Part shown: positions 1-64,000 of the stretch, in pieces
Layout of the letters: each line of letters starts with the position of its first letter
How positions within the stretch are numbered: the stretch's first letter is position 1
From: a virus
Lineage: Duplodnaviria; Caudoviricetes
DNA: 64,000 nucleotides
Virus record (IMG/VR): IMGVR_UViG_3300037067_021710
Reading direction: 5' to 3' (one strand)
The notes under the pieces: generated by a model
What the model was told of the DNA's origin: nothing
The model's database searches: none
The model's input: the letters and a program-made list of their open reading frames with translations, nothing else
Position numbers and translations under genes: made by a program

Positions 1-684
1 TAACTCAGAAAGTTTAGATACAAAATATTTTTGAAAATAAAACAAAGACTCAACTTCATTCAAATCATTGTTACGAGCTAATTCTTGATGTATTCCTCCA
101 CAAAGTATATCTCCATTCATTTCTATATGTAAGTCTTTAACGATAATCTTTTTAGCATATTTTATAAGTTGGCTAAAAAGTTGATTTAATCTGTCAATAG
201 CAACTTCTTTATTATATTCATTAGTATAATTTACTTGCTCTGGAATAACTCGTTCACCTAAATGGATATCGGATAAATTTAAAACAAAGTCTTTATTACT
301 CTTTGTATTTTTACGAATAGCATCAATAGGATATGTAAACTCATGAGGCAAATATTCTTTATATAATTTAAGAAGTTTTTCTTCTGAAATACTTCGTCTA
401 ATCAGTTTATCTTTACTACTCTTAAGCTCTTGGTTTTCTTCTCGCAATAAACTAAGCTCCTTCTCAACTCTAAATTCATCAGAGTCAACATTAGCTTCTA
501 ATTTAAAATCCCCAAAATCAGTAAAATATTTTTCAAAGTCTGAACTACGTTTACTTTTTTGTCTATACCATTTTCTTGTAATTGATGTTTTTGCTTTTGG
601 GTTCTGTAATTGATATTGTTTTGAGAGAATCTGAAGTTCTTGAATTAATTCGCTTTTATCTGCTACTTTTGCTGATTTTGGCAT
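1..684 (-). CDS. Calcineurin-like metallophosphoesterase with N-terminal coiled-coil region (3' end lies outside the window)
   Basis: Not in the ORF track. Manual translation from ATG 684 (GAGGAG RBS at 695-700): MPKSAKVADK...LNLSDIHLGE...EMNGDILCGGIHQE. DxH and GD motifs present; frame open to base 1. Confidence 0.7.
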   Translation of the reverse strand, partial: MPKSAKVADKSELIQELQILSKQYQLQNPKAKTSITRKWYRQKSKRSSDFEKYFTDFGDFKLEANVDSDEFRVEKELSLLREENQELKSSKDKLIRRSISEEKLLKLYKEYLPHEFTYPIDAIRKNTKSNKDFVLNLSDIHLGERVIPEQVNYTNEYNKEVAIDRLNQLFSQLIKYAKKIIVKDLHIEMNGDILCGGIHQELARNNDLNEVESLFYFQKYFVSKLSEL

Positions 685-713
685 AAAGATAAAACTCCTC
701 TTACTGGCATTAG

Positions 714-733
714 TTACTAATAATTATTAGTAA
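714..733. promoter_or_regulatory. Perfect 20-bp palindrome forming back-to-back TACTAAT (putative late promoter) sites between divergent genes
   Basis: TTACTAATAATTATTAGTAA is its own reverse complement. It lies between the minus-strand gene starting at 684 and the plus-strand array starting at 804. Confidence 0.55.
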
Positions 734-803
734 TTACGTATAATACATATATACAAAAGAGCCCAATAATTAGAAATTAAAAGTGCAATATTAGGAGTTT
801 GAC

Positions 804-1538
804 TTGAAAAGGTACTCTGAGATAACTAAAAGTGAAGAAATCTATAAATTAGCAAAATTGGATGAAGAATGCTATTGTTTAATAACTCCTACTGGAAGAT
901 TTCTTTATGAAGCAATAATAGATGTTGACCCTGAGGTAGAAACAATAATTCAAAAAGTTAAAGAAGTTAAAAATAAAATTTTCCAATGCACAAGTATAGA
1001 TAGTATTATTTCTATGCTTAATAAACTTTTAGCTTCACGAAAAATAAAATTTGGATTTACTAGAGGACTTTTAAACGAATATATAGCTTATGGCGGATTT
1101 ATTCCATCTACTCAAGAATTAACTTTTATTTTTACTTCAAAAATTCAAGACTTTATAGATAAAGATATTGACAAAAACGTAGAGTTTAAACAATTTTTAA
1201 ATTCTTTACAAAGACCATTAGGGCACGAACTAATACATAGAGAACAGTTTTTAAAGGTAGCTTATGAAGAAAAAAGAAAAGAAATATTTAAAAAAAGTTC
1301 ATCAATTAAAGATAAATATTATTCAAACAAGCATGAAATGATGAGTTATGCTTGGCAAATTATAAATGAATTTAGAATGAATGGAATAGAAGATTCAAGC
1401 ATAAAAAAGATTTTAGCTACTAAAAGTGAAGTTAAACTAGAAATAGGTGGTCCAATATTAAAAGACTACCATAAATATTTCCCTGGTCAAGAAGTTCTTA
1501 AAGGACTATACAAATATATGTATATGTACTTAGACTAA
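804..1538 (+). CDS. MKRY-leader protein with HExxH motif (putative zincin-like internal virion protein)
   Basis: TTG start after AGGAG; N-terminus MKRYSEITKSEE; GHELIHREQ followed by a downstream E (HEMMSYA). Confidence 0.55.
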   Translation: MKRYSEITKSEEIYKLAKLDEECYCLITPTGRFLYEAIIDVDPEVETIIQKVKEVKNKIFQCTSIDSIISMLNKLLASRKIKFGFTRGLLNEYIAYGGFIPSTQELTFIFTSKIQDFIDKDIDKNVEFKQFLNSLQRPLGHELIHREQFLKVAYEEKRKEIFKKSSSIKDKYYSNKHEMMSYAWQIINEFRMNGIEDSSIKKILATKSEVKLEIGGPILKDYHKYFPGQEVLKGLYKYMYMYLD

Positions 1539-1543
1539 ATATT

Positions 1544-2020
1544 ATGAAACGATATATACCCTTAACAGAAGAAATGCTTGATGGAGTAGTTCGTCCTATT
1601 TTTGACTCAAAGAAAGCTATTCAAGTATATCGAATTGAATCTCTTGCTGAAGTTAAAAAATTAGGGCCAGAACCTAGAGGGGCTATCACAATTGGCCAAT
1701 TATATATGACAAAGACTAATTCTATGGTTCTTCATATGGATATTGTAGCTTTTTTAAGAAAATTTGAAGGCCTTAATCTACAAACTAACTTAAACCCAAA
1801 AGTCTCTATTCAATCTCTCAAAGATGTCCTATATATTCAAATGTATAAAGGTAAAGCTCTATTAGCAGAATCTTATGGAGCAGAAATAAGAATTATGTTA
1901 GAAGCATGGAATAATAAGAAGCAAATGACTAAGAAACAATTATATATGAAAAAATGTATTGAAAAACATTTAGAAGTTCTTAAGCAATTAAATATACCAT
2001 TCGAATTAAGAGCAATATGA
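1544..2020 (+). CDS. MKRY-leader hypothetical protein
   Basis: N-terminus MKRYIPLTEE. Confidence 0.6.
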   Translation: MKRYIPLTEEMLDGVVRPIFDSKKAIQVYRIESLAEVKKLGPEPRGAITIGQLYMTKTNSMVLHMDIVAFLRKFEGLNLQTNLNPKVSIQSLKDVLYIQMYKGKALLAESYGAEIRIMLEAWNNKKQMTKKQLYMKKCIEKHLEVLKQLNIPFELRAI

Positions 2021-2334
2021 AGCGATATCAACAACTTAAAGAATCTTTTACTTCTGAATTATATAAAGAAATGTTAAAAGAAGTATTAAAATATCTCCCT
2101 AAAGAAGCTTTCAAAGGTATTTCTACATATAACTCAAAATTAGGTAGTCGAAATAACTTTGAAGTTACTATTCCAAAAAATAACATTTTTACTAAGGGCT
2201 TATATGTGCATGTAGGGTCTGCAGAAGACAAATATGAAGCAATGAGTAAAGCTCTTGAAAGTATAAGTAGAAGATTTGAAGAACCTGAAGAGTATGGTAC
2301 AATTGAAGATTTAATAAAGTCAGGAAGTATATGA
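2017..2334 (+). CDS. MKRY-leader hypothetical protein
   Basis: N-terminus MKRYQQLKES; ATGA overlap with the upstream gene. Confidence 0.6.
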   Translation: MKRYQQLKESFTSELYKEMLKEVLKYLPKEAFKGISTYNSKLGSRNNFEVTIPKNNIFTKGLYVHVGSAEDKYEAMSKALESISRRFEEPEEYGTIEDLIKSGSI

Positions 2335-2612
2335 TGAAACTATTTAAAGAACGATTTGCTGCTTATGCCCAAATATATGTTTATGACCTTTATTATAAAG
2401 ATAGTCTGCTATGTACATTCTATACAAAAGATTCTCTTCTAATGTTTAAACGACAATTTGAAAAAACTCCATTGTACTATTATGGCACTATAGAAGATAC
2501 TCATATGTCAGATCATCTTAGAGCTAAAAAACGAACAGCTTTTATAGAAACAGAAATTGATTTTGCTAAATTGTCAAAAATGACTAATGGAACTATTGAA
2601 ACTATAAAATGA
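2331..2612 (+). CDS. Hypothetical protein in the MKRY array (variant leader MKLFKE)
   Basis: ATGA overlaps on both sides. Confidence 0.55.
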   Translation: MMKLFKERFAAYAQIYVYDLYYKDSLLCTFYTKDSLLMFKRQFEKTPLYYYGTIEDTHMSDHLRAKKRTAFIETEIDFAKLSKMTNGTIETIK

Positions 2613-3094
2613 AACGATACAAAGAAATAAAAAAACCTGCAGAAACGAATGCTCTTAATAAACTAGAAATAATAAAGTTCTATCAAAAACTATCAACTAA
2701 GTCTATGCGGAAATTTAAAGGAGACTTTGATCGAAAAGAATTCGGAAGTCTTGATAAAATGTATATTATGCCCAGCAATGAGTTTTATGATATTGCACAA
2801 AATAACCAAACATTAGCTTTTTTTAGAGTAAGAGATTTTAGTATATATGTTAATGCTGACACAGTAAAAAATCCAGACTTTTCTGCTATTATGTTACATG
2901 AATTAGCTCATACAAGAAACTATCGATTATCAATAGAGGAGCTAATAAAAGAAATTGATGAAATGAAAGTAATTCTTGAAGAAGATAACTTTTGGGGTGG
3001 AGATGCTTATAGTCAAAAAGATAGTAGGTATGAACTACAAGAAACTCATTCTAATGTGTATGTGCGATTTAAAATGATGGGGCATACTTTATGA
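2609..3094 (+). CDS. MKRY-leader protein with HExxH motif
   Basis: MKRYKEIKKPAE; IMLHELAHTR. Confidence 0.55.
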   Translation: MKRYKEIKKPAETNALNKLEIIKFYQKLSTKSMRKFKGDFDRKEFGSLDKMYIMPSNEFYDIAQNNQTLAFFRVRDFSIYVNADTVKNPDFSAIMLHELAHTRNYRLSIEELIKEIDEMKVILEEDNFWGGDAYSQKDSRYELQETHSNVYVRFKMMGHTL

Positions 3095-3411
3095 AACGAT
3101 ATATTCCTTTAAAAGAAGATGTCCAAAAAGATAATCTTACTTTCTTTAAAAATAAAGAAGACGATAAGCTTATTAGACTTTATCCAGAAGATGGTCTTAC
3201 TGGCTTAGATAATACTCTACTTGCTACAGAGATTATAATAAAACTTTATAGTTCTTCTGAAAAAGAATTTAAAAAATTTACCTTTCCAATTCTTAAAGCA
3301 AAAATTTCTAATTATTGTATAAAATATAAGAAAAAAATTTACCCTGTATTATTTAATAAACGATATAAGTATTTATACATTGTTATTGAAAACGACTATG
3401 AAACGATATAA
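3091..3411 (+). CDS. MKRY-leader hypothetical protein
   Basis: MKRYIPLKED; ATGA overlap. Confidence 0.6.
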   Translation: MKRYIPLKEDVQKDNLTFFKNKEDDKLIRLYPEDGLTGLDNTLLATEIIIKLYSSSEKEFKKFTFPILKAKISNYCIKYKKKIYPVLFNKRYKYLYIVIENDYETI

Positions 3412-3598
3412 ATCTCTACAAGAAGAGCAAGATGATATTAAAGTAGGTGACACCCTACTTACCGGCAAGTGGAAGAATAAGAAAGTAGTAGTGGCTGGTT
3501 TTGGAACTGATAAAAATAATCAGCCAACTGTTTTAACAGATAAAGGTGAAATTCCACTTTATAAATTCAGAATTCAGAAACTTATGGTAGAAAAATGA
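3398..3598 (+). CDS. MKRY-leader small protein, possibly SH3/KOW-like
   Basis: Start revised from 3380 to ATG 3398 (MKRYKSLQEE); IKVGDTL motif. Confidence 0.6.
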   Translation: MKRYKSLQEEQDDIKVGDTLLTGKWKNKKVVVAGFGTDKNNQPTVLTDKGEIPLYKFRIQKLMVEK

Positions 3599-3954
3599 AA
3601 AGATATAAACCCTTAAACGAAAGTACTTATATACAGCCTAATAAAAAATTTAGGGGTTGGATAACTACAGAAGATAAGGTTATAGAAATTCCTAGAGGAG
3701 AAGAACATTGGGAATATATGAAGCCTTTTCGAAAGGAAAGAGATGCTCTTGATGCTGACTGGATTAGATTTTATACAATCAATGGAGATAATATTGCCCC
3801 TATAGGCTACTTAGAATTTGAAGTAAATGACTGGGATAACAAAACTTTTAGACGTGTTTACGACTTTTATATGAAACATTTAAAAGGAGATGAAAGACCA
3901 ATAACAGTAAGTTGGCATGCTAAAACTAAATATTATAAACCAAATTTTAAATAA
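3595..3954 (+). CDS. MKRY-leader hypothetical protein
   Basis: MKRYKPLNES; ATGA overlap. Confidence 0.6.
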   Translation: MKRYKPLNESTYIQPNKKFRGWITTEDKVIEIPRGEEHWEYMKPFRKERDALDADWIRFYTINGDNIAPIGYLEFEVNDWDNKTFRRVYDFYMKHLKGDERPITVSWHAKTKYYKPNFK

Positions 3955-3965
3955 AGGAGCCCTAA

Positions 3966-4769
3966 ATGCCAGAACGACCACGATTAAAAAAAGGAGATAT
4001 TACATTACGAGAAATTTTAGACCTTTCATTAAAAGTATATAAAAATGATATAGATAATAAATTAATCCGTTCCAAACTAGATGTATCCTCTGCTAAAATA
4101 GTATATCGACGGAACATGTCATTTAACCAACAAACAAAACAATGGGAACAAACTGGTAGAGAAGCTAAAATTCAATTCCTTATTAAAACAATACCTGAGT
4201 CATATGTAGACAATAGTGGTATAAGAATCCATCAATACCCTGTTACTTTCCTTTTTAAATCGTTTGAACAAGGTCTTGATAGTCCTTTTCGTAGCCGGGT
4301 CGGTAGTCTTAAAAAACCTTTGTTTGGAAAAGCTAAAAAACACTTTATTAAAGATGCTAAGGATGAAAAAGAAGCAGATAAATTTCGGCAAGAAAATGCA
4401 AGGCTTACTGAAGAAAATAAAAAGTTGGGAAAACGAAATATTCTTAATGGAATACAACTTCAATTCTTTTATGATATGGAATTCGTATGGGAAATGTATG
4501 GGTTATTATGGGGCCCGAATTATGCTAAATGGGCTCCTAAGATTAAGAACCCAGAATTAATCCCTTATTTTTCAAAACATGAAATATTTATAATACTAAA
4601 AGTACTTGAACCTTTATTCCAAAAAATGCAAGGATTTATTAAAAATAGAGTCTTCCAAAATCTTGAGAAACCAGAAACAATTTTACGACAAGCTCAACAA
4701 TTGAAAGACTCTATGCAACAAGAAGGTCAACCAATTAATCTACCTGGGGCTGGTGATTTAGGATTCTAA
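3966..4769 (+). CDS. Hypothetical protein (basic)
   Basis: 267-aa ORF with AAGGAG RBS; no motif recognised. Confidence 0.6.
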   Translation: MPERPRLKKGDITLREILDLSLKVYKNDIDNKLIRSKLDVSSAKIVYRRNMSFNQQTKQWEQTGREAKIQFLIKTIPESYVDNSGIRIHQYPVTFLFKSFEQGLDSPFRSRVGSLKKPLFGKAKKHFIKDAKDEKEADKFRQENARLTEENKKLGKRNILNGIQLQFFYDMEFVWEMYGLLWGPNYAKWAPKIKNPELIPYFSKHEIFIILKVLEPLFQKMQGFIKNRVFQNLEKPETILRQAQQLKDSMQQEGQPINLPGAGDLGF

Positions 4770-5026
4770 TTTCCTATAAAATATATAAAACTACTTATAT
4801 AATATAAAGCTAAACTGGCCAGACCCACAATTAAAAATAATAGTCCAATAGCTGTAAGTAATACAATTCCTTTCCACCACAAAATAGGGGCCCTTTTTAA
4901 TTTTTCCCATCCATAACTACTCTCAACGCAGTCATCATATAGATATTCCTTTAACATCCCTAACCCTATAGGCAAAAAGATCAGGGCTATCCAAAACCCT
5001 ATAACTCGTAAAATTCCATAATCCAC
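4766..5026 (-). CDS. Small membrane protein (2 TM)
   Basis: Two hydrophobic stretches; AGGAG RBS. Confidence 0.5.
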   Translation of the reverse strand: MDYGILRVIGFWIALIFLPIGLGMLKEYLYDDCVESSYGWEKLKRAPILWWKGIVLLTAIGLLFLIVGLASLALYYISSFIYFIGN

Positions 5027-5264
5027 AATAGTTCTCCTTAAGCTACTAATTTTGAAAATTGTTTTTTAAATGTTTGAAAATCAAGAAGTTCATACTTATC
5101 CCATACTACAAAAGCATGAGAATGAAATAGAATAGGAAGATTATTAGTCATTAAAACATTAGTTGGATATATAATTTCATCATACTTGTGATTAGTATTA
5201 AAAACACTATCAAGCAATTGTAAGTCTTTTCTGTATACATTTAAAATAATAAAGTCTTTTGTGT

Positions 5265-5591
5265 TCATTGCTTCTCCTTTGAGATACTATATACTTTAAT
5301 ATTGAGTTTATCAATTACTTCTTGGCAGTTTTTACAAGGATGAATATTCATCAACTCACCACTTTTATTTATTCTGCAAATAAAAATACTTTTAAGTTGT
5401 TTGCCATACTTTTTTATTAAAGCTATCTCGGCATGGACCCCGCCTCCTTTATGTAAAAATCGAAGTCTATTAGACGTACATCCAACAATTCTTCCCCTTT
5501 TATCAAGGCCAACAGCAGACACTCTAAATCGGCATATAGATTGTTTTGCTTTAGATTGTGCCAAGGTTATTATAGATTGTAAAGGGGCCAT
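5265..5591 (-). CDS. Small cytidine/deoxycytidylate deaminase-fold protein
   Basis: VHAE and HPCKNC zinc-binding motifs. Confidence 0.7.
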   Translation of the reverse strand: MAPLQSIITLAQSKAKQSICRFRVSAVGLDKRGRIVGCTSNRLRFLHKGGGVHAEIALIKKYGKQLKSIFICRINKSGELMNIHPCKNCQEVIDKLNIKVYSISKEKQ

Positions 5592-5593
5592 AG

Positions 5594-6220
5594 TTAATTT
5601 ATATCAGAAAATAGAGTCGGTAGTTCTTCTTTAAATTCAGCAAGTAGTGGCTTCATAACTCTACACATGTCAGGATGAGCGGCCTCAGAAGTTCGTAATT
5701 GTAATAGATGTCTCCACTCACGGACATTTGCTTTCATAACAATTTCAGTCTTTATGTCATTTGGTAAAATTCCTCGAATAGCTTGTGCTGGATATGTAGA
5801 TACTAATGTTAAATATACTTCCTCAATTTTATCCATTAGTTCAACCCATTGAATAACTGCTATAGAGTCTTCTACTGAAGCTGAGAACCAGTAGGGTTCG
5901 ATAAATGTAAGTTCACCACCAAATTTTCCTTTTGAGTAATCACAGTACCGCGTACTTTCTTGTGCAAAAGAAGCAAGTCGATGACGAACAAGTTCATGAG
6001 TAAACCCACGATTATGAATAAATTTTACTGTTATATCAGCAAACTCAATCATGGCTTCATGACCACGCTTAATAAGATTTTGAGTAAAAATTATTGCAGA
6101 AAGATCTGTAATTTTATCTTCAGATTTATAACATGTTCTTCCAGCACTTTCAATTTGTGTTAATAAAGCTTTTTCAGTTATGTCTGTTAAAATTTCATAT
6201 GAAGGTTTTATAACTCGCAT
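5594..6220 (-). CDS. thyX: Flavin-dependent thymidylate synthase
   Basis: HELVRHRLASFAQESTRY ThyX motif; GHEAMIEF; NVREWRH. Confidence 0.93.
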   Translation of the reverse strand: MRVIKPSYEILTDITEKALLTQIESAGRTCYKSEDKITDLSAIIFTQNLIKRGHEAMIEFADITVKFIHNRGFTHELVRHRLASFAQESTRYCDYSKGKFGGELTFIEPYWFSASVEDSIAVIQWVELMDKIEEVYLTLVSTYPAQAIRGILPNDIKTEIVMKANVREWRHLLQLRTSEAAHPDMCRVMKPLLAEFKEELPTLFSDIN

Positions 6221-7909
6221 AATAAACTCCTATTAGTCTTTTAATAAATGAGTATCAACTATAACACAATCATAATGCTTACAATTAAAACAATCATCAT
6301 CGCAAACTTTAAGTAAAGCATGTATGCATACTCTGTTTTTACAAACAGTTGCACTATACTTATTTTCTTCAGTAAGTTCAATACCACAGAATTTGCATTT
6401 TGAAGTTTCCATATTAGTTAACCGATTTAATTTTTTCTTCCTTTATAAATTTTTCATTTATAGTTATTAGACCATTTTTATCAAGAGTAACTCCATCTTG
6501 AATTTCACCTCTAAAGCTATCTAATAAATAATAAACTACCCTACGCTTATTTGTTTGATCCAATATTTTTTGATTTCCTTTCATATTGAAGTCACCGTAA
6601 TACCTCCTCTAAATTAGTAACTATATTATCTATTTCTTCTTTAGTATACTTCATTAGATTTTAATATAGCATATACATAAATGTAAATACTTACAAAAGA
6701 AATAACATATTTCGTCTGAAAATAAAATCCCAATAGCAATAGCAGAACCATAAAATAAAAAATTTTTCAACATAATTCTTACTCCATTGTCATAAAGTTT
6801 TTAACTCGTTCGCTTTTATAAATCCACGGATTATACCATAGCTCAGTTTTTCCTATTAATGAATGAACCATCTTTTCCCAAACAATAGCCATATATAAAA
6901 TTTCAACATCTTCTTTTGGCCAACCATAAACCCATTCATCATCAATAGTAATAGTAGCTATCTTTTGGCCATTGTGATTTACATTAACTTGTTTTAAACT
7001 CATAATATTTTAGTGAATTGACTTATAATAATTTTCACATTTTGGTTGAATACAACCAAGTTTTTTCAAACCAAACCAAGAAGTTTTAATACTTGAATGG
7101 CATTTATCACATCGATAAAATTCACCATCTTGAATTATTACAGTTAATGGTGGTTTAGGTGGCAATGGTAGCGGTTTCTTTGTCATAGTTTAATCTTCTT
7201 TTTTATAGGATATTTTCGTGTTTCAAATTTAAATTCACATAAATCTTTAATTTCTTTAGTGTTTATTCGAATATTGTTCTCTTAGATTTTTTTTCAAAAG
7301 TTAAACAAATAGAAAGCTGCCAAAAAGATATAGCTATAAGTAAACTATAAATAATATCATACTTATGAAATGCTATACCAAGAAAAGTATTACTATAATG
7401 TAACCAAATAGTAAGTATTCCCAATTTTAATAATCTTTTTCCAGATTTAAAATTACTCATACACACTCCTTACAATAAGAAATACCTTTACCTACATTTT
7501 TTAATTCAGTAAGAGGAACAAGTTTACCACACTTAGAACAAATACCAGTATATTCTTCTAACTTAGGTCTTTCTTGTCCTTGTCTCCATAAAGAGCAATT
7601 CAAACCTTCTTCATCAGAAAAAGATTTCTTTTTACCATAATCTCCATTAGGATGGAAACAATGATAGATACCTATAAAAGTACAATTATTACAATGCTTT
7701 ATTTGTTCCATCTAGTTAATTCTTCTACTTAATGTAGAACCCAATTCTCGTAATTTAATGAATATATGATCAGTAAGAATATTATTACAAGTTTTACATA
7801 ACATCAATTCTTGTTTATTAACTTTAAGCTCATAATATCCCATATCATCAATAAGATCTTTTCCGCAACCATCACAAGTATATGTTATTATTCTTGCCAT
7901 TTATAACTC

Positions 7910-8095
7910 CTAATCACAAAAACTTCTATGGCAATAAGGGCAACCAGTTATAAGCTCTTTATCCAGGAGCTCTTGACATTGTATAAGAATATCTTTTTTG
8001 CAATTATAACAATACCCATCTGGCGGCATAAAGAAAGGCAAATTCTTTGTTTTACAATAATCTACTTGTTTTTGAATTAGTTCTTTACGGTCCAT
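7910..8095 (-). CDS. Small Cys-rich (zinc-ribbon) protein
   Basis: Start revised to MDRKEL after AAGGAG; CxxC...CPxC. Confidence 0.5.
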   Translation of the reverse strand: MDRKELIQKQVDYCKTKNLPFFMPPDGYCYNCKKDILIQCQELLDKELITGCPYCHRSFCD

Positions 8096-8116
8096 TTTAA
8101 TTACTCCTTTGATATA

Positions 8117-8145
8117 ATAATACAAAAACAACCTGAAAAAATAAC
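8117..8145 (-). promoter_or_regulatory. Putative early promoter GTTAT-N13-TTTTGTATTAT
   Basis: Bipartite motif with the same spacing at 19124-19153, 23811-23839, 34640-34668 and 57800-57828. Confidence 0.6.
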
Positions 8146-8152
8146 ATCTTTT

Positions 8153-8162
8153 TTACTAATAT
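8153..8162 (+). promoter_or_regulatory. Putative late promoter TACTAAT
   Basis: TTACTAATAT immediately upstream of the isolated plus-strand gene at 8177. Confidence 0.45.
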
Positions 8163-8176
8163 ATAAAGGTAATTAT

Positions 8177-9025
8177 ATGGGTGGGTTTATAAACAGTTCA
8201 GGAATACAGCTTTTAGACGAATTTGGAAATCCATATGGTCTAAAACAAGTTGATGGAAAAATTAGAGTGTCAGCTATGCCATATCTATATGATATTGCTG
8301 AAGGCAATGTAGCAAACCACACTCCATGGGCTAAAATTGGCTATAGTGTATCTACAACTGGTCAAACTACAATGTGGAATCCCGGCACTGAATATGTATG
8401 GCCTACTATTGGACAACAATTAGATGTAGTAAGTACAGATAATACAAATGATATTGCTGGAGGTGCTGGAGCTTTAACTGTCCGTATCGGATATCTTACA
8501 ATTGCAGGGCTTGAGAAAACTGAAGTAGTAACGTTAACAGGGACTACTGTTGCTCATACAGTAGCTACAGATATTTATCGAATAAATTCATTTAGAGTAG
8601 CTTCAACAGGAGCAAGTGGAAAAGCTGCTGGAACAATATCATTACAACGAATATCTCCAAATGGAGCAACTAAATTTGCTCAAATAGCTCTTGGGTACAC
8701 TAGAGCACGGGGATGTTTTTATACAGTACCAGCAGGAAAAAATTTATACATATCATCTATAGCATTTTCGGCAGGATATACTACTGCAGGTAAATATGTT
8801 AGATTTACTACTCAGGCCACATATGATAATATTACATTAACAGCGCTAACACCTGGAGTATTTTTTATGGCATATAATGAAGTAGTCTTGATTGATGGTG
8901 CATACACTAGAGCATTAGAAATACCAACAAAATTGCCTGCAGGAACTGACCTTAAAGTTTCTGTTATTGGTGAAGCTAGTATTTTTTGTACTTGTTCATT
9001 ACGAGGCTGGTTAGAAACAGCTTAA
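8177..9025 (+). CDS. Putative virion structural protein (Gly/Thr/Ala-rich, beta-rich)
   Basis: Composition unlike the surrounding early genes; opposite strand; TACTAAT upstream. Confidence 0.5.
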   Translation: MGGFINSSGIQLLDEFGNPYGLKQVDGKIRVSAMPYLYDIAEGNVANHTPWAKIGYSVSTTGQTTMWNPGTEYVWPTIGQQLDVVSTDNTNDIAGGAGALTVRIGYLTIAGLEKTEVVTLTGTTVAHTVATDIYRINSFRVASTGASGKAAGTISLQRISPNGATKFAQIALGYTRARGCFYTVPAGKNLYISSIAFSAGYTTAGKYVRFTTQATYDNITLTALTPGVFFMAYNEVVLIDGAYTRALEIPTKLPAGTDLKVSVIGEASIFCTCSLRGWLETA

Positions 9026-9522
9026 CTTGCTTTCTTTAATATACAAAGAATTCCGTTATCGCCTTCTACATAATACTTAGGTAATTTTTCTATAGCAACT
9101 AATTTATATTCTAAACTATGAAGAGAAGCTATTAATTTCTTAAAAGAATTATTAGAAGTTCGAGCATGAAATACAACCCATTGTGGTAACTCAGACAGAG
9201 CAGTAAGCATTGAAACAGTTCCACCATTTACTAAAGAAACGATGTCTTCAATATACCACCTATCTTCACTGATACTAAACTTATCAAAATCAGCTTCAGT
9301 AAAGTCTTCATATGGGGTTAATAATTCTTTTTGAATACCTAAGTCTTTATTACAATATTTATTTAATATCATAAAAGCTTTACATTTGTTTCCCTCATAT
9401 ATAGAGCACACTTTTGTATCGTTTTTAAAACAATCACAAAAATCTGTATAGGTCATTTGAAAATCACAAATTTTTTCAAGTTGATATAAGCTCTTTATTT
9501 GAGTTCTTCGCCTACTAGTCAT
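9022..9522 (-). CDS. Possible GNAT/RimI-like acetyltransferase
   Basis: WYIEDIVS, FHARTSN and C-terminal LPKYYVEGDNG resemble RimI-type motifs. Weak. Confidence 0.35.
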   Translation of the reverse strand: MTSRRRTQIKSLYQLEKICDFQMTYTDFCDCFKNDTKVCSIYEGNKCKAFMILNKYCNKDLGIQKELLTPYEDFTEADFDKFSISEDRWYIEDIVSLVNGGTVSMLTALSELPQWVVFHARTSNNSFKKLIASLHSLEYKLVAIEKLPKYYVEGDNGILCILKKAS

Positions 9523-11343
9523 GCTATTTCGTTTTCTTTAATGAATTTAGATAATCAGAATTAAGGTGTCTATAATTAATCAACTCATTTGGAATTGAGA
9601 AAAATTTATTATCTTTTTTAACACTAACTGAAGTTTCATAATCTAAACTAGAAAAATCCCAAGTTTCGTCATATTCTTCTAAAAGCTTTGCCATTTTATA
9701 TTGCCACTTATCAGGCATTTTATGCATTAAACTACGAGGAATTGTTAGCCAACTAGCTCGAGTAAATCCAAACCAGAGCCAAAGCCTTTGATATCCTTTA
9801 TCATGCTTACTATGCCATCGAAGTCGAAGAAAATGATACAACTTTATAAGTCCTATAAAGAAACTTACTACTAAAATTCCAAACACAAGACTTTCAAGTG
9901 CTATCATTTAATTGCCTCAACAGGAATTATTTCTGAGCCATCTTTTAGTATAATTTTCTTTAATAAACATTTCTTTGAAAAATATCCTTTATTCCAAACC
10001 TTCATATTTAATTCTACTTCTGACCCCAAAACACAAAACCCAAACCCCTCTTCAAAATCAGTAGATAGGCAAGGGCATCTATCACATAAAGTTTTTTTAT
10101 TTTTAAAACCAAATAATTGTAGTAGTCTCTTCCATTTCATTAAGTATTCAACCATCGATAAAAAGTCCATATTAAAAATACTACAATACAGAATATAAGA
10201 AAACTTATTCCTAAAATACTGTATAATACAATTGTTAATATCATTTTTTAACCTTTATAATTAACTATTTAAAGATTTAACAAAATTCTCTGAGCTTACC
10301 AGTAATAAACAAATTCCACATATAAATCCAGCACAACTTAAAATTAAAGAAGGCCAATAAACCCAGTCATTACTAATATGTATTATATAAGCTGAAAGAA
10401 ATGGAGTTCCTACTGTTAACATAAATCCAAGTAAAGCCAAAACTCCCCATAATATTATTTTATTTTTCATTATCATATTCCTTTATAATAGAATGATCAG
10501 TGATTATTTCACCACATTCAACACAACTTACTTCTGCTGTCCTACGAATAGAAATAATATGATTTGTATCCCTACCACATCTTAAACAATATCTCATCTG
10601 CTCATATAAAGACATGTTTTTGCTCCTCTGTACTTAAATGACGGCTAAGACATTTAGGGCAATGATTAAATTTTTGTAAAGAAGTCCAATGATGACCACA
10701 TTGTTTACAATAATATCTAATATAATTCATATGTTTTTCCTAAACTAAAAATAATATTATAATAATTGCTATTAATAAACCCAACATAAACATACCTATA
10801 TGATTTGCAGGATCTATTTTCATTTACAAGTAAGCCATATCAATAACAAAATAACTATAAGCCAAAACCCTTTATCATATAAAAGCATACTCCATGCTTG
10901 AGTTATTGTTATATTTGAGTTAAAAATTCGTTTAAATGAACTAAAAGGTTTTGATAGTTTCATTTGTTGTCATCAATTTCCTTTAACTTCTTATCTTGAA
11001 GTCTTTCAGCTCGCATACGGTCTAATGATTTTTGACTTAATAACTGAGTCTCTTCAGTGGCATCTGTACCCCATTCAGCTACCCTACCACCACGAAGATA
11101 TTGAAACGATTTTCTAATTGTCATTGCTTTTTCCTTTAATAATATATACAAATCTATTAAAAAATAAATACTAATTTTTAGGGTATTTAGATGTTTCGTC
11201 AATAACTTCTTTTTTAATTTTTTGAAATTTTGGTTTATAATATTTGAAATTATTATCCATGCATTGTAACTCATGAGGAAATCTCATACAGCCATTATAA
11301 GCAATTCTTAGAAACTTTTCACAATCAGTTTTTCTGCAAATCA

Positions 11344-11934
11344 TTATTCTTCACCTGCTAAACTTTCTCGTAGTTGTTTAAGCCACTTATTACGAGAAGC
11401 TACACGATCAACTTCTTCTTGATATTCAGCTTTATGATAGTCTAGATCTCGCAAAATCTGTTTTAATTCTTTATTAGCCCATTCAGTTCCTGTTGTAGGT
11501 ACAGGCTTTTCAGGAGAATAGCAATCATATTTTATAGAATCTGTAATTTGTTGAATCATAAAATTTTTTAATTTTACATGATCTGCTGAAGGTACATTCC
11601 ATTTTTTTACTTTATCGAGCATTACAAGATATTGATCTTCTAAAAGAACTTTCTTTTTAACAGCTTCTTGATAAGAAGCTAATTTATCTTTAAACTCTTC
11701 TTCAGCTTTTTTATTATAATCTTCAGAAGTTAACTTTTTAAATTCTAGTAACTTTTTAGAAGCTTCTTCAAGTCGTTCAAGATGATATGTAGAAACTGGA
11801 AACTCTTCTGGTATTTCTTGGTCAGAAGAATCATCTCTCATAGTTACACAAGACCCAAAAGCTCTTGCACAACCCATAACAAATTTTTTAAAACTTATAC
11901 CATCTTTAATAGCATATGTATACCCTGTAGGCAT
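11344..11934 (-). CDS. Conserved phage hypothetical protein
   Basis: MPTGYT...FVMGCARAFG N-terminus typical of a phage family; helical C-terminus; AGGAG RBS. Confidence 0.6.
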   Translation of the reverse strand: MPTGYTYAIKDGISFKKFVMGCARAFGSCVTMRDDSSDQEIPEEFPVSTYHLERLEEASKKLLEFKKLTSEDYNKKAEEEFKDKLASYQEAVKKKVLLEDQYLVMLDKVKKWNVPSADHVKLKNFMIQQITDSIKYDCYSPEKPVPTTGTEWANKELKQILRDLDYHKAEYQEEVDRVASRNKWLKQLRESLAGEE

Positions 11935-11945
11935 AATAACTCTCC

Positions 11946-12317
11946 TTATTTAAGAAATAATTTTGAACAAATTTGTGAAGTTATATACCCCTGTAAATAA
12001 GCATAAATTTCTTCACTATCAGGACAAAATCTAAACTCAGCAAATCTAGCAATTTCAAAAACTACATGTAAAGACTCATGAGCAATAAGATCATATGATA
12101 GTCTATTGTGAGGTAGTTCAGTCCTAAAATCAATAATACATTCTTGAAATCGTTCGTCTTTTACTATATGAGTAGTAGCAAAATTAATTAAATCACGTTC
12201 TACTTTTATATTAAAGACTTTCATTGCATAACTTAAAAATCTCTTATCACTTACACAATGTAAAATATGCAATTTGTACCCAAATGGCTCAATATTAATA
12301 ATAAATGTTTTTGACAT
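11946..12317 (-). CDS. HExxH-containing phage protein
   Basis: IAHESLH...EEIYAYL. Confidence 0.5.
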   Translation of the reverse strand: MSKTFIINIEPFGYKLHILHCVSDKRFLSYAMKVFNIKVERDLINFATTHIVKDERFQECIIDFRTELPHNRLSYDLIAHESLHVVFEIARFAEFRFCPDSEEIYAYLQGYITSQICSKLFLK

Positions 12318-12353
12318 TTGGGTACACTATCTCTTAATTATTAGTATTTTTAA

Positions 12354-12971
12354 TTAAGGGATGATTACAATATCAACTCGACGATTTAGTTGTTTATTAA
12401 CTTCAGAGTCATTTGGCTTAATAGGCCTATATTTAGAATGCCCTATAGCTGATAATCGTTTTGGTTCTATATATTGTTCTAAATATCTAACTACAGACAC
12501 AGCCCGTTGTACTGAAAGCTCCCAATTATCTCTAACCCATGAATTAGCTATAATATTAACATCATCCGTATTGCCTTCTACAAATATTGAATTATTACTA
12601 AATTCAGCTAAATTCTTAGCTAACTTTGAAAGTAGGTCAATAGCCTCTTTACTTAATGTAGCTGACCCAGACTCAAAGCAAATTTTATCATCAATATTAA
12701 GCACAATTCGATTATCATACTGCTTAATGATTATTTTACCAGCTTGAATTTCTTTTTTAAACTTCTCTTCTAAATCTACAAACTGCACTGATAACTTACT
12801 TAACTCGATAATAGTAGTATTCAATTCTTGCTTTAATTGCATTTTTTGAGACTTAAGCCTTTGACATTCAAGCTCTAAAGCAGTCGTATCATTAGTATAC
12901 TTCTCTATTGATACACACCCAATTGAAGCAAGCAAACCAGTAAGCACACAACAAATAAACAGTTTTCTCAT
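12354..12971 (-). CDS. OmpA/MotB-family peptidoglycan-binding lipoprotein with coiled coil
   Basis: Lipobox-like LASIGC; FESGSATL, VEGNTDD, NWELSVQRAVSVV, NRRVDI. Confidence 0.85.
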   Translation of the reverse strand: MRKLFICCVLTGLLASIGCVSIEKYTNDTTALELECQRLKSQKMQLKQELNTTIIELSKLSVQFVDLEEKFKKEIQAGKIIIKQYDNRIVLNIDDKICFESGSATLSKEAIDLLSKLAKNLAEFSNNSIFVEGNTDDVNIIANSWVRDNWELSVQRAVSVVRYLEQYIEPKRLSAIGHSKYRPIKPNDSEVNKQLNRRVDIVIIP

Positions 12972-13261
12972 TTTTTACTCCTTTTACATTCTTTCCAATT
13001 AAATTTTTCTTCATATTCATGTTCATAATAAGCTAAATACTTTTGTAATTTTAAAGCTTCCTTAGCAAAACTTTCTTGACAATTCTCAATGGGATCTTTA
13101 CTTCTAAAGCAATTAGCTTCAAGTTTTTGATATCGTTTATGTGAAGTACAAATTAGTGTAGTTATATAATCATGATCTCTTTTAATCTGCTCTTTATGAG
13201 CTTGTATAAGTGAGCACCCACTAAACAAAGTTATAAAGATAAAAAAGCTTAGTTTTTTCAT
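12968..13261 (-). CDS. Putative lipoprotein
   Basis: MKK-hydrophobic-FSGC lipobox. Confidence 0.5.
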   Translation of the reverse strand: MKKLSFFIFITLFSGCSLIQAHKEQIKRDHDYITTLICTSHKRYQKLEANCFRSKDPIENCQESFAKEALKLQKYLAYYEHEYEEKFNWKECKRSKK

Positions 13262-14013
13262 TTAACAAATTCCACTAATTTTCCAGCTTGCAGAGTACCA
13301 GGTACAGGAATCATTTCATTATGGTTAAAATCAATTTCCTTTATTTGATAATCTTTTTTACATTTGCTAATAAAGGCATATAAGGTAGAAGGAACAGTAT
13401 CTTTTTTAATCATAAAATGATACCCAGACTTTGTTTGTATTTTATAGTATTCAGCTTTATAATTATTAAGAAAATTGGCCAAATAAGAAATATCAAACTG
13501 CCCTGAAATATCTAAAAGTAACTCTGTAGCAAATAAGTCAATGTCAATATCAATAAAAACTTTTCTAGCTCTTGATTTCTGAATACAATTCATCAAAACC
13601 CTATTTACCCGTTTAATACCTTCAAAATTAGGGTCTTTACCACTCATATATGCAGAAGTAATAAACCCAATTTCTTTATTCATTTCATTTGTAAACATTT
13701 GATATGCTTTAATCATAGAAGAAGGATTAATATTAATATATACTACAAGGCATTTTTCAGGAACATCTTTTCCATTATTAGTCTTTCTATATTGCAAAGA
13801 AGCTCGTAATTTTCTCATAGCATAATAAAGACCTTCTTTGTCTCTTGCTATTTCCCTAGAAAACATTTCCGTTCTACCTAAAGAAAATTCTATTCTTTCT
13901 TCTGCAGTTAAATATTTGTTTCTGGCTGATAATGAGGTAAAATATACTTCATCTTTTTCAAGATCCGGTAGTATTTCTATAAATTTATCAAATTGAGTTT
14001 TATCTACTATCAT
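13258..14013 (-). CDS. Phage protein with AEP/prim-pol-like motifs
   Basis: VFIDID and TKSGYH resemble AEP motifs I and II. Confidence 0.35.
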   Translation of the reverse strand: MIVDKTQFDKFIEILPDLEKDEVYFTSLSARNKYLTAEERIEFSLGRTEMFSREIARDKEGLYYAMRKLRASLQYRKTNNGKDVPEKCLVVYININPSSMIKAYQMFTNEMNKEIGFITSAYMSGKDPNFEGIKRVNRVLMNCIQKSRARKVFIDIDIDLFATELLLDISGQFDISYLANFLNNYKAEYYKIQTKSGYHFMIKKDTVPSTLYAFISKCKKDYQIKEIDFNHNEMIPVPGTLQAGKLVEFVK

Positions 14014-16252
14014 TTTACAGGCCCTGGTATAATATTACCGCATTTAGAACAATAAAGATAAAATGTTTCATACTCTTCAGAGGCCATATTTAAATCAGAT
14101 CTTATTATTTTATTCTTTAAAATTACTGGAACATAATTATGCTTACAAACTAACATTACAACCCTCCAATAGTTTATTCAGGCCAAGGATGAAATCCACG
14201 TCTTTTATTTGCAGGAGATCCTAAAGCTGAACCGCCTCCTAGCTTTCTATGAATAGAAGGTTGTAAAGACTGAGTAAGATTTTTTATATCTTGTTCAACT
14301 TTAGCCAATCTGTCTTCTAACTCTTTAATTTTATCAGCTGTTATAATGTCCATAATTACTAATAATTCCAAAGCCTATTCGCAAACTTTATAGTATCTCT
14401 TCTAACTTTATCAGCTTTCTTCCATTGTAATAGTCTATTTACAATTTTACCAGCATATTTAGCTCGTTCCTCACATCCAAAAGCGTTACCCCACTTTTCA
14501 TATAAGCCAACATGATTATGGGTTACATAGCATTTATATAAAGGGCATTTAACTCCAACTTTATTTTTACAAATTCTAATTCCATGCCTATTAAAATTAG
14601 AAAAGATTTCGCATAAAGGACATTCAGCTTCTAAGTTTCTTATTGTAGAATATAAGTAATCAGGAAGTTCATCTTTAGTATTTATTTCAGGATGATCCCT
14701 TAAATACGTCCAGACCTTTAATGTATGATTTACAGCAGTTAGTAAAGATTGTTTTCTCATATTATTTCTCCTTAGTTACTATAACAAAATAATTATCACT
14801 ATTAAACTCATTGGGAACAACTTCATGCTTTACAGTGTACCCAGCTGTAAGAAGAATACGGCTTAATTTAGCGCGATCTTCAAAATCGTTAATAAGAAGT
14901 TTTATAACTGTAGCTTCAATTTTTAATCCATTACTTTTTGTGTTAGCTAAATAATATCCTTCAGCTTCAGTATTATCTAACCATTTAAGAGCTTCTTCAA
15001 CGATAATTTGAGCTGCAGTTCCAGAAAGCCAACTTTGATTTAAATACCGTTTAATCTGTTTTAGATCAGTAAAAAAATTAGAATTCATATCGACTTGAAC
15101 CATAAACTTAACTCCTTATTAATTTAATCTCGGGGTTCTTTTGAATATATATCTTGTAAATGTTTCGGGAAGAACCATTCTAGTTCTTGTTCAATATAAG
15201 GAAGTTTTATATCAATCGAATTTTTAACATAGTCAGTAATTAAAACACTACCGCAAAGTGAACAATAATAAGCATACCCAGTATCATCAATACCAGATAT
15301 TATCAAATTCATTAGTTTTCCACACTTACATAACATTTAAGCCTTCTTATATAGATATTATCATCCTATAGTTTAATGTGCAACTGGGATGATCTGGTAA
15401 CTTACAGAATGCCTTGTAGAAATATATATACAAATCTACACTGAAAAATAATCTATTATTCTGAGATTTGGCACCATTTATAATAGATATATACTACAAT
15501 AAGACCTACAATTACTAAAGTCCCAGCTCCAATTGTCCAATATAATATCCCAATGGGAGAATAAAGCATTAGAGTAGCAGAATTAGAAATTTTAACTATA
15601 CCTTTGCCAACAAAATACGGGGTAAAAATATATCCAAGCACTATTAAAAGGTCATAAAAAATTACTTTAAATAACGTTAATACTCTTATTTCACTTCTCC
15701 TCATTACTATCTCATAAAAGCTTGTACTTGCCGTTCTAACCATTCAACATATTCTTTAGTATAATTACCAAATTTATTTCTAGTCTTCTTTTTAGTTTTT
15801 TCAGTAAACCATTCTTCTAGATTGCTCATGCAATTTGCTCTCCAGTTTTCCATATAAATAATTTTAAGAGCTTTGACACTTTAACTCTTTCTAATTATTA
15901 TAGGATTCTCATGCGTATATCTAATAAACTTAAATGCTCTTTCTAAAGCTTTTTTAAATTGTTCAGCTTCTTGTTTAGTATTAAAAGCTTTTGCTTCTTT
16001 TTGTAAATCTGTGTGAAAATTGCCGTTTCTTCCATACCATTCCACAATAAATACAGAACCGCCTTTAAAAAGTTGATCTTCAAATTTGTTGATATGCCGG
16101 ATAAATAACATGAGATTTCTCCTTTCCTTTGCGTTTTTTATCTTTCTTTATTGTTCTTAATGCTCGCATTTGTTGAATTGAACGAAAAGTAATTTCTTCA
16201 ATATTCTTAGTTTTTACATCGTCAAATCCATGGTACTTACCAAAACCTATAA

Positions 16253-16963
16253 TCATTTCTTTTTCTCCTTTGGCCTTGTTCTAAAACCGTATTTAAGATC
16301 AAATCCTTGTTTAATAATTTTATCTTTATCTTTAAGTTCGATCATTTCATTAGAGTTTATACCAAGTACACCACTTATGTATTGATAGATTTCTTGATAA
16401 GCAGTGTATGAATCTTTAATCTTATAAAAATTTATATGAGACAAATTACTATTTAATATAACAACAGGTTCATTAGAGACTTTTGAAATTTCTCCTGCAA
16501 CAAAAATTGGCACTTTATATGTAGTAAACAGACTCTGATACTTTGAATAGTCTGAATTTAAAAAATTAACTACTCTTTCTTCTTCAGCATGATCCCATGT
16601 ATATTTGCTAGGAACTATGCCTAATAATTTTTGTATATCGCCTTTTTTAAAATTATTTTTATAAAATAGATGTATTACTGGTTTTAAATCACTTGTTTCA
16701 TATACTACTATAGGGTATAATTTTCCACAAAATCCTACAAGTAAATATGATGCACTAAGTAAAACTTCATTGAAAAGGCTTTGTCTTATTCTCCAAGAAT
16801 AATGTCTATTACCAATATCATGGCCTTCATCATAAAATCTATAATTTTTAGGAGTAAGAACTAAAGGTATTTCTTGGGTTTTTCGAATATAGACACATTC
16901 TTTGTCTATACCCATTCCCTGGATAACATCATAGTAATCATGGAAGTTAGATATTATTCTCAT
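16253..16963 (-). CDS. Conserved phage hypothetical protein
   Basis: MRIISNFHDYYD...GFCGKLY...GFDLKYGFR. Confidence 0.55.
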   Translation of the reverse strand: MRIISNFHDYYDVIQGMGIDKECVYIRKTQEIPLVLTPKNYRFYDEGHDIGNRHYSWRIRQSLFNEVLLSASYLLVGFCGKLYPIVVYETSDLKPVIHLFYKNNFKKGDIQKLLGIVPSKYTWDHAEEERVVNFLNSDYSKYQSLFTTYKVPIFVAGEISKVSNEPVVILNSNLSHINFYKIKDSYTAYQEIYQYISGVLGINSNEMIELKDKDKIIKQGFDLKYGFRTRPKEKKK

Positions 16964-17318
16964 AAATATTCCCTATAACTTCAATTTTATAATTATAAAT
17001 ATCTTCTGAGCATAAGTTATAACTACCATTTTCAAATTCAACTACTTCAGGCCGCTCGGGTTCCCAATAATCCCCCTCATAATGAGCACCAATTTTTATA
17101 ATATCTCCCTCATAAATCTCTTTACCCTTACTATCTTGCAGTCCAGTATATTGAGTAATCTCAATATCATTAAAGTTTTCAAGTCTATATTGCCCCAACA
17201 TGTTAAAGACGGTGACTTCGCCTATGATGTGAAATGGGTTTTCATTTGTATGAAAAATCCATTGCTTTTTACTTTTATCCCAAGCCCTAAACTTTAATAC
17301 TCTCATTACTAACTCCAA
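16947..17318 (-). CDS. YopX-family protein
   Basis: KFRAWDK, QYTGLQDSKGKEIYEGDI, EVIGNIYEN. Confidence 0.85.
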   Translation of the reverse strand: MELVMRVLKFRAWDKSKKQWIFHTNENPFHIIGEVTVFNMLGQYRLENFNDIEITQYTGLQDSKGKEIYEGDIIKIGAHYEGDYWEPERPEVVEFENGSYNLCSEDIYNYKIEVIGNIYENNI

Positions 17319-17833
17319 GGGTTAACTTTATATTGCTTTACAATCTTTAAAAAAGCTTCTGCATTACCTTTAGCATCGTCAACAGGGTTATGAGTATGTT
17401 TAGTATCACGAAGATGCTTAAAATTCTTATACATATCTTGAACAATTCCTTTATAAAAACTACCTAAGTTAAATGAACTATGGCCAAATAGGTTTGATCC
17501 TAAAAACCTATGAAAATAATAACAAGTAAACATCCAATCAAAACCATTATTATCTGATAAAAACATGGGGCGACTTTCAAAGTTAACTTGCTGTATCCAT
17601 GTAGCAAAATTTTGCATCGCAATCATAGGGTCTGTATAAACCAACGTTTCTTCACGTGTACAATTAAAAGAATGTAAAGCATCTTCTTTATAATTATCAG
17701 AAATAGGATTTAAATTTGTATAAAAAGTAGAATCAAGTTTTCCTTCTTTATCAATAAGAACAGCCCCCAACTGTACCATAGAGTATTCGCCTGGTATTGG
17801 GCCATCTGCTTCTATATCAACTGAAAACCACAT
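17309..17833 (-). CDS. DEDDh 3'-5' exonuclease / exoribonuclease
   Basis: SVDIEADGP, NGFDW, HNPVDDA. Confidence 0.8.
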   Translation of the reverse strand: MWFSVDIEADGPIPGEYSMVQLGAVLIDKEGKLDSTFYTNLNPISDNYKEDALHSFNCTREETLVYTDPMIAMQNFATWIQQVNFESRPMFLSDNNGFDWMFTCYYFHRFLGSNLFGHSSFNLGSFYKGIVQDMYKNFKHLRDTKHTHNPVDDAKGNAEAFLKIVKQYKVNPWS

Positions 17834-17834
17834 A

Positions 17835-19088
17835 TTAATACTCCTGCTTTAATCTAATTTTAGGTTTATTAGTTTTATAGATACTTTGTTGTATGATAGG
17901 TTGAGCAGCAATATTTTTTATATCAGGAATATATTTAAAATTAGAAACAATATCCAAACCCAAAATCATTGTTGGCCATCCAATACAGTCAAGTAGTTTA
18001 GACTCAGTTTTAATTGGCAATACTTTAGGAATTAAACTCTTTAAAAGATCATTAGCGAGCCTATATTCACGTTCAGTTATTTTTTCTATTTGATGGCTCA
18101 TACAATACCAATGCTTCTGATCTCCAAAAGAACTTATTTCTAAAGAATTACGGCTATGATCATCTACAATAATTCCAACAGTCCCAATACGACGACCAAC
18201 ACAAGAAATATTTTTTACATAATCTCCAGTTTTAAAAATTGGAGAACTATATAGTTGAATTGAAGTAATAGGAAAATTATGGTCAGGAAATTCTCCTAAA
18301 AATTCTTTAGCTTGAAATAAAGAGCTATGACAACCTGCGTATTTATGAAAAGTGCATACATCACCTTCCTTTACTAAAGGACCACCAATAACACTATGGC
18401 CCCAACTCGCTGTAAAAATAATTTTATCACCTTTTTTAAATATAGGTTGAGGGGTACATTTTTTAATTTTAGATATATGGATAGGATTATTAGGAAACTC
18501 TTTAAGATAAATAATACTAGAATTCATATCATAACGATCAAAAGTTAGTTTTTGGTCTTTTTCAACACTGATGGTTGGGTTAGTGTTAGGAGCGATAAAT
18601 TCAACTAAATCACCTTTTTCAAATATACCACATTCTGACAAATCTTCTTCAACTTTCTTTAAAGATTCTGGTGCATAATAAAACCAACGATTAATTTCTT
18701 TAAAATAAACTTTTAAATTAATAGCACTAGTACTAGTACTACTAGTTACGCACTGTTGTACTACTCCGATTTGCCCGATAGTTATATCCATATCAGAAAT
18801 CCATGGAAAAACGTTAACATCTAATATTTGAACTTTATCACCTATTTGAAATTCTGAAGTATGCCTTATTGTACCCGGTCTTGAAACTAATTTAACCGAA
18901 TACTCACCAAACCGATAAACTTTATCTAATTTTACAATAACTAGTCTTTCATTAGTTGTACTATTATTCCCTTTTTTAATTTCAAGTATGGGACCTTTAA
19001 GACCAACACATTCTTTATGCATTGCTCGAGGACGGATTTCAACTATATCTCCTACTTGAACAATTGCACTAGATTTTTTATTACTCAT
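17835..19088 (-). CDS. Protein with about five tandem SH3/KOW-like modules and a C-terminal KPKIRLKQEY tail
   Basis: Repeats VQVGDIV, FQIGDKV, FEKGDLV, FKKGDKI, FKTGDYV. Confidence 0.55.
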   Translation of the reverse strand: MSNKKSSAIVQVGDIVEIRPRAMHKECVGLKGPILEIKKGNNSTTNERLVIVKLDKVYRFGEYSVKLVSRPGTIRHTSEFQIGDKVQILDVNVFPWISDMDITIGQIGVVQQCVTSSTSTSAINLKVYFKEINRWFYYAPESLKKVEEDLSECGIFEKGDLVEFIAPNTNPTISVEKDQKLTFDRYDMNSSIIYLKEFPNNPIHISKIKKCTPQPIFKKGDKIIFTASWGHSVIGGPLVKEGDVCTFHKYAGCHSSLFQAKEFLGEFPDHNFPITSIQLYSSPIFKTGDYVKNISCVGRRIGTVGIIVDDHSRNSLEISSFGDQKHWYCMSHQIEKITEREYRLANDLLKSLIPKVLPIKTESKLLDCIGWPTMILGLDIVSNFKYIPDIKNIAAQPIIQQSIYKTNKPKIRLKQEY

Positions 19089-19123
19089 AAATAACTTCTT
19101 CTCCTTAATTGATTAGTATCATA

Positions 19124-19153
19124 TTATATACAAAACCAAAAGCTTTTTATAAC
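19124..19153 (-). promoter_or_regulatory. Putative early promoter
   Basis: GTTAT-N13-TTTTGTATATAAT upstream of the AAGGAG RBS of the 19088 gene. Confidence 0.6.
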
Positions 19154-19302
19154 TATTTTTCTAAGTAACCTTACTACACACCCCATATGATATGTTTTCA
19201 TTTTTCCATTACCATTTCTATAAGGTAATTCAATAAGCCAGTCATTAGGATTTTCAGATAAAGAGTTTATTTCATTATAGCATATATTGCAAACTACTTG
19301 TT

Positions 19303-19854
19303 TTATAGTGGTTTAAGCTCCTTAGTAATTAAGTCTATTCTCTCTGATAAATCTGGCCCTATAGCTAAACAAGTTATAGTTGGTTTATTTACTTTGCCGG
19401 TTCCATTACAATTTTTACATTCAATAGGCATACCATAACCATTATGAAAAGACCCCTTACCTTCACAATCAAGGCATGTCTCTTTAAATTCTGTATTACC
19501 GTTATCAGTAATAATAGCATTAATTATACCAACTTCTTCAGCTTGTTTTTGTAAGGAAAGAAGACTCTCTAATGAATCAACTCCAACAACTATTTTAGCA
19601 AAAGAACCTTCCATCCATTCTAACATTGGATCATTTTTACCAAAAAGTAATTGCTTCTTAATTAAAGGAGTCATTATATACCCAGAACATTTTTTCTGTT
19701 GTTCGTCTAATTGAAACACAGGAAGTTCATTTTCTTCTGTACTCATTTTATCAAAAAACACTTTCATTGAAGCATGAGCACCTTGAGCAATCATTTTGCC
19801 CTTTCTCATGTTAAGATCAGTACGCATTATAATGACTTGCTTTGTAGTGTACAT
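19303..19854 (-). CDS. Peptidyl-tRNA hydrolase PTH2 family with inserted CxxCxGxG zinc finger
   Basis: KQVIIMRTDLNMRKGKMIAQGAHAS, KIVV, ITDNGNTE, TCLAIGP. Confidence 0.85.
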   Translation of the reverse strand: MYTTKQVIIMRTDLNMRKGKMIAQGAHASMKVFFDKMSTEENELPVFQLDEQQKKCSGYIMTPLIKKQLLFGKNDPMLEWMEGSFAKIVVGVDSLESLLSLQKQAEEVGIINAIITDNGNTEFKETCLDCEGKGSFHNGYGMPIECKNCNGTGKVNKPTITCLAIGPDLSERIDLITKELKPL

Positions 19855-20241
19855 TGTAGGTTACTCACCGAAATATTTGTATTTATATTATATCCTAAAT
19901 TATTCTCACCTTTAACAGAAACAAATTCAATAAAATGTGGGCCCTTTATGCCATAAATGTAAAGTACAGCATCATCTGGGATATCTTCTAATTCTTTAAT
20001 AAGTTCTCTTTTAGTTAAAAACATTAAATTATTCTCCTACAAAACCCAAACCAATTACCTCTGCTTTTTCTATTATATACAAAATGTAAGTTAAACTAAA
20101 CCATTTTAAAAACCAAAGAGGGAATTTCTTAAGTTTATTTCGGCCTACTACCTTAAATAGAATCTTATGACTTAAAGGTTGTTTAAACCTTTTTGTCTCA
20201 ATAAGTATTTTCGAGTTATTAGCCACTTAGAAACTTCCTAA

Positions 20242-20595
20242 TTATCGTCTTGTAGACCAAGCAGTTACTATATTGCTTTTATTTATTTGAAATACAATAT
20301 GTTTGTACTTATAAGAGTTAAAGCAGAATTCCTTATCAACATCTAATGTATAACATTTTAAATCTTTCTCAAGCCCAAACATATAGATGTCAAAATCAAT
20401 ATATTTATAATAAGCATTACCTTCATTGGGGTCTATATATGATATGTTATAATTAGATCCAAAAGTCAGTATTACTCTATCTATAGATTCTCCAATAAAA
20501 CTATCCATAACTTGTTTAAATTGTTGGGGACTTGAATCAGAACAACAACCACAATAAAATAATGTAAAAACTAAAAGAAACAATACTTTTTTCAT
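20242..20595 (-). CDS. Putative lipoprotein
   Basis: MKK-hydrophobic-YCGC signal. Confidence 0.45.
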   Translation of the reverse strand: MKKVLFLLVFTLFYCGCCSDSSPQQFKQVMDSFIGESIDRVILTFGSNYNISYIDPNEGNAYYKYIDFDIYMFGLEKDLKCYTLDVDKEFCFNSYKYKHIVFQINKSNIVTAWSTRR

Positions 20596-20611
20596 TATTC
20601 ATCTCCTGTTA

Positions 20612-20890
20612 TTAACCATTTTCAAATAACCATTTAGGATTATCATCAATCCATAAGTCGGGTTTTATACCAAATTTTAATAACCAAGGCAATTTGGCCT
20701 GCCTTCCAGTATAAAAAACTGAAATATTTTTCTTATAAAATGTTCTTAAACCAGCATCTTCTTCAGATTCACATCTCATAGTTGCTACAATAACTCTATA
20801 CCCTAAAGCTTGAGATTTTTCAATAATCATATCAAACAACTCAGGGAATTCAGTATAACTACCATCATAATCTAAGCATATTATTTTCAT
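20612..20890 (-). CDS. Small HAD-superfamily protein
   Basis: ICLDYDGS, VATMR, K, WIDDNP. Confidence 0.65.
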   Translation of the reverse strand: MKIICLDYDGSYTEFPELFDMIIEKSQALGYRVIVATMRCESEEDAGLRTFYKKNISVFYTGRQAKLPWLLKFGIKPDLWIDDNPKWLFENG

Positions 20891-21440
20891 ATTACCTCTC
20901 ATAAATTCACTGGGCTGATATTTTAAGTTAGTCTAAAGAAACACTTCCATGACACATTTCACTTTGCCAGCTTGACTTATACTCATCTTTATAATTGTAC
21001 CCAATTGTATTTTTTATGAAAAAAGTATATAGTCTCATAATAAAACTTTTAGGTTTTATTATAGCATAAATCTCTCTACCATAATCTATAAATTCTTTAT
21101 CTAATTTACGAAGTTCTTTTAAACTATTAATTAAAACTGTTTTTGGTTCAAACTCCAAACAGCCTCTATATTCTCTACCCGGTTTATCTGCTATAAGATC
21201 ATCACAAAGAGCTGAATTTGCACAGTAATCGTGGCATATATGTTTCTTCTGCTTTTCTAATTCAATAGACTCATATAATTCTTTCTCTTTGAGTTCTTTG
21301 ATCTGAAACTTATTCATATAAAATTTCTCCTAATAAGCTAATAAAAAAGACTATATAGGGTTAAGCACTCAACAGAGCCAATCAAGCACACTTCTAGGAA
21401 GCATTAACCCCAAGCGATTGGAACTTTATATAGTCTTATG

Positions 21441-21513
21441 CTCTGTGAGCTAGACTCGAACTAGCGACCCTTTGATTAACAGTCAAATGCTCTACCAACT
21501 GAGCTATCACAGA
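21441..21513 (-). tRNA. tRNA-Asn(GTT)
   Basis: Acceptor TCTGTGA/TCACAGA, D arm GCTC/GAGC, anticodon arm TTTGA-CTGTTAA-TCAAA, T arm GCTAG-TTCGAGT-CTAGC; no encoded CCA. Confidence 0.93.
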
Positions 21514-21518
21514 ATATT

Positions 21519-21591
21519 GGGGGTGACTGGGATTCGAACCCAGAACTTTGCCTTTGTGAGGTAATGTTTTATCCAATAAACTATCTCCCCC
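21519..21591 (-). tRNA. tRNA-like or pseudo-tRNA with an atypical anticodon loop (TCACAAA)
   Basis: Cloverleaf with T arm CTGGG-TTCGAAT-CCCAG; acceptor has one mismatch and an extra G-C pair; anticodon stem mismatch; C at position 33. Confidence 0.55.
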
Positions 21592-21642
21592 GAAATAATT
21601 ACTGGGTCACTCTCCCAGCAGATTCTTTATTGACGTTGGACT

Positions 21643-21736
21643 TGAATGGGGCACGATTCGAACGTGCGTTTTAATAGCAGGTGGTGATTTAATAATTTTC
21701 CCCACTATATGCGATTGACCTCTCCGCCACCCATTC
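21643..21736 (-). tRNA. tRNA-like RNA with an extended irregular anticodon arm
   Basis: Perfect acceptor GAATGGG/CCCATTC, D arm GCG-GAGAGGTCAAT-CGC, T arm GCACG-TTCGAAT-CGTGC; no canonical 7-nt anticodon loop. Confidence 0.6.
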
Positions 21737-21740
21737 TAAT

Positions 21741-21857
21741 GCCAGTACTTTCCTGGCTGTCAGATTTTATGAGGGTTTAATCAGTTATCTCTGAAAATAC
21801 CAGCCCTACATTCTGTCAAGGTCTTTTGCTATCCTTGAGCTTCGGTACCTAAAGAGC
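21741..21857 (-). ncRNA. Candidate structured small RNA in the tRNA cluster
   Basis: Hairpins CAAGG..CCTTG, AGGG..CCCT and a terminal GCCAG-GAAAGTA-CTGGC; non-coding, between tRNA-like genes. Confidence 0.35.
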
Positions 21858-21859
21858 AT

Positions 21860-21986
21860 TGAAATTAGGCAGGATTCGAACCTGCTTACACCGTCGTGTA
21901 TGGGTTTTGATCTTTTCGGGTCCTTTGATCGTCATCGTTGGATTGCCCGTTTCCCATTGTGTCTGCCAAATTCCACCACTAATTTC
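21860..21986 (-). tRNA. Leu-type tRNA (likely CAA) with a structured insert of about 41 nt in the anticodon loop
   Basis: Acceptor GAAATTAG/CTAATTTC, Leu-type D arm GTGGAATTTGGCAGACAC, stem ATGGG/CCCAT around a 48-nt loop ending TCAAAA, long variable arm, T arm GCAGG-TTCGAAT-CCTGC. Confidence 0.65.
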
Positions 21987-21990
21987 ACTT

Positions 21991-22045
21991 TGGATTGTAT
22001 GAGAGTCGAACTCATCTGTACTTCTATCCCTCGATAAAACAACCC
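21991..22045 (-). ncRNA. Minimal tRNA-like RNA (acceptor stem, T arm and one hairpin)
   Basis: GGGTTGT/ACAATCC-A, ATGAG-TTCGACT-CTCAT, TTTATC/GATAGA. Confidence 0.45.
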
Positions 22046-22052
22046 TTTAATA

Positions 22053-22092
22053 AATAACCTAGACATTTTCTATAATAAATGTCTAGGTTATT
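22053..22092. repeat. Perfect 16-bp inverted repeat at the head of the tRNA cluster (terminator or processing site)
   Basis: AATAACCTAGACATTT-N8-AAATGTCTAGGTTATT. Confidence 0.65.
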
Positions 22093-22115
22093 GTTTTAAA
22101 ATTTTAAAACTTTCC

Positions 22116-22652
22116 TCAGTCCTCAGTATCAACAATCTTCATTTCTTTTCCAAACATAATAGCATACTCAGTTTTAATTATGTCTTGAATAGATTTGCAC
22201 TGGTCAATATACTGAGCCTGTTCAATAAGATTATTAATATCAAACTTGTCAAAATTTGAACGAAGTTCTGTAAGAGACTTTTCTTTATCAAGAATCTTAC
22301 TTGCAGCGTCATCATATGCAGCTTGATATTTAGTCTTAAGTCCCCGTTTCACCATTGGCCTCTTAGCAGCATCAAGAACTGCTTGACCCATTCCATATAC
22401 TTTGTCGAAAAAACCTTCACTCATACTATCATCTCCTTTATTAGATTTATTTTTTATGCTTTTAGAAGTTTGTAAAAACCCTATATCATCGTCATTTGAT
22501 AAAAATAAAGCTGCATAATGCATTCTAATATCTGGCCCTTGTTTACAAAGTTTTAAAGATATAGGGCAGTTAATGTCACACATTAAACTTACACAAGTTT
22601 TACCATTAGAATTTAGTATATCTTCAAGACCAGCTTTTATTTTTTCATTCAT
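22116..22652 (-). CDS. Cys-rich repeat domain fused to a helical domain; internal in-frame start likely
   Basis: N-terminus paralogous to the 22662-23123 protein; internal AAGGAG-N8-ATG (MSEGFF). Confidence 0.55.
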   Translation of the reverse strand: MNEKIKAGLEDILNSNGKTCVSLMCDINCPISLKLCKQGPDIRMHYAALFLSNDDDIGFLQTSKSIKNKSNKGDDSMSEGFFDKVYGMGQAVLDAAKRPMVKRGLKTKYQAAYDDAASKILDKEKSLTELRSNFDKFDINNLIEQAQYIDQCKSIQDIIKTEYAIMFGKEMKIVDTED

Positions 22653-22661
22653 ACTATACTT

Positions 22662-23123
22662 TTAATATGTTTGTTTTAATTTAATTTTCGGCAATATAAA
22701 TAAACTGCTTTTAAGTAATATAACCTTTGAAGGTTCTAAAACTGCTTGTATATCAAAACCTGTAGTTGATAATAACGGCAAACCAAGTTGTTCACTATAT
22801 ATTCGTCGAGCTTCTCTTAAACGAAGTATTGGGCCTTCAATGCAAAAACTTTTTAAAGGGCAAGTTTCAATTGTACAAAATCTCCCTGGAGCTTTACAAT
22901 TTATACCTTTACTATCAATAATACTTTTAAGAATTTCTACAGGAAAGGCTTTTTCAATTTTCTTTTGATTAGCTAATAATTCTTTAGCTTTTTGTATTCT
23001 AGCTTTAGGCCCATATCTACAATTATCTGGAGTTATAGGGCACTTATGGCAAATTAATTTTTCACAAGTTGTGCCATTAGAAGCTATAATGTCTTCAAGA
23101 CCTTTTATTATTTCTTCATTCAT
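22662..23123 (-). CDS. Protein with two Cys-rich repeats and a C-terminal LPKIKLKQTY tail
   Basis: Two copies of LxxIIxSxGxxC...C..CP...C..GP..R. Confidence 0.55.
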   Translation of the reverse strand: MNEEIIKGLEDIIASNGTTCEKLICHKCPITPDNCRYGPKARIQKAKELLANQKKIEKAFPVEILKSIIDSKGINCKAPGRFCTIETCPLKSFCIEGPILRLREARRIYSEQLGLPLLSTTGFDIQAVLEPSKVILLKSSLFILPKIKLKQTY

Positions 23124-23132
23124 AAGTAGCTC

Positions 23133-23783
23133 CTAATAAACTTGTTTTAGTTTTATTTTTGGCTTATTTATATTATACAAATCTGATCGTAAAAATGAAC
23201 TTTTTTCTATACAACCACTTTTAAATGTCGGTCCACTTACTAGTTCCTGATATCCAGAATTCTTCCAATCATTAGATAGTTTCATATCATAGAAAGGTAC
23301 AGAATCCTCTGGTATAGTAAGAATCATATTTGGATATATAATCCATTTATCAATTCCTTGTTTCTCATTGGGACTTAGCTCTCGGCCAAAAAGATAATCC
23401 ATACTATTAAAAGTAGTCCAGTCAATTTCTATTCTCCAATTGGGTCCAAATTCTTTTTCAAATTCTTCTTTAGTTTTAATTCGATATCGTTTAGTTTTGG
23501 GGGCATATTGAGAAAAATTATTACAGTGTTGACAACCCTCATTTAAACTCTGCTGCCATTTACAATCTGTTTTTATGCACCCTCTTTGTTCAAAGCCCTT
23601 GTAATTATTTTCAAGGCAAAAGGCAGCATATCCTTTATCTTTATTGCAGAAGTTTTCAGTTTTTTCATTATAATATTTACAAAAAACTCTATCACAAAGA
23701 TTTTCATTATATAGTCTTTTAAAGCTTACAATGTCTTTATTCAAAGTGGCTATTTTATCATTAAATTTTTGATACCCAAACAT
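23133..23783 (-). CDS. Cys-rich hypothetical protein with a C-terminal KPKIKLKQVY tail
   Basis: Start revised to MFGYQK after GAGGAG; early promoter at 23811-23839. Confidence 0.55.
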   Translation of the reverse strand: MFGYQKFNDKIATLNKDIVSFKRLYNENLCDRVFCKYYNEKTENFCNKDKGYAAFCLENNYKGFEQRGCIKTDCKWQQSLNEGCQHCNNFSQYAPKTKRYRIKTKEEFEKEFGPNWRIEIDWTTFNSMDYLFGRELSPNEKQGIDKWIIYPNMILTIPEDSVPFYDMKLSNDWKNSGYQELVSGPTFKSGCIEKSSFLRSDLYNINKPKIKLKQVY

Positions 23784-23810
23784 CGTATTCTCCTCAAAAT
23801 TAGTATAAAT

Positions 23811-23839
23811 ATAATACAAAACTAATAAGAATAAATAAC
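23811..23839 (-). promoter_or_regulatory. Putative early promoter
   Basis: GTTAT-N13-TTTTGTATTAT. Confidence 0.6.
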
Positions 23840-24033
23840 TATTTTATTGAAACTAAAGATCAATAATAAAAGCATGCCCACAATAAGGGCATTCTACCAT
23901 ATTCCAAGACACTCTTTGCCCTAGTGCATTATAAAATACTGGTTCATAAGAAAACTCTTTATGGCATGAATGACAATGTGTATTATTAATTATAGAGTCT
24001 TTCTTATGAAACCAATTAAAAAATTTCATTATA

Positions 24034-24744
24034 TTATTTCTCAAAAATCGATATAGCATCCTCAAGATTTGCTATTCCAGATTTAACCTCTTGAAGGTCT
24101 TTCTTAATATCTCTACCACGTTTAGCATTTTTTGTTTCTTTATACTTCAGCATTACAGCCTTTGTAAAATAAGGTTTTAGTATTTCACATTCAGTCTCTA
24201 CTACTTTAGCCCCATCAATTTTAATAGAATCAGCTAAATCGCAAATGTCTTTTTGAAGATCATAACTTCTTTCAAGACATTCATTCATAACATCAAAAAC
24301 TGTTCCAAATTTATTTGACGGTTCTTGTTCAGGGTATAGTTGAGTCCAGGCATGTATAAATTTCTTATAGTCTTTTTTATCATGTTTGTAATCTTCATGA
24401 ATTTCTTCATTTATAATAGGTTCAGCAATTGTAATAGTAATACCAGCTTTTTTAAGATATGAATCAATTCGATCAAACCAACCTAAAAACTGAAACCACT
24501 TAATAATAGCAATAAACTTATCAAGAAATACATGCAACTTAGGTGGAGAATCTTCATTAGGGTACCCACCTTTATAATAATTCATATCATGAATTTGTTT
24601 GTACTCTCGGGGTGATATACCACAAAGATAAAACGCTATCTTTTGAAGCGGATTCATACCTTTCTTATATAAATCATCATTAATTTCACGACGTACTTTT
24701 GAACACTCATCCACTTTGTCTACATATAAAGCTCTTTGTTGCAT
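24034..24744 (-). CDS. Hypothetical protein
   Basis: 236-aa ORF with AGGAG RBS. Confidence 0.55.
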   Translation of the reverse strand: MQQRALYVDKVDECSKVRREINDDLYKKGMNPLQKIAFYLCGISPREYKQIHDMNYYKGGYPNEDSPPKLHVFLDKFIAIIKWFQFLGWFDRIDSYLKKAGITITIAEPIINEEIHEDYKHDKKDYKKFIHAWTQLYPEQEPSNKFGTVFDVMNECLERSYDLQKDICDLADSIKIDGAKVVETECEILKPYFTKAVMLKYKETKNAKRGRDIKKDLQEVKSGIANLEDAISIFEK

Positions 24745-25616
24745 ACTATTACTCCTAAAATTTAATATAATTCCACATTAATCATTTTCCAAGTCTCATG
24801 AAATACTGTAAAACACTTATCACATTTTGTTAGTTTAATTGTTGTTGAAATAAGAGGGTCCCAAAGCTTACCACCACATAAAGGACATGTATAAGGATCT
24901 TTTAAATATGCTTGCTTTTGCTTAGGTGATAATTTAGCCAATTATACGCCACCATATAAAACCAGCAACCACCATCATAATACTTAATACTAATGCTTCT
25001 GGCCAATTCATAATAATTCTCCTTTATAGGGTAATAATACAAATCTACAATTAAAAAGAAACCAATTTTATGATATGTTTAAGAAAATCATACCCTATTA
25101 CAAAAGTAAGATAAATCATAAAGATACATATTACAGTTAAAACAACGTCAATTGTGGTGAATCTGGGTGCTTTTGATGATGATATACGCTCTTCCCATAT
25201 AGCTTTTATAGTAGACTTTTCAAAATATTCCCTAATTCTATCAAAAATTTCAAGGGCCCATAATAAACAATCTTTTAAAAACAACTTACTTCTATATTTA
25301 TAATAGCTGATTTTTGTTGAAGATATAGAAGCCGATTCTAAGGTATATTTACCACATCGAAGACAAACACGATTTGCAATTTTATAATCTTGATATAGAC
25401 TATAGAAAGGAACGCCCCATTCATGGCCTTTTATAAAACATAGTATTCGTTTCATACTATTGCCTCCACTTCGAATGTCTCAAACCACCCTTGATAATAT
25501 ACACCATTGCTAAAATATGATATCTCAAGAGTCATATATTGACCTCTATAGCAAATTGCAGTTATATATCCATCAAGTTCCAATAATTTAATTTTAACTT
25601 TGTCACCAAATTTCAT

Positions 25617-27290
25617 TCATTTCACCTCCTCGATGCGGGATATGGCGGCATTTATTTTCTTACAAAACTCCAATTCTGTTTGCCCCGGCTTTTTGATTAT
25701 AGATATCAGTTCATCCCTCTCCCCTGTGACGCGGGCGAGGGTGGATTGCAATTCACTTATCGGAACATATTCTATGTCATCACAATCTGAACCATAATTT
25801 GAAAGGTGATTGCATTTTCCGTCCCCGTAATAATTCACACATTCTTTTTTGCCTGTTTCTGAAAACTCACTCGACAAACAACACATATAAAGATGGCCCG
25901 TCATGTCTCATCCCTCCCTGCCGGTTGCGGCGGTAATTTCGTCTATGGTCTGGCCCGGCGTATGCTTATTCATGGGCGGCCTCCGATAGAATTGTTTCTT
26001 TTATGACTTTGACGCTATACGGATTTTCCATCTTCCGTAATGCCTCATGTCTATCTTCCGCCTCAACCTCAAATAACTGCTCAACTATTCTTTTTATCGT
26101 GTAGGTGTTCATTCCCCTGCCTCCTTAATGATGGATTGCCACGCGCTCCAATCTATACACGCTCTACATTTGTGCAACAATTCCTCCGCCGCCACCCTGC
26201 GCCGATGCTCGAGGTCGTAGAGGCGCTTGTAATCGATGGCCTCGACGTATTCCTTGCACGCATCACATCCATTAACATAGTCAGCCATATTACAATCATC
26301 ACCTTCGGCGAGATTATGGATGCATTTTAAATTGGGGTATTCAGTCATGTTTTTTACACTCCGAACTTACAACTTTTCCATACGGTTTCCAGTAACCACA
26401 CCTGCAAAACCAATACCTGAGATCTATAATATTCATAACTAAGCAATATAAAGCAGAACGATTTTTACCCATATCACCCCTCCTTGATCTTATTGAGGGC
26501 GGCGATATCATCTATCGTGTTTCCATCCGGGTCAATCCCAAGTTCCCGACATAATTTATACGATGCACCAGAACCGCAACCGAATAGTTCTTGAATCATC
26601 CAAGTATTGCGCGTGCGTTTATTCCACGCCTTACTCATTAAACGCCGCATATTAGATAATACAATTATACGCTCTGCCTTATACCGGTCGCGCTCGGCGG
26701 TGAATAGAATAATTTCAGCTATTAGGGATTCCGCTTGTTCCCTATCGTGTTCATACCACCGAGTACAATGACAGGTAGATAATTCCTGGAGCCATTCAAT
26801 TGGTGTTTTACTATCCATCCCCTTCCTCCTTACGCCCGTGGGCGGGTGTTAATCTTTTTATCTATCAAGTAATTTTTATAATGCCAGTCTACATCAGCAC
26901 GTTCGGAAATCGATAAATCTCCATACGGTTTCCCGCCGTGTCTGCTATACCATATTTCAAAATCAGTCCTTTCGTCATAATTGTAATCATAATCTTCGTA
27001 TGTTCCTTCCCCCATATCGCTACTCCCCCTTCCCCTCGGGCGGGGCGGGTAACAATGTTTTTATTTTTGAAATTAGCATATTATAGTCTATCTCTATAAT
27101 GTGCCCCGAAAAACCCTGCCCCTCTTTGGTGTAATTATTTGCGTCAATAAAATTGATCAATTCCTCCCGCACGTCACGCCAGCCGGGGGCGGGGATGTTT
27201 CCAACCCGATCAACACAACATTTTTTAACAGTACAGCAGTCTACTTTTGTTTTATCGTAATACTTACACTTCATATAATCCCTGCCTTTG
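25617..27290 (-). other. GC-richer island of short ORFs (25617-25904, 26109-26348, 26474-26818, 26830-27015, 27020-27274)
   Basis: Abrupt rise in G/C runs and CG dinucleotides; GGGAGG-type RBS; short Cys-containing ORFs. Confidence 0.6.
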
Positions 27291-27477
27291 TTCCCTTACT
27301 TATAACATCAAGTGCTTTTTCCATTAAATCGTCTTCTACAAAAAATATATCAACACCATTCCCAACAGCATCATGAGCGATATTATGTATAAGTTGACCC
27401 AATCTTAAATCAGGGTTTGTTTTCCAAACAGCCCTTAACTTATTTATAATTTTATCTATTCTTTTTGGGTCTCTCAT
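27271..27477 (-). CDS. YihD/DUF1040-like small protein
   Basis: MRDPKRI...WKTNPDLRLGQLI...DIFFVEDD. Confidence 0.6.
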   Translation of the reverse strand: MRDPKRIDKIINKLRAVWKTNPDLRLGQLIHNIAHDAVGNGVDIFFVEDDLMEKALDVISKGTKAGII

Positions 27478-27760
27478 AAAGGTCTCCTTATAAATAACAA
27501 ATTTTATATTGAATTTTTTAAATCTTCTAAAGAACCAAAAGCATCAACTTCATTGAATTCTCCATGGCAAGTAGCATAATGTTTTCTAGTTGCTCCAAAT
27601 CTATTCTCAAAATTTGCTTTACTATTACTAGGGTTCGCCTTAACATTATCAACATAACATCTTGATAACACTGAAGCTGAATGCACTTTATTATTTTTTA
27701 AATAATAAATTACTTGCCCTAAATTAAATTTAAACATAGGGTTCTCCTTTGAAATTTTTA

Positions 27761-28420
27761 CTATAAAATAAAGTCCATCCACCAATTACCATCAATAGCT
27801 TTATTTAAACCATACCAATTTGTATTGTCAATTCGCCCTTGAAGAAATTCATGCCAATGACCAAATATCCATAAGTCAGGTTTTAATTTTTCTAATACTA
27901 TATCAAGTACTTTTCTTGTTGGGTCTGCAACCATGTCAGTAAATGAGTATTTAGGTACTTCAAACACTGAAGGGCATGTATGACTTATAATTATATCAAC
28001 CTTATTTTGTGATAATACAAAGTCAAGGTCTTTTTGATCTAAAATTTCTTGAGGGAAATAATCATACCCAAAAGTTCTATATCGTTTATCAATTGAATCA
28101 GCTCCTCCAAGAAACATCACTCGCTTACCATTTAATTCAATGATAGACCCTATTGGGCAATAGAATACATTGCTCTCTACTTCAACTGGGTGCTTACTAT
28201 GTCGACCTACAATAGACTCATACATATTCCAGTCTTCATGATTGCCAGGTATTAAATACACTTTGCTATTACCAGGTTTTATTAAACCTTTAGCTTGCTT
28301 ACCTACCCAAAAATAACCATTATCACCACATTGGAAAACAATATCAGGTTGCTTTACTTCAATCAAAGTATTGAAAGCATTAAAATTACTATGTATATCA
28401 CCAACAGCAAGAATTTTCAT
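27761..28420 (-). CDS. Calcineurin-like metallophosphoesterase
   Basis: GDIH, CGDNG, GNHED, SHTCP, FGHWH. Confidence 0.9.
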   Translation of the reverse strand: MKILAVGDIHSNFNAFNTLIEVKQPDIVFQCGDNGYFWVGKQAKGLIKPGNSKVYLIPGNHEDWNMYESIVGRHSKHPVEVESNVFYCPIGSIIELNGKRVMFLGGADSIDKRYRTFGYDYFPQEILDQKDLDFVLSQNKVDIIISHTCPSVFEVPKYSFTDMVADPTRKVLDIVLEKLKPDLWIFGHWHEFLQGRIDNTNWYGLNKAIDGNWWMDFIL

Positions 28421-29525
28421 TTTTAAAAACTATTCTCCTTTAATATATAATACAACTTTAAAATTAAAAAATAACCTTAATTTTATGGATTAAGGTCAAT
28501 AGAGGTTGTAATGAAAAAATACTTGTAAATTAAGCGGAGGCCCATTTTTCCATTTAACAATTATTAGTATAAATAGTTCTATTAAGTTAACAATTTTGCA
28601 AAAAATACTTATTATATAAATTTTTATATAAATAATTTTATATAAATATTTTTACTTATCCATTTCAATAACAGAAGCTTTAAGAGTTTCTCCAAAGAAT
28701 ATTCGGTCAAATTCAGCTTGAGGTACTTCAAATTCCATAATTTTAATAAATTCAAATGTACCTTTTAGTTCTAATTCTTTAATTTGGCCTAATTCCTGTC
28801 GTAGATAAGTCGGGTTAATTTCATTTGTATATTCATCTACTGCAACTAGCAGTTCAGGAGCATATTCACCTTCATATTGTTCTTTTCTTTGGCCAAAAAT
28901 TGTTATTATTTTCATATAACCTCCAAGATAACTTTTGTGCCTTTCGGCAAGATTCGTACTATGAACGCAGTGCTTCCAGACCAACAGCTTTTTCTTGTAA
29001 GATTTGATAAATCTATAATACACAATTTATTAGAATGAGGCGATCTCATCACAATTGAACCATTATATTGTTCAACTTTATGGTCAATAATAACACCAAT
29101 TTCACCATAGTCCATTTTATTCATCGGTTTTATAACATCAATACTTTTTTCTTCTACTGTTGCCTTTATCATAAGGGTTTCTCCTTAGTTAATCAAATCT
29201 ACAAGACGAGTAAAATGGCATTCTACTTCTGATAATCCACAAGCATGACCATCTTGCCAAGCTATATCAAAACACAGTTCAGCTTTAGGGTTTAATTCAA
29301 CTTCGAATTCTTTAAAAAGAGCATACTTAAAGTCTACTCTTTCAATTTTTTGTATTTGCCGTGCATGATTTCTCAAAGCTTCAAGAAATTCTTCTTTTGT
29401 TTCAAAGTCTCTATTATCTGGAGGAATTAAATTTCTTACTTGATCTTCAAATTTTTCATAAATCATTTTGGGTCTCCTTTACTATTTAATAGTCATAATG
29501 TATTATATTACTATCAAAAAGTACA

Positions 29526-29557
29526 CCACTTTTTTCTATATTTTAAGAAAAAAGTGG
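29526..29557. terminator. 12-bp inverted repeat, probable terminator
   Basis: CCACTTTTTTCT-N8-AGAAAAAAGTGG. Confidence 0.45.
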
Positions 29558-29797
29558 CATTTATATAAGAAGGATTTTGATAATTTTAAAGAACTACAAC
29601 ATCTTCAGATTGCATAAAAACTTCAGTAATATTAGGCAATTGAACAAATTCTATAGAATTTATTACCTCTGAAAAATTAAGTGCTACTATAAATAAATCT
29701 TTACAGCGATTACCTTCTTCTGTAATTATCTCATACCCAACTCGAAACAACTTTTTCTTTTCCATTTCTACACCCCATTAAATTTTTATAATTTTAC

Positions 29798-30370
29798 TTA
29801 CCAGCTAAGATGTGCTTTTACTTCATAAGGGCCTGTATATAAACTATCATTTTTATCTATAACTCCTAATGTAATGGTCCAATACTTTGTTAGACACAAA
29901 AATTCAAGAATAGGCAAATGATCAATTACTACATAAACCTCTTTTTCATTTTCGCCATATCCTAATGTCATATACTTCGGGTCTGTGTAAGAAATATCAT
30001 GGCATGTATATAACTCACCATTAGGATCTTCAATTACTATTGATTCATAGTCTAAAGCAAGAGCTTCATTTGCTGTTAACCTAAAAATAACTGGCTGAAA
30101 TAACAAACAAAACTTGCTAACTGGATCTGTAATAATCTGAAATCCTTTACTAGTAGATATCTCAACTTTTTCTATAATTGGAGCTACTTTCTCTCGTGGT
30201 ATAATTGGAACAATAGGGTCTGGTTTACAATTACCACAATTTTGACTCATAGACCATGCTACTAACCAATCAGACATTTGCGCTTCTGTGTCAGTTACAC
30301 CATCAATTCCATCACAAGCAATAAAACTAAGAGACATTACCATAACCAATTGACTCAATAATTTTTTCAT
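29798..30370 (-). CDS. Putative lipoprotein
   Basis: MKKLL...SLSFIAC lipobox-like signal. Confidence 0.5.
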   Translation of the reverse strand: MKKLLSQLVMVMSLSFIACDGIDGVTDTEAQMSDWLVAWSMSQNCGNCKPDPIVPIIPREKVAPIIEKVEISTSKGFQIITDPVSKFCLLFQPVIFRLTANEALALDYESIVIEDPNGELYTCHDISYTDPKYMTLGYGENEKEVYVVIDHLPILEFLCLTKYWTITLGVIDKNDSLYTGPYEVKAHLSW

Positions 30371-30387
30371 TATCTTAAAACTCCTTA

Positions 30388-30825
30388 TTAAAATTTATAA
30401 CCAAAAATAAAACTGCCGCCATTTATATTAAAACTTTTTTCATAAATAGCATGAGAATACATCCAACTAAAGCCAAATGTAAATGAAGGCGTAATTTCTC
30501 GCATATATCCTACTCCTACACCTGGCAAAAGAACAATATGCTTATATGTATTTGAATAAGCCATAAACATAAGAGGCTGTATAAAAAACATATTCTTTTT
30601 TTCTTTAGAAAACTTTACCTCGCATTTTTCTGCTATTGACTTTTTAATAGTTTTCTGTTTCTGCTGTATTTTACTTGGTTTTATTACAGGCTTTTGAATA
30701 GGTTTAACAGTTTCAACTTCTGTTTTGGCCCAGCTTTGACATTTCCAAGTTTCAGTAGTTTGGGTATATCCACTACTAATTATAGTAAATATGCATATAC
30801 ACATGATAATAAAAGCTTTTTTCAT
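30388..30825 (-). CDS. Secreted protein with an outer-membrane beta-strand-like C-terminus
   Basis: Signal peptide; alternating strands GVGVGYM and FTFGFSW; ends FIFGYKF. Confidence 0.45.
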   Translation of the reverse strand: MKKAFIIMCICIFTIISSGYTQTTETWKCQSWAKTEVETVKPIQKPVIKPSKIQQKQKTIKKSIAEKCEVKFSKEKKNMFFIQPLMFMAYSNTYKHIVLLPGVGVGYMREITPSFTFGFSWMYSHAIYEKSFNINGGSFIFGYKF

Positions 30826-30839
30826 TTTCTCTAAACTCC

Positions 30840-31313
30840 TTAATTAAGTATAAGCTCAATTGTATTTTTAAATACCCTCACTAATTGTTCAGATATATTA
30901 AATCTAGTTGTATTTATTTCAAGACTTTTATAGATATTACCATCATTATGTCGTTTTGAAGCACAATACCAATCAATCACCATTTCAAGCAAATCAATTA
31001 ATGTCATATCATTAATACCGTTTTTAAAATGCTCAGGATGATGTCTGTTATTAGCATAATGATGATCAAGCGCTATTTTTAATTGGTCTAAAGTCTTTTT
31101 GTATTCTTCTGAACCATATGTTGTTTGTGCTAATCGAGGGGTTAACTCTGAAAATAACCCAAATTCGGGAACTTCTAATTTTGATTGATCATGAGAATCT
31201 GCGCGTTGTTTAATAACTTCAGCAAAATTATATAATAAATCTTTAACTAATATTTTATGCTCTGTAGTACTATTAACACATTCTAAGTCTTCTTTCGTCT
31301 CAATTTTAAACAT
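30840..31313 (-). CDS. HD-like protein (DUF5662-type)
   Basis: HDQSKL, HHYANNRHHPEHF, DLLEMVIDW. Confidence 0.7.
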   Translation of the reverse strand: MFKIETKEDLECVNSTTEHKILVKDLLYNFAEVIKQRADSHDQSKLEVPEFGLFSELTPRLAQTTYGSEEYKKTLDQLKIALDHHYANNRHHPEHFKNGINDMTLIDLLEMVIDWYCASKRHNDGNIYKSLEINTTRFNISEQLVRVFKNTIELILN

Positions 31314-32508
31314 TTAATTTTTTGACCTCTTTAATATAATTCCATTCTACCATTATTTGATATACAGTTCTCATATCTTTCTTATCAAACCATTGAGATA
31401 ATTGTCTCATAATAAATCCTTTATCTCCATTAGTATTTATTATTTTAACACAATCTTCTACTTTATTTTTAAATATAATTTTATCGATGCCAAGAATAAC
31501 ATCTTTTTTAATACGTTCCCAAGACTTATCAATTTGAAGTTGAGAATATTCTTCTTTTAATAGTTCAACTACATGATTAAAAAATTCTTCAGATTTTATA
31601 TTATCGCCATTGTAGTCTTCTACAGCATTTAATGTAGTATTAATAATAGAATAATGGGGAATTGAATCATTTACCCAATGAATTGCTTCAATGTCTTCAC
31701 TTTTACATTTGAATTGTATATAATCATTATCTTCTGTTTTTACATATAATACAAATCCTTCAGACCCGGTTATTGAACCATCTTCATTTTTAATATTATT
31801 ATTTTTATTATCTTGTCTTAGTTGATCATAAAATTTAGTTATGTCTTCAGTAGTATCTAATTGTTGTAGACAAGGTAAAGAAATATCTATACCAAAAAAT
31901 CCTGGCATCATTACTTTATGATTTTGCTGTTTAATTCCAAATAAAAGTTTAGCATCTAAAGAAGTATTATATTTTATAAGTAAGGGATTTCGAGTACCAT
32001 ACATTTCAAATGATAGTGAGTATTCTCCACTTAAAACTACTTCAGGTTTTTTTAATTCAGAGTACATTTTAAGAACATCATTCCACATTTCTAGAAAATT
32101 ACCAAATTTATTCTCTTTAAGAACTGGGGTTAAACGAGTCTTAAAAGTAATATATCGTTTACCCTCAATGTCTGAGTATGAAAAACATAAAATGTTAGTT
32201 CCATCTAATTTAGAATAAACATATACGCGTTTAAATTTAGGCCAATGATAATTTCTATCTCCAATATCTGTAGTAGAAAACGGATAGTGTAATTTAGGAG
32301 TGCAATAAATAATTTGAGACTCGACATCCTTTTCATTAACTTTATAGATAATTAAAGACCCATATCTGTAATCAGATCGTCTACAAAGATAGCCTTCTAT
32401 AGTATTATTAATATTAAAAGGGTCTTTTTCAATAAAAGAATTTAGTTCATTTTCTTTTACATCTAAAAGTTTAGCTGCATCTTCTATATTCATGTAGTTT
32501 CTCCTCAA
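31306..32508 (-). CDS. RNA ligase-like nucleotidyltransferase
   Basis: Motif I KLDGTN, FEMYG, EGFVL, FKCK; adjacent to PNK. Confidence 0.7.
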   Translation of the reverse strand: MRRNYMNIEDAAKLLDVKENELNSFIEKDPFNINNTIEGYLCRRSDYRYGSLIIYKVNEKDVESQIIYCTPKLHYPFSTTDIGDRNYHWPKFKRVYVYSKLDGTNILCFSYSDIEGKRYITFKTRLTPVLKENKFGNFLEMWNDVLKMYSELKKPEVVLSGEYSLSFEMYGTRNPLLIKYNTSLDAKLLFGIKQQNHKVMMPGFFGIDISLPCLQQLDTTEDITKFYDQLRQDNKNNNIKNEDGSITGSEGFVLYVKTEDNDYIQFKCKSEDIEAIHWVNDSIPHYSIINTTLNAVEDYNGDNIKSEEFFNHVVELLKEEYSQLQIDKSWERIKKDVILGIDKIIFKNKVEDCVKIINTNGDKGFIMRQLSQWFDKKDMRTVYQIMVEWNYIKEVKKLNV

Positions 32509-33416
32509 AAATCGTGGCCAGCACAGTCAAGACAAGTAATACCAAGCTCATTTCGTACCATATCAATGACCTGACGGCGATCATCGATCCAGTATAAACA
32601 ATTGTATTTATTTTTAATATGTAAATTAAATAATTCTTTTTTAACAATAGAGTCCTTTCTACGATCTCCAGTTTTTCTCATATAAACAAAATCATATCCT
32701 ATATCATTTTTTTGTAACCATTTTTCAGTATCTTCCATACAACAATCATCTCTTCCAGAGAATATAATAACATGAAATAGATGTGGTTTATAGTAACCTT
32801 TTTTAATTAAGTGTAGTAAATCTGCTATAGGTTGATTTATTTTATCTTCAATAACTTTACCAAAGTCATAAGGGCTTCTATTACCTCTTATTGCTAAAGT
32901 CCCGTCGATATCCACTATTACACAGTCACAAAGAGAATCATTATATTCTATTTTAATATCTCTCTCATGTCGCTCAATCATATCATTAAGTTCTTTAGAA
33001 TATTTCTTCCAAGTATTTTTAAGAACTTCTGCCCCTATTACAAAATCGCGTTTACTATCTCGTTCAATAGCTTCTTCAAGAGTAATAGGGAACTCTTTTA
33101 CTTCAAATATTGGAATTTCCAAACCATTTAATTCACAAAATTTAATAATAAGATTTCTGTCAGTATTATAATTATCTTTATTAAGATTCATTTTATCTAT
33201 GATAAGATTATACCTTCTACAAAGAATGTCTTCAATAGCCTTGTTTTCTATATCAGTAACTAATCTCTCATTATCTTTATTAAATTTATATGAGCTAAGC
33301 ATATGACGTAAATCATCGCGGCACACTCGTTTGTAATTTTGATTTTCTTTAATAAATTGTTTAGCCCAAGTTGATTTTCCTGAGGCTTGAATCCCGCGAA
33401 GAAACAGAATTTTCAT
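32505..33416 (-). CDS. pseT: Polynucleotide 5'-kinase/3'-phosphatase (T4 PseT-like)
   Basis: GIQASGKST, RDDLR; HAD domain DIDGT, SGR, RKDSIVK, IDDR. Confidence 0.9.
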   Translation of the reverse strand: MKILFLRGIQASGKSTWAKQFIKENQNYKRVCRDDLRHMLSSYKFNKDNERLVTDIENKAIEDILCRRYNLIIDKMNLNKDNYNTDRNLIIKFCELNGLEIPIFEVKEFPITLEEAIERDSKRDFVIGAEVLKNTWKKYSKELNDMIERHERDIKIEYNDSLCDCVIVDIDGTLAIRGNRSPYDFGKVIEDKINQPIADLLHLIKKGYYKPHLFHVIIFSGRDDCCMEDTEKWLQKNDIGYDFVYMRKTGDRRKDSIVKKELFNLHIKNKYNCLYWIDDRRQVIDMVRNELGITCLDCAGHDF

Positions 33417-33634
33417 TTATTTTATTCCTTTTATATTTGATACTGGCACATCTAAAAATGGCTCAAAACCTTTTTCATTTATTTGAGCAAAAAGAAATTG
33501 TCCGTCTATTTTTTCACCATTAAGTTTTTTCATTGTATTTGGAACATAATAGTTAATTAAATATTGAGCCATTTCAGTTTCAACATAGCAATATTTAAAA
33601 AATAATTTAGTAATTATATGCTTTATAAGTTTTT

Positions 33635-33817
33635 TCATTTCTTTTTACACACAACATTAACAATTAAACCTTGTATTGCTGCACTTTTAATAATTTCATA
33701 GTCCATATTAGCTTTTTCACATTTTACTTTAGCAGAAATAATTTCATCATTTGATATTCCTGTAAAATTATTGCACCCAACGCATAAAAAACAAATAAGT
33801 AAAACAAATTTTTTCAT
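33635..33817 (-). CDS. Small putative lipoprotein
   Basis: MKKFVLLICFLCVGC after AAGGAG. Confidence 0.45.
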   Translation of the reverse strand: MKKFVLLICFLCVGCNNFTGISNDEIISAKVKCEKANMDYEIIKSAAIQGLIVNVVCKKK

Positions 33818-34639
33818 AAAAATTCTCCTTATAATTAATATTTCGGTTTCCATTCTGGTAATCGAACTTTATCAGAAAGATATCCGACAATATACCAGTT
33901 TTTACCATTATTAAATTCGGCCATAAGAACAATTTCATCTGAATGTTCAACAACATTTTCAGTAATTGAGTATCGAAAAAAATTCTCTTGCTCTGAATAA
34001 TGTTTTACAAAATTAATATTTAATAAGCTTTTAATATCAAAATAGTCTACAGTTAAAGCATTTCTTCTGTCAGTAAAAGCAGAAACATACTGTTTTATAA
34101 ACATTAATTTCTCCTTAATTAAACAAAAATAGTTGCTATTAAAAAAGTTATTACTATTGTATAAGCAAATAATATAAGCCCGATCTTTTTATTATTATCA
34201 GCCATCATTATTGCTCCCATAATAGTATTACCAAATATAGCTAACACTGAGGAAAAAGTGCTATTAATAAAAATAAAAAGAAAAGATAAAAAATATAAAA
34301 TAATACTTACTTTATATTTTTTAAAATCAGACTCAAAAAACTTTTTATATTTTATTATTTTAGACTCAAAATAACGATCATAAATATATTCAAAGTATGT
34401 TCCATAGTATCTGTAAATTTTACCATAGTACTTATAATTAAATACTTTACATATAAACCCAATAAATCCACTTATTTGTAAAGTCCTAAAATCTGATTTC
34501 TTTGAGAAAAATATTTTAATTGGAAATACTCCTAAAAAATGCCTTTCTCTAACTTTAAATTGAGTGAGTAAATATTTCCAGTCTATTAACATTTTTTGAA
34601 CCCAATTCATTGTAACTCTCCTTTATAATATATAAAAGA

Positions 34640-34668
34640 ATAATACAAAACCAATAAGAAATTATAAC
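34640..34668 (-). promoter_or_regulatory. Putative early promoter
   Basis: GTTAT-N13-TTTTGTATTAT upstream of the 34610 gene. Confidence 0.6.
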
Positions 34669-34687
34669 AAAAAAAAATGATTAATTT

Positions 34688-35044
34688 TTATAAAGTTGCT
34701 AATTTAGCATCCCGCTTTATTTTCTCCTTAGCTTGCTCTTTTGCTATTTTTTCAGCATGCTCTTTATATACTGAGTCATAAATTACTAATTCTTGGCATT
34801 TCTTTATATAATTTATGTTATCAATCATTGAAATTTTTGATATATCAGCCCAGTCTAACTTATAATTTTTACAATATTGTCGTTTTGCTTTCCTATTAAA
34901 AAGATTAGAAGCTTCTTGTATTCGATCAAAATAGGTGGGTTTTTTAAATATCGCCTCTTCTTTAGTTGAAGCTTTAGTTGAAACTTTTACAATCTTAGTA
35001 ATTTGACCAATTTGTTCCTGCATTTGAGACTCCTTAAAAATCAT
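34688..35044 (-). CDS. Hypothetical protein, last gene of the putative late operon
   Basis: ATGA overlap with 35041-35268. Confidence 0.5.
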   Translation of the reverse strand: MIFKESQMQEQIGQITKIVKVSTKASTKEEAIFKKPTYFDRIQEASNLFNRKAKRQYCKNYKLDWADISKISMIDNINYIKKCQELVIYDSVYKEHAEKIAKEQAKEKIKRDAKLATL

Positions 35045-35268
35045 TTTTTAGGAAATATAATCCATTTTTTAAGCAAAGTATCTTTATTAATTTCTATTTC
35101 TCTAGAAATTTTATCACCACCGCGGATTCCAGCACTTTGAGACAAAATAACTTTGTCATTTTTAAATCCTTTTACTTTCCAAGTAGCAAAGGTTTTTCTA
35201 CTTGCCTTAACTGTTTGGCCTATTTCAAGGTCTTGGTCAGATTCTAATAATGATTTATATTTTTTCAT
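35041..35268 (-). CDS. MKKY-leader small protein
   Basis: MKKYKSLLES matches the MKRYxxLxE leader. Confidence 0.55.
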   Translation of the reverse strand: MKKYKSLLESDQDLEIGQTVKASRKTFATWKVKGFKNDKVILSQSAGIRGGDKISREIEINKDTLLKKWIIFPKK

Positions 35269-35270
35269 TT

Positions 35271-36134
35271 TTATGACCCAGTTATAAAACTTACTGTATA
35301 ATTTGAAGCCATAGATATATTATCTACTGAAAGTATAGTAGATGAAATTGTTAATACATAATTTGTTAGAGCAGCCAACGGGGCTGAAGGAGTTATCGTT
35401 ACTATTTTATTAGTTGTATCCCATGCAAATGTTAATGTAATAGACGGAGACATAGTAATATATGAAGAAGTGTTTGCTGTATTCATTTCAGCAGCAAAAG
35501 TAATTACTAAAGGAGCATTTATAGAAACTCCTGTAGCTCCAGTAGCGGGCACAGTTGTAGAAACTGTAGTAATACCTAACGTTGAAATATAATTATCTAC
35601 ATGAGTTTGTATTTCAGTTTCTAATTTACCTCTAAAGAACGTTAACATATATGTTTTCTTTACAAGTTCTTTATTCCACAATGTACCCACAAGTTTTGGG
35701 GCAGTAAGTATAAGTGGAATTTTTCTTCCAGTATGGTCTTTAACAACATCCACTATAATATCATTTTGATCAAAATCTCTTGCAGTAGTAGAAGTAGTTC
35801 CACCAAAAGGTACTATCATTTTTATTGGCATTAGCTCAGTTAACGACATTGCTCCTACTGAATTTTCGCCAGAGCCATCAACCATTTGAAATAATTCAAC
35901 TTCATTAAATGGGTATTGAATATAAACATTATCAACTACTTCACTGCTATAAGTATTAGTTTTATCTCCCAACAAATCTCCTTGAAGATCTGCATTATAA
36001 TCTGTATTAGTTGCTATAATTCGTAGAATTTGAGTTTTTGTTCCGATAAAATTTAACTTAACATCATTAAGTTTTCGTAATATTGGAGCTAGCCCAGCTC
36101 CTATTTTATCATATACTGATTGTTTATATGCCAT
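35271..36134 (-). CDS. Virion structural protein with a C-terminal Ig-like (Big_5/SbsA-type) domain
   Basis: STTVPATGATGVSINAPLVITF...TITPSAPLAALTNYVLTI...YTVSFITG. Confidence 0.65.
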   Translation of the reverse strand: MAYKQSVYDKIGAGLAPILRKLNDVKLNFIGTKTQILRIIATNTDYNADLQGDLLGDKTNTYSSEVVDNVYIQYPFNEVELFQMVDGSGENSVGAMSLTELMPIKMIVPFGGTTSTTARDFDQNDIIVDVVKDHTGRKIPLILTAPKLVGTLWNKELVKKTYMLTFFRGKLETEIQTHVDNYISTLGITTVSTTVPATGATGVSINAPLVITFAAEMNTANTSSYITMSPSITLTFAWDTTNKIVTITPSAPLAALTNYVLTISSTILSVDNISMASNYTVSFITGS

Positions 36135-36152
36135 TCTTTTTATAGCCTCTTA

Positions 36153-37229
36153 TTAACTTCCAGTTGTAAAAGTAAAATCATAATCATCAATCATCGAAAT
36201 AAGATTAGAACTTTGCACATTTCCAGAAACTGTAACAGTATATAATGAACCCGAAAGTAAATTAGTTGTAGGAGTTAATGTAACACTAGTGCTATCAGTA
36301 TTCCAAAGAAAATCTAAAGAAATAAAAGGGTTTATATATACTTCGCTCTCAACACTGTCTTCATTCATTGTAGTATTAAAATTTATTGTAAGAGACCCAC
36401 TAATTGAATTTGCTAATGACCCAGACAATGGATTTGTTGAAACAACTTCAGGAGAGTCTGGCATTATATTTGCTCCAGTTATTCTATCTCCTGGTGCAGA
36501 GTCTTCACCATTATATTGTTCATACAACCCAATAAACATATCTATATTATCAACAGGATGAAGTCCGTCAGTTTCTAATATAATATCATTAAAAAAGACA
36601 GTTGTATCATGCTGAAGGTCCTGGATTCTACCAGTCAATAACTGCTGAGCAAACTCCCAAGCATACTGCCCTTTAGCTACTCCACTATCAAGATTTATTA
36701 TTGCTGGAAAAGTAGTAGCAACTCCATTAAGTATAATAGGAACATTAATAAGAGTCTTTTTAGAACTCATATCAACAAGAATAGAAATAGCTCGAAAGTA
36801 GTCAAATCCCCCGGAGAAAAATGAAATCATCGGCAAAACTAATTTCATTGGCCTTACTGAAATTTTACAATTAAAAGTTTCACTAGTATATAATAAAGAG
36901 TCCGCAAAATAATTGTAAGTTTCAGGTCTTAAATTATCATCATCATAATTAAATGCAGTAAACGGAAATTCTGCCCCACTAATTTGAAAAATTCTTGATG
37001 CATCTTGTAGTGCTCGTTCACGGATATCAGTGAGAATAAATCTATTTTTTCCAGATAATTGAGCTTCTTCAACTGATTTTTCTATAGGGTCAGTTTTTGT
37101 TGAAGTATACTCATAAGTAAGTTTGTCTTCATATAAAAGTTGATAATAAAAATAACGAATACTTTCCATCAAAGCAATTATAACAGGCGGATAGTTAGCA
37201 TCAGTAGTTGAAAACCAAGGAGTTGCCAT
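36153..37229 (-). CDS. Virion structural protein with a C-terminal Ig-like (Big_5/SbsA-type) domain
   Basis: PEVVSTNP...LTINFNTTMN...LTPTTNLLSGSLYTVTV...YDFTFTTG. Confidence 0.65.
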   Translation of the reverse strand: MATPWFSTTDANYPPVIIALMESIRYFYYQLLYEDKLTYEYTSTKTDPIEKSVEEAQLSGKNRFILTDIRERALQDASRIFQISGAEFPFTAFNYDDDNLRPETYNYFADSLLYTSETFNCKISVRPMKLVLPMISFFSGGFDYFRAISILVDMSSKKTLINVPIILNGVATTFPAIINLDSGVAKGQYAWEFAQQLLTGRIQDLQHDTTVFFNDIILETDGLHPVDNIDMFIGLYEQYNGEDSAPGDRITGANIMPDSPEVVSTNPLSGSLANSISGSLTINFNTTMNEDSVESEVYINPFISLDFLWNTDSTSVTLTPTTNLLSGSLYTVTVSGNVQSSNLISMIDDYDFTFTTGS

Positions 37230-37387
37230 TATTTAGACCCGATATTCACAACTTTAATGTCATTATCATCTTTATTAAGAGTCTCTTCAGGTATAGGAGC
37301 TTGCCATTTTTTCAATGGTAGCTCAGGATGAGAGCCTAGATCTGAGCTAATTGTTATTTCTTTTATAATTGGTTTATATCGTTTCAT
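37229..37387 (-). CDS. 52-aa MKRY-leader peptide (missed by the ORF track)
   Basis: MKRYKPIIKEITISSDLGSHPELPLKKWQAPIPEETLNKDDNDIKVVNIGSK; TAATG overlap with the next gene; TTACTAATAAAT directly upstream. Confidence 0.6.
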   Translation of the reverse strand: MKRYKPIIKEITISSDLGSHPELPLKKWQAPIPEETLNKDDNDIKVVNIGSK

Positions 37388-37390
37388 AAT

Positions 37391-37402
37391 ATTTATTAGT
37401 AA
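37391..37402 (-). promoter_or_regulatory. Putative late promoter TTACTAATAAAT
   Basis: Heads the structural operon 37387-34688. Confidence 0.5.
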
Positions 37403-37403
37403 C

Positions 37404-38783
37404 TTATTCTTTAATAACTACTTTTGGTCTGATTCTAAATGTGTTAACGTCAAAAATAAATGGAATACGAAAAAGAGGTCCATTATTGTTTTTAATAGCC
37501 CCTAAAAATACAATATCCTCTTCTAATTCCCATTCATCATTTCTATCTGGAAAATATTTTCGCTTAAAATATAAAGGCCTAAACACAGACAAAACTAATC
37601 GGCAACGAGATCTCCATCCACCACCACCCATAATATCTTCATCTACATATACATGATGGTCTATTTCTTCAGGAGTTTTAAATTTTAGCCCATTTCTTGT
37701 ACGATTTTCATTAGCTTGTACAACTAATAACGTATGAACTCCATGTCTTTCAGTTATTCTATGAAATTCATCCGCCCCTTTTTCAACCCCATCACCATAA
37801 TTACCTGAAAGTTCTTTTACCATACTAGCCAAGTCTATTATTACTAGACAGTATTCATCATCTTTAAATACTCCATTTTGCCTGAAAAGGTTTTTAGATT
37901 GCATTATAAGATAATCAACATCATTTAATGATAAAGAAGACTCTTTTATATGAATATAATTTTTTATTTGAGAAAATTGAGATAATGATCGTTCTATTCT
38001 CGCATTAAAACGAACATCTCTATTAGCCCCATATAATTCTGAGAACGGCTCTCCGAGTCTCATAGCCATTGCTCTGTCCATTTCTGAGTCAATTGCATTT
38101 TCAGTTCCTATTTTAATAACAGGAACTCCTTTTGAAATAAGTTCCAATTGAATATTTTGAGCCATAGCAGATTTTCCTACTCCGCTAGGGCCAAATAATA
38201 AAGTCATTTCATTAGGTTCTGCACACCTAATTGCTCGATCTTTTATAATCTTATACCCTAAACTTCTTTCTCGAAGTCCTTCATTGCGCTTTTGTAATGT
38301 AATTGTGTATTGATCTACTAAATCTTTAGCAGTTAATAATCGTTTTTCACTATGAAGTTGAGAAATATTTTCTTTAATTGAGTCTGCTAATCGAAGTAAT
38401 TTATCAGAATCTAATCCTTGCCCCCGTTGAACTTCAGTAAGAACTTCTTCAATTATTTCAAGATTAAGTCTATTTTTAACATAATTTTCTTTAATACATT
38501 GTACAACAAAATCTATATTTTCAAAATCAGTATATTCAGTTTGTAATTTTAAAAGATGATCTTTAGTAATTTTATCTGATTTTTGCTTAGTATAATGAAA
38601 AAGTTCATCAATAGTAAATTGAAGATTTGCTTTTGTTATTTCTGTAATAGCTTCACAAATTATTCTAACTTCATCATTTAATATAAGAGACAAATCTAAT
38701 TGATAAGCCTCTTCTGGTTTTTGCATAAGATAAGCAGCAAACTTTTCCTCATTATGAAGATTAGATGAAAGAATACTTGACAA
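37404..38783 (-). CDS. DnaB-like replicative helicase
   Basis: Walker A GPSGVGKS, Walker B VIIDLA, LVVQAN, KNNNG. Confidence 0.8.
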   Translation of the reverse strand: MSSILSSNLHNEEKFAAYLMQKPEEAYQLDLSLILNDEVRIICEAITEITKANLQFTIDELFHYTKQKSDKITKDHLLKLQTEYTDFENIDFVVQCIKENYVKNRLNLEIIEEVLTEVQRGQGLDSDKLLRLADSIKENISQLHSEKRLLTAKDLVDQYTITLQKRNEGLRERSLGYKIIKDRAIRCAEPNEMTLLFGPSGVGKSAMAQNIQLELISKGVPVIKIGTENAIDSEMDRAMAMRLGEPFSELYGANRDVRFNARIERSLSQFSQIKNYIHIKESSLSLNDVDYLIMQSKNLFRQNGVFKDDEYCLVIIDLASMVKELSGNYGDGVEKGADEFHRITERHGVHTLLVVQANENRTRNGLKFKTPEEIDHHVYVDEDIMGGGGWRSRCRLVLSVFRPLYFKRKYFPDRNDEWELEEDIVFLGAIKNNNGPLFRIPFIFDVNTFRIRPKVVIKE

Positions 38784-38973
38784 TAATTTCTCCTATATAT
38801 CTGAACGAAACTGCTTAAACTTTTTGCGAATTAAAATTAAAAAAGCTTTTAAAATTTCTTCATCTTTAAGTTCTTTTAGAGGTAAATAAGTAGTGCCTAA
38901 AATGAATTCATAAATCTCTAAAGCTTTCTTTTCTGCAAGAGATAATTCTTTATATTTAGGCATAATTTCCTCA

Positions 38974-39942
38974 TTAAAGTCTTCTTGGTCGTTTTTGTAT
39001 AAAAAATGTTTGTCTATTTATTTTATTAGTCATGTCTGACTCAAGAGGTAATTCAAGAGATTCAAAATATATTTTTAAAAGTTTTACATTACGTTTGCAA
39101 TCAATTATATATTGCCGTAATTCTATATCTAGTATAACAAAATCAACTAAAGTAAAATTTTTCCGAACATCATTTTCAGCTTCTTGTAACTTTAATTTCC
39201 ATTGTCGAGGAACTATACAGCACTCTTTCCACAAATTAAAATACAAATCATCAACAGACTCAAATTGATTTACAATTTGAAGTAATATTTCTGTAGGAAT
39301 ATAAGGAACTGCATTAGTTATATTATCGCTTTTATCTCCATGAATAGCTTTATATAATTGTATTGCTTTTCCTTTACTTGGGTCAAAACCAAATTTTTTA
39401 TTAAAAGAAGTTATTGTATAAATCTCATTATAATTATACCAATCTACGTCTTCAGTTATATTCCTGGCCCAGTCAAGATCATTTGAAATTAATAAAGCTT
39501 TATTATTTTCATCTATTTGTAATTGTTTAATTAAGGGGTCAGTTAAATCATCAGCTTCTAATGAGGGTACTTTAATAACATGAAATTTATTTGAATAACT
39601 TTTTAAAATTTCAACAAAAATAGCAAGAGCTTCATAAATGCCTTTTGGTACTGATTTTTTTAATCGAGTACTTTTATACTCAGAGTCTATAAGTTTTCTA
39701 ATGTGAAGAACAGTTTCTGGATTATCAAAAAGCAAATATATATCTGAAGAATTATAAGCAAATTTCTTTTGTAAATTTCTCAACATTTTTAAAGTGTGGT
39801 CTATAGCGCAAGAAGCTAATTTAGTTTCATCAGTAGTAATGCAATCTTTTATAGAAACTACAAATGATCTCCACCAAAGATTTGTTGCATCAATTATAAT
39901 ATGCTGATACTTCAAGTTATATTCCTTTAAGTATATATACAA
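38974..39942 (-). CDS. 5'-3' exonuclease / flap endonuclease (T4 RNase H-like)
   Basis: IIDATN, FD, EYKSTR, EADD, SNDLDW, GDKSDNI. Confidence 0.88.
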   Translation of the reverse strand: MYIYLKEYNLKYQHIIIDATNLWWRSFVVSIKDCITTDETKLASCAIDHTLKMLRNLQKKFAYNSSDIYLLFDNPETVLHIRKLIDSEYKSTRLKKSVPKGIYEALAIFVEILKSYSNKFHVIKVPSLEADDLTDPLIKQLQIDENNKALLISNDLDWARNITEDVDWYNYNEIYTITSFNKKFGFDPSKGKAIQLYKAIHGDKSDNITNAVPYIPTEILLQIVNQFESVDDLYFNLWKECCIVPRQWKLKLQEAENDVRKNFTLVDFVILDIELRQYIIDCKRNVKLLKIYFESLELPLESDMTNKINRQTFFIQKRPRRL

Positions 39943-39963
39943 AAAATTTAAAAATTATAAAAT

Positions 39964-40404
39964 TTATTGTTCTGAATCAGAAAGCTCTGCATCACTAAAT
40001 TTTTCTAAAAGCTTAGCAACTCTTCTGGCAATTTTAATATCTTCAACGTTTAAATTATCACCAACATTGCCAAGTCTTCCTGCATCTGCCTCTTTTTCAA
40101 TTTGATAAAAATCTTTTATAGAAGTAATAAGGCCTAAAATAAATTCATTATCAGACTTACTAAGTACACCCAATAAATGAGTTAAAGAAACTAAGTCAAT
40201 ATCTTCATTTGGGTCTGTTAGCTTAGTGAGAATTTTTGCTGTTACTACACTTTTAAGTTTATTTTCAGCTGTAGCTTTTGCAACTTGAGCATCAACAAAA
40301 GCAATAAGATTTAAACTACGAATACTTTTAATTTGAGTTCGATCAAGCTCTGCTTGAGAAGGTATTTCAATTTCTTTAATAATGTTTTCTACATCAGTTC
40401 CCAT
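39964..40404 (-). CDS. Hypothetical helical protein
   Basis: 146-aa ORF downstream of the Mor-like gene. Confidence 0.5.
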   Translation of the reverse strand: MGTDVENIIKEIEIPSQAELDRTQIKSIRSLNLIAFVDAQVAKATAENKLKSVVTAKILTKLTDPNEDIDLVSLTHLLGVLSKSDNEFILGLITSIKDFYQIEKEADAGRLGNVGDNLNVEDIKIARRVAKLLEKFSDAELSDSEQ

Positions 40405-40407
40405 ACT

Positions 40408-40866
40408 TTATAACCTATTAATTACATTTTTTATATCATATAACTTTGAATTCATTAAAATATCCATAAATTCAGGAGTAGTTTCATCAACAATCTTTTT
40501 AATTTTTTTACCTAAAGAAATTGAATTAAACTTTTCTTCATCAGAATTTTCTAATTTTAAATAGTCTTTAATTGTAGGCCAATCCCATTTTTGAACTTCT
40601 CGAAGGTAAAAACAAGCAGTTAAAATTTTTAAATCTTTGTATTGTTCTTTTGTAGGTATTCTTATTTCAGCGCCATCATAATATGAAATAAGTTTACTTA
40701 AAGACTCCGAGTCAAGCAGTTTTGCTAAAATAAATAAATCATTATCTTGAGCCTCTAAAGTATACATAAATAAAGATAAAGCATTAAATGCTTTTTCAGT
40801 ATTATACTCAGAAGACTCAAAATATTCTTTTAGAGATTGCTCTAATATTTTATTAAAAGGTTGCAT
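40408..40866 (-). CDS. Possible Mor-like DNA-binding protein
   Basis: LAKLLDSESLSKLISYYDGAEIRIP resembles the Mor dimerisation motif. Confidence 0.4.
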   Translation of the reverse strand: MQPFNKILEQSLKEYFESSEYNTEKAFNALSLFMYTLEAQDNDLFILAKLLDSESLSKLISYYDGAEIRIPTKEQYKDLKILTACFYLREVQKWDWPTIKDYLKLENSDEEKFNSISLGKKIKKIVDETTPEFMDILMNSKLYDIKNVINRL

Positions 40867-40868
40867 AA

Positions 40869-40906
40869 GACTCTCCCTATAATAATTAGTACTTTTAGGG
40901 AGAGCC
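40869..40906 (-). promoter_or_regulatory. RBS-sequestering hairpin with a TACTAAT promoter in its loop
   Basis: GGCTCTCCCTA-AAAGTACTAATTATTA-TAGGGAGAGTC-TT-ATG. Confidence 0.6.
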
Positions 40907-41147
40907 TTAAGCTTAAATTAAGTGAATACTACTAACGGTAAGTCCCTTCACTATACATATTTAGACCCTGCTCTTCCAGAAAAAACATTACTTGACGTAC
41001 CGGAAGGCCATAACGCTCAGAAATAAGACGAGCATTACAAGTAGGTTTTCGGGTTTTATTTCCAAAATAAGAGGAAAGAACCCACGACTGTTGTTTTTTG
41101 TTGAGAGTAACTTGTGTTGGTTTAGCCATTGTGAAACTCCTTAAATT

Positions 41148-41978
41148 TTATTTGTTTGCTTCTTGCAAATTTAGTAATTCTAATCGAACGGCTTCTAATG
41201 TTTTTAAAAACCATTGTTTTCGTTTTCTACCATAAGTACTATATTGAGCTATTTTCCCGTTTTTCTTACGTTCTTCTTGAAATAATTTATCTGCAAACTT
41301 TTCCCCTAATCGCAAGTTTAAATCAAAAGCTAAAAGTCGTACTAGGTCATCCCCCTTTGTTGGGCAGTAAGCTGAAATTTTAAAAATAAATTGAGTAACA
41401 TGATTTAACAAATAAAGCCTATTTTCATAGTCATCAATTTGGTCATAACTATTTTGAGATTGCTTGTCTTCATGATAAGAATTTCCATCACTATGCTCAT
41501 CATCAAATTCCCAATTTAACGAAATATCTTCTTGAAGTCTTTCTTGTTTATTAAAAATTACCTGTTTTATTTTAGAAACTAAATATCCACCAAATGAAGC
41601 ATACATTCTAAAATCATTTCCATCAGTATACACATTTGGAGTAAAATATTTATAATACTCCTCAATCACAAAAGAAGCTGCATTTTCTGCAAAATAATTA
41701 ATATCCTCTTCACAAGTTATATATGAAGAATAATATTTTTTAATTAAACTTTTAGCATAAATTATGAGGTATTTAGCTAATTCATTCAAATATTTAATAT
41801 TTTTACCACTATCAAAATAACTATCTTGCATAATCATTAAAGTTCGTTCGATTTTTGGTATATTAGAATATGAAATTCCACATTTTGGGCATACCATTTT
41901 TGTTTTTAACCAAGACATTTTTTCTTTTTCAGTTATATAAAATTTATGAGAACAAAAATTGCACGTAGATAATCGCAT
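41148..41978 (-). CDS. Zinc-ribbon protein with a sigma-factor-like region 2
   Basis: CxxC...CPxC; SFGGYLVSKIKQVIF followed by DISLN resembles sigma regions 2.4 and 3. Confidence 0.4.
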   Translation of the reverse strand: MRLSTCNFCSHKFYITEKEKMSWLKTKMVCPKCGISYSNIPKIERTLMIMQDSYFDSGKNIKYLNELAKYLIIYAKSLIKKYYSSYITCEEDINYFAENAASFVIEEYYKYFTPNVYTDGNDFRMYASFGGYLVSKIKQVIFNKQERLQEDISLNWEFDDEHSDGNSYHEDKQSQNSYDQIDDYENRLYLLNHVTQFIFKISAYCPTKGDDLVRLLAFDLNLRLGEKFADKLFQEERKKNGKIAQYSTYGRKRKQWFLKTLEAVRLELLNLQEANK

Positions 41979-41985
41979 AAATTAG

Positions 41986-44900
41986 TTATACCTTTTCTAT
42001 ATATTTTTTAAGTTCATCATTACGAGCTTGAATAGAGGCTAATTCTATTTTCCATTCATTTGGATGGTTTTTCCAATAAGCCCATGATTTTCCAAACCCC
42101 CATATTTCTCCTAATTTAGTATCTACAGTTAACTGAACTTTATTTTCTCCTTTATTTTTATAATATGGATAAGACATCCATCTTTCTGAAATTTCTATTG
42201 CCTCTTCAATTTCAGGTATATAGAATTCACTAACTATTGAATCATGTACATTATTAAGTATACGAGACTTCATATTTTTTTTCTTAAATTCTTTTCTAAT
42301 ATTCCCCATTGCTAAAATTGTAGTTTGCCCAGAAGTTCCCTGAATCGGAGCATTTATACTTGCATTAACTTGGTTACTTAAAATAGATTTCATTTCACCA
42401 AGATATTTTTTCATGAACATATTACCAAAATGTTCTTCTAACGTTTTACAAGTTCTATAAGTGAGTCTTGGAAGGCGTCGTTTTCTACCATACATTGTAG
42501 TCACATAGCCATGAGTTCCACAAAACTTTTTGTATTCATCCATATATTGTTTATATTCTGGGTAAGCATCATAAAAAGCTTCTAATAATTGCTCAGCTAC
42601 TTTTGAATCTATTTTTAATTGTTGGCCTAATCCGAAGCCAGTACTTCCATAAAAAGCAGAAAAATTAACTGTTTTTATTTCACCCCTAAAAGATTCAAGA
42701 AGTTTTTCTTCTTGGCCTTCAATTTTTGTTTTATTATATAATCCTTCATAGGTTAAATCGCAGTCATCAAAAAAAGTATAAAGATCAAATTTATCACCAT
42801 AATGTTCATATAATTTTCTTTCACTCACAAAACGAGAACTCATCCAAGTAGCTATAGTAAATCTGTCTAGAACTTCTGCTACTTTGGCCCCAGTATAACA
42901 ATGCATATCTTTATCATTAAGAATTAAATCTTCAAGGGGGCCTTTTCCAGAAATTTGAGATCCAATTCTAATTTCCATAGCTTGATAATCTTGCTCAACT
43001 AATACAAAACCTTCAGATGGAAGAAAGATTTTTCTAAAACTAGGAGTTTTTGGCATATTTTGAAAATTAACCGTAGCATTTAACCCACCACCACCAGACA
43101 TTCTACCAGTTTTTGTTCCGTATAATTTATACCCACCATAAAGACGCCCTTTATAAATAGAGGCTACAAATCCTTTTTTACTAATCTTTATTGCTTCATC
43201 TTCGATTTCATCAGCATCTTCAATATTTAGAAATTCAGGAGTTTCTTCATCTTCTTTTTCACTAGTACTATTATTTAACTTTATACCAAATTGAGAAAGT
43301 TCTTTTGTAAGATGATTATACACGATAATTTTCTTAGCAAAATCAAGCCCAAAATCAGCATAACAATTCATTGCTTCTTTATTAACTTGAAAGGTTCCAG
43401 CTTTTGTTTTAAATTTTTGTTTTTCAGATTCAGGTAACTTCCTAAATTTAGAAAGGTCATTTAAAAAGTTAGCAACTACTTCACCTAATTGCAAATTACT
43501 TTTTAAATTAAATTCTTTATTTGCTAAGGTATAAATTTCACTTTTAAGGCCTAAAGCTTGAATTTTTAATGACTCTGCATATTCATCTAATTCTTTTTTG
43601 TCAATTTGAGTTCCAGTCATTTCAATATCAGTAATCATTTCAACTGCAGGCATCATTCGTTGGTAAAAATCTTCTTTTACACAAGAATCTTCTAAATCTA
43701 ATCTTCTCAAAAAATATGTATATAATTGATACGTTATTATAGCATCATAACAAGCATATTTAACTAAAATATCTGTAGGCATTTGAGAAAAATCAGCGAC
43801 TTTATGCTCTTTTAATTTATAGTCTTTAACCCATTGTTTTTGCTCAGCTTCATACCCACCTTCAGTTGTATAAATCCAAGCCAAAGCTTTTAAACTATTT
43901 GGACTATTTTCATTTAAAACATGAGCTGCTAACATTGTATCAAAAGTACATTTGGCTTCACTAATTCCTTTTGCTCTAAGAAATTTTAAGTCAAATTGTG
44001 CATTTTGATAAATCCAAGTAATTGCTATATTTGAGAAAAAAGAATTTAAAAGTGCTTTATCAATTTTATCAAAAGGCAAAAAATATCCAGTTATACCATC
44101 ATAAGATAAAGAAATATTATGCAAAGTATCTTCAAAATAATTAAATCCACTTGTTTCAGTGTCAATAGCAATTGCAGTAATAGATTTATTATTTATAAGC
44201 TCTTGTATAAATTTATTTGGGTCATCAATATAGGTAAATTTTAATTCTTGTTTTCTAATTGGTCTTTCATTTGTAGCTTTTATTGCTCTTATAAGCTGGT
44301 CTTTGGACCATTTCCATTCGTAATTATCAAATCCCTGAGTTTTATAAAGAGGGGCAATCGGAAATACTTTACAATTAAATTCTTTTGAATATAACCAGGA
44401 GTCATCAATCATCCAATCTTTTAAAGGATTGTTTTCGCCAAGTTCAGATTTATTAATAGGAACAAAAAAATGCCCACCAACATTTTTTTGTTTAATAGCT
44501 TCAACAATTTTAAACATTGTATTTTCAGTAATAGAATATATTGCTCTACCAGTAGTAACAATAATTTTTGGAGCAATAATATCTATAATTTCTTTTACAT
44601 TTTGTTTTTTACAAGAGACATAAGCCCCAGCAGCCTCATTAATTTTATAATCTTCACTTGCACAACCAACAGCATGAATAACACCATAAGTAAGTTTATG
44701 AACTCGAAATAAATTATCACAGTATTTATAAAAAGGCTTTGTCTTTAAATCCTTTTCTGGATGTTCTAAAAGAAGTAAAACATCAATTTTAGTTTTAGAG
44801 CAATAATTATAAATTTCTTCTGTTCCAATTAGTAACTTAACTAAATTAGCTTTTGAATTAAAAACTCTTAATTCACGAGCTCGACGCAAAGTATCTTGGC

Positions 44901-45108
44901 AGGCTTTCGCTCCTAAAGGGCACCAACATAGCCCTTCTACATAATTTTCATGGGGTTGTTTTTTTGACTTTAATGGAGCTGGAAGTTTTTGTTGGTTGAA
45001 ATTTAAAGGTTGAGAAAGTTGAGAAAGTTCTTGTACAGAACTTTTTTTAATTTTTAAAGAAGATTTTTTTACTTCTTCAGGTTTTTTTTGCTGAAATAAT
45101 TGGGTCAT
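41986..45108 (-). CDS. Family A DNA polymerase with an N-terminal UDG-like domain and 3'-5' exonuclease
   Basis: IDTET, NAQFD, YACYDA; TKTGRMS, DYQAMEIR, KTVNFSAFYG, NAPIQGTS, VHDS; N-terminal PKIIVTTGRA. Confidence 0.92.
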   Translation of the reverse strand: MTQLFQQKKPEEVKKSSLKIKKSSVQELSQLSQPLNFNQQKLPAPLKSKKQPHENYVEGLCWCPLGAKACQDTLRRARELRVFNSKANLVKLLIGTEEIYNYCSKTKIDVLLLLEHPEKDLKTKPFYKYCDNLFRVHKLTYGVIHAVGCASEDYKINEAAGAYVSCKKQNVKEIIDIIAPKIIVTTGRAIYSITENTMFKIVEAIKQKNVGGHFFVPINKSELGENNPLKDWMIDDSWLYSKEFNCKVFPIAPLYKTQGFDNYEWKWSKDQLIRAIKATNERPIRKQELKFTYIDDPNKFIQELINNKSITAIAIDTETSGFNYFEDTLHNISLSYDGITGYFLPFDKIDKALLNSFFSNIAITWIYQNAQFDLKFLRAKGISEAKCTFDTMLAAHVLNENSPNSLKALAWIYTTEGGYEAEQKQWVKDYKLKEHKVADFSQMPTDILVKYACYDAIITYQLYTYFLRRLDLEDSCVKEDFYQRMMPAVEMITDIEMTGTQIDKKELDEYAESLKIQALGLKSEIYTLANKEFNLKSNLQLGEVVANFLNDLSKFRKLPESEKQKFKTKAGTFQVNKEAMNCYADFGLDFAKKIIVYNHLTKELSQFGIKLNNSTSEKEDEETPEFLNIEDADEIEDEAIKISKKGFVASIYKGRLYGGYKLYGTKTGRMSGGGGLNATVNFQNMPKTPSFRKIFLPSEGFVLVEQDYQAMEIRIGSQISGKGPLEDLILNDKDMHCYTGAKVAEVLDRFTIATWMSSRFVSERKLYEHYGDKFDLYTFFDDCDLTYEGLYNKTKIEGQEEKLLESFRGEIKTVNFSAFYGSTGFGLGQQLKIDSKVAEQLLEAFYDAYPEYKQYMDEYKKFCGTHGYVTTMYGRKRRLPRLTYRTCKTLEEHFGNMFMKKYLGEMKSILSNQVNASINAPIQGTSGQTTILAMGNIRKEFKKKNMKSRILNNVHDSIVSEFYIPEIEEAIEISERWMSYPYYKNKGENKVQLTVDTKLGEIWGFGKSWAYWKNHPNEWKIELASIQARNDELKKYIEKV

Positions 45109-45110
45109 AA

Positions 45111-45338
45111 TTATTCTATAATTAAATCACCTTTTTTCAATTCAAGAGGAGTAAAATCACCTTTTAAAGCATTTGCAGTTTGAAAACTAAAAATAGTATC
45201 TTTTTCATGAAGCTTAATATTATTACCAGAGGTTAAAACAATATTATATAAATTACCCCAAAGATCCTTACCAATATTCTCAATTTTTAAAATTCTTGAG
45301 CATTTAAACTTAGTAGATTTTTCGGTAAACATTGACAT
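45111..45338 (-). CDS. Small protein resembling part of a Hint/intein fold
   Basis: LYNIVLTSGNNIKL...PLELKKGDLI. Confidence 0.35.
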   Translation of the reverse strand: MSMFTEKSTKFKCSRILKIENIGKDLWGNLYNIVLTSGNNIKLHEKDTIFSFQTANALKGDFTPLELKKGDLIIE

Positions 45339-45388
45339 AAGTTTTCCTTATAAATTAATAATACAAAACTAAGAGAATTTATAAACAA

Positions 45389-45892
45389 TTATAAATTTTC
45401 AAAAACAGAATAATCTTCAACTACTAATTTACGAATTTTAACATCACATTCTTTAGCAAAAGTTAAACTTTCGGGGTCTGTTTTATCATAATCATATAAA
45501 TAAACAATTTCCTTTATTCCGCTAATAATCATTAATTTTAAACAATCTTGGCATGGAGATAAAGTTTGGTATACAATTGCTCCATCTAATGAAATACCCT
45601 CTTTAGAAGCTCCTCCGAGCAGAGATTGCTCACTATGAATTTCATATTTTAATGAAAAATTATGGTGGGCTTCTCTCCATTCCTCATGAGTAGCAAAATG
45701 GTCTGGGCAAAGAAGTATATTATCATCGCAGTTAATGAATCCGGGAGGTGTCCCATTAATTCCTGTATATAAAATATGACCCTTTTTAACAGCAACTGCT
45801 GCTACTTTAAAGCTCCTACAATGAGACTGTTTAGAAGCCAAAACAGCTATTTTCATAAACATTAAATCATACTGTTGTTTTTTTGTTTTCAT
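45389..45892 (-). CDS. dCMP deaminase
   Basis: TGINGTPPG, EIHSEQ, TLSPCQDC; likely start MKTKKQ. Confidence 0.88.
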   Translation of the reverse strand: MKTKKQQYDLMFMKIAVLASKQSHCRSFKVAAVAVKKGHILYTGINGTPPGFINCDDNILLCPDHFATHEEWREAHHNFSLKYEIHSEQSLLGGASKEGISLDGAIVYQTLSPCQDCLKLMIISGIKEIVYLYDYDKTDPESLTFAKECDVKIRKLVVEDYSVFENL

Positions 45893-46589
45893 ACCACTCC
45901 ACCATATTATGTAATAGTTGAAAATGTTTTTCATAAATGTGAGCTGTATTAGCTATATAAATTAAAGAGTCTGGTTTTAAATTTGGGTAATATTTTACTA
46001 ATTCACAAAAAAGTTTATTATATACATGGCAGTGCCAAAATAAGTCTGAAAAAAAGCCGTATATAAGATCCATAGATCTTTGATTAACAATATAAATTAG
46101 CTTATCATCTCGTATAAAATGACTTGTAGCAAAAGTACACATAAATTCCTGCATTCCATCTCTACAATAATCGTACTGCATCGAAGGTCTATTATAAATC
46201 ATACAAGATCGACGTGACTCTTTATTTCGTTTTAATTCTTCTAAAGCATTAGAAAATTGATAATAATTCTCCTTTGAAAAAATACACCATCCATAATTCG
46301 AATTTATATTTCCATGTTTATCAGCAATCTTTTTCCATAGGCCAGCTATATTCCCAATAATGTCTACACTTAATGATTGAGATTCATACCACTTTATTTC
46401 TTCTTCACAATATTTAATTGGAGTTTTTCTAACTCCAAAATCAAGAATGGGTTGTGTAGGGTCTAGTTCAATTTTAAAACCTAAAATTTCAACAGTTTTG
46501 CTTCCACTTTTATCAATAACAAAGTCTTCAGCAAGAAGTTTATTATTTAAGGCTTTAAATATTGGATATAATCTGTTTTCATTTGTCAT
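45867..46589 (-). CDS. dCMP hydroxymethylase-like (T4 gp42 family)
   Basis: DKSGSKTVEI, INSNYGW, SRR, IYNRPSMQYDY, EFMCT, RSMDLIYGFFSD (Asp at the cytosine-specificity position), HIYEKHF; start revised to MTNENR. Confidence 0.85.
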   Translation of the reverse strand: MTNENRLYPIFKALNNKLLAEDFVIDKSGSKTVEILGFKIELDPTQPILDFGVRKTPIKYCEEEIKWYESQSLSVDIIGNIAGLWKKIADKHGNINSNYGWCIFSKENYYQFSNALEELKRNKESRRSCMIYNRPSMQYDYCRDGMQEFMCTFATSHFIRDDKLIYIVNQRSMDLIYGFFSDLFWHCHVYNKLFCELVKYYPNLKPDSLIYIANTAHIYEKHFQLLHNMVEWYENKKTTV

Positions 46590-47781
46590 ATGAAAATAGC
46601 CCTTTAATGTCTTTAATAACATTATCAGAAATTGATTCAAATGAACTTTCTTTTTTCACAAATTTTTTCATTTTAATACTTGAATCACTCATATTATCTA
46701 AGGCCAAATTTAATTTTTCACATATACTTTCTGGGGCTATAGGAATATCACAATAATATTCATATTTTGATCCACCCCTTTTTGCATATTCAAAAACTTT
46801 TGGCATTATAATAGTATTTTCACAATAAATAGATTCAAGATTTGCACACCCACCATATCTCTCTATATTATATAAATGAACACTAACCTCAGCTTTCCAT
46901 AGCAATTCAAAATATTCTTGCCTATTTAATGGGTGGTCTTTATAAATTAAAACATTTTTTACATTTTCTTTTAACCATTCAGAAGAATATTTTCCAGATG
47001 GGTTTGTAAATATAACTTGAAAATCATTTCGCTTTTCTGCTAAAAGATTTATTGCTTGTATAAACTCTTCGTGATGAGTATAATTTATTCCTGATAATCT
47101 ATTTAAGAATAAAATCGTTGGTTTATCAAATTTCTCATCAGTTTTATATTTATCAGCTTCTTTAGTAGAAAAACCAAAATCCCATATGGTAGATTTATTT
47201 TTTATAGCACTAGTATATTTACCATTAAATTTCTTTCTTGCATTTTGAATAAAAGCTTTTTTTGTAGATTTACAAGTAAAAACAGCTAAATCACTGCATT
47301 CAAATCCATCGAACTGACGCCAATCATAAGAAATATTTTTGTCTATTTTTTCTTCCCCTATTTCAGGGGCATCTAGCCAATAGCAACAGGAAATTAATTT
47401 TGTTTCTTTGCTCTTATACCATAAATAAGTTTTAATATTTCTTGAAAGTTCTGTTATATTATTCCAAACTACATCAATTTTTGGTAATGGCTTAAACATT
47501 GAGTCAAAATCACCAATATTAAAATGTTGGCGATTGAAAAAAGCATCCACAATAAAATTATAAGGTACCCAATGAATTCGTTCATTAGAGTCTAAAAGTT
47601 CATCATAAGATTTTATATCAGCAAAATCGTTTAATGGGGCAATTAATATATAAAAATGCCAATCAGTTTTTTCAAGAAGCTCTCTTAAAATTCCGCCCAT
47701 CATATTAATATTACTATCAGAAGAAATCCATTTTCCTTCATTATTATAAATTGACTGCTGCAAAATATATAATATATTCAT
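46579..47781 (-). CDS. GT-B fold glycosyltransferase (putative DNA or nucleotide glycosyltransferase)
   Basis: ILFLNRLS, YFELLWKA, ERYGGCANLESI; overlaps the hydroxymethylase gene. Confidence 0.6.
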   Translation of the reverse strand: MNILYILQQSIYNNEGKWISSDSNINMMGGILRELLEKTDWHFYILIAPLNDFADIKSYDELLDSNERIHWVPYNFIVDAFFNRQHFNIGDFDSMFKPLPKIDVVWNNITELSRNIKTYLWYKSKETKLISCCYWLDAPEIGEEKIDKNISYDWRQFDGFECSDLAVFTCKSTKKAFIQNARKKFNGKYTSAIKNKSTIWDFGFSTKEADKYKTDEKFDKPTILFLNRLSGINYTHHEEFIQAINLLAEKRNDFQVIFTNPSGKYSSEWLKENVKNVLIYKDHPLNRQEYFELLWKAEVSVHLYNIERYGGCANLESIYCENTIIMPKVFEYAKRGGSKYEYYCDIPIAPESICEKLNLALDNMSDSSIKMKKFVKKESSFESISDNVIKDIKGLFSYDK

Positions 47782-48278
47782 TAAATAAACTCCAAAATAG
47801 TTGTAATTTGATTCTCTAAATTTTCATCTGTAGTATCTAAAAATAAAACTGGGTTTACTGACTCTTTAAAAAATTTTTGGTAAGCTTTTTGTACATTTTT
47901 AATATCTTTTTTTTGTAAATATTCATCAATATAATTTTTATATTCAGTTTTATAGCAATAAATATAATGTAAATTTACTTCTCTAAATTTTTTATCTTGC
48001 ATAAAAATAAAATCTAAGTCAGTAATTCTTCCAAGTCCTTGAGAATAAGCAAACTCACAGCAGTCTCCGCGATCTCGTATAACAGAATACCTTGTTTGCT
48101 TCAAGAAATTAAAAAAGAAAGAAGATTCATAATGTAAGGCTTCATAATAATCTCTATTAAAATTGTGCTCCATAGGGTTTTTGAAATATGGTATTTCTAA
48201 CCGTTGACTAAGTTCAGTTGCTATTGTAGTTTTTCCACTCTTATCTACTCCGCCAAATACTATGGTAATTTGTCTCAT
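47781..48278 (-). CDS. Thymidylate-kinase-like P-loop NMP kinase
   Basis: GGVDKSGKTT, IRDR, EFAYS. Confidence 0.75.
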   Translation of the reverse strand: MRQITIVFGGVDKSGKTTIATELSQRLEIPYFKNPMEHNFNRDYYEALHYESSFFFNFLKQTRYSVIRDRGDCCEFAYSQGLGRITDLDFIFMQDKKFREVNLHYIYCYKTEYKNYIDEYLQKKDIKNVQKAYQKFFKESVNPVLFLDTTDENLENQITTILEFI

Positions 48279-48835
48279 TTTATAGCTTCTCGCAATTTTT
48301 TGGCTTGTTCATTATAGGCATCAACTCCAACATTATATGAGAAAGCTGCTGGGTGATAAAAAGTTTTGTACGGAATTTTTATATCACTACTTTTTATGAA
48401 AGCATTTGCTTCAGCCCCAAAACTTAATATAACTTTAGGCTTTATTATATCTAATTGAATATTTAGAAAATTTCTGCAATTTATAATTTCTTCTTTATTT
48501 AATTTTGAATTACTAGGTGAAGAGCATTTACAAATATTAACAAAAAACATCCTATTCATTATAAAGTCTTTTCCAAAAATATTTTCAACATATTTTCCTA
48601 CATTACAAATTAACCAATTCTTTTTATATGTTTCTAAAAATTCTTGACTTTGAACTTCAGTATATGAATGTTCTAAGCCAGGATTTCTCATTAGCATAAA
48701 AATATCAAGTTTTTCTGGATCTCCATAGTAAATATGTGGGTATGGAATTGGAGTAACTTCCCTTAATCTAGTACATACATTGCAATTTAATATAGCCTTT
48801 TCGAGTCTTTGTAATTGTAATAATTTTGAAGACAT
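48275..48835 (-). CDS. Uracil-DNA glycosylase family 4/5-like protein (Fe-S Cys pattern)
   Basis: CNVCTRL, RNPG, NICKC, C..FL..QLDIIKPKVILSFG, YHPA. Confidence 0.75.
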   Translation of the reverse strand: MSSKLLQLQRLEKAILNCNVCTRLREVTPIPYPHIYYGDPEKLDIFMLMRNPGLEHSYTEVQSQEFLETYKKNWLICNVGKYVENIFGKDFIMNRMFFVNICKCSSPSNSKLNKEEIINCRNFLNIQLDIIKPKVILSFGAEANAFIKSSDIKIPYKTFYHPAAFSYNVGVDAYNEQAKKLREAIK

Positions 48836-49863
48836 TATACTTTTCCCAGTTTAATCATCTCTCTAACCCAAGGAATTACTTCATCACGCAATATATTTTC
48901 TAAAAGTGTTTTAGACTCAAAGTTTAATATTTCTTTAGCTTTAATAGTGTCAGGAATTCTACACTGTACATCATACTTAAAAGGCTTGTCTGAAATATAA
49001 GAAAATTCCTTTTCAGGCTGAATTAAATTCCAAATTATTTTGGCTAATTCTAGTACAGTAAGCCCTCTATTAGTACTTAAATTAAAATCCTCGTTCAAAG
49101 CTTTTTCAGAAAAAATCGCTTTTTCTATTCCATCAGCAAGATCATTAGCTGGAGTATAGTATCGTATTTGATTTCCATCACCTAAAATCCTAAGCGGGTT
49201 TTGCCCCTTAATTATTTTTTGAATAAAATCAACTACTACATGGCTCATTGCTAATTCTATAGTGCCACTCATTACTTTCTCATCTACTTTGGCTTTTTGT
49301 TCTCCCAAACCCACAGCATTAAAGGGGCGTATAATAGTGTAAGGCAAACCATATTGCTCATAATACCCTTGACAAAAATACTCAACAGATAATTTTTGAA
49401 ACCCATATGTAGAAAGAGGAGGAGAAATTTTTCTTTCATCTCCTTCTTTTGAAGGAAATTTAGTGGCAGATTCATAAACCATGCTAGAAGATATTGCTAG
49501 TATTTTTTTTAAGAAGCCTTTTTTATAAGCATAAATTGCTGTTTTAAAAAAAGTAGAACAAATTTCTTCATTTTCTGAAATTAAGTCTCCAGCTAACTTA
49601 TGAAAAAAACTTATACCACCGATCAAAGCGGCTCCATTAACCATAATTTCAGGCTTATAAAACCATACAAGAAATTTCATAAGAAATTTATTTTTAGCAT
49701 CCATATAAAAATGATGATAATTTTTATGGGTATGATAACTTTTTTTTATTTTCCCATATTTCCAATTATTATCAATTCCAATTACTATATGGCCTTTATC
49801 AAGGAGATTTTGAATAGCATATCCAGCAATAAAACCTTTATCACCTGTCCAAAATATTCTCAT
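48835..49863 (-). CDS. NAD-dependent NDP-sugar epimerase/dehydratase/decarboxylase (extended SDR)
   Basis: TGDKGFIAG, SSSMVY, YGFQK, RPFNAVG, GDGNQIR. Confidence 0.88.
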   Translation of the reverse strand: MRIFWTGDKGFIAGYAIQNLLDKGHIVIGIDNNWKYGKIKKSYHTHKNYHHFYMDAKNKFLMKFLVWFYKPEIMVNGAALIGGISFFHKLAGDLISENEEICSTFFKTAIYAYKKGFLKKILAISSSMVYESATKFPSKEGDERKISPPLSTYGFQKLSVEYFCQGYYEQYGLPYTIIRPFNAVGLGEQKAKVDEKVMSGTIELAMSHVVVDFIQKIIKGQNPLRILGDGNQIRYYTPANDLADGIEKAIFSEKALNEDFNLSTNRGLTVLELAKIIWNLIQPEKEFSYISDKPFKYDVQCRIPDTIKAKEILNFESKTLLENILRDEVIPWVREMIKLGKV

Positions 49864-49870
49864 AATACCT

Positions 49871-51106
49871 CTAAAAATAATTTAAAAGTTTTTTATTAAG
49901 TATTCCCCAACCATCAATTACTATTTTATTTTTTAATATAGATAAATCAATGGTATAATATGATTTATGATTTATTGCAATAATAAGTATATCACTATTT
50001 TTAATAACTTCTTGTAGTTCTTTATTATAAAATTTATAATTATTATAAAAATCATCTACAGGGCCATGAGGCAAATTCGGCTCATTAATATATATTTCAT
50101 TTGGAATATATCGATTTATATACCTTATTAATTTTGGGGTTAAATTATCTCGAGTATCATCAGTATCAGCCTTAAAAGTATACCCAAGAATTCCAATATT
50201 TTTATTTTTAATTTTATCTTTAAGAAGGTCAACATAAAATTTTGGCCCAAATTCATTAACTTTATAAGAACTCATTAGTAAATCTGATTGTGAAAAATTT
50301 TCATTTATCATCCCCCAATCTTTTACCAAACAAGTTCCCTTGCTAAATCCAGGTTTTAATAGTCCTTTATTTCGTGGATAATCTTTATTCATTATTTTTA
50401 ATAATGTATATATATCAACTCCAAAAGAATCTGCAATATAAGAAAAATAATTTGGAATTGACATATTTATATATCTAAAAATATTTGTAAATAATTTAGC
50501 TAATTCAGCTTCTTCAGGAGTACATTGGATAATGTCAACTCCAAAAACTGAAAATATATTTTTTGCTCGTAAATACGAAGCCTCATCATAGGTTCCAATA
50601 ATTTGAGGAAGTGTACTTAATTCTTCATAAGCCTTTCCTTCAGCTAATCGTTCAGGGCACATAGCCAAATAAAAATCTTTTCCACAAACCATTTTTGTTT
50701 TATTTTCAATATACTCTTTAATAAATTTTGTGGTGTTAGGAGCTACTGTAGATCTAAGAACTATGAGAATATCTTTTAATATGGCTTTCTGAACTAAATT
50801 ATCAATCACTCCTTTTACTTGAGATAAATCAGTCTCAATATGCTGCATTAATGGGGTTCCAACAGTAATAATAAAAGCCTTACTTTCTGGATACCATAAA
50901 AGAAGAGAAGCATCTAATATTTGTATTTTTGACTTTTCAAGAAGTTTATCATACCCGGGTTCTAAAAAAGGCATTTTTTTATTATTAACAGAATTAATTA
51001 GGTCTCTATTTAAATCAATAGCCTCAACCGCTAAACCTTTTTCTTCTAATGATAAAGCTAAAGGAAGGCCCACTCTACCACATCCAATAATAGTTACATC
51101 AAACAT
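49871..51106 (-). CDS. UDP-glucose/GDP-mannose/UDP-HexNAc dehydrogenase family
   Basis: GCGRVG, VGTP, RSTV, CPERL, ELAKL, GTCLVKD, FKADTDDTR. Confidence 0.9.
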   Translation of the reverse strand: MFDVTIIGCGRVGLPLALSLEEKGLAVEAIDLNRDLINSVNNKKMPFLEPGYDKLLEKSKIQILDASLLLWYPESKAFIITVGTPLMQHIETDLSQVKGVIDNLVQKAILKDILIVLRSTVAPNTTKFIKEYIENKTKMVCGKDFYLAMCPERLAEGKAYEELSTLPQIIGTYDEASYLRAKNIFSVFGVDIIQCTPEEAELAKLFTNIFRYINMSIPNYFSYIADSFGVDIYTLLKIMNKDYPRNKGLLKPGFSKGTCLVKDWGMINENFSQSDLLMSSYKVNEFGPKFYVDLLKDKIKNKNIGILGYTFKADTDDTRDNLTPKLIRYINRYIPNEIYINEPNLPHGPVDDFYNNYKFYNKELQEVIKNSDILIIAINHKSYYTIDLSILKNKIVIDGWGILNKKLLNYF

Positions 51107-51114
51107 AATCTCTC

Positions 51115-51630
51115 CTATTTATTATCAGTAGACCCAAATCCGCCATCTTTTCGTTCTGAATTTTTATGAAGTTCTAAAATTTGAGTATACTCAACTTCTT
51201 CAGGTATAGCATATGAGACTGGAATTAAAATTGCTTGAATAATTTTTTCATTTTCTTCAAGAGCAACATTTGTATTCCCAGTGTTTACAATAGAAATATG
51301 AATTTGCCCAGAATAATCTTCATCGATAATTTCTGCAAGTCTATCAAGCCCTTTTTTAGTTGCAATTCCAGATTTATTATGCACAGCTAACATATATCCA
51401 GGGCTAAATTTTATATGAATTCCTGAAGGAATTAAAATTCGCTGCTGAGGTTGTAATGAAATATACTTATATTCATTTTTATTATCAACAATAAAATTAT
51501 GTCCTGAGTTTTTTTCTGCTAATTGTTTTACAAACTCTTCAGAAAACTCAGGAATATAAAAATCTATTCCAGCAGACCTTGATGTTCCTCTTGATGGAGA
51601 TTTAACTTTTAGGGTTTTAGCAAACTTCAT
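51115..51630 (-). CDS. dut: Trimeric dUTPase
   Basis: SAGIDF, KSGIA, IIDEDYSG, IIQAI, RKDGGFGST. Confidence 0.9.
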   Translation of the reverse strand: MKFAKTLKVKSPSRGTSRSAGIDFYIPEFSEEFVKQLAEKNSGHNFIVDNKNEYKYISLQPQQRILIPSGIHIKFSPGYMLAVHNKSGIATKKGLDRLAEIIDEDYSGQIHISIVNTGNTNVALEENEKIIQAILIPVSYAIPEEVEYTQILELHKNSERKDGGFGSTDNK

Positions 51631-51941
51631 TATTGCTTATCCTTTTGCTCAGAATTACCTTTAAAAAGTATACCAAATACCCACGTCAAACAAACTGATT
51701 GCCACCAACTAAGATTTGACGCTAAAGTTCCATTTTTTACTAATTCTGGAAAAGCTGCAGGTATAGCAACTGGCCAAATAAAATAAAGAATACTTCCACT
51801 AATAAGAGCAATCAAGCCCACTCCGCCAAATATAAGTACTGCTGCCCCGATTACTTTTGTAAATTTTTCCATTTTCTTTTTTCCTTGTGTTTAATTATAT
51901 AATATATACAAAAATGTCTATTAACTTAACCATAAAAAATT

Positions 51942-53870
51942 TTAACATTTAACTTCAGGATAACGTTTTCTTTCAGTATATTCCTTTCTCCGTTCTTCAG
52001 ACCACGAGCTTACTGGAACTAAAAAGCCAACAATTCTGGTATATTTTTCTATTATTTTTTTACCACAAATAATACAATGCTTTGTATTATCAATTGTTAA
52101 ATGGCCATCTTCACATTTTTGAAAAAAGTAATTTATAGCAAAATACTGAACACCAGACTTAACTACATACTTAATAATTTTTTTCATTAACGCAGTAGTA
52201 GGAATTTTTTCACCAAGATTTACATGCATAATAGTACCACCCGAAAAATACTTTTCAAAGGTAGCCTGCAATTCTATGCGATTAATAATATCTGTGTCAC
52301 AAGTCAATGGAATAAACTGATTTCCATAAAGCTCAAAAGTATCTTGCTTATACAGTATAGAGTCAACTTTGGCTAATTTTCCAGCAGTCTGCTCAGCAGG
52401 AATTTGTTCTATATTACAACGATAGCCATAGGTTTTAATTTTTTCTTCAGAAATACTTTGCAAAAAAGTTAATATGTCTATTGCAAATTGTTTTCCTCCA
52501 TTTTCATCTGAAGCCATATCATAACCCATAAAATATACAGCTTCATACAGCCCAGTAATACCTAATGTAGAATACTGATTTTCAAGTTTCATAAAACCAT
52601 AAGTATATAAAGGCATTTGATCTTGAGTAATTTTATCTTGTATTAGTTGACGACGGCAATGATTTATTCTATAAGCATCTCTTGCATGCTCATTAAGTAG
52701 TATAAAAAATTTGTCTTTGTCTTTTTTAGCTAATAAGCCAATTCTCGCGAGGTTTACTGTAGTTACTCCAAAAGATCCAACTTTTATTGAACTGCCACCA
52801 ATAAGATTAAAATTTTCTTCTTTTGTAGCTTTAATAATATCTTCCACATTCGATAATAATCTGCAACATGAGCTTAATGCAGTTAAATTCTCTGCGCTAA
52901 AAATATTAAGATGACCAAAATCTAAATTTATTTTACTTATAAAATCTAAAAAGTCAATATCTTCAATGTTTCCTTCACTATCTTTTTTAAATTGAGCCGT
53001 CAATACAGGAAAAGTAAAAATACTTTCTTTATTAAACTCATTAAAAAACTCAAGAAACTTCTTTTGAATAACCATTGCAAAGTCAGCATCTATGCATTCA
53101 CCGTTAATTATATAAGTTTTGCATAACTCCTTTAAAAATATAGAGTCAAAAATAGTGATATTTGTAAATGGGCTCTGAACATCTCGGATCGGCTGATTAA
53201 TTGTATAAATAAATTTTTGAAATTCTTGTCGTAAAAATTTGTCAAATTGTTTTGGAGCATCTTTATATACTGATAAATGATAATTTTTATCATTTAGATC
53301 TTTTTTAAGAAGAGCACTATAAATAACTAAAACATTCGGTATTGCAGTAGCCCCCATCATTTGACGCGAAGCAAACATAACCAATTGTTCTACATGTCGT
53401 AAAAAAGTATCAGCGTGTTTAGCTGGAGATGAGGGTTTATTTGTTATAAATGGAAGACCTTGAGTTACTAAATCTATAGTGTCAAAAGCAAAGCAGTAAC
53501 TCAAAAAGAAATTTGAAAAATCTTGAACATTTAAATCTTTATTTAGTTCTTTTTCACAAAGTTTATTTGCTTCAGAAGTTCCCCACATTTTCTTTGCAGT
53601 TTTCCAAAGTAAATATAAAGAATTTAATTTGTCTAACCCTTTATGAACTTCTGTTTTAAAAGTTGCAATATTTTTTATTTGAACATTAGCATTTGCATCA
53701 ACAGATACATCAGCTACATTCTTCTTTAAAAAGTACCTTTTAGCAAAATTTGTTACATCAAAAGAGTCATCACTTATTCCCTCAAGTTCAAAAACTACTC
53801 GAGGGTATTTATCCTTCATGTCAAGCATAAAATGTTCAAACTGATCATCGTACGACTGCTTAATCCACAT
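51942..53870 (-). CDS. nrdD: Anaerobic (class III) ribonucleoside-triphosphate reductase
   Basis: FTFPVLT, SCCRL, TVNLAR, EQIPAE, CxxxH..CxxC, YTRIVGF glycyl-radical motif. Confidence 0.93.
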   Translation of the reverse strand: MWIKQSYDDQFEHFMLDMKDKYPRVVFELEGISDDSFDVTNFAKRYFLKKNVADVSVDANANVQIKNIATFKTEVHKGLDKLNSLYLLWKTAKKMWGTSEANKLCEKELNKDLNVQDFSNFFLSYCFAFDTIDLVTQGLPFITNKPSSPAKHADTFLRHVEQLVMFASRQMMGATAIPNVLVIYSALLKKDLNDKNYHLSVYKDAPKQFDKFLRQEFQKFIYTINQPIRDVQSPFTNITIFDSIFLKELCKTYIINGECIDADFAMVIQKKFLEFFNEFNKESIFTFPVLTAQFKKDSEGNIEDIDFLDFISKINLDFGHLNIFSAENLTALSSCCRLLSNVEDIIKATKEENFNLIGGSSIKVGSFGVTTVNLARIGLLAKKDKDKFFILLNEHARDAYRINHCRRQLIQDKITQDQMPLYTYGFMKLENQYSTLGITGLYEAVYFMGYDMASDENGGKQFAIDILTFLQSISEEKIKTYGYRCNIEQIPAEQTAGKLAKVDSILYKQDTFELYGNQFIPLTCDTDIINRIELQATFEKYFSGGTIMHVNLGEKIPTTALMKKIIKYVVKSGVQYFAINYFFQKCEDGHLTIDNTKHCIICGKKIIEKYTRIVGFLVPVSSWSEERRKEYTERKRYPEVKC

Positions 53871-54129
53871 CTAAAATTTTACCTCTTTAAATTTATATTT
53901 CTAATTCTTTCTCACTTTTTGTAAATTTATATTCTAATTCTAATTCTTTATCATCTTTCAATTCTTCAATAACCGTTAAAAGAAGCTTAATATTTGGTTG
54001 TATAATTTCACTAAATTCATCCACCCCTAAATGTTGAAAATTATCATGATATTGCTTTGTTAACTCTATTAATATTTCTTTTAATGTAGTGTGATTTTCA
54101 TGATGATAAAACTTCATTTAAAATCTCCT

Positions 54130-54648
54130 TTAATTTTTAAAATAATATATCCCATTGCTACTTAATTTTCTATAATTATAATCATATAACTCTTGATTGC
54201 TACTTGCAAATTGTATATATCCATCATTTTTTATAGAGTGTTGTTGTAAACTCTTTTCAAACTTTCCACATTTTATAAATTGAAAACCTATAATTTTATT
54301 TTCTTTAACATACTCAATTTTATACCCAGTATAAATACAAATATCAAAAGAGTTTCCAAATTGTTTAAGAAAGCTTTTTGTAAACTCTAAATTTCTAGGA
54401 GCTAAACTATCACCACCAGAAAATACTACAGCTTTCGTATCATATTCTTGAGTTTTAATAATAAGAATATTATACAAAGTTTGTCCATCCATATAGGGGT
54501 TTTTTTCATATTCTTGAAGAGTAGAATTTTGGCACTCTACGCAATTATGCTCACAACCTTTAAAATTAACAAGAATTGCAATACTTGACGGATCTGGATA
54601 GTCAATTAAAGTAAAAATTATTGGATAGTGAATACTAACTTGGCTCAT
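54130..54648 (-). CDS. nrdG: Anaerobic RNR activase (radical SAM)
   Basis: GCEHNCVECQN, FSGGD, YTGY, SSNQ. Confidence 0.85.
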   Translation of the reverse strand: MSQVSIHYPIIFTLIDYPDPSSIAILVNFKGCEHNCVECQNSTLQEYEKNPYMDGQTLYNILIIKTQEYDTKAVVFSGGDSLAPRNLEFTKSFLKQFGNSFDICIYTGYKIEYVKENKIIGFQFIKCGKFEKSLQQHSIKNDGYIQFASSNQELYDYNYRKLSSNGIYYFKN

Positions 54649-55229
54649 TGAAGGTAGGCATACAAAGCATCAAATTGGTTTTTAAGGTCTTGTATTGAGC
54701 CACTGTTATTAATAACAAAGTCAAAATATGAATCTGAAACTAAGTCAAGATCAATTTCAGAAATATCAGAATCTACTTCTTTCGAGTCTCTAACTATTCG
54801 TATAGTATAAACGTCTCTATCAGAAAATCGCTTTATTAATTCTGATAGTTCATATAAAAAACGACAATCAGTAACTACTATATTTGAATTAGAAAGACAA
54901 GAATTTTCTTTTATTTCATTCTCTAAAAGATTTACCCAGTAATATTGCCCCATAAGTATTTTTATACTTTGACCGAACCATTGCATCAACGATCGTATAG
55001 TAATTGGTTGGTGAGTAGTAGTATTAATTCCAAGTTCTCTAGACTTATTTGAATAAAAATCTTCTATAGAAATTTCAAAACTAGCAATGTTCTTAGAAAA
55101 TATATATAATTGTTCTTTTAAAGAATCAGCCAACGCCATTTTATAAAAATTTTTTTCTTTAAAAAACTCAGCAAAAGTGTCTTTACCTGAATATTTTTTA
55201 CCAGAAATAAGTACTAATTTTTTTCTCAT
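54645..55229 (-). CDS. Deoxynucleoside monophosphate kinase
   Basis: SGKKYSGKDT, ADSLK, RSLMQWFG, TDCRF. Confidence 0.85.
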   Translation of the reverse strand: MRKKLVLISGKKYSGKDTFAEFFKEKNFYKMALADSLKEQLYIFSKNIASFEISIEDFYSNKSRELGINTTTHQPITIRSLMQWFGQSIKILMGQYYWVNLLENEIKENSCLSNSNIVVTDCRFLYELSELIKRFSDRDVYTIRIVRDSKEVDSDISEIDLDLVSDSYFDFVINNSGSIQDLKNQFDALYAYLQ

Positions 55230-55374
55230 TTTATTTTTTTACCGTATAAAAAACACATGCTTTATAAGGAGTACCATTAATACATAAAATTTCAATATTA
55301 GGATGCTTGCCTAACCAAGTTTTAATTTTTTCATTTACAGAATTATTTGAATAAAATATTTTAGATTTCATCAT

Positions 55375-56082
55375 TTACTCCACAAATAGATCATCAGAAA
55401 GTCTTTTACGTCTTTCAGTTTTTATATCATCATAAAAAAATAATTGAAGAAAATCTCTTGCTATAAGTTGGTATAAACTTTCGCCAAACTTTTCTTTTAT
55501 AGCCTCTACAGTAAAATTTGAGGTTACTATTATTCGGCGGTCTTCATGAATAAAGTTTCTAAGAAATGTATCCCAAGCTCCTATTATTAAATCAGGAGAA
55601 TTTTTCCAATAAATACTTTTTGCTGAGTCAAATATATCATCTATAATTAATAAATCTACACTACTTATTTTTTTCAAATCATCAATTAAATCTTGCTTAT
55701 AATCAAAGCCTGTTGTTTTTAATAGTAAGTCAATAAGATATCCAGCATAAACAAATTTTACTCGAAGCCCCTGTCTTAAAAATTCTTTACCAATAGCACA
55801 AGCAATCATAGACTTTTGAGTCGAATTTCCACCAGTTAAAAATAAGTTTACAGAATGAAATTTTTCTTCCTTACATTTATGAGCATAAATTTCTGCTTTT
55901 TGTTTTGAATCAAGACTTTTTACTCCTTTATAATTAGTAAAATCAATATCCCAATAATTTTTTGGAATACTCGACTTTTTTAATAAAAGGGCATATTTTT
56001 GCTGCTCTAGTTGTTTCCAATATTTTTCGTTTGGAATAGCAACTTCTTCACCATCTATTACTTTAAAAGTGTAAGGTTGCAA
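55375..56082 (-). CDS. DnaC/IstB-like AAA+ protein (helicase loader-like)
   Basis: IPKNYW, degenerate Walker A GGNSTQKS, LLIIDD, IVTSN. Confidence 0.7.
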   Translation of the reverse strand: MQPYTFKVIDGEEVAIPNEKYWKQLEQQKYALLLKKSSIPKNYWDIDFTNYKGVKSLDSKQKAEIYAHKCKEEKFHSVNLFLTGGNSTQKSMIACAIGKEFLRQGLRVKFVYAGYLIDLLLKTTGFDYKQDLIDDLKKISSVDLLIIDDIFDSAKSIYWKNSPDLIIGAWDTFLRNFIHEDRRIIVTSNFTVEAIKEKFGESLYQLIARDFLQLFFYDDIKTERRKRLSDDLFVE

Positions 56083-56236
56083 TTATAATATTCCCTTTTT
56101 AACTAAATACCAAATCACTGAAGTAAAAGGCTTACGATAAGTTATTATATTTGAACTCTGAAGTAAAGACTCTATTTCATTATAAATTCTAAAAGTTTTA
56201 TCTACTACATCTTCTTTAATTTTAGGGAATTGTTCT

Positions 56237-57313
56237 TTACCCATAATATTCATTTTCCAATAAATATTTATTATTTATACATTTAAAAGAAATAATTTGC
56301 CCATTAATTAACTTGGTTGATTTAAAAACTATCCCTTCGCGCTCTACCCCAAAAGCCCCTTTGCCTTCTACATATTTAAGAAATTCATCTATAGTTTTCA
56401 TTTCTTGAAATGGATATGATACTCTAATATAGGGAACATGTAATATATTATATTGTTCAAGCCAAATATGAAAAATAAAATTTCTATTATCTCTTGTATA
56501 ATAATGCTGAGTATCAATATTATAAACATCAAATAAATAAAACTCTATTTTAGAAAGTTTTAAAGGATTACCTTGTATTCCTGGACCTACTAATTCTCCT
56601 TGAAGAGCAATATTTTCTCCAAACTCTCTTAAACATTTTTCTATGCATAAGTCATTACCAATTTTTACATAAAGATTTTCATCATTGCCTTGAAGTTTAT
56701 ATTCCATGTTTCTACTACAAACTCCATATTCTCCATCTTTAAGATAAAAACTTACAGAGCTACCATCAATTTTTTCTGTTTCTTCAAATTCAACATTTCT
56801 ATATCCAAAAAATTCTGGAAGATTTTGTAAACGCTCTTGGTCCGTCTTTTTAAGAAAAGAAGGCATGAATCCTTTTACTAAACCTTGAAGTTGAACTGGA
56901 ATAGGGGCTTCATATTTTTTGATTCCGAGGTTATTTGTTAAATCTGTGTTAATGAAAAAATCTTTATGTTCTTCAATTACCTTAAGATCTATTTCAGGTA
57001 AAGCATTAATAAATTCATGAAGAGGTAATAATAGCCCCTGACTTAAAACGCCGCGTAACTTCATTGTACGAAGTCTATATCCTATACTACCATCAGCAGA
57101 AGTTTTTCTACCACGAGACTCTAAAAATAAAAATGGCTCATGACAAGGAAGCAAAGAGTCAACTTCAAAATAAACAGCTAACTCACCTACTTTAAAATCA
57201 CCTTTTTGTACAACACATTGCCATCCAGGTATTTTGCATAATTCAATTTTGTCTGCTTTTTCAATTGGAAGAATCTCTTGTACTTGTCGAATAGTAGCTA
57301 ATTTTCGTTCCAT
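56237..57313 (-). CDS. RNA ligase, DRB0094-type
   Basis: RKLATIR, YFEVDS, KKTDQER, TEKIDGSS, QGELVGPGIQGN, REGIVFK, SFKCINNKYLL. Confidence 0.88.
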   Translation of the reverse strand: MERKLATIRQVQEILPIEKADKIELCKIPGWQCVVQKGDFKVGELAVYFEVDSLLPCHEPFLFLESRGRKTSADGSIGYRLRTMKLRGVLSQGLLLPLHEFINALPEIDLKVIEEHKDFFINTDLTNNLGIKKYEAPIPVQLQGLVKGFMPSFLKKTDQERLQNLPEFFGYRNVEFEETEKIDGSSVSFYLKDGEYGVCSRNMEYKLQGNDENLYVKIGNDLCIEKCLREFGENIALQGELVGPGIQGNPLKLSKIEFYLFDVYNIDTQHYYTRDNRNFIFHIWLEQYNILHVPYIRVSYPFQEMKTIDEFLKYVEGKGAFGVEREGIVFKSTKLINGQIISFKCINNKYLLENEYYG

Positions 57314-57799
57314 TTTTATTTCTCCTTAAGATCAGTAAAGTCTATTGGTTGATTATTAATAGTCAAATAAGAATACCTATCTTGTAAAACTTCTATACAT
57401 TTTTGTCGTTGTTCATCAGAAAGTTCATGTAGTCTAGCAACTCTTGGAATTTCAGAACCACTAATATTATCAATAATTACGGGTAAAATAGAAGTTCGTA
57501 AGTGATCATCCAAAGAGGTCATATTATCTGCAAAAGGGGCAAGTTGGTATTGATCTGACTTAGCAATTTTAGATAAAATACCATACCAAACTTTGTAGTG
57601 TTTAATAAGAGCTGTTTGACGAAATTTTAATTTAAAATGTAATTTTGTAAGTTTTTCTTCAATAACAGCAAGCTCTATAGCTTTTTGCATTTCAGGTTCT
57701 AAAAACTCTAACCGTATTGAAAGCATTTGAGTGTCTATATCAAAATTAAAAAATCTAGCTAAACAAGAAATATTCACTAACATCTCCTTATATAACTAA

Positions 57800-57828
57800 A
57801 TAATACAAAACTACTTATATAAAATAAC
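57800..57828 (-). promoter_or_regulatory. Putative early promoter
   Basis: GTTAT-N13-TTTTGTATTAT. Confidence 0.6.
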
Positions 57829-57836
57829 TAAAATAC

Positions 57837-58808
57837 TTATGCTAAATGGATTTTCCCTTGACGTAGTTGAGCCAACATAAGAGGCTTTAACTCTACAGCT
57901 GAAGCGTTTTTATGACCTCCACCTCCATGAATTTGAGCTATTTTTGATACATCAAACTCTCCTCGACTACGAAGGCTTACTTTACTATTTGTTCTATCCC
58001 AAGTAGAATATCCAATTAAATATTTTACAGAATCTCCAAGATGATCTAATAGCCGTGACATTACAATACTTATCTTTGACCCAATTTCAACAAAAGCATA
58101 TGAAGTTTCACAATTATCTATACGAAGAGATAAATTATCTTTTGCTTTTTTATAGGAGGCCTCTTCTTTTATTCGAGCACTTTCAGCTGCTTTTCTTTCA
58201 AGAGCTGTAAAAAAGAATTGGCAATTTCTCATTATCTTTGTAAATTGAGCATTTACAAATTTTTGGTGTTTTTCAGTATCAGATTGAGTTTTACATATAT
58301 TCCAATTAATATATAATGAGCTAAATAATACATAATGCAAACTTTTTGCTTCTTCCCAAAAAGGAGAAGTTAATTGCCAGGTATCATATGTATTTGCTAG
58401 ATTAACTAATCCAGCTAAAGTGCGATTTGGTCGAATACCCTCTGATAGCTCTTCAAAAAGAATTTTTGCCCCACAACGAGTATCATCATAATAATAATTT
58501 TCTCTTTCTCCTAAAAGTTCTCGAGAAGTAGCATGATGGTCAAATATATAAACAATTTTTTGTAATTCAATAGTAAGTTTTTCATATAATTCAAGGGTCG
58601 GAGCAATATCAACAAATATTACTATCTCAGCAGCTTCAGCATCTTTCATAGTAAATTCAGACATTTCTCTATCTGCAGTATTAAGAAGAACAAAGGTTTT
58701 TGCTAAAGGAATTAAATAATATTCAGCTACTATTCTAGAGGTTACACCATCTAGATCTGAATCAACTACACAATAAATCTTTTTATCTTTAAAAATAGAA
58801 ATATCCAT
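57837..58808 (-). CDS. DHH/DHHA1 phosphoesterase
   Basis: DSDLDG, FVD, FDHH, SLRS, GGGGHKNAS. Confidence 0.88.
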   Translation of the reverse strand: MDISIFKDKKIYCVVDSDLDGVTSRIVAEYYLIPLAKTFVLLNTADREMSEFTMKDAEAAEIVIFVDIAPTLELYEKLTIELQKIVYIFDHHATSRELLGERENYYYDDTRCGAKILFEELSEGIRPNRTLAGLVNLANTYDTWQLTSPFWEEAKSLHYVLFSSLYINWNICKTQSDTEKHQKFVNAQFTKIMRNCQFFFTALERKAAESARIKEEASYKKAKDNLSLRIDNCETSYAFVEIGSKISIVMSRLLDHLGDSVKYLIGYSTWDRTNSKVSLRSRGEFDVSKIAQIHGGGGHKNASAVELKPLMLAQLRQGKIHLA

Positions 58809-58897
58809 TCAAATCTCCTTTAAAGATATAATACAAACTGGCCTCAAAAAGAATAATTTTTCTGAAGCCAATTTGAAATTAAATTAAATGCTTGTAA

Positions 58898-59173
58898 TTA
58901 CTCGAATACTCCACGTATTACAAGTAAATCACCAGATGTTACATAACTAGTCGAGTTATCAATAATAGTAAGAAGCCCACCCGATCTAGCATAAGTGTAT
59001 TTACATCCAGTCTTTTGAATACCAGTGCGGTCTCTGTGGTCAGCCATAAAAATAAAATCAGAAGTATAAGCAGCTCCAGACTTTATGTCAATTATGACCT
59101 TATTAGCAGTATCTTGAGCAGCAGAAACTGTGTGATAAATAGTAAGAGATTTTTTGTAACTTTTTTTAGACAT
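58898..59173 (-). CDS. Small putative virion protein
   Basis: Beta-rich composition; TTACTAATAATAAAT at about 59230-59244 upstream. Confidence 0.4.
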   Translation of the reverse strand: MSKKSYKKSLTIYHTVSAAQDTANKVIIDIKSGAAYTSDFIFMADHRDRTGIQKTGCKYTYARSGGLLTIIDNSTSYVTSGDLLVIRGVFE

Positions 59174-59257
59174 TTCTAATACCTTTTAGATAAAGTTTTT
59201 AGACTTAAGGCTATTTCTAACCAAATCTAATTTATTATTAGTAATATCTAGAGGAAA

Positions 59258-60463
59258 TTATCTTACATATTCGTTCCACTGGCTTTGTAGTCGTTTCATT
59301 AAAATCTCATCATATAATTCTTTAGGACAAAATCCTTCTTTATCTTCAAAAATATGCTCAAAACATTGTATAATTTTTTGTACACTAAATCGCTCTAAAA
59401 TTATATCTCTATTTCCCTGAGCTTTAATATAATAGGCTTCTTTGTCTTCTTTCCATAATTTATATAATGAAGCTAATCCTACAATAGAATCTCTGATTAG
59501 AGGTACTCCATAATATGAACCGTATTCATAATTATGATGATACATACTATGAGCTTCATCTAATACGTATTTAACAGAATAATTTACAGGAGACTTAGCA
59601 ACTTCAGCAGATGAAGACCAGTTTGTATAAACTACTGGAATTCCACATAGCATTGATTCTACAGCAGGTAAACCAAAACCTTCACCACGACTTAAAAATA
59701 GTAATACTGAAACTGATTTATATAAAGTCACCATTTCTTCAGAAGTTAATTCTTTATTTATAGTGTATATTGAAGTATTTTTACATTCCATATTAGTTTG
59801 AGCACAGCATTTTATTAAGTCTTCTACAGAAAATTCTATATCTGAAAGTAAGTGGTATTTCATTACTAAACGAGAGTCTTTTGTAACCCCTAAAGCTCGT
59901 GAATAAGCTATGATTGAGTCCTCTACTCCTTTACGTTTCGTATTTTGCCCTACAAAAAGCACAGTAAATTTCTCTTCTTGTTTCTTAATTTCTAAATCAG
60001 TAAGAGTATATTTAGAAAAATCAACATAAATTGGAAAATAATAAACTTTCTTTTTTGTTAAATTTAAAAGTTGATTTCCAATAAAATATGAAGAGGCTAC
60101 AAACCCATCAAAAAAAGTAGAGTCATCAAATAAGAAAGACCAAGCTCTTGGAAGTGGTAAAGTTTCCCATAATATATTTAAAAATTTTCTTTTACAATTT
60201 CTCATTAAATGATATAATAATTCTTTATCAATAGGGTTTAACAATGAGAATGGATTAACAACTAAAAACCCGATATCAAATTCATCAGCATTATCTAGAT
60301 TTTCTTTAGAAATTTGTTCTAAAGTATTTACTATTGTTAATTTAGAAATTGTCTTTTGAGACATCATCATTGAAAATATTGTAACAAAACTTGCTGAGGC
60401 ATTTCCATACCCAGCATCTTTTGATGAAAATCCTTGAGTAGGTGCAATTAATAAAACCCGCAT
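59258..60463 (-). CDS. GT4-family glycosyltransferase
   Basis: WET, VGQNTKRKG, SRGEGFGLPAVESMLCGIPVV. Confidence 0.85.
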   Translation of the reverse strand: MRVLLIAPTQGFSSKDAGYGNASASFVTIFSMMMSQKTISKLTIVNTLEQISKENLDNADEFDIGFLVVNPFSLLNPIDKELLYHLMRNCKRKFLNILWETLPLPRAWSFLFDDSTFFDGFVASSYFIGNQLLNLTKKKVYYFPIYVDFSKYTLTDLEIKKQEEKFTVLFVGQNTKRKGVEDSIIAYSRALGVTKDSRLVMKYHLLSDIEFSVEDLIKCCAQTNMECKNTSIYTINKELTSEEMVTLYKSVSVLLFLSRGEGFGLPAVESMLCGIPVVYTNWSSSAEVAKSPVNYSVKYVLDEAHSMYHHNYEYGSYYGVPLIRDSIVGLASLYKLWKEDKEAYYIKAQGNRDIILERFSVQKIIQCFEHIFEDKEGFCPKELYDEILMKRLQSQWNEYVR

Positions 60464-60494
60464 TATTTATCTCCAAATTTTTTAAATTCTATTA

Positions 60495-61790
60495 TCACAT
60501 AATTCTCTTTAATTTAAGTTTTAACAAAGGGTCAGAGCTTCCACCATCATAATTTTTTTCAATAAGATCGATAAACTGTTTTCCAACTATATCCCACGAA
60601 AATCGTTGAATATATTGATATCCTAACAATCCAAGCCTTTCTGCTAAACCTTTATTTGAAATTATTTTAGCCATCTGCTTTGCACAATCTTCAGTATCTG
60701 CAATTGCAAATTTTATTGCTGCATTAATTGCATACGTAAAGTCATTCACTTTAACTGGAAGGCCTATGCCTCTACAGTATTCCACATGCCCGCCATAATC
60801 TATATAAATCACTGGTTTTTTATGAAGCATAGCTTCTACATACCCATAACCAAAACCTTCACCACCAGAAAGCCCAACAAAACAATCACTTACTTGAATA
60901 CGTCTATATAATTCTTTTTTAGACATCCCAAAATTTGTTTGATACCCCATAGGAAAAAAGACACTTTGATTAAGACCGTAAAGAGTGACTACATCTAAAA
61001 GGTCTGTACCACCATCTTGACTCGCAACCCCAGTATGAATATATAATTTATATTTATTTTTAGAGTCAGAAACTTTTTGTTTAAATTTAGCAAAAGCTTC
61101 TATTATTTTACCAAGCATTTTTCTTTCACCATTTGTTGCTACAGTAAAAAACACAAAGTCATCATTCGAAAATCCATTTCCAAAAACTTCTTGTTTAGTA
61201 AGTTTGTCAGTAATTTCATTCTTAAAATCGTAGTCTACATCAATACCAAGGCTTATTGGAATTGTAGGAGTTAACCCTAAATTTTCTAAACAAGACTTGC
61301 CCATAGATGTACAAGGGACTAACAAATCTGAAGTATTTAAAATGTCTTTAATTGATTTTCTTGGGGCTGGAGCAATTGGAGTTGGAAATAAACAGTGCTC
61401 TGGATATTGAGGAGTCTCAATAGTTACATAGTCAACCCAATAAAAAGACTCTCTAAAAAGACAATATGCTAAAGAATCTTGTAACCAAGGATCTATCATT
61501 GAAATAACAAGATCTGGATTATAAGTCTCAATTGCATTGTTAAATAATTGAGAAGTTTTTGAATCTAGTATCTGGGAATTAGTAATAAACATGGTGTTAG
61601 CTAATTCTCTAAAGTCTTCCCCATGAATAAGCATCCCTTCTCTAGTAGTGTCCATTCCCGATAATGTAGCATACCCTATTTCATAGTTTCCTGTTTTATA
61701 AAATTGCTTAATAAGAGAAACGTTTACATAAGCAAGACCAGATATATAGTTAAGACTTTCTCCACAAAATAAAACTTTTAATTTAGCCAA
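60495..61790 (-). CDS. GT4-family glycosyltransferase
   Basis: ATNGERK, SGGEGFGYGYVEAMLHKKPVI, FSWD. Confidence 0.85.
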   Translation of the reverse strand: MAKLKVLFCGESLNYISGLAYVNVSLIKQFYKTGNYEIGYATLSGMDTTREGMLIHGEDFRELANTMFITNSQILDSKTSQLFNNAIETYNPDLVISMIDPWLQDSLAYCLFRESFYWVDYVTIETPQYPEHCLFPTPIAPAPRKSIKDILNTSDLLVPCTSMGKSCLENLGLTPTIPISLGIDVDYDFKNEITDKLTKQEVFGNGFSNDDFVFFTVATNGERKMLGKIIEAFAKFKQKVSDSKNKYKLYIHTGVASQDGGTDLLDVVTLYGLNQSVFFPMGYQTNFGMSKKELYRRIQVSDCFVGLSGGEGFGYGYVEAMLHKKPVIYIDYGGHVEYCRGIGLPVKVNDFTYAINAAIKFAIADTEDCAKQMAKIISNKGLAERLGLLGYQYIQRFSWDIVGKQFIDLIEKNYDGGSSDPLLKLKLKRIM

Positions 61791-61811
61791 AGTACAACTC
61801 CTAATTTTTCC

Positions 61812-62513
61812 TTAATTATTAGTATTTGGAACAGCTTCCTCTATTTGTAATCCTGTATTAAAATCTTTTTCCGATTTACCAGTTCCCTTATTAAATCTGT
61901 AATGTTTAGAATTGACATAACCATCTCTCTCTAATGTTTTCCATTTTAAACAAGGGCCACAATAACCACAATTATCTTCATCACCTTCACAAAAAGTTAT
62001 TTCACTTATAATATCAAAAGGTAATTCTGCTAATTCTTCAGATTTTTTAGTCTTTAATAAAGGAAAAGTTAATTTTGGATAATTATGCATAAAAGGAATA
62101 TAAGCATCATATAAATTATAAATATCATTTACATAAGAAACAGCATCATCGTTCATTACATAACAAATAGCAATTTTTGTAGCAGTAGAGTAATTAAATA
62201 TAATTCCAGTTAACCAAACTAATATTTGGCATAAATAAAGCCCATTTCGTGTGCTTTTAATATCTACAGAAATTCCTTTCCCTAAATACTCAAAGTTTGG
62301 AAATATTTGAAATAAAGGCAATATTCTTTCTATAGCTTTTAATTCTCTTTTAGTTTTTGTATAATTATTCATTATTTCAAAATAACTAGCTTTTATTATA
62401 AAACCTGCATTTAAAGCTTTCCAAATAAAATAAGTTGAGTCTAATCCACCTGACCAAGCTACAAAAATAATATCATCTTTTGAATAAATTTCAGAAAAGT
62501 TTAAAATACTCAT
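61812..62513 (-). CDS. QueC-like PP-loop ATPase
   Basis: AWSGGLDST; C-terminal TFCE...CGYCGPC zinc motif. Confidence 0.7.
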   Translation of the reverse strand: MSILNFSEIYSKDDIIFVAWSGGLDSTYFIWKALNAGFIIKASYFEIMNNYTKTKRELKAIERILPLFQIFPNFEYLGKGISVDIKSTRNGLYLCQILVWLTGIIFNYSTATKIAICYVMNDDAVSYVNDIYNLYDAYIPFMHNYPKLTFPLLKTKKSEELAELPFDIISEITFCEGDEDNCGYCGPCLKWKTLERDGYVNSKHYRFNKGTGKSEKDFNTGLQIEEAVPNTNN

Positions 62514-64000
62514 ATAATTCCTCGAAGTAACTTTTGCAATTCGTCATTAGAAATTTCTTTATTTAATTTATCATTTAATTCAGCTCTATTCATAGCTCTA
62601 TTAACTCGAATGTTATCAATAGTATCTGGGTAAGTAGGTACTTCAATAATAGTATCTTTTTCTGAAACAATACGATGAGTTCTATCTTGCAATTGTCTAA
62701 AATGAGTAGCATCTAATGGGCATTCGTATACACAAATAGCCCTACCACCTTTTTGTAAATTTAACCCTGCTGAACTTGTTAAAGCAGAAAGAAAAGCTAT
62801 TTTTCTAGAAGAGTCTTCATTAAATAATCTCTCAACTTCATATCGTTCTGCTTCAGTAACATTAACACTACCATGTATTATAAGAGGATTATATGATTTA
62901 AACTTAGAAAATAAAATATTAAGTGTTTCAGGATGAATGCCATATACTATAAGTTTTTCATCCATGTTATCAATGTATTTTTCGACCAAAAATTTAAGAA
63001 CAATAAATTTAGGGTCTTCTTCTATTGAATATTTAGAAATTAAAGTATTAAGATATCCTTCTGCATATTCACGCTTTTTTAGTAATAAAGGGTTGTCGAT
63101 GGCGGCTAAAATTATTGGAAGTTTATTTAAGATAAGTTTCCACGTTATTTTTTTATATTCTTCTTCTAGAAAATATACTTCTTGTTTGCATACGAATTGA
63201 TAAATTTCTTTTTGTATTTGAGTCATCTCTAAATTTATTATTTTTGGTGGAAACTTCTTAGCTTTCATTTCAGGTACATCTTCTTTAAGTCGTTTAATTA
63301 AATATGGTTGTAACCACTGATATAATTTCTGTACTTTTTGAGTATCATAAGAATTAATATGATAGCGATCTCGAAAATTCCCTATAGAGCTTGAAATCCA
63401 CAACTTAAAAGCATTTTCAGACATTGGTATAATTGAATTATCAAGAAATTTTGTTTGATTATAAAAATCTTCAATTCTATTAATAGCTGGAGTAGCTGTT
63501 ACACAAGCCCTGAATTTTGAAAATTTCTTTAATGCCATAACAGCTTTTGACCTAATAGCTTTACTATGTTTAATTAAATGAGATTCATCTATCAAGCAAA
63601 AAATTGATTCTTTTTTCCAAACTTCATTAACATTAACACAAGAAGACCATCGAACTCGTTTAGCAGATTTTAAAGTTTTAAAATCTTTTCTATATGATAA
63701 AAGGCAATCAGCTACTAAATGAATAGGAATTATTAAAACTTTTTTATTAATTGCGTGGTCAAAAATTTTAATTTTATTTTGATTAGTTACAAGCAAAATA
63801 TCATCTTCAACAAACAATGTTGAAAATTTTAATAATTCATATTTCCAATGATATGATAATCCATTAGGTACAACTATGATAATTCCATCAACTTCTTTAT
63901 ACTTATACAAATTAGAGAATACAATAGTATTTTGTATCGTCTTACCCAGCCCCGCATCGTCGGCATCCAAATAAGCAGATCGCTGGGTTCGAAGTAAAAT
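62510..64000 (-). CDS. SNF2-like SF2 helicase (5' end lies outside the window)
   Basis: DDAGLGKT, IDESH, TATP, GLNLQ, QLQDRTHR; the frame stays open to base 64000. Confidence 0.85.
   Translation of the reverse strand: MLLRTQRSAYLDADDAGLGKTIQNTIVFSNLYKYKEVDGIIIVVPNGLSYHWKYELLKFSTLFVEDDILLVTNQNKIKIFDHAINKKVLIIPIHLVADCLLSYRKDFKTLKSAKRVRWSSCVNVNEVWKKESIFCLIDESHLIKHSKAIRSKAVMALKKFSKFRACVTATPAINRIEDFYNQTKFLDNSIIPMSENAFKLWISSSIGNFRDRYHINSYDTQKVQKLYQWLQPYLIKRLKEDVPEMKAKKFPPKIINLEMTQIQKEIYQFVCKQEVYFLEEEYKKITWKLILNKLPIILAAIDNPLLLKKREYAEGYLNTLISKYSIEEDPKFIVLKFLVEKYIDNMDEKLIVYGIHPETLNILFSKFKSYNPLIIHGSVNVTEAERYEVERLFNEDSSRKIAFLSALTSSAGLNLQKGGRAICVYECPLDATHFRQLQDRTHRIVSEKDTIIEVPTYPDTIDNIRVNRAMNRAELNDKLNKEISNDELQKLLRGII

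Follow-up and report, generated by a model that had tools for sequence, protein, structure and literature searches.

The array considered here lies at positions 804-3954 of a 64,000-nucleotide stretch of viral DNA (Duplodnaviria; Caudoviricetes; IMG/VR record IMGVR_UViG_3300037067_021710), which we call the window, and comprises eight coupled genes on the + strand, seven of which start with M-K-R-Y on our reading of ORFs and start sites (Table 1). The sharing of a leader by seven of eight consecutive genes, the central claim of the initial annotation, is confirmed by the ORF starts, the computed chance of at least seven of eight ORFs beginning K-R-Y being about 6e-22. ORF1 opens with a TTG codon and has an AGGAG at 793-797, and the true start of ORF7, the sixth leader gene, is the ATG at 3398 rather than the TTG upstream (3380). 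Coupling is mostly of the ATGA type, as had been described, with such overlaps at five of the seven junctions (2017, 2331, 2609, 3091 and 3595); the other two are a 14-nt overlap (3398) and a 5-nt gap (1544). A scan of the array showed no enrichment of sigma-70-type promoters and no convincing internal terminator.

The TACTAATAA-type site said to precede the array is indeed present, at 715-723, with its reverse complement adjoining at 724-732 (inverted repeat I8), and we read the pair as a divergent late-promoter-like site. Among the 16 copies of TACTAATAA in the genome, 13 fall in non-coding DNA, which makes up 7.2% of the sequence (p = 6.5e-13), and copies stand upstream of the capsid, protease and portal genes as well as of the leader arrays.

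Table 1. Features of the array, its upstream site and the late-type island; the first coordinates of ORF1-ORF3 and ORF5-ORF8 are the seven M-K-R-Y starts.
Feature	Position	Strand	Description
Palindromic TACTAATAA pair	711..736	.	one copy faces the + array, the other the minus-strand nuclease/tail/portal operon
ORF1	804..1538	+	244 aa, TTG start; leader M-K-R-Y-S-E-I, poorly conserved linker, HExxH-family body
ORF2	1544..2020	+	158 aa; canonical 9-residue leader with L-T-E end; basic body, pI 9.6
ORF3	2017..2334	+	105 aa; canonical leader, L-K-E end then Ser; ATGA-coupled to ORF2
ORF4	2331..2612	+	93 aa; sole array gene without M-K-R-Y; start M-M-K-L-F-K-E; ATGA-coupled on both sides
ORF5	2609..3094	+	161 aa; leader M-K-R-Y-K-E-I, without [LI]-x-E at 7-9; small HExxH body
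ORF6	3091..3411	+	106 aa; canonical leader, L-K-E end
ORF7	3398..3598	+	66 aa; canonical leader, L-Q-E end; small basic body
ORF8	3595..3954	+	119 aa; canonical leader, L-N-E end then Ser; orphan body
ORF9	3966..4769	+	267 aa; without leader; own AGGAG; last gene of the operon
75-aa leader gene	35041..35268	-	L-L-E end then Ser; last gene of the island
52-aa leader gene	37229..37401	-	TACTAATAA 7 nt before ATG; first gene of a small late-type island (to 35041) in the replication arm

Tyr4 is present in all seven array leaders and [LI]7-x-E9 in five, so that the MKRYxx(L/I)xE motif originally proposed stands for those five, whereas ORF1 and ORF5 keep Ile7 and lack Glu9. The start of ORF4 is possibly a degenerate short leader with F-x-E, judging by its residues. 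Across the genome, a tally of 30 leaders divides by length: sixteen have nine residues and follow M-[K]-R-Y-x-S-[LI]-x-E, and the fourteen with ten residues follow M-K-R-Y-K-[SP]-x-L-x-E. Ser (11 leaders) or Ala (6) usually comes directly after the terminal Glu.

Behind the leaders, the bodies resemble little that is catalogued. Matches to Pfam and PHROGs from the eight array proteins and ORF9 were scattered and weak, all of them below the curated cut-offs: nothing reached the Pfam gathering score for ORF3, whose single weak PHROG match (E 0.001) is of unknown function, and ORF6 had no match in the same searches. Family and fold searches gave no hint for ORF2 and its homologue search returned the query alone, while the sole match of ORF8 among 5.8 billion clustered proteins was ORF8 itself; the protein atlas offered no usable lead for either. 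The mature pI values of the seven array leader proteins are 8.5, 9.6, 5.9, 6.5, 9.0, 9.4 and 8.7, five of them basic.

ORF1 and ORF5 are the two array proteins with an HExxH motif, and in both families this motif and a third metal ligand are conserved across homologues, a pattern on which both may be zinc metallopeptidases. Invariant residues of the ORF1 family (12 sequences) include E36, H141, E142, H145 and E178, the first of these ending an invariant [LFM]-x-E36 that is followed by Ala/Ser-Val/Ile and is a probable cleavage site on sequence grounds. In the ORF1 model, pLDDT is 45-58 at residues 1-40 and above 83 beyond, and fold searches with it gave no convincing match, the best (Z 8.1) being to a helical stretch in an unrelated protein. 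The ORF5 family (6 sequences) keeps H97, E98, H101 and E145 invariant, its homologues in relatives bear aromatic-x-E leaders, and the ORF5 model (pLDDT 88) has as its top fold matches minigluzincins, IrrE/PprI, lethal-factor-like proteins, BlaR1 and Wss1, in match lists made up mostly of zincins, all weak (Z 4-6, Foldseek E 0.2-1). Because the profiles of the two families match at the HExxH helix only (profile-profile alignment, 6% probability), we do not call ORF1 and ORF5 homologues.

The array had been presented as a stand-alone system; it proves instead to be the small + strand tail of a set of about 39 leader genes spread over the genome. In our census of the 165-kb contig, which was walked by identity look-ups and includes two stretches known as gene tables without DNA, the leader occurs in 36 of 60 ORFs of the head/late block and in 3 of 116 ORFs elsewhere (Fisher p = 5e-18), figures that contradict the possibility, named at the outset as one that would speak against packaging, of a motif equally common in early genes. 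Two of the three leader genes outside the block sit in an island opened by TACTAATAA (35041-37401), where two larger genes are also found (35271-37229), one of them encoding an Ig-like Big_5 domain. The proteins of the whole set have a median pI of 6.5, and 13 of the 39 are acidic (pI below 6).

Upstream of the window, a gene encodes a 734-aa protein in which a gp21-family protease is fused to a scaffold-like tail. Its first 220 residues matched only gp21 genes by tblastn, in 76 phage genomes (best E 1e-6); BLASTP against T4 gp21 gave 2e-5 with the catalytic His and Ser aligned, and T4 gp21 (5jbl) is the only PDB match of the protease. Pfam and PHROG profiles stayed below threshold for the 734-aa protein and gave no match for a 195-aa leader protein encoded by the adjoining gene. 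The tail contains 30 [LI]-x-E sites against 12.7 expected (z = 5.8), with control motifs not enriched, and T4 gp22 has 16 against 5.7; the likeness to gp22 is one of [LI]-x-E content, not of homology, and amphipathic helices can be an alternative source of such enrichment. The portal passes the Pfam cut-off for Portal_T4 (25.3 bits against 22.9) and the capsid protein that for Gp23 (37.1 against 24.4). The BLASTP alignment between the capsid protein and T4 gp23 was too poor for its cleavage site to be located, and L-N-E at residues 72-74 is a candidate by motif.

No cultured relative emerged from a megablast with 20 kb or from tblastn with the portal and ORF1 against 50,697 phage genomes, all of them empty, and an IMG/VR search with the flanking nuclease gave no match. 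In three relatives (L004, L007 and L008), orthologues of ORF1, ORF2, ORF5 and ORF7 retain a leader with other preferred residues, namely Lys6 and Ile7-[YF]8 in L004 and Pro6 and [YF]7-Phe8 in L008, on small leader samples of 5 and 8. Leader identity at positions 5-10 is 0.31-0.43 within a genome compared with 0.22-0.24 between genomes, and since the preferences shift jointly across unrelated genes in each relative, a shared protein partner is indicated.

The gene content of the locus differs among these relatives. ORF1 has orthologues in L004 and L008; that of ORF2 in L004 (30% identity, E 6e-19) carries the L004 form of the leader, and L008 has a segment homologous to ORF7 at the start of a 388-aa protein (40% identity over 62 residues, E 4e-11). 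Homologues of ORF9 in L007 and L008 (43-45% identity) lie beside homologues of ORF1 or ORF5, and in L004 a Big_5 gene and its partner stand between the ORF2 and ORF1 homologues; ORF4 has no homologue in the relatives' loci. Elsewhere in the genome, a leader-like N-terminus aligns to an internal segment of a fused protein in L008, and therefore not every match to the motif need be a tag.

We read the shared N-terminus as a T4-type capsid-targeting, clip-off propeptide, with a probability of roughly 0.6, and the seven array proteins as probably packaged in the head, because the leader matches the tag that loads proteins into the T4 head and is clipped there. The T4 tag is a 10-mer with Tyr4, Phe7, Ile8 and Glu10 (PMC8442874); in that of IPIII, residues 4 (aromatic) and 7 (hydrophobic) are reported to govern targeting, and residues 8 (L/I, P3) and 10 (Glu, P1) processing (PMC9026906). 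The leader likewise has Met-Lys, Tyr4, a hydrophobic residue at 7 or 8 and a final x-Glu, and differs from the T4 tag in Arg3, Lys5 and Ser/Pro6 and in that half of the leaders are one residue shorter. The parallel with T4 capsid targeting drawn in the initial annotation held in all in-silico tests, covering the protease, portal and capsid protein, the [LI]-x-E scaffold, the leader residues, the restriction to the head/late block and the relatives; the accompanying suggestion of a new targeting peptide gives way to that of a variant of the T4 tag.

Under the capsid-targeting reading, the operon would be transcribed late from the TACTAATAA site along with the head genes, and Tyr4 together with the hydrophobic residue 7 or 8 would dock the proteins onto the prohead scaffolding core. 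The gp21-family protease would then cut after the Glu of [LI]-x-E, ORF1 being cut more probably at the invariant L-x-E36, before Ala, and the mature bodies would remain in the head with the DNA, at least some of them exiting with it on infection. Besides the small leader samples from relatives, the amphipathic-helix alternative and the leader-like match that need not be a tag, further points weigh against this reading: the limited room in the head would have to hold about 39 kinds of cargo, no canonical site exists in ORF5 or at 7-9 in ORF1, and the genome-wide cargo is not uniformly basic, unlike the small, highly basic IPI-III of T4.

The alternative that survives best, though we consider it unlikely, keeps the leader as an assembly tag and changes the fate of the proteins, which would serve as accessories of the core or scaffold, to be broken down and expelled as the head matures, or would dock on the neck, tail or surface and never be delivered. 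Leader genes do sit amid head and tail genes, many of the bodies are acidic, and the T4 core proteins gp67 and gp68, prohead components that are also cleaved (PMC9026906), provide a precedent. The key leader residues, however, are those of the tag on proteins kept inside the T4 head, the folded bodies with enzyme-like motifs are unexpected for a disposable scaffold, and the variation of the locus between relatives fits accessory cargo better than structural parts.

Conservation might instead lie at the level of DNA or expression, through homology for cassette exchange or a context for translation initiation and coupling, with the peptide having no role, a prospect that we regard as improbable. 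Repeated DNA in the array is limited to the 31 nt that encode the leader (74-90% identity; 90% over 31 nt between ORF6 and ORF2, repeat family D1), the five ATGA overlaps force an A after the ATG, and the variable content of the locus among relatives would suit exchange of cassettes. Yet the synonymous variation first reported for the leader is real for Arg (AGG 1, CGA 5, AGA 1), Lys (AAA 6, AAG 1) and Tyr (TAT 5, TAC 2) in the array, and over 30 genome-wide leaders the Arg codons come from two codon families (CGA 14, AGA 10, CGT 4, CGC 1, AGG 1) at frequencies indistinguishable from genome usage (p = 0.10). Since the Arg3 codons follow genome usage, selection appears to act on the peptide, and on account of this codon mix we reject a purely DNA-level explanation. 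Tyr4 and the terminal Glu are moreover invariant while codons vary, leaders are equally conserved where the gene has an ordinary Shine-Dalgarno site and spacer, and the joint shift of leader preferences in each relative tells against the same explanation. Recombination at the leader could operate alongside a function of the peptide.

Tandem arrays commonly originate by duplication, and the genes could also be fast-diverging paralogues of one ancestor, the N-terminus being the slowest-evolving part of a common fold rather than a portable signal. ORF1 does have two paralogues upstream of the window, and another paralogous pair lies in the large array, so that the earlier description of the genes as unrelated holds within the array, where BLASTP among the eight bodies found no similarity, and needs qualifying for these paralogues and for the HExxH motif common to ORF1 and ORF5. 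Common descent nevertheless seems very improbable to us: body lengths range from 42 to 238 aa, the limited profile match of ORF1 and ORF5 is accompanied by a different order of secondary structure in their models, and the leader regions, of low confidence in both models, are predicted to be disordered and outside the fold. Orthologues, furthermore, diverge more in the leader than at the start of the body, as in the 195-aa protein and its L004 counterpart, which have the residues directly after the Glu in common.

A conserved leader with a hypervariable remainder in gene arrays is typical of some RiPP precursor families, but recognition by a RiPP-type modifying enzyme or by secretion or export machinery is scarcely credible here, given bodies of 57-238 aa of which the two modelled (ORF1 and ORF5) fold confidently and are not short cores, a leader of 9-10 residues that is charged and not hydrophobic, the lack of any maturase family among the immediate neighbours of the array scanned with Pfam and PHROGs, and the association of the leader with head genes and a gp21-type protease.

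The propeptide reading finds its closest counterpart in the internal proteins of T4, where a 9-10-residue N-terminal peptide is likewise carried by otherwise unrelated small proteins, alongside a gp21-family (S77) protease, a T4-type portal and a T4-type capsid protein, and where the tagged genes also lie outside the core gene set and change from one relative to another. Such genes number three in T4 and about 39 here, lined up in long coupled arrays; at least ten types of internal protein are known across the T-even phages, according to an account citing Repoila 1994 (PMC12373910). The ip loci of T-even phages are polymorphic hot spots, each of Ip1-3 is an inhibitor of a different GmrSD type IV restriction enzyme, and the three internal proteins of T4 are reported as injected type IV restriction inhibitors (PMC12373910). 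The leader-tagged genes described here are similarly unrelated to one another and located at hot-spot loci, although no cargo among them resembles Ip1-3.

Other phages load processed proteins as well. T4 Alt and other gp21-processed head proteins include enzymes that reside in the head, are trimmed at L/I-x-E and are delivered with the DNA (PMC9026906), which parallels the enzyme-like HExxH cargo; the Alt propeptide, however, differs from the internal-protein tag, and the array contains no Alt homologue. In the giant phages phiKZ, 201phi2-1 and SPN3US, many head-internal proteins are cut after Glu by a related prohead protease, and some paralogous ejection or inner-body proteins have identical N-termini (PMC5694885, PMC10052503). 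Their motifs differ, being A/S/G-x-E, their propeptides often exceed 100 residues, without any short leader in common, and in SPN3US cleavage affects only 8 of about 50 head proteins (PMC5694885, PMC10052503).

The phage itself, which is uncultured, is very distant from T4, with a family A DNA polymerase and a protease-scaffold fusion. We entertain, as a tentative extension that we hold doubtful, the idea that its lineage turned the T4 tag into a fast-turning library of about 39 packed and injected anti-defence proteins, small metallopeptidases among them, with the tag co-evolving with scaffold and protease. If so distant a lineage does use the tag on dozens of genes, the tag would have a far greater age and a much wider use than the T-even literature reveals. 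A search for the N-terminal motif would then yield a list of candidate injected proteins, mostly orphans, for uncultured T4-type phages. The T4 tag is in use for loading foreign proteins into T4 heads, and the leader, were the idea of an injected library true, would be portable in the same way and could load foreign cargo. How cargo signal and scaffold co-evolve could also be traced in the natural data set that the tag's apparent shift between relatives would provide.

The leader, a shared N-terminal peptide of 9-10 residues, opens genes throughout the head/late block of this phage, and we read it, with a probability of about 0.6, as a T4-type targeting and clip-off propeptide. The eight closely packed genes at 804-3954 (+ strand; ORF1-ORF8) look like one translationally coupled operon ending with a leaderless ninth gene, since the array has no conspicuous internal terminator or sigma-70-type promoter. 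Five junctions are ATGA overlaps, in line with the coupling described in the initial annotation, whose shared start also holds: seven genes begin with M-K-R-Y and the fourth with M-M-K-L-F-K-E. At least seven M-K-R-Y starts in eight have a chance of about 6e-22, given position-specific residue frequencies in the other 116 ORFs.

Since a run of some 30 leader genes lies upstream, the array is a small part, the + strand end, of a far larger leader-gene set. This upstream context comes from a 165-kb metagenomic contig, part of which the window matches with 0 mismatches in 12,020 bases, and its portal and capsid proteins clear the Pfam Portal_T4 and Gp23 thresholds, respectively. Rather than being as common among early and replication-arm genes, the leader occurs, by our own simple ORF calls, in 36 of the 60 ORFs of the head/late block vs 3/116 elsewhere in the window (Fisher p = 5e-18). 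Of these three exceptions, two bracket a late-type island inside the replication arm, which starts with TACTAATAA, 7 nt before the ATG. Between the island's two leader genes, of 52 and 75 aa, are genes for a 358-aa protein with an Ig-like Big_5 domain, possibly a head decoration protein, and for a 287-aa protein. In L004, a contig of a diverged relative, the Big_5 gene and its partner have the ORF2 homologue on one side and the ORF1 homologue on the other. Besides, a 56-aa ORF adjoining the replicative helicase, with the N-terminus M-P-K-Y-K-E-L, L-A-E at residues 9-11 and no TACTAATAA close by, may resemble the set by chance or be an isolated member of it.

Coordinates of the array and associated features (L003, sequence upstream of the window; L004 and L008, contigs of relatives)
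Feature	Position	Strand	Remarks
Palindromic pair of TACTAATAA	711-736		first leftwards of array
SbcD-like nuclease, then tail protein, then portal		opposite to array	leftwards
Lysis-like gene, several small genes			leftwards beyond portal
Run of ~30 small genes		minus	further leftwards; nearly all with same leader
734-aa gene, then 195-aa leader gene, then capsid protein			leftwards past the run
734-aa protease-scaffold gene	L003:12981-15185		about 21-23 kb upstream of window start
M-K-R-Y gene starts	804, 1544, 2017, 2609, 3091, 3398, 3595	+	7/8 genes
ORF1 start	804	+	TTG codon; AGGAG six bases upstream
ORF4	2331-2612	+	fourth gene
ORF9	3966-4769	+	267 aa; no leader; no family; closes the putative operon
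282-aa gene	8154-9025	+	phrog_8198, function unknown
Late-type island	35041-37401	minus	within replication arm
Leader exceptions	37229-37387, 35041-35268	minus	bracket the island
56-aa ORF	38793-38963	minus	leader-like
DNA polymerase	41986-45108	minus	family A
Mobile-element genes	L004:1284-1913, 4771-6039, 14011-15321		among leader genes
Fused 388-aa protein	L008:11234-12400		two genes here: 3398-3598 and L003:7509-8138

The total count of the 8-mer TACTAATA is not over-represented. Its placement is uneven, with 13 of 16 TACTAATAA copies in non-coding DNA, 7.2% of the sequence (p = 6.5e-13; permuted 8-mers, 8.9% intergenic). Copies stand upstream of the capsid, protease and portal genes, the leader arrays and the array at 804-3954, where the motif noted by the initial annotation is a palindromic pair; the same motif recurs in the relatives, and we infer a late promoter. 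A 282-aa gene that stands alone on the + strand among minus-strand genes has TACTAATA 16 nt ahead of its start. Because one TACTAATAA lies within the 734-aa gene, a nested scaffold transcript is possible.

That gene fuses a prohead protease domain, in one frame, to a long scaffold-like tail, whereas in T4 protease and scaffold are separate genes, gp21 and gp22. Pfam and PHROGs do not recognize the protein. For its first 220 residues, all matches in 76 T4-type phage genomes are to gp21 prohead protease genes (best match E 1e-6, 31% identity, 92% of query), its sole PDB sequence match is T4 gp21 (5jbl), and direct BLASTP against T4 gp21 (2e-5) aligns the T4 His85 and Ser140 region to His and Ser. 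The other ~530 residues, acidic and helical, hold 30 [LI]-x-E motifs where shuffling predicts 12.7 (z = 5.8), an excess similar to that in the T4 scaffold gp22 (16 vs 5.7), with no comparable enrichment of the control motifs [LI]-x-D and E-x-[LI]; amphipathic helices could contribute. This enrichment gives indirect support to an enzyme that keeps the L/I-x-E specificity of gp21 (PMC9026906).

Genome-wide, the leaders comprise sixteen 9-mers, M-[K]-R-Y-x-S-[LI]-x-E, and fourteen 10-mers, M-K-R-Y-K-[SP]-x-L-x-E, with Tyr4 and the final Glu invariant in both classes and Ser or Ala most often next. The 10-mers share the spacing of the T4 capsid targeting sequence, a 10-mer with Tyr4, Phe7, Ile8 and Glu10 (PMC8442874), in which suppressor analysis assigned residues 4 and 7 mainly to targeting and 8 and 10 to processing (PMC9026906). 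The (L/I)xE ending initially ascribed to the array is canonical in five leaders, but ORF1 and ORF5 differ. ORF5 lacks a canonical site in this genome and its homologues have one. The ORF1 leader has Ile7 and no Glu at position 9; in the ORF1 family, [LFM]-x-E36 is invariant and is followed by Ala/Ser-Val/Ile. This motif ends a stretch of pLDDT 45-58 ahead of a confidently folded body in the model, and in our reading the ORF1 propeptide would span 36 residues. As a T4-type propeptide, the leader would load the array proteins onto the scaffolding core and would be removed by the gp21-type protease; that it instead tags proteins for a different virion fate is doubtful.

Conservation of the leader at the DNA or expression level is improbable: Arg3 is encoded by CGA 14, AGA 10, CGT 4, CGC 1 and AGG 1, with no difference from genome usage, so selection is on the peptide, as first proposed from the synonymous codon variation that we also find. 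Within the array, only the 31 nt that encode the leader are repeated at the DNA level (74-90% identity). That the leader genes are diverged paralogues is very unlikely. ORF1 and ORF5 have an invariant HExxH plus downstream Glu, and the alignment of their profiles is confined to the metal-binding helix. Two fold searches with the ORF5 model (pLDDT 88) draw mainly zincin-fold proteins, weakly (Foldseek E 0.2-1, Z 4-6), and those with ORF1 (pLDDT 85) give no clear match. ORF2 and ORF8 are orphans, and ORF3, ORF4 and ORF6 have scattered weak matches, none at or above a curated cut-off. Mature bodies are basic in 5/7 array proteins; genome-wide, the cargo is mixed.

No close cultured phage was found, and homologues are carried by three metagenomic contigs, L004, L008 and L007. 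In L004 (25% G+C), counterparts with the leader are those of ORF1 (45% identity), ORF2 (30%), the 195-aa leader gene and a DUF5661-like gene, which prefer Lys6 and Ile7-[YF]8; L008, syntenic around the nuclease and portal, has eight leader genes, including ORF5 and ORF7 counterparts, which prefer Pro6 and [YF]7-Phe8, and another ORF5 counterpart in L007 has a leader of this type. Orthologues thus bear leaders, as the initial annotation had proposed to check, but the preferred residues differ. Identity at positions 5-10 is 0.31-0.43 within vs 0.22-0.24 between genomes, on small samples of 5 and 8 leaders from the relatives. Because these preferences are common to unrelated proteins of one genome and not to their orthologues elsewhere, the leader is consistent with a signal that one shared partner recognizes, the partner differing from lineage to lineage; reading by another recognition system is scarcely credible.

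The array locus itself varies between relatives. In L008, the ORF1 counterpart directly adjoins that of ORF9, with none of ORF2-8 in between; in both L008 and L007, ORF9 is kept at 43-45% identity beside a homologue of ORF1 or of ORF5. The L008 388-aa protein, corresponding to two separate genes here, matches an ORF7-like domain at its N-terminus and a 209-aa protein at its C-terminus, and the leader-like start of the 209-aa protein aligns to an internal segment of the fusion, which calls for caution. In L004, a TnpB/Cas12f-like gene and two HNH (RRXRR) endonuclease genes are scattered between the leader genes; as mobile elements, they may help to rearrange the locus.

The putative targeting peptide is new in its altered consensus, but this kind of system has been known since 1994-1996 and the 10-mers are spaced as T4's. 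Our literature search found no published description of such large leader arrays. The DNA polymerase, of family A with a 3'-5' exonuclease domain, stands alongside T4-type head genes, a mosaic unlike classic T4-like phages. What is new here is this distance from T4, in the polymerase and the protease fused to scaffold, together with the altered consensus, the number of tagged genes and the different leader preferences of each relative. By analogy with T4 Ip1-3 (PMC12373910), delivery of the cargo into the host and an anti-defence activity are plausible.

Follow-up and report, generated by a model that had tools for sequence, protein, structure and literature searches.

A probable cytosine hypermodification cassette with its own predicted acidic-sugar branch in an uncultured phage

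Decorating DNA bases as a defence against restriction is an established phage strategy. In T4, 5-hydroxymethyl-dCTP (5hm-dCTP) is made first and the DNA is glycosylated afterwards, with host UDP-glucose as the donor. Phages RB69, DLP3, and RL38J1 follow another route (Lee et al., NAR 2026, PMC13326640): their thymidylate synthase (TS) homologues carry D169N, the signature of 5-hydroxy-dCMP synthases, and make 5-hydroxy-dCMP with flavin and O2; the sugar, arabinose or galactose/glucose, is supplied through an isomerase, a kinase, and a uridylyltransferase. (An initial sequence-only reading of the locus described here assumed that some T4 relatives arabinosylate 5-hydroxymethylcytosine, 5hmC. 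That view is outdated: the RB69 arabinose is attached to 5-hydroxycytosine, 5hoC.) In a third system, metagenomic pairs of a phage "subclass II" glycosyltransferase (GT) and an epimerase yield 5-HexA-methylcytosine (433 u) in E. coli; the same preprint reports that many GT-B enzymes adjoin ThyS genes in metaviromes (bioRxiv 10.1101/2023.12.21.572611).

The window analysed here, a 64-kb stretch from an uncultured phage of about 165 kb, contains eight cassette genes (dCMP deaminase through dUTPase in the table), all on the minus strand and directly upstream of a family A DNA polymerase gene. This block had been delineated from the sequence alone, and Pfam and structure matches bear it out, coordinates included. 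What is established is the identity of the genes, the catalytic residues and folds of their products, and the conservation of synteny. The cassette most likely swaps cytosine for 5hmC and then adds an acidic sugar of the phage's own making. The full reading, in which cytosine is modified before replication and a GT-B enzyme later places the acidic sugar on 5hmC in duplex DNA, is favoured with moderate confidence.

Table. Features of the cassette and its surroundings in the window (a single bit score quoted for a window gene is above the Pfam gathering cut-off).
Feature	Coordinates	Strand	Evidence
ThyX, flavin-dependent thymidylate synthase	5594..6220	-	RHRLAS motif; PF02511 134.7 bits
Family A DNA polymerase, 3'-5' exonuclease domain, 1040 aa	41986..45108	-	PF00476 198.8 bits; PF01612 71.7 bits
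dCMP deaminase	45389..45934	-	PF00383 68.4 bits; phrog_174 9e-44
dCMP hydroxymethylase, T4 gp42 type	45867..46589	-	match to T4 gp42 structure 1b49, E 7.9e-53
GT-B (GT4-like) glycosyltransferase, unannotated viral family	46579..47781	-	AlphaFold model pLDDT 95.1, pTM 0.93
YorR/thymidylate-kinase-like nucleotide kinase	47781..48278	-	AlphaFold pLDDT 91.5; below Pfam cut-offs
Family-4-like UDG-fold protein, altered catalytic motif	48275..48835	-	PF03167 34.7 bits (cut-off 24.3)
Extended SDR, predicted nucleotide-sugar 4-epimerase	48835..49863	-	PF01370 98.8 bits
NDP-sugar 6-dehydrogenase, UDP-HexNAc (WecC/WbpA/Cap5O, COG0677) clade	49871..51106	-	three Pfam domains; TIGR03026 267 bits (cut-off 190)
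Trimeric dUTPase	51115..51630	-	PF00692 60.8 bits; phrog_135 1e-28
NrdD + NrdG (anaerobic ribonucleotide reductase + activase), upstream context	51942..54648	-	PF13597 316 bits; PF13353 49 bits
T4 gp1-type deoxynucleotide monophosphate kinase (DNMK)	54645..55229	-	PF21448 74.2 bits
Two further GT4 genes	59258-61790		

The arrangement is not a matter of chance. IMG/VR loci L002-L011 and a JGI contig share a block of dehydrogenase, SDR, (UDG), kinase, GT, and TS genes. The same order is extended by the dCMP deaminase gene in L003-L008, L011, and the JGI contig (175 kb).

Two of these genes support the claim that the phage encodes its own nucleotide-sugar branch. The dehydrogenase has its catalytic Cys259 within GTCLVKD. 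Its best solved relatives are the UDP-ManNAc dehydrogenases 4r16 (1.6e-41) and Cap5O (2e-38); UDP-glucose dehydrogenases match at about 4e-25 or weaker. Cellular homologues (47-50% identity) adjoin a UDP-GlcNAc 2-epimerase gene or form a WbpA/B/E/D-like set. The enzyme nevertheless scores far under every equivalog cut-off (for the archaeal UDP-ManNAc dehydrogenase model, 178.8 where 750 is required), so its substrate is a clade-level guess. The SDR aligns over its full length with its best solved match, the Thermotoga UDP-hexose 4-epimerase 4zrm (1.4e-24), although it shares no more than 20-25% identity with characterised epimerases. Its active site comprises the Ser of SSSMVY together with YGFQK; it has no TDE or TSE motif, and thus not the Glu of the UXS/ArnA decarboxylases. 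By these sequence features the SDR looks like a 4-epimerase rather than a decarboxylase, and an (N-acetyl)hexuronic acid appears more likely than a pentose as the transferred sugar. Of the sugars first suggested (uronic acid, amino-uronic acid, or pentose), the acidic ones are thus favoured, and the pentose loses ground.

The same 5hmC pathway could instead deliver a neutral sugar (a hexose or HexNAc epimer) or a decarboxylation-derived pentose, with the dehydrogenase serving some other or intermediate step. Most characterised phage DNA GTs do transfer neutral sugars, UXS-type decarboxylases occur among the partial matches of the SDR (about 4e-14), and distant members of the GT family are paired with different sugar modules (in L020, one with an aminotransferase and a methyltransferase). 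We consider this unlikely: an intact dehydrogenase is encoded, catalytic Cys and all three domains included, and its gene lies beside that of the SDR in most relatives, whereas the SDR lacks the motifs required for decarboxylase or dehydratase chemistry and fits the 4-epimerases from end to end. The window does contain two further GT4 genes, so the final glycan could differ from a single acidic sugar or be larger.

At which stage would the acidic sugar be added? In Foldseek the cassette kinase matches 3kb2 (YorR) best, with thymidylate kinases next. The protein has a P-loop (GGVDKSGKTT) and a DR motif, and G10, D12, K16, D69, and R70 are invariant in nine homologues. It is proposed to be a 5hm-dCMP kinase. 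The gp1-type DNMK might likewise take 5hm-dCMP to the diphosphate; however, it has no match in the records of five relatives (including a complete 178-kb genome) that retain the cassette kinase, so that assigning this role to the cassette kinase is the simpler reading. The latter is located within the cassette in every case. That a second nucleotide kinase directly adjoins the GT despite the DNMK might be taken to mean that the GT acts on free 5hm-dCMP, and that the kinase phosphorylates the glycosylated nucleotide for incorporation by the polymerase. Such an order of events is improbable. Glycosylation occurs on DNA in every studied case (T4; RB69/DLP3, PMC13326640), the kinase is kept in those five records, and the polymerase encoded beside the cassette changes among relatives from family A to family B or Pol III alpha (family C), a variability not expected of enzymes that must accommodate a bulky dNTP. 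These changes fit a scheme in which the polymerase takes up the small 5hm-dCTP and the sugar is added later, on DNA, rather than a polymerase tuned to bulky nucleotides. They also qualify the proposal that the modified base is copied by a family A enzyme: the gene is indeed directly downstream, but the system is not tied to one polymerase family. (The window polymerase matches Klenow-type structures at about 1e-29; its N-terminal extension of about 290 aa gives a weak pairwise match, E 0.006, to the UDG-like protein.)

The dedicated GT-B enzyme claimed for the cassette is supported by its structural model, whose Foldseek matches (about 1e-12) are PglA, MshA, sucrose-phosphate synthase, and BshA, all GT-B/GT4. 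By sequence it matches nothing in Pfam, PHROG, NCBIfam, or the PDB (the last searched up to E 10), and it shows no similarity to RB69 gp46:47 (N-terminal annotated half, p047, only). It has an E307-x8-E316 motif, and R84, K145, R228, and E316 are invariant. Its profile retrieves 797 clusters, a large unannotated family. Fifteen loci, the window included, were informative, and in each of them a TS homologue is encoded no more than about 5 kb from the GT, in most cases right next to it; all 15 readable TS homologues near family members have Asp at position 177. Distant members in L018-L020 likewise lie near TS homologues. We propose that the enzyme is a DNA 5hmC O-glycosyltransferase; counting against this, no sequence similarity links it to the DNA glycosyltransferases compared (T4 alpha/beta-GT, the RB69 half just named, and the GT of Maribacter phage Molly).

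Its structural neighbours, to be sure, are cell-envelope and small-molecule GT4 enzymes, cellular homologues of the dehydrogenase are found in polysaccharide loci, and 65% of metagenomic GT matches have no base-modification neighbour (the 2023 preprint, bioRxiv 10.1101/2023.12.21.572611). Dehydrogenase, SDR, and GT might then form an auxiliary module for virion proteins or host surface polysaccharide, located here by chance. This is more improbable still, given that the association with an Asp177-type TS homologue holds in each of those 15 loci, across very different phages (with a T4-like capsid or none detected, and with polymerases of families A, B, and C), and that the cassette has no flippase, polymerase, or lipid-carrier genes.

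The base itself is predicted from the TS homologue. Its gene most likely starts at ATG 46589 rather than TTG 46640, and residues are numbered from that ATG. The asserted motif-by-motif likeness to T4 gp42 is that of a true homologue with the diagnostic residues kept: Cys151 (FMC) is aligned with Cys148 of 1b49, and GFFSD with GFRND; Glu148 corresponds to ThyA-143, Asp174 (RSMD) to ThyA-169, and Asp182, the Asp of GFFSD singled out earlier, to ThyA-177. The enzyme is 41-46% identical to T4-type gp42, versus 22-23% to RB69 gp48 (41.6-43.4% for phages RB32, Muldoon, and a Klebsiella Jiaodavirus, against 22.4% for RB69 gp48); RB69 gp48 reads RSQN in place of RSMD. The predicted base is 5hmC rather than 5hoC because the window enzyme keeps Asp at 169, where Asn marks the 5-hydroxy-dCMP synthases. 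Both bases had been put forward; the prediction narrows to 5hmC, and the gp42-type, pre-replicative route to a C5-modified cytosine is supported. The least credible alternative likens the enzyme to the 5-hydroxy-dCMP synthases of RB69 and DLP3, with the sugar ether-bonded directly to the C5 hydroxyl: the kinase-GT-TS triad does match that of 5hoC clusters, and the distant same-family GT in L020 accompanies a TS homologue with the D169N signature, but Asp169 and the identities just given argue against it, and the reaction it implies is O2-dependent, whereas the ribonucleotide reductase encoded by the phage is an anaerobic one.

The remaining genes concern the nucleotide pool and its upkeep. The dUTPase (TIGR00576 92.8, slightly under the cut-off of 102.55) has the motifs AGIDF, IIDEDYSG, and GGFGST, and may additionally provide dUMP or dCMP. 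The dCMP deaminase has zinc motifs HSE and PCQDC; translation probably begins at an internal Met near 45862 instead. A separate ThyX supply of dTMP had been postulated, and the gene is located in the window. The NrdD/NrdG pair suits folate-dependent chemistry better than O2-dependent hydroxylation. The UDG-like protein scores only 42.9 against TIGR00758 (cut-off 125). It has CxxC and CKC cysteines and YHPA, with MRNPG in place of GEAPG; the x-x-N-P-G motif is conserved in six relatives. It is predicted to be a DNA glycosylase that accompanies the modification.

From these components we infer each enzymatic step, which sugar is donated, that it is added at the DNA level, and that cytosine is replaced in full. 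The gp42-type enzyme would convert dCMP to 5-hydroxymethyl-dCMP with methylene-tetrahydrofolate; the cassette kinase, possibly with the DNMK, would phosphorylate the product, and the polymerase would incorporate 5hm-dCTP. Meanwhile dUTPase, dCMP deaminase, and ThyX would keep dUTP low and supply dTMP. In parallel, the 6-dehydrogenase would produce a uronic acid by oxidising a UDP-hexose of the host (UDP-GlcNAc or UDP-ManNAc being the likeliest), and the GalE-like SDR would epimerise this acid, probably at C4. After replication, the novel GT-B would act on duplex DNA, linking the acidic sugar to the 5hmC hydroxymethyl group and presumably shielding the genome from host nucleases. The UDG-fold protein, with a motif A Asn like that of MUG/TDG/SMUG1, probably excises deamination-derived uracil or 5hmU.

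The logic proposed here is that of T4. The TS homologue also clearly belongs with gp42, whose catalytic and specificity residues it retains, and the phage encodes a DNMK of the gp1 type as well as a dCMP deaminase. The GT, in contrast, is unrelated in sequence to the proven T4 alpha/beta-GT, the donor is made by phage enzymes, and the window phage has a family A polymerase and ThyX-derived dTMP. It also differs in that no gp56-type dCTPase was identified within the 64-kb window (of the roughly 165-kb genome), so complete exclusion of dC is unproven. With RB69, DLP3, and RL38J1 the cassette shares an adjacent triad of YorR/TMK-like kinase, first GT-B, and TS homologue, and an encoded NDP-sugar pathway near the DNA polymerase gene; the triad and kinase fold count in favour of hypermodification because they match these experimentally studied clusters. 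Those clusters differ in the TS residue at 169 and use no dehydrogenase/epimerase route.

Two other phage systems handle related sugars or genes. Bacillus phage SP-15 encodes a UDP-glucose dehydrogenase and carries glucuronate on modified pyrimidine DNA, but the pyrimidine is thymine, modified via a dihydroxypentyl linker and a phosphodiester. Together with the HexA-5hmC made by the metagenomic pairs, it serves as a precedent in favour of the proposed reading. Among the Maribacter phages Molly and Colly (Molycolviridae), cultured Molly shares the gene order dehydrogenase, SDR, GT, TS homologue; its isolation paper does not mention DNA chemistry. Identity to the window proteins is just 31% for its dehydrogenase and 24% for its SDR, its GT has no profile similarity, and the apparent Asn of its TS homologue near position 177 points to dUMP.

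The system of the 2023 preprint, compared by description, likewise relies on a DNA GT that needs a partner epimerase and places a hexuronic acid on 5hmC. There, however, 5hmC arises after replication, through a methyltransferase and a TET-like dioxygenase, and the E. coli pool supplies the UDP-uronic acid, whereas the window phage follows a pre-replicative gp42-type route and encodes its own HexNAc-clade 6-dehydrogenase. The suggestion that the base may be undescribed is weakened by this precedent. With hexuronic-acid-5hmC already made, and relatives using polymerases of families A, B, or C, the novelty is lower than first claimed: the cassette is a variant of the decorated-base strategy rather than something wholly new.

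The region at 45389-51630 is a real, well-conserved cytosine hypermodification cassette: eight minus-strand open reading frames, closely packed or overlapping, directly upstream of the DNA polymerase gene. Reading frame calls, family scans and structural models bear out this arrangement, which had first been recognized from the sequence alone. Scans with Pfam, PHROG and NCBIfam models identified six of the eight products. Genes for NrdD, NrdG and a T4 gp1-type dNMP kinase (DNMK) lie upstream of the cassette; no dCTPase was identified within the 64-kb window. The start of the thymidylate-synthase-fold gene is more plausibly ATG 46589 than TTG 46640.

Features of the hypermodification cassette and associated genes
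Feature	Coordinates	Strand	Evidence or remark
dUTPase	51115-51630	-	Pfam/PHROG/NCBIfam scans
NDP-sugar 6-dehydrogenase, three-domain	49871-51106	-	TIGR03026, 267 bits, above cut-off
Extended SDR	48835-49863	-	Pfam/PHROG/NCBIfam scans
UDG-superfamily protein	48275-48835	-	PF03167
P-loop kinase, 165 aa	47781-48278	-	Sub-threshold kinase matches; AlphaFold model
GT-B glycosyltransferase, 400 aa	46579-47781	-	AlphaFold fold; without sequence match
Thymidylate-synthase-fold protein	45867-46640	-	Pfam/PHROG/NCBIfam scans; T4 gp42 match
dCMP deaminase	45389-45934	-	Pfam/PHROG/NCBIfam scans
Family A polymerase, 1040 aa	41986-45108		Directly downstream of cassette
ThyX	5594-6220

Operon boundaries are defined here by gene packing alone. 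A scan for sigma-70 promoters and terminators between 41.5 and 56.5 kb gave matches at chance level; the motif TACTAATWA was observed 11 times (6.3 expected, enrichment not significant), in no case inside the cassette. Distant blastn comparison with 50,697 phage records returned short matches alone, with 3-5% coverage, so the cassette is without a close cultured relative.

The thymidylate synthase (TS) homologue matches the solved structure of T4 gp42 (1b49) at E 7.9e-53 over residues 17-233 of 240, and is 41-46% identical to gp42 from T4-like phages. It was aligned with three gp42-type enzymes (from RB32, Muldoon, and a Klebsiella Jiaodavirus; 41.6-43.4% identity), with RB69 gp48 (22.4% identity in the same alignment), and with its counterparts in the related loci. 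Cys151 (FMC) aligns with T4 Cys148, and Asp182 (GFFSD) with T4 Asp179 (GFRND); the latter corresponds to position 177 of E. coli ThyA, where Asp served as the criterion for cytosine specificity. The likeness to gp42 and the Asp in GFFSD, both noted in the sequence-only reading, are thus upheld.

Two other ThyA positions bear on the product. An acidic residue at ThyA-143 admits water and so yields a hydroxymethyl rather than a methyl group (PMC13326640); the residue is Glu148 (QEFMC) in the window enzyme and Asp in T4. Asn at ThyA-169 (D169N) is diagnostic of the synthesis of 5-hydroxy-dCMP, which the TS homologues of RB69 and DLP3 make using flavin and O2 (PMC13326640). RB69 gp48 reads RSQN at this site, agreeing with that publication, whereas the window enzyme has Asp (RSMD). 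Because Glu143, Asp169 and Asp177 occur together with high identity to gp42 and low identity to RB69 gp48, the product is predicted to be 5-hydroxymethyl-dCMP (5hm-dCMP), formed from dCMP and methylene-THF. The reading as a 5-hydroxy-dCMP synthase of the RB69 gp48/DLP3 gp80 type is rejected on account of Asp at ThyA-169. The base had initially been read as either 5-hydroxymethylcytosine (5hmC) or 5-hydroxycytosine (5hoC); the first alternative is the predicted one and the second is rejected. The adjacent anaerobic ribonucleotide reductase fits better with folate chemistry than with O2-dependent chemistry.

In the cassette kinase, the P-loop (GxDxxGKT) and the DR motif do not vary among homologues, and Pfam scores are sub-threshold. 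Foldseek comparison of the AlphaFold model (pLDDT 91.5) placed B. subtilis YorR (3kb2) first, followed by many thymidylate kinases. The TMK-like kinase always sits inside the cassette, whereas a search of the records of five relatives, one of them a complete genome (178 kb, terminal repeats present), revealed no gp1-type DNMK. Since relatives keep the cassette kinase while DNMK was not found, this enzyme is the most economical candidate for phosphorylating 5hm-dCMP. A kinase beside a glycosyltransferase might be taken as a sign that glycosylation occurs on the free nucleotide; the candidate role in phosphorylating 5hm-dCMP offers a simpler answer.

The glycosyltransferase (GT) is modelled by AlphaFold (pLDDT 95.1) as a GT-B fold with two Rossmann-like domains. 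Foldseek neighbours include the GT4 transferases PglA, MshA, sucrose-phosphate synthase, and BshA (E 5e-13 to 1e-10, TM at most 0.71); the top structural neighbour in BFVD reaches TM 0.80. The sequence has no Pfam, PHROG or NCBIfam match; no match among PDB sequences at E up to 10, T4 alpha-GT (GT72) and beta-GT (GT63) included; and no tblastn match among 50,697 phage records. Its similarity to RB69 gp47 is none or marginal, as is that of the cassette kinase to RB69 gp45. PF00534 or PF13692 is carried by a few family members. The window GT contains the motif E307-x8-E316, in which E316 is invariant; the criterion motif is of the E-x7-E type. More than 110 close relatives are metagenomic and none is from a GenBank phage. 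A profile search of 1.84 billion representatives recovered 797 clusters at E<=1e-3, 376 of them at E<=1e-10.

Throughout IMG/VR loci L002-L012 and on a JGI 175-kb contig, the GT gene either adjoins that for the TS homologue or lies no more than two genes away, in the usual order dehydrogenase, SDR, (UDG), (methyltransferase), kinase, GT, TS, dCMP deaminase, DNA polymerase. All three distant members drawn as a blind sample (L018, L019, L020; E 1e-85 to 1e-32) also have a TS homologue nearby, and Asp occupies ThyA-177 in 15 of 15 GT-linked TS homologues with a readable active site. Because TS homologues accompany the GT across close and distant loci, the family appears dedicated to C5-modified cytosine and, judged from sequence and gene order, looks like a general O-glycosyltransferase for such bases, paired with interchangeable sugar modules. 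The same recurrent linkage argues strongly against the possibility that the GT acts on LPS or a virion protein rather than on DNA.

The related loci vary in several respects. A SAM-dependent methyltransferase of the Methyltransf_23 or FkbM type, absent from the window, occurs inside four cassettes of close relatives (L003:8116-8805, L004:8816-9493, L006:8752-9471, L007:9362-10000), which suggests extra methylation of their sugar. Two close relatives have a GIY-YIG homing-endonuclease-like gene between kinase and GT (L002:8320-9006, L003:9318-10004). At L020:4981-12017, a GT-family member is accompanied by an SDR, a methyltransferase, a DegT aminotransferase, an HhH-GPD glycosylase, and a TS homologue reading RSQN. 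This published signature of 5-hydroxy-dCMP synthases, together with the sugar genes, hints at 5hoC decorated with an amino sugar.

What sugar would the window GT transfer? The dehydrogenase contains PF03721, PF00984 and PF03720, scores 267.2 with TIGR03026 (cut-off 189.8), and retains the Rossmann motif and catalytic Cys259 (GTCLVKD). Its nearest solved relatives are the UDP-ManNAc dehydrogenases 4r16 (1.6e-41) and Cap5O (2e-38), whereas solved UDP-glucose dehydrogenases match much more weakly (about 4e-25 to 1e-12). NCBIfam equivalog models agree with the structures in ranking UDP-ManNAc dehydrogenase (scores 178.8 and 152.8; cut-offs 750 and 459) above UDP-glucose dehydrogenase (135 and 116; cut-offs 670 and 700), with all scores far below cut-off. 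Cellular homologues, 47-50% identical, are WecC-type by JGI label; one is encoded directly 3' of a UDP-GlcNAc 2-epimerase gene, and another inside a WbpA/B/E/D-like diacetamido-uronic acid set.

The SDR aligns over its full length with its best match, UDP-hexose 4-epimerase 4zrm (1.4e-24), and has the catalytic triad: Ser in SSSMVY, and Tyr and Lys in YGFQK. It contains neither the TSE Glu of UXS and ArnA decarboxylases nor the TDE of 4,6-dehydratases, and is predicted to be a GalE-like nucleotide-sugar 4-epimerase of the extended SDR class. SDRs encoded beside the cellular dehydrogenase homologues share 23-24% identity with the phage enzyme, too little to indicate that dehydrogenase and SDR were acquired together. 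At the level of clades, the donor is most likely an epimerised UDP-(N-acetyl)hexuronic acid. Uronic acid, amino-uronic acid and pentose had all been proposed at the outset; (N-acetyl)hexuronic acid is now favoured, and a pentose is unlikely given an SDR active site without the decarboxylase residues.

Two further genes for GT4 enzymes (59258-61790) and one for a PP-loop ATPase-like protein occupy 59258-62513, just after a SNF2 helicase gene. One of the GT4s additionally matches a model for "GT4 in conflict systems", and the motif TACTAATAA lies upstream of the pair. Among the records of five relatives, just one contained a counterpart of the first GT4 (59258-60463). The two enzymes may add a second sugar to DNA or may act on virion proteins, and given these genes the final glycan may be more complex. 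Elsewhere in the window are a tRNA repair pair, T4-like polynucleotide kinase-phosphatase and RNA ligase (32505-33416 and 56237-57313), and three clustered tRNA genes (21440-21736; Asn, Cys(ACA), Ser).

The UDG-like protein matches PF03167 (34.7 bits), scores 42.9 with TIGR00758 (cut-off 125.3), and retains two family 4 hallmarks, motif B and the Fe-S cysteines. Motif A, however, follows the pattern x-x-N-P-G (MRNPG in the window; GRNPG, MRNPG, GENPG, GINPG, and GLNPG among six relatives) where the family 4 criterion is GE(A/G)PG. MUG/TDG (GINPG) and SMUG1 (GMNPG), which excise U, T, and 5hmU, typically carry Asn at this place. The altered motif A and low TIGR00758 score reject a canonical family 4 uracil-DNA glycosylase; the protein still has the UDG fold, and may remove deamination products.

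The polymerase gene right after the cassette differs among relatives: family A in the window, L003:12392-15064 and L009:10577-12220; Pol III alpha (PHP plus DnaE type) in L004:12428-15202 and L008:14473-17871; and family B on the JGI 175-kb contig. These close cases look like replacement of the polymerase in place. L019, a more distant relative, encodes a family B polymerase (10319-12787) roughly 3 kb downstream of its GT gene. A family A enzyme in place of a T4-type family B polymerase, as originally described, therefore holds for the window and varies among phages with the same cassette. The window polymerase has a long N-terminal extension of about 290 aa (44239-45108). No Pfam family matches its first 300 aa, and the N-terminal part matches the stand-alone UDG-like protein weakly in pairwise comparison (E 0.006). 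Fusion of a UDG to a family A polymerase has precedent in SP15-like phages, whose thymine is modified (PMC13697223); no solved SP15-like polymerase was among the structure-sequence matches of the window polymerase.

Taken together, the predicted activities suggest that in this uncultured phage the most likely product of the cassette is 5hmC to which an acidic sugar, made by the phage itself, is attached. A more specific proposal is offered tentatively, as possible rather than probable: virion DNA would contain 5hmC O-linked to an N-acetyl-hexosaminuronic acid (GalNAcA or ManNAcA, for example; nucleoside about 474 u), with the sugar made by a phage UDP-HexNAc 6-dehydrogenase and 4-epimerase and attached by a member of an unannotated C5-cytosine O-GT family that also serves 5hoC pathways, accompanied by a dedicated kinase and a glycosylase of altered specificity. 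We know of no report of an acidic amino sugar of this type on any DNA. The initial suggestion that the base may be undescribed is true only if the sugar is an N-acetyl-hexosaminuronic acid, since 5hmC carrying hexuronic acid has already been made (bioRxiv 10.1101/2023.12.21.572611).

Phage DNA that is hypermodified resists CRISPR nucleases as well as restriction enzymes, and it also offers enzymes with which DNA can be labelled or sequenced. The cassette leads to a GT family of about 800 clusters, without a Pfam model or an isolated-phage match, and to a range of sugar modules: dehydrogenase and epimerase in the window, methyltransferases in addition among close relatives, and routes through an aminotransferase among distant ones. 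Several questions are now testable: the role of the TMK-like kinase beside the first GT, in RB69 and DLP3 included; the reason a DNA glycosylase accompanies these pathways; and the exchangeability of family A, B and C replicative polymerases on hmC genomes.

Known systems provide instructive comparisons. T4 follows the same principle, a TS homologue and then a DNA GT. RB69, DLP3, and RL38J1, which have been studied experimentally, share the adjoining triad of YorR/TMK-like kinase, first GT-B enzyme, and TS homologue; the DLP3 kinase also matches 3kb2 and 4s35, and a phage-encoded sugar pathway is already known in RB69 and DLP3. Phage SP-15 has DNA with glucuronate on a modified thymine, and encodes its own UDP-glucose dehydrogenase. 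Reconstituted metagenomic phage pairs of GT and "sugar epimerase" produce 5-HexAmC, a hexuronic acid on 5hmC (433 u), and many GT-B enzymes are encoded beside ThyS genes (bioRxiv 10.1101/2023.12.21.572611).

The cultured flavobacterial Maribacter phage Molly (Molly_1, NC_062751) has adjoining genes for a UDP-sugar dehydrogenase, an SDR, a GT of 473 aa, and a TS homologue of 359 aa (L001:9001-15016). Its GT is unrelated to that of the window (hhalign probability 0.1 against the GT profile), but the block is otherwise analogous. The Molly TS homologue seems to have Asn rather than Asp near ThyA-177, so thymine may be hypermodified instead. The paper describing Molly contains no discussion of DNA modification; as a cultured phage with an analogous cassette, it provides an experimental way in.

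Set against these precedents, the new elements are the combination of a pre-replicative gp42 route with a phage-encoded 6-dehydrogenase of the HexNAc clade, and the GT family, for its size, its missing annotation, and its fixed kinase and glycosylase companions. Neither the underlying principle nor 5hmC with a hexuronic acid is new; the gain is in breadth and new enzymes rather than in concept.
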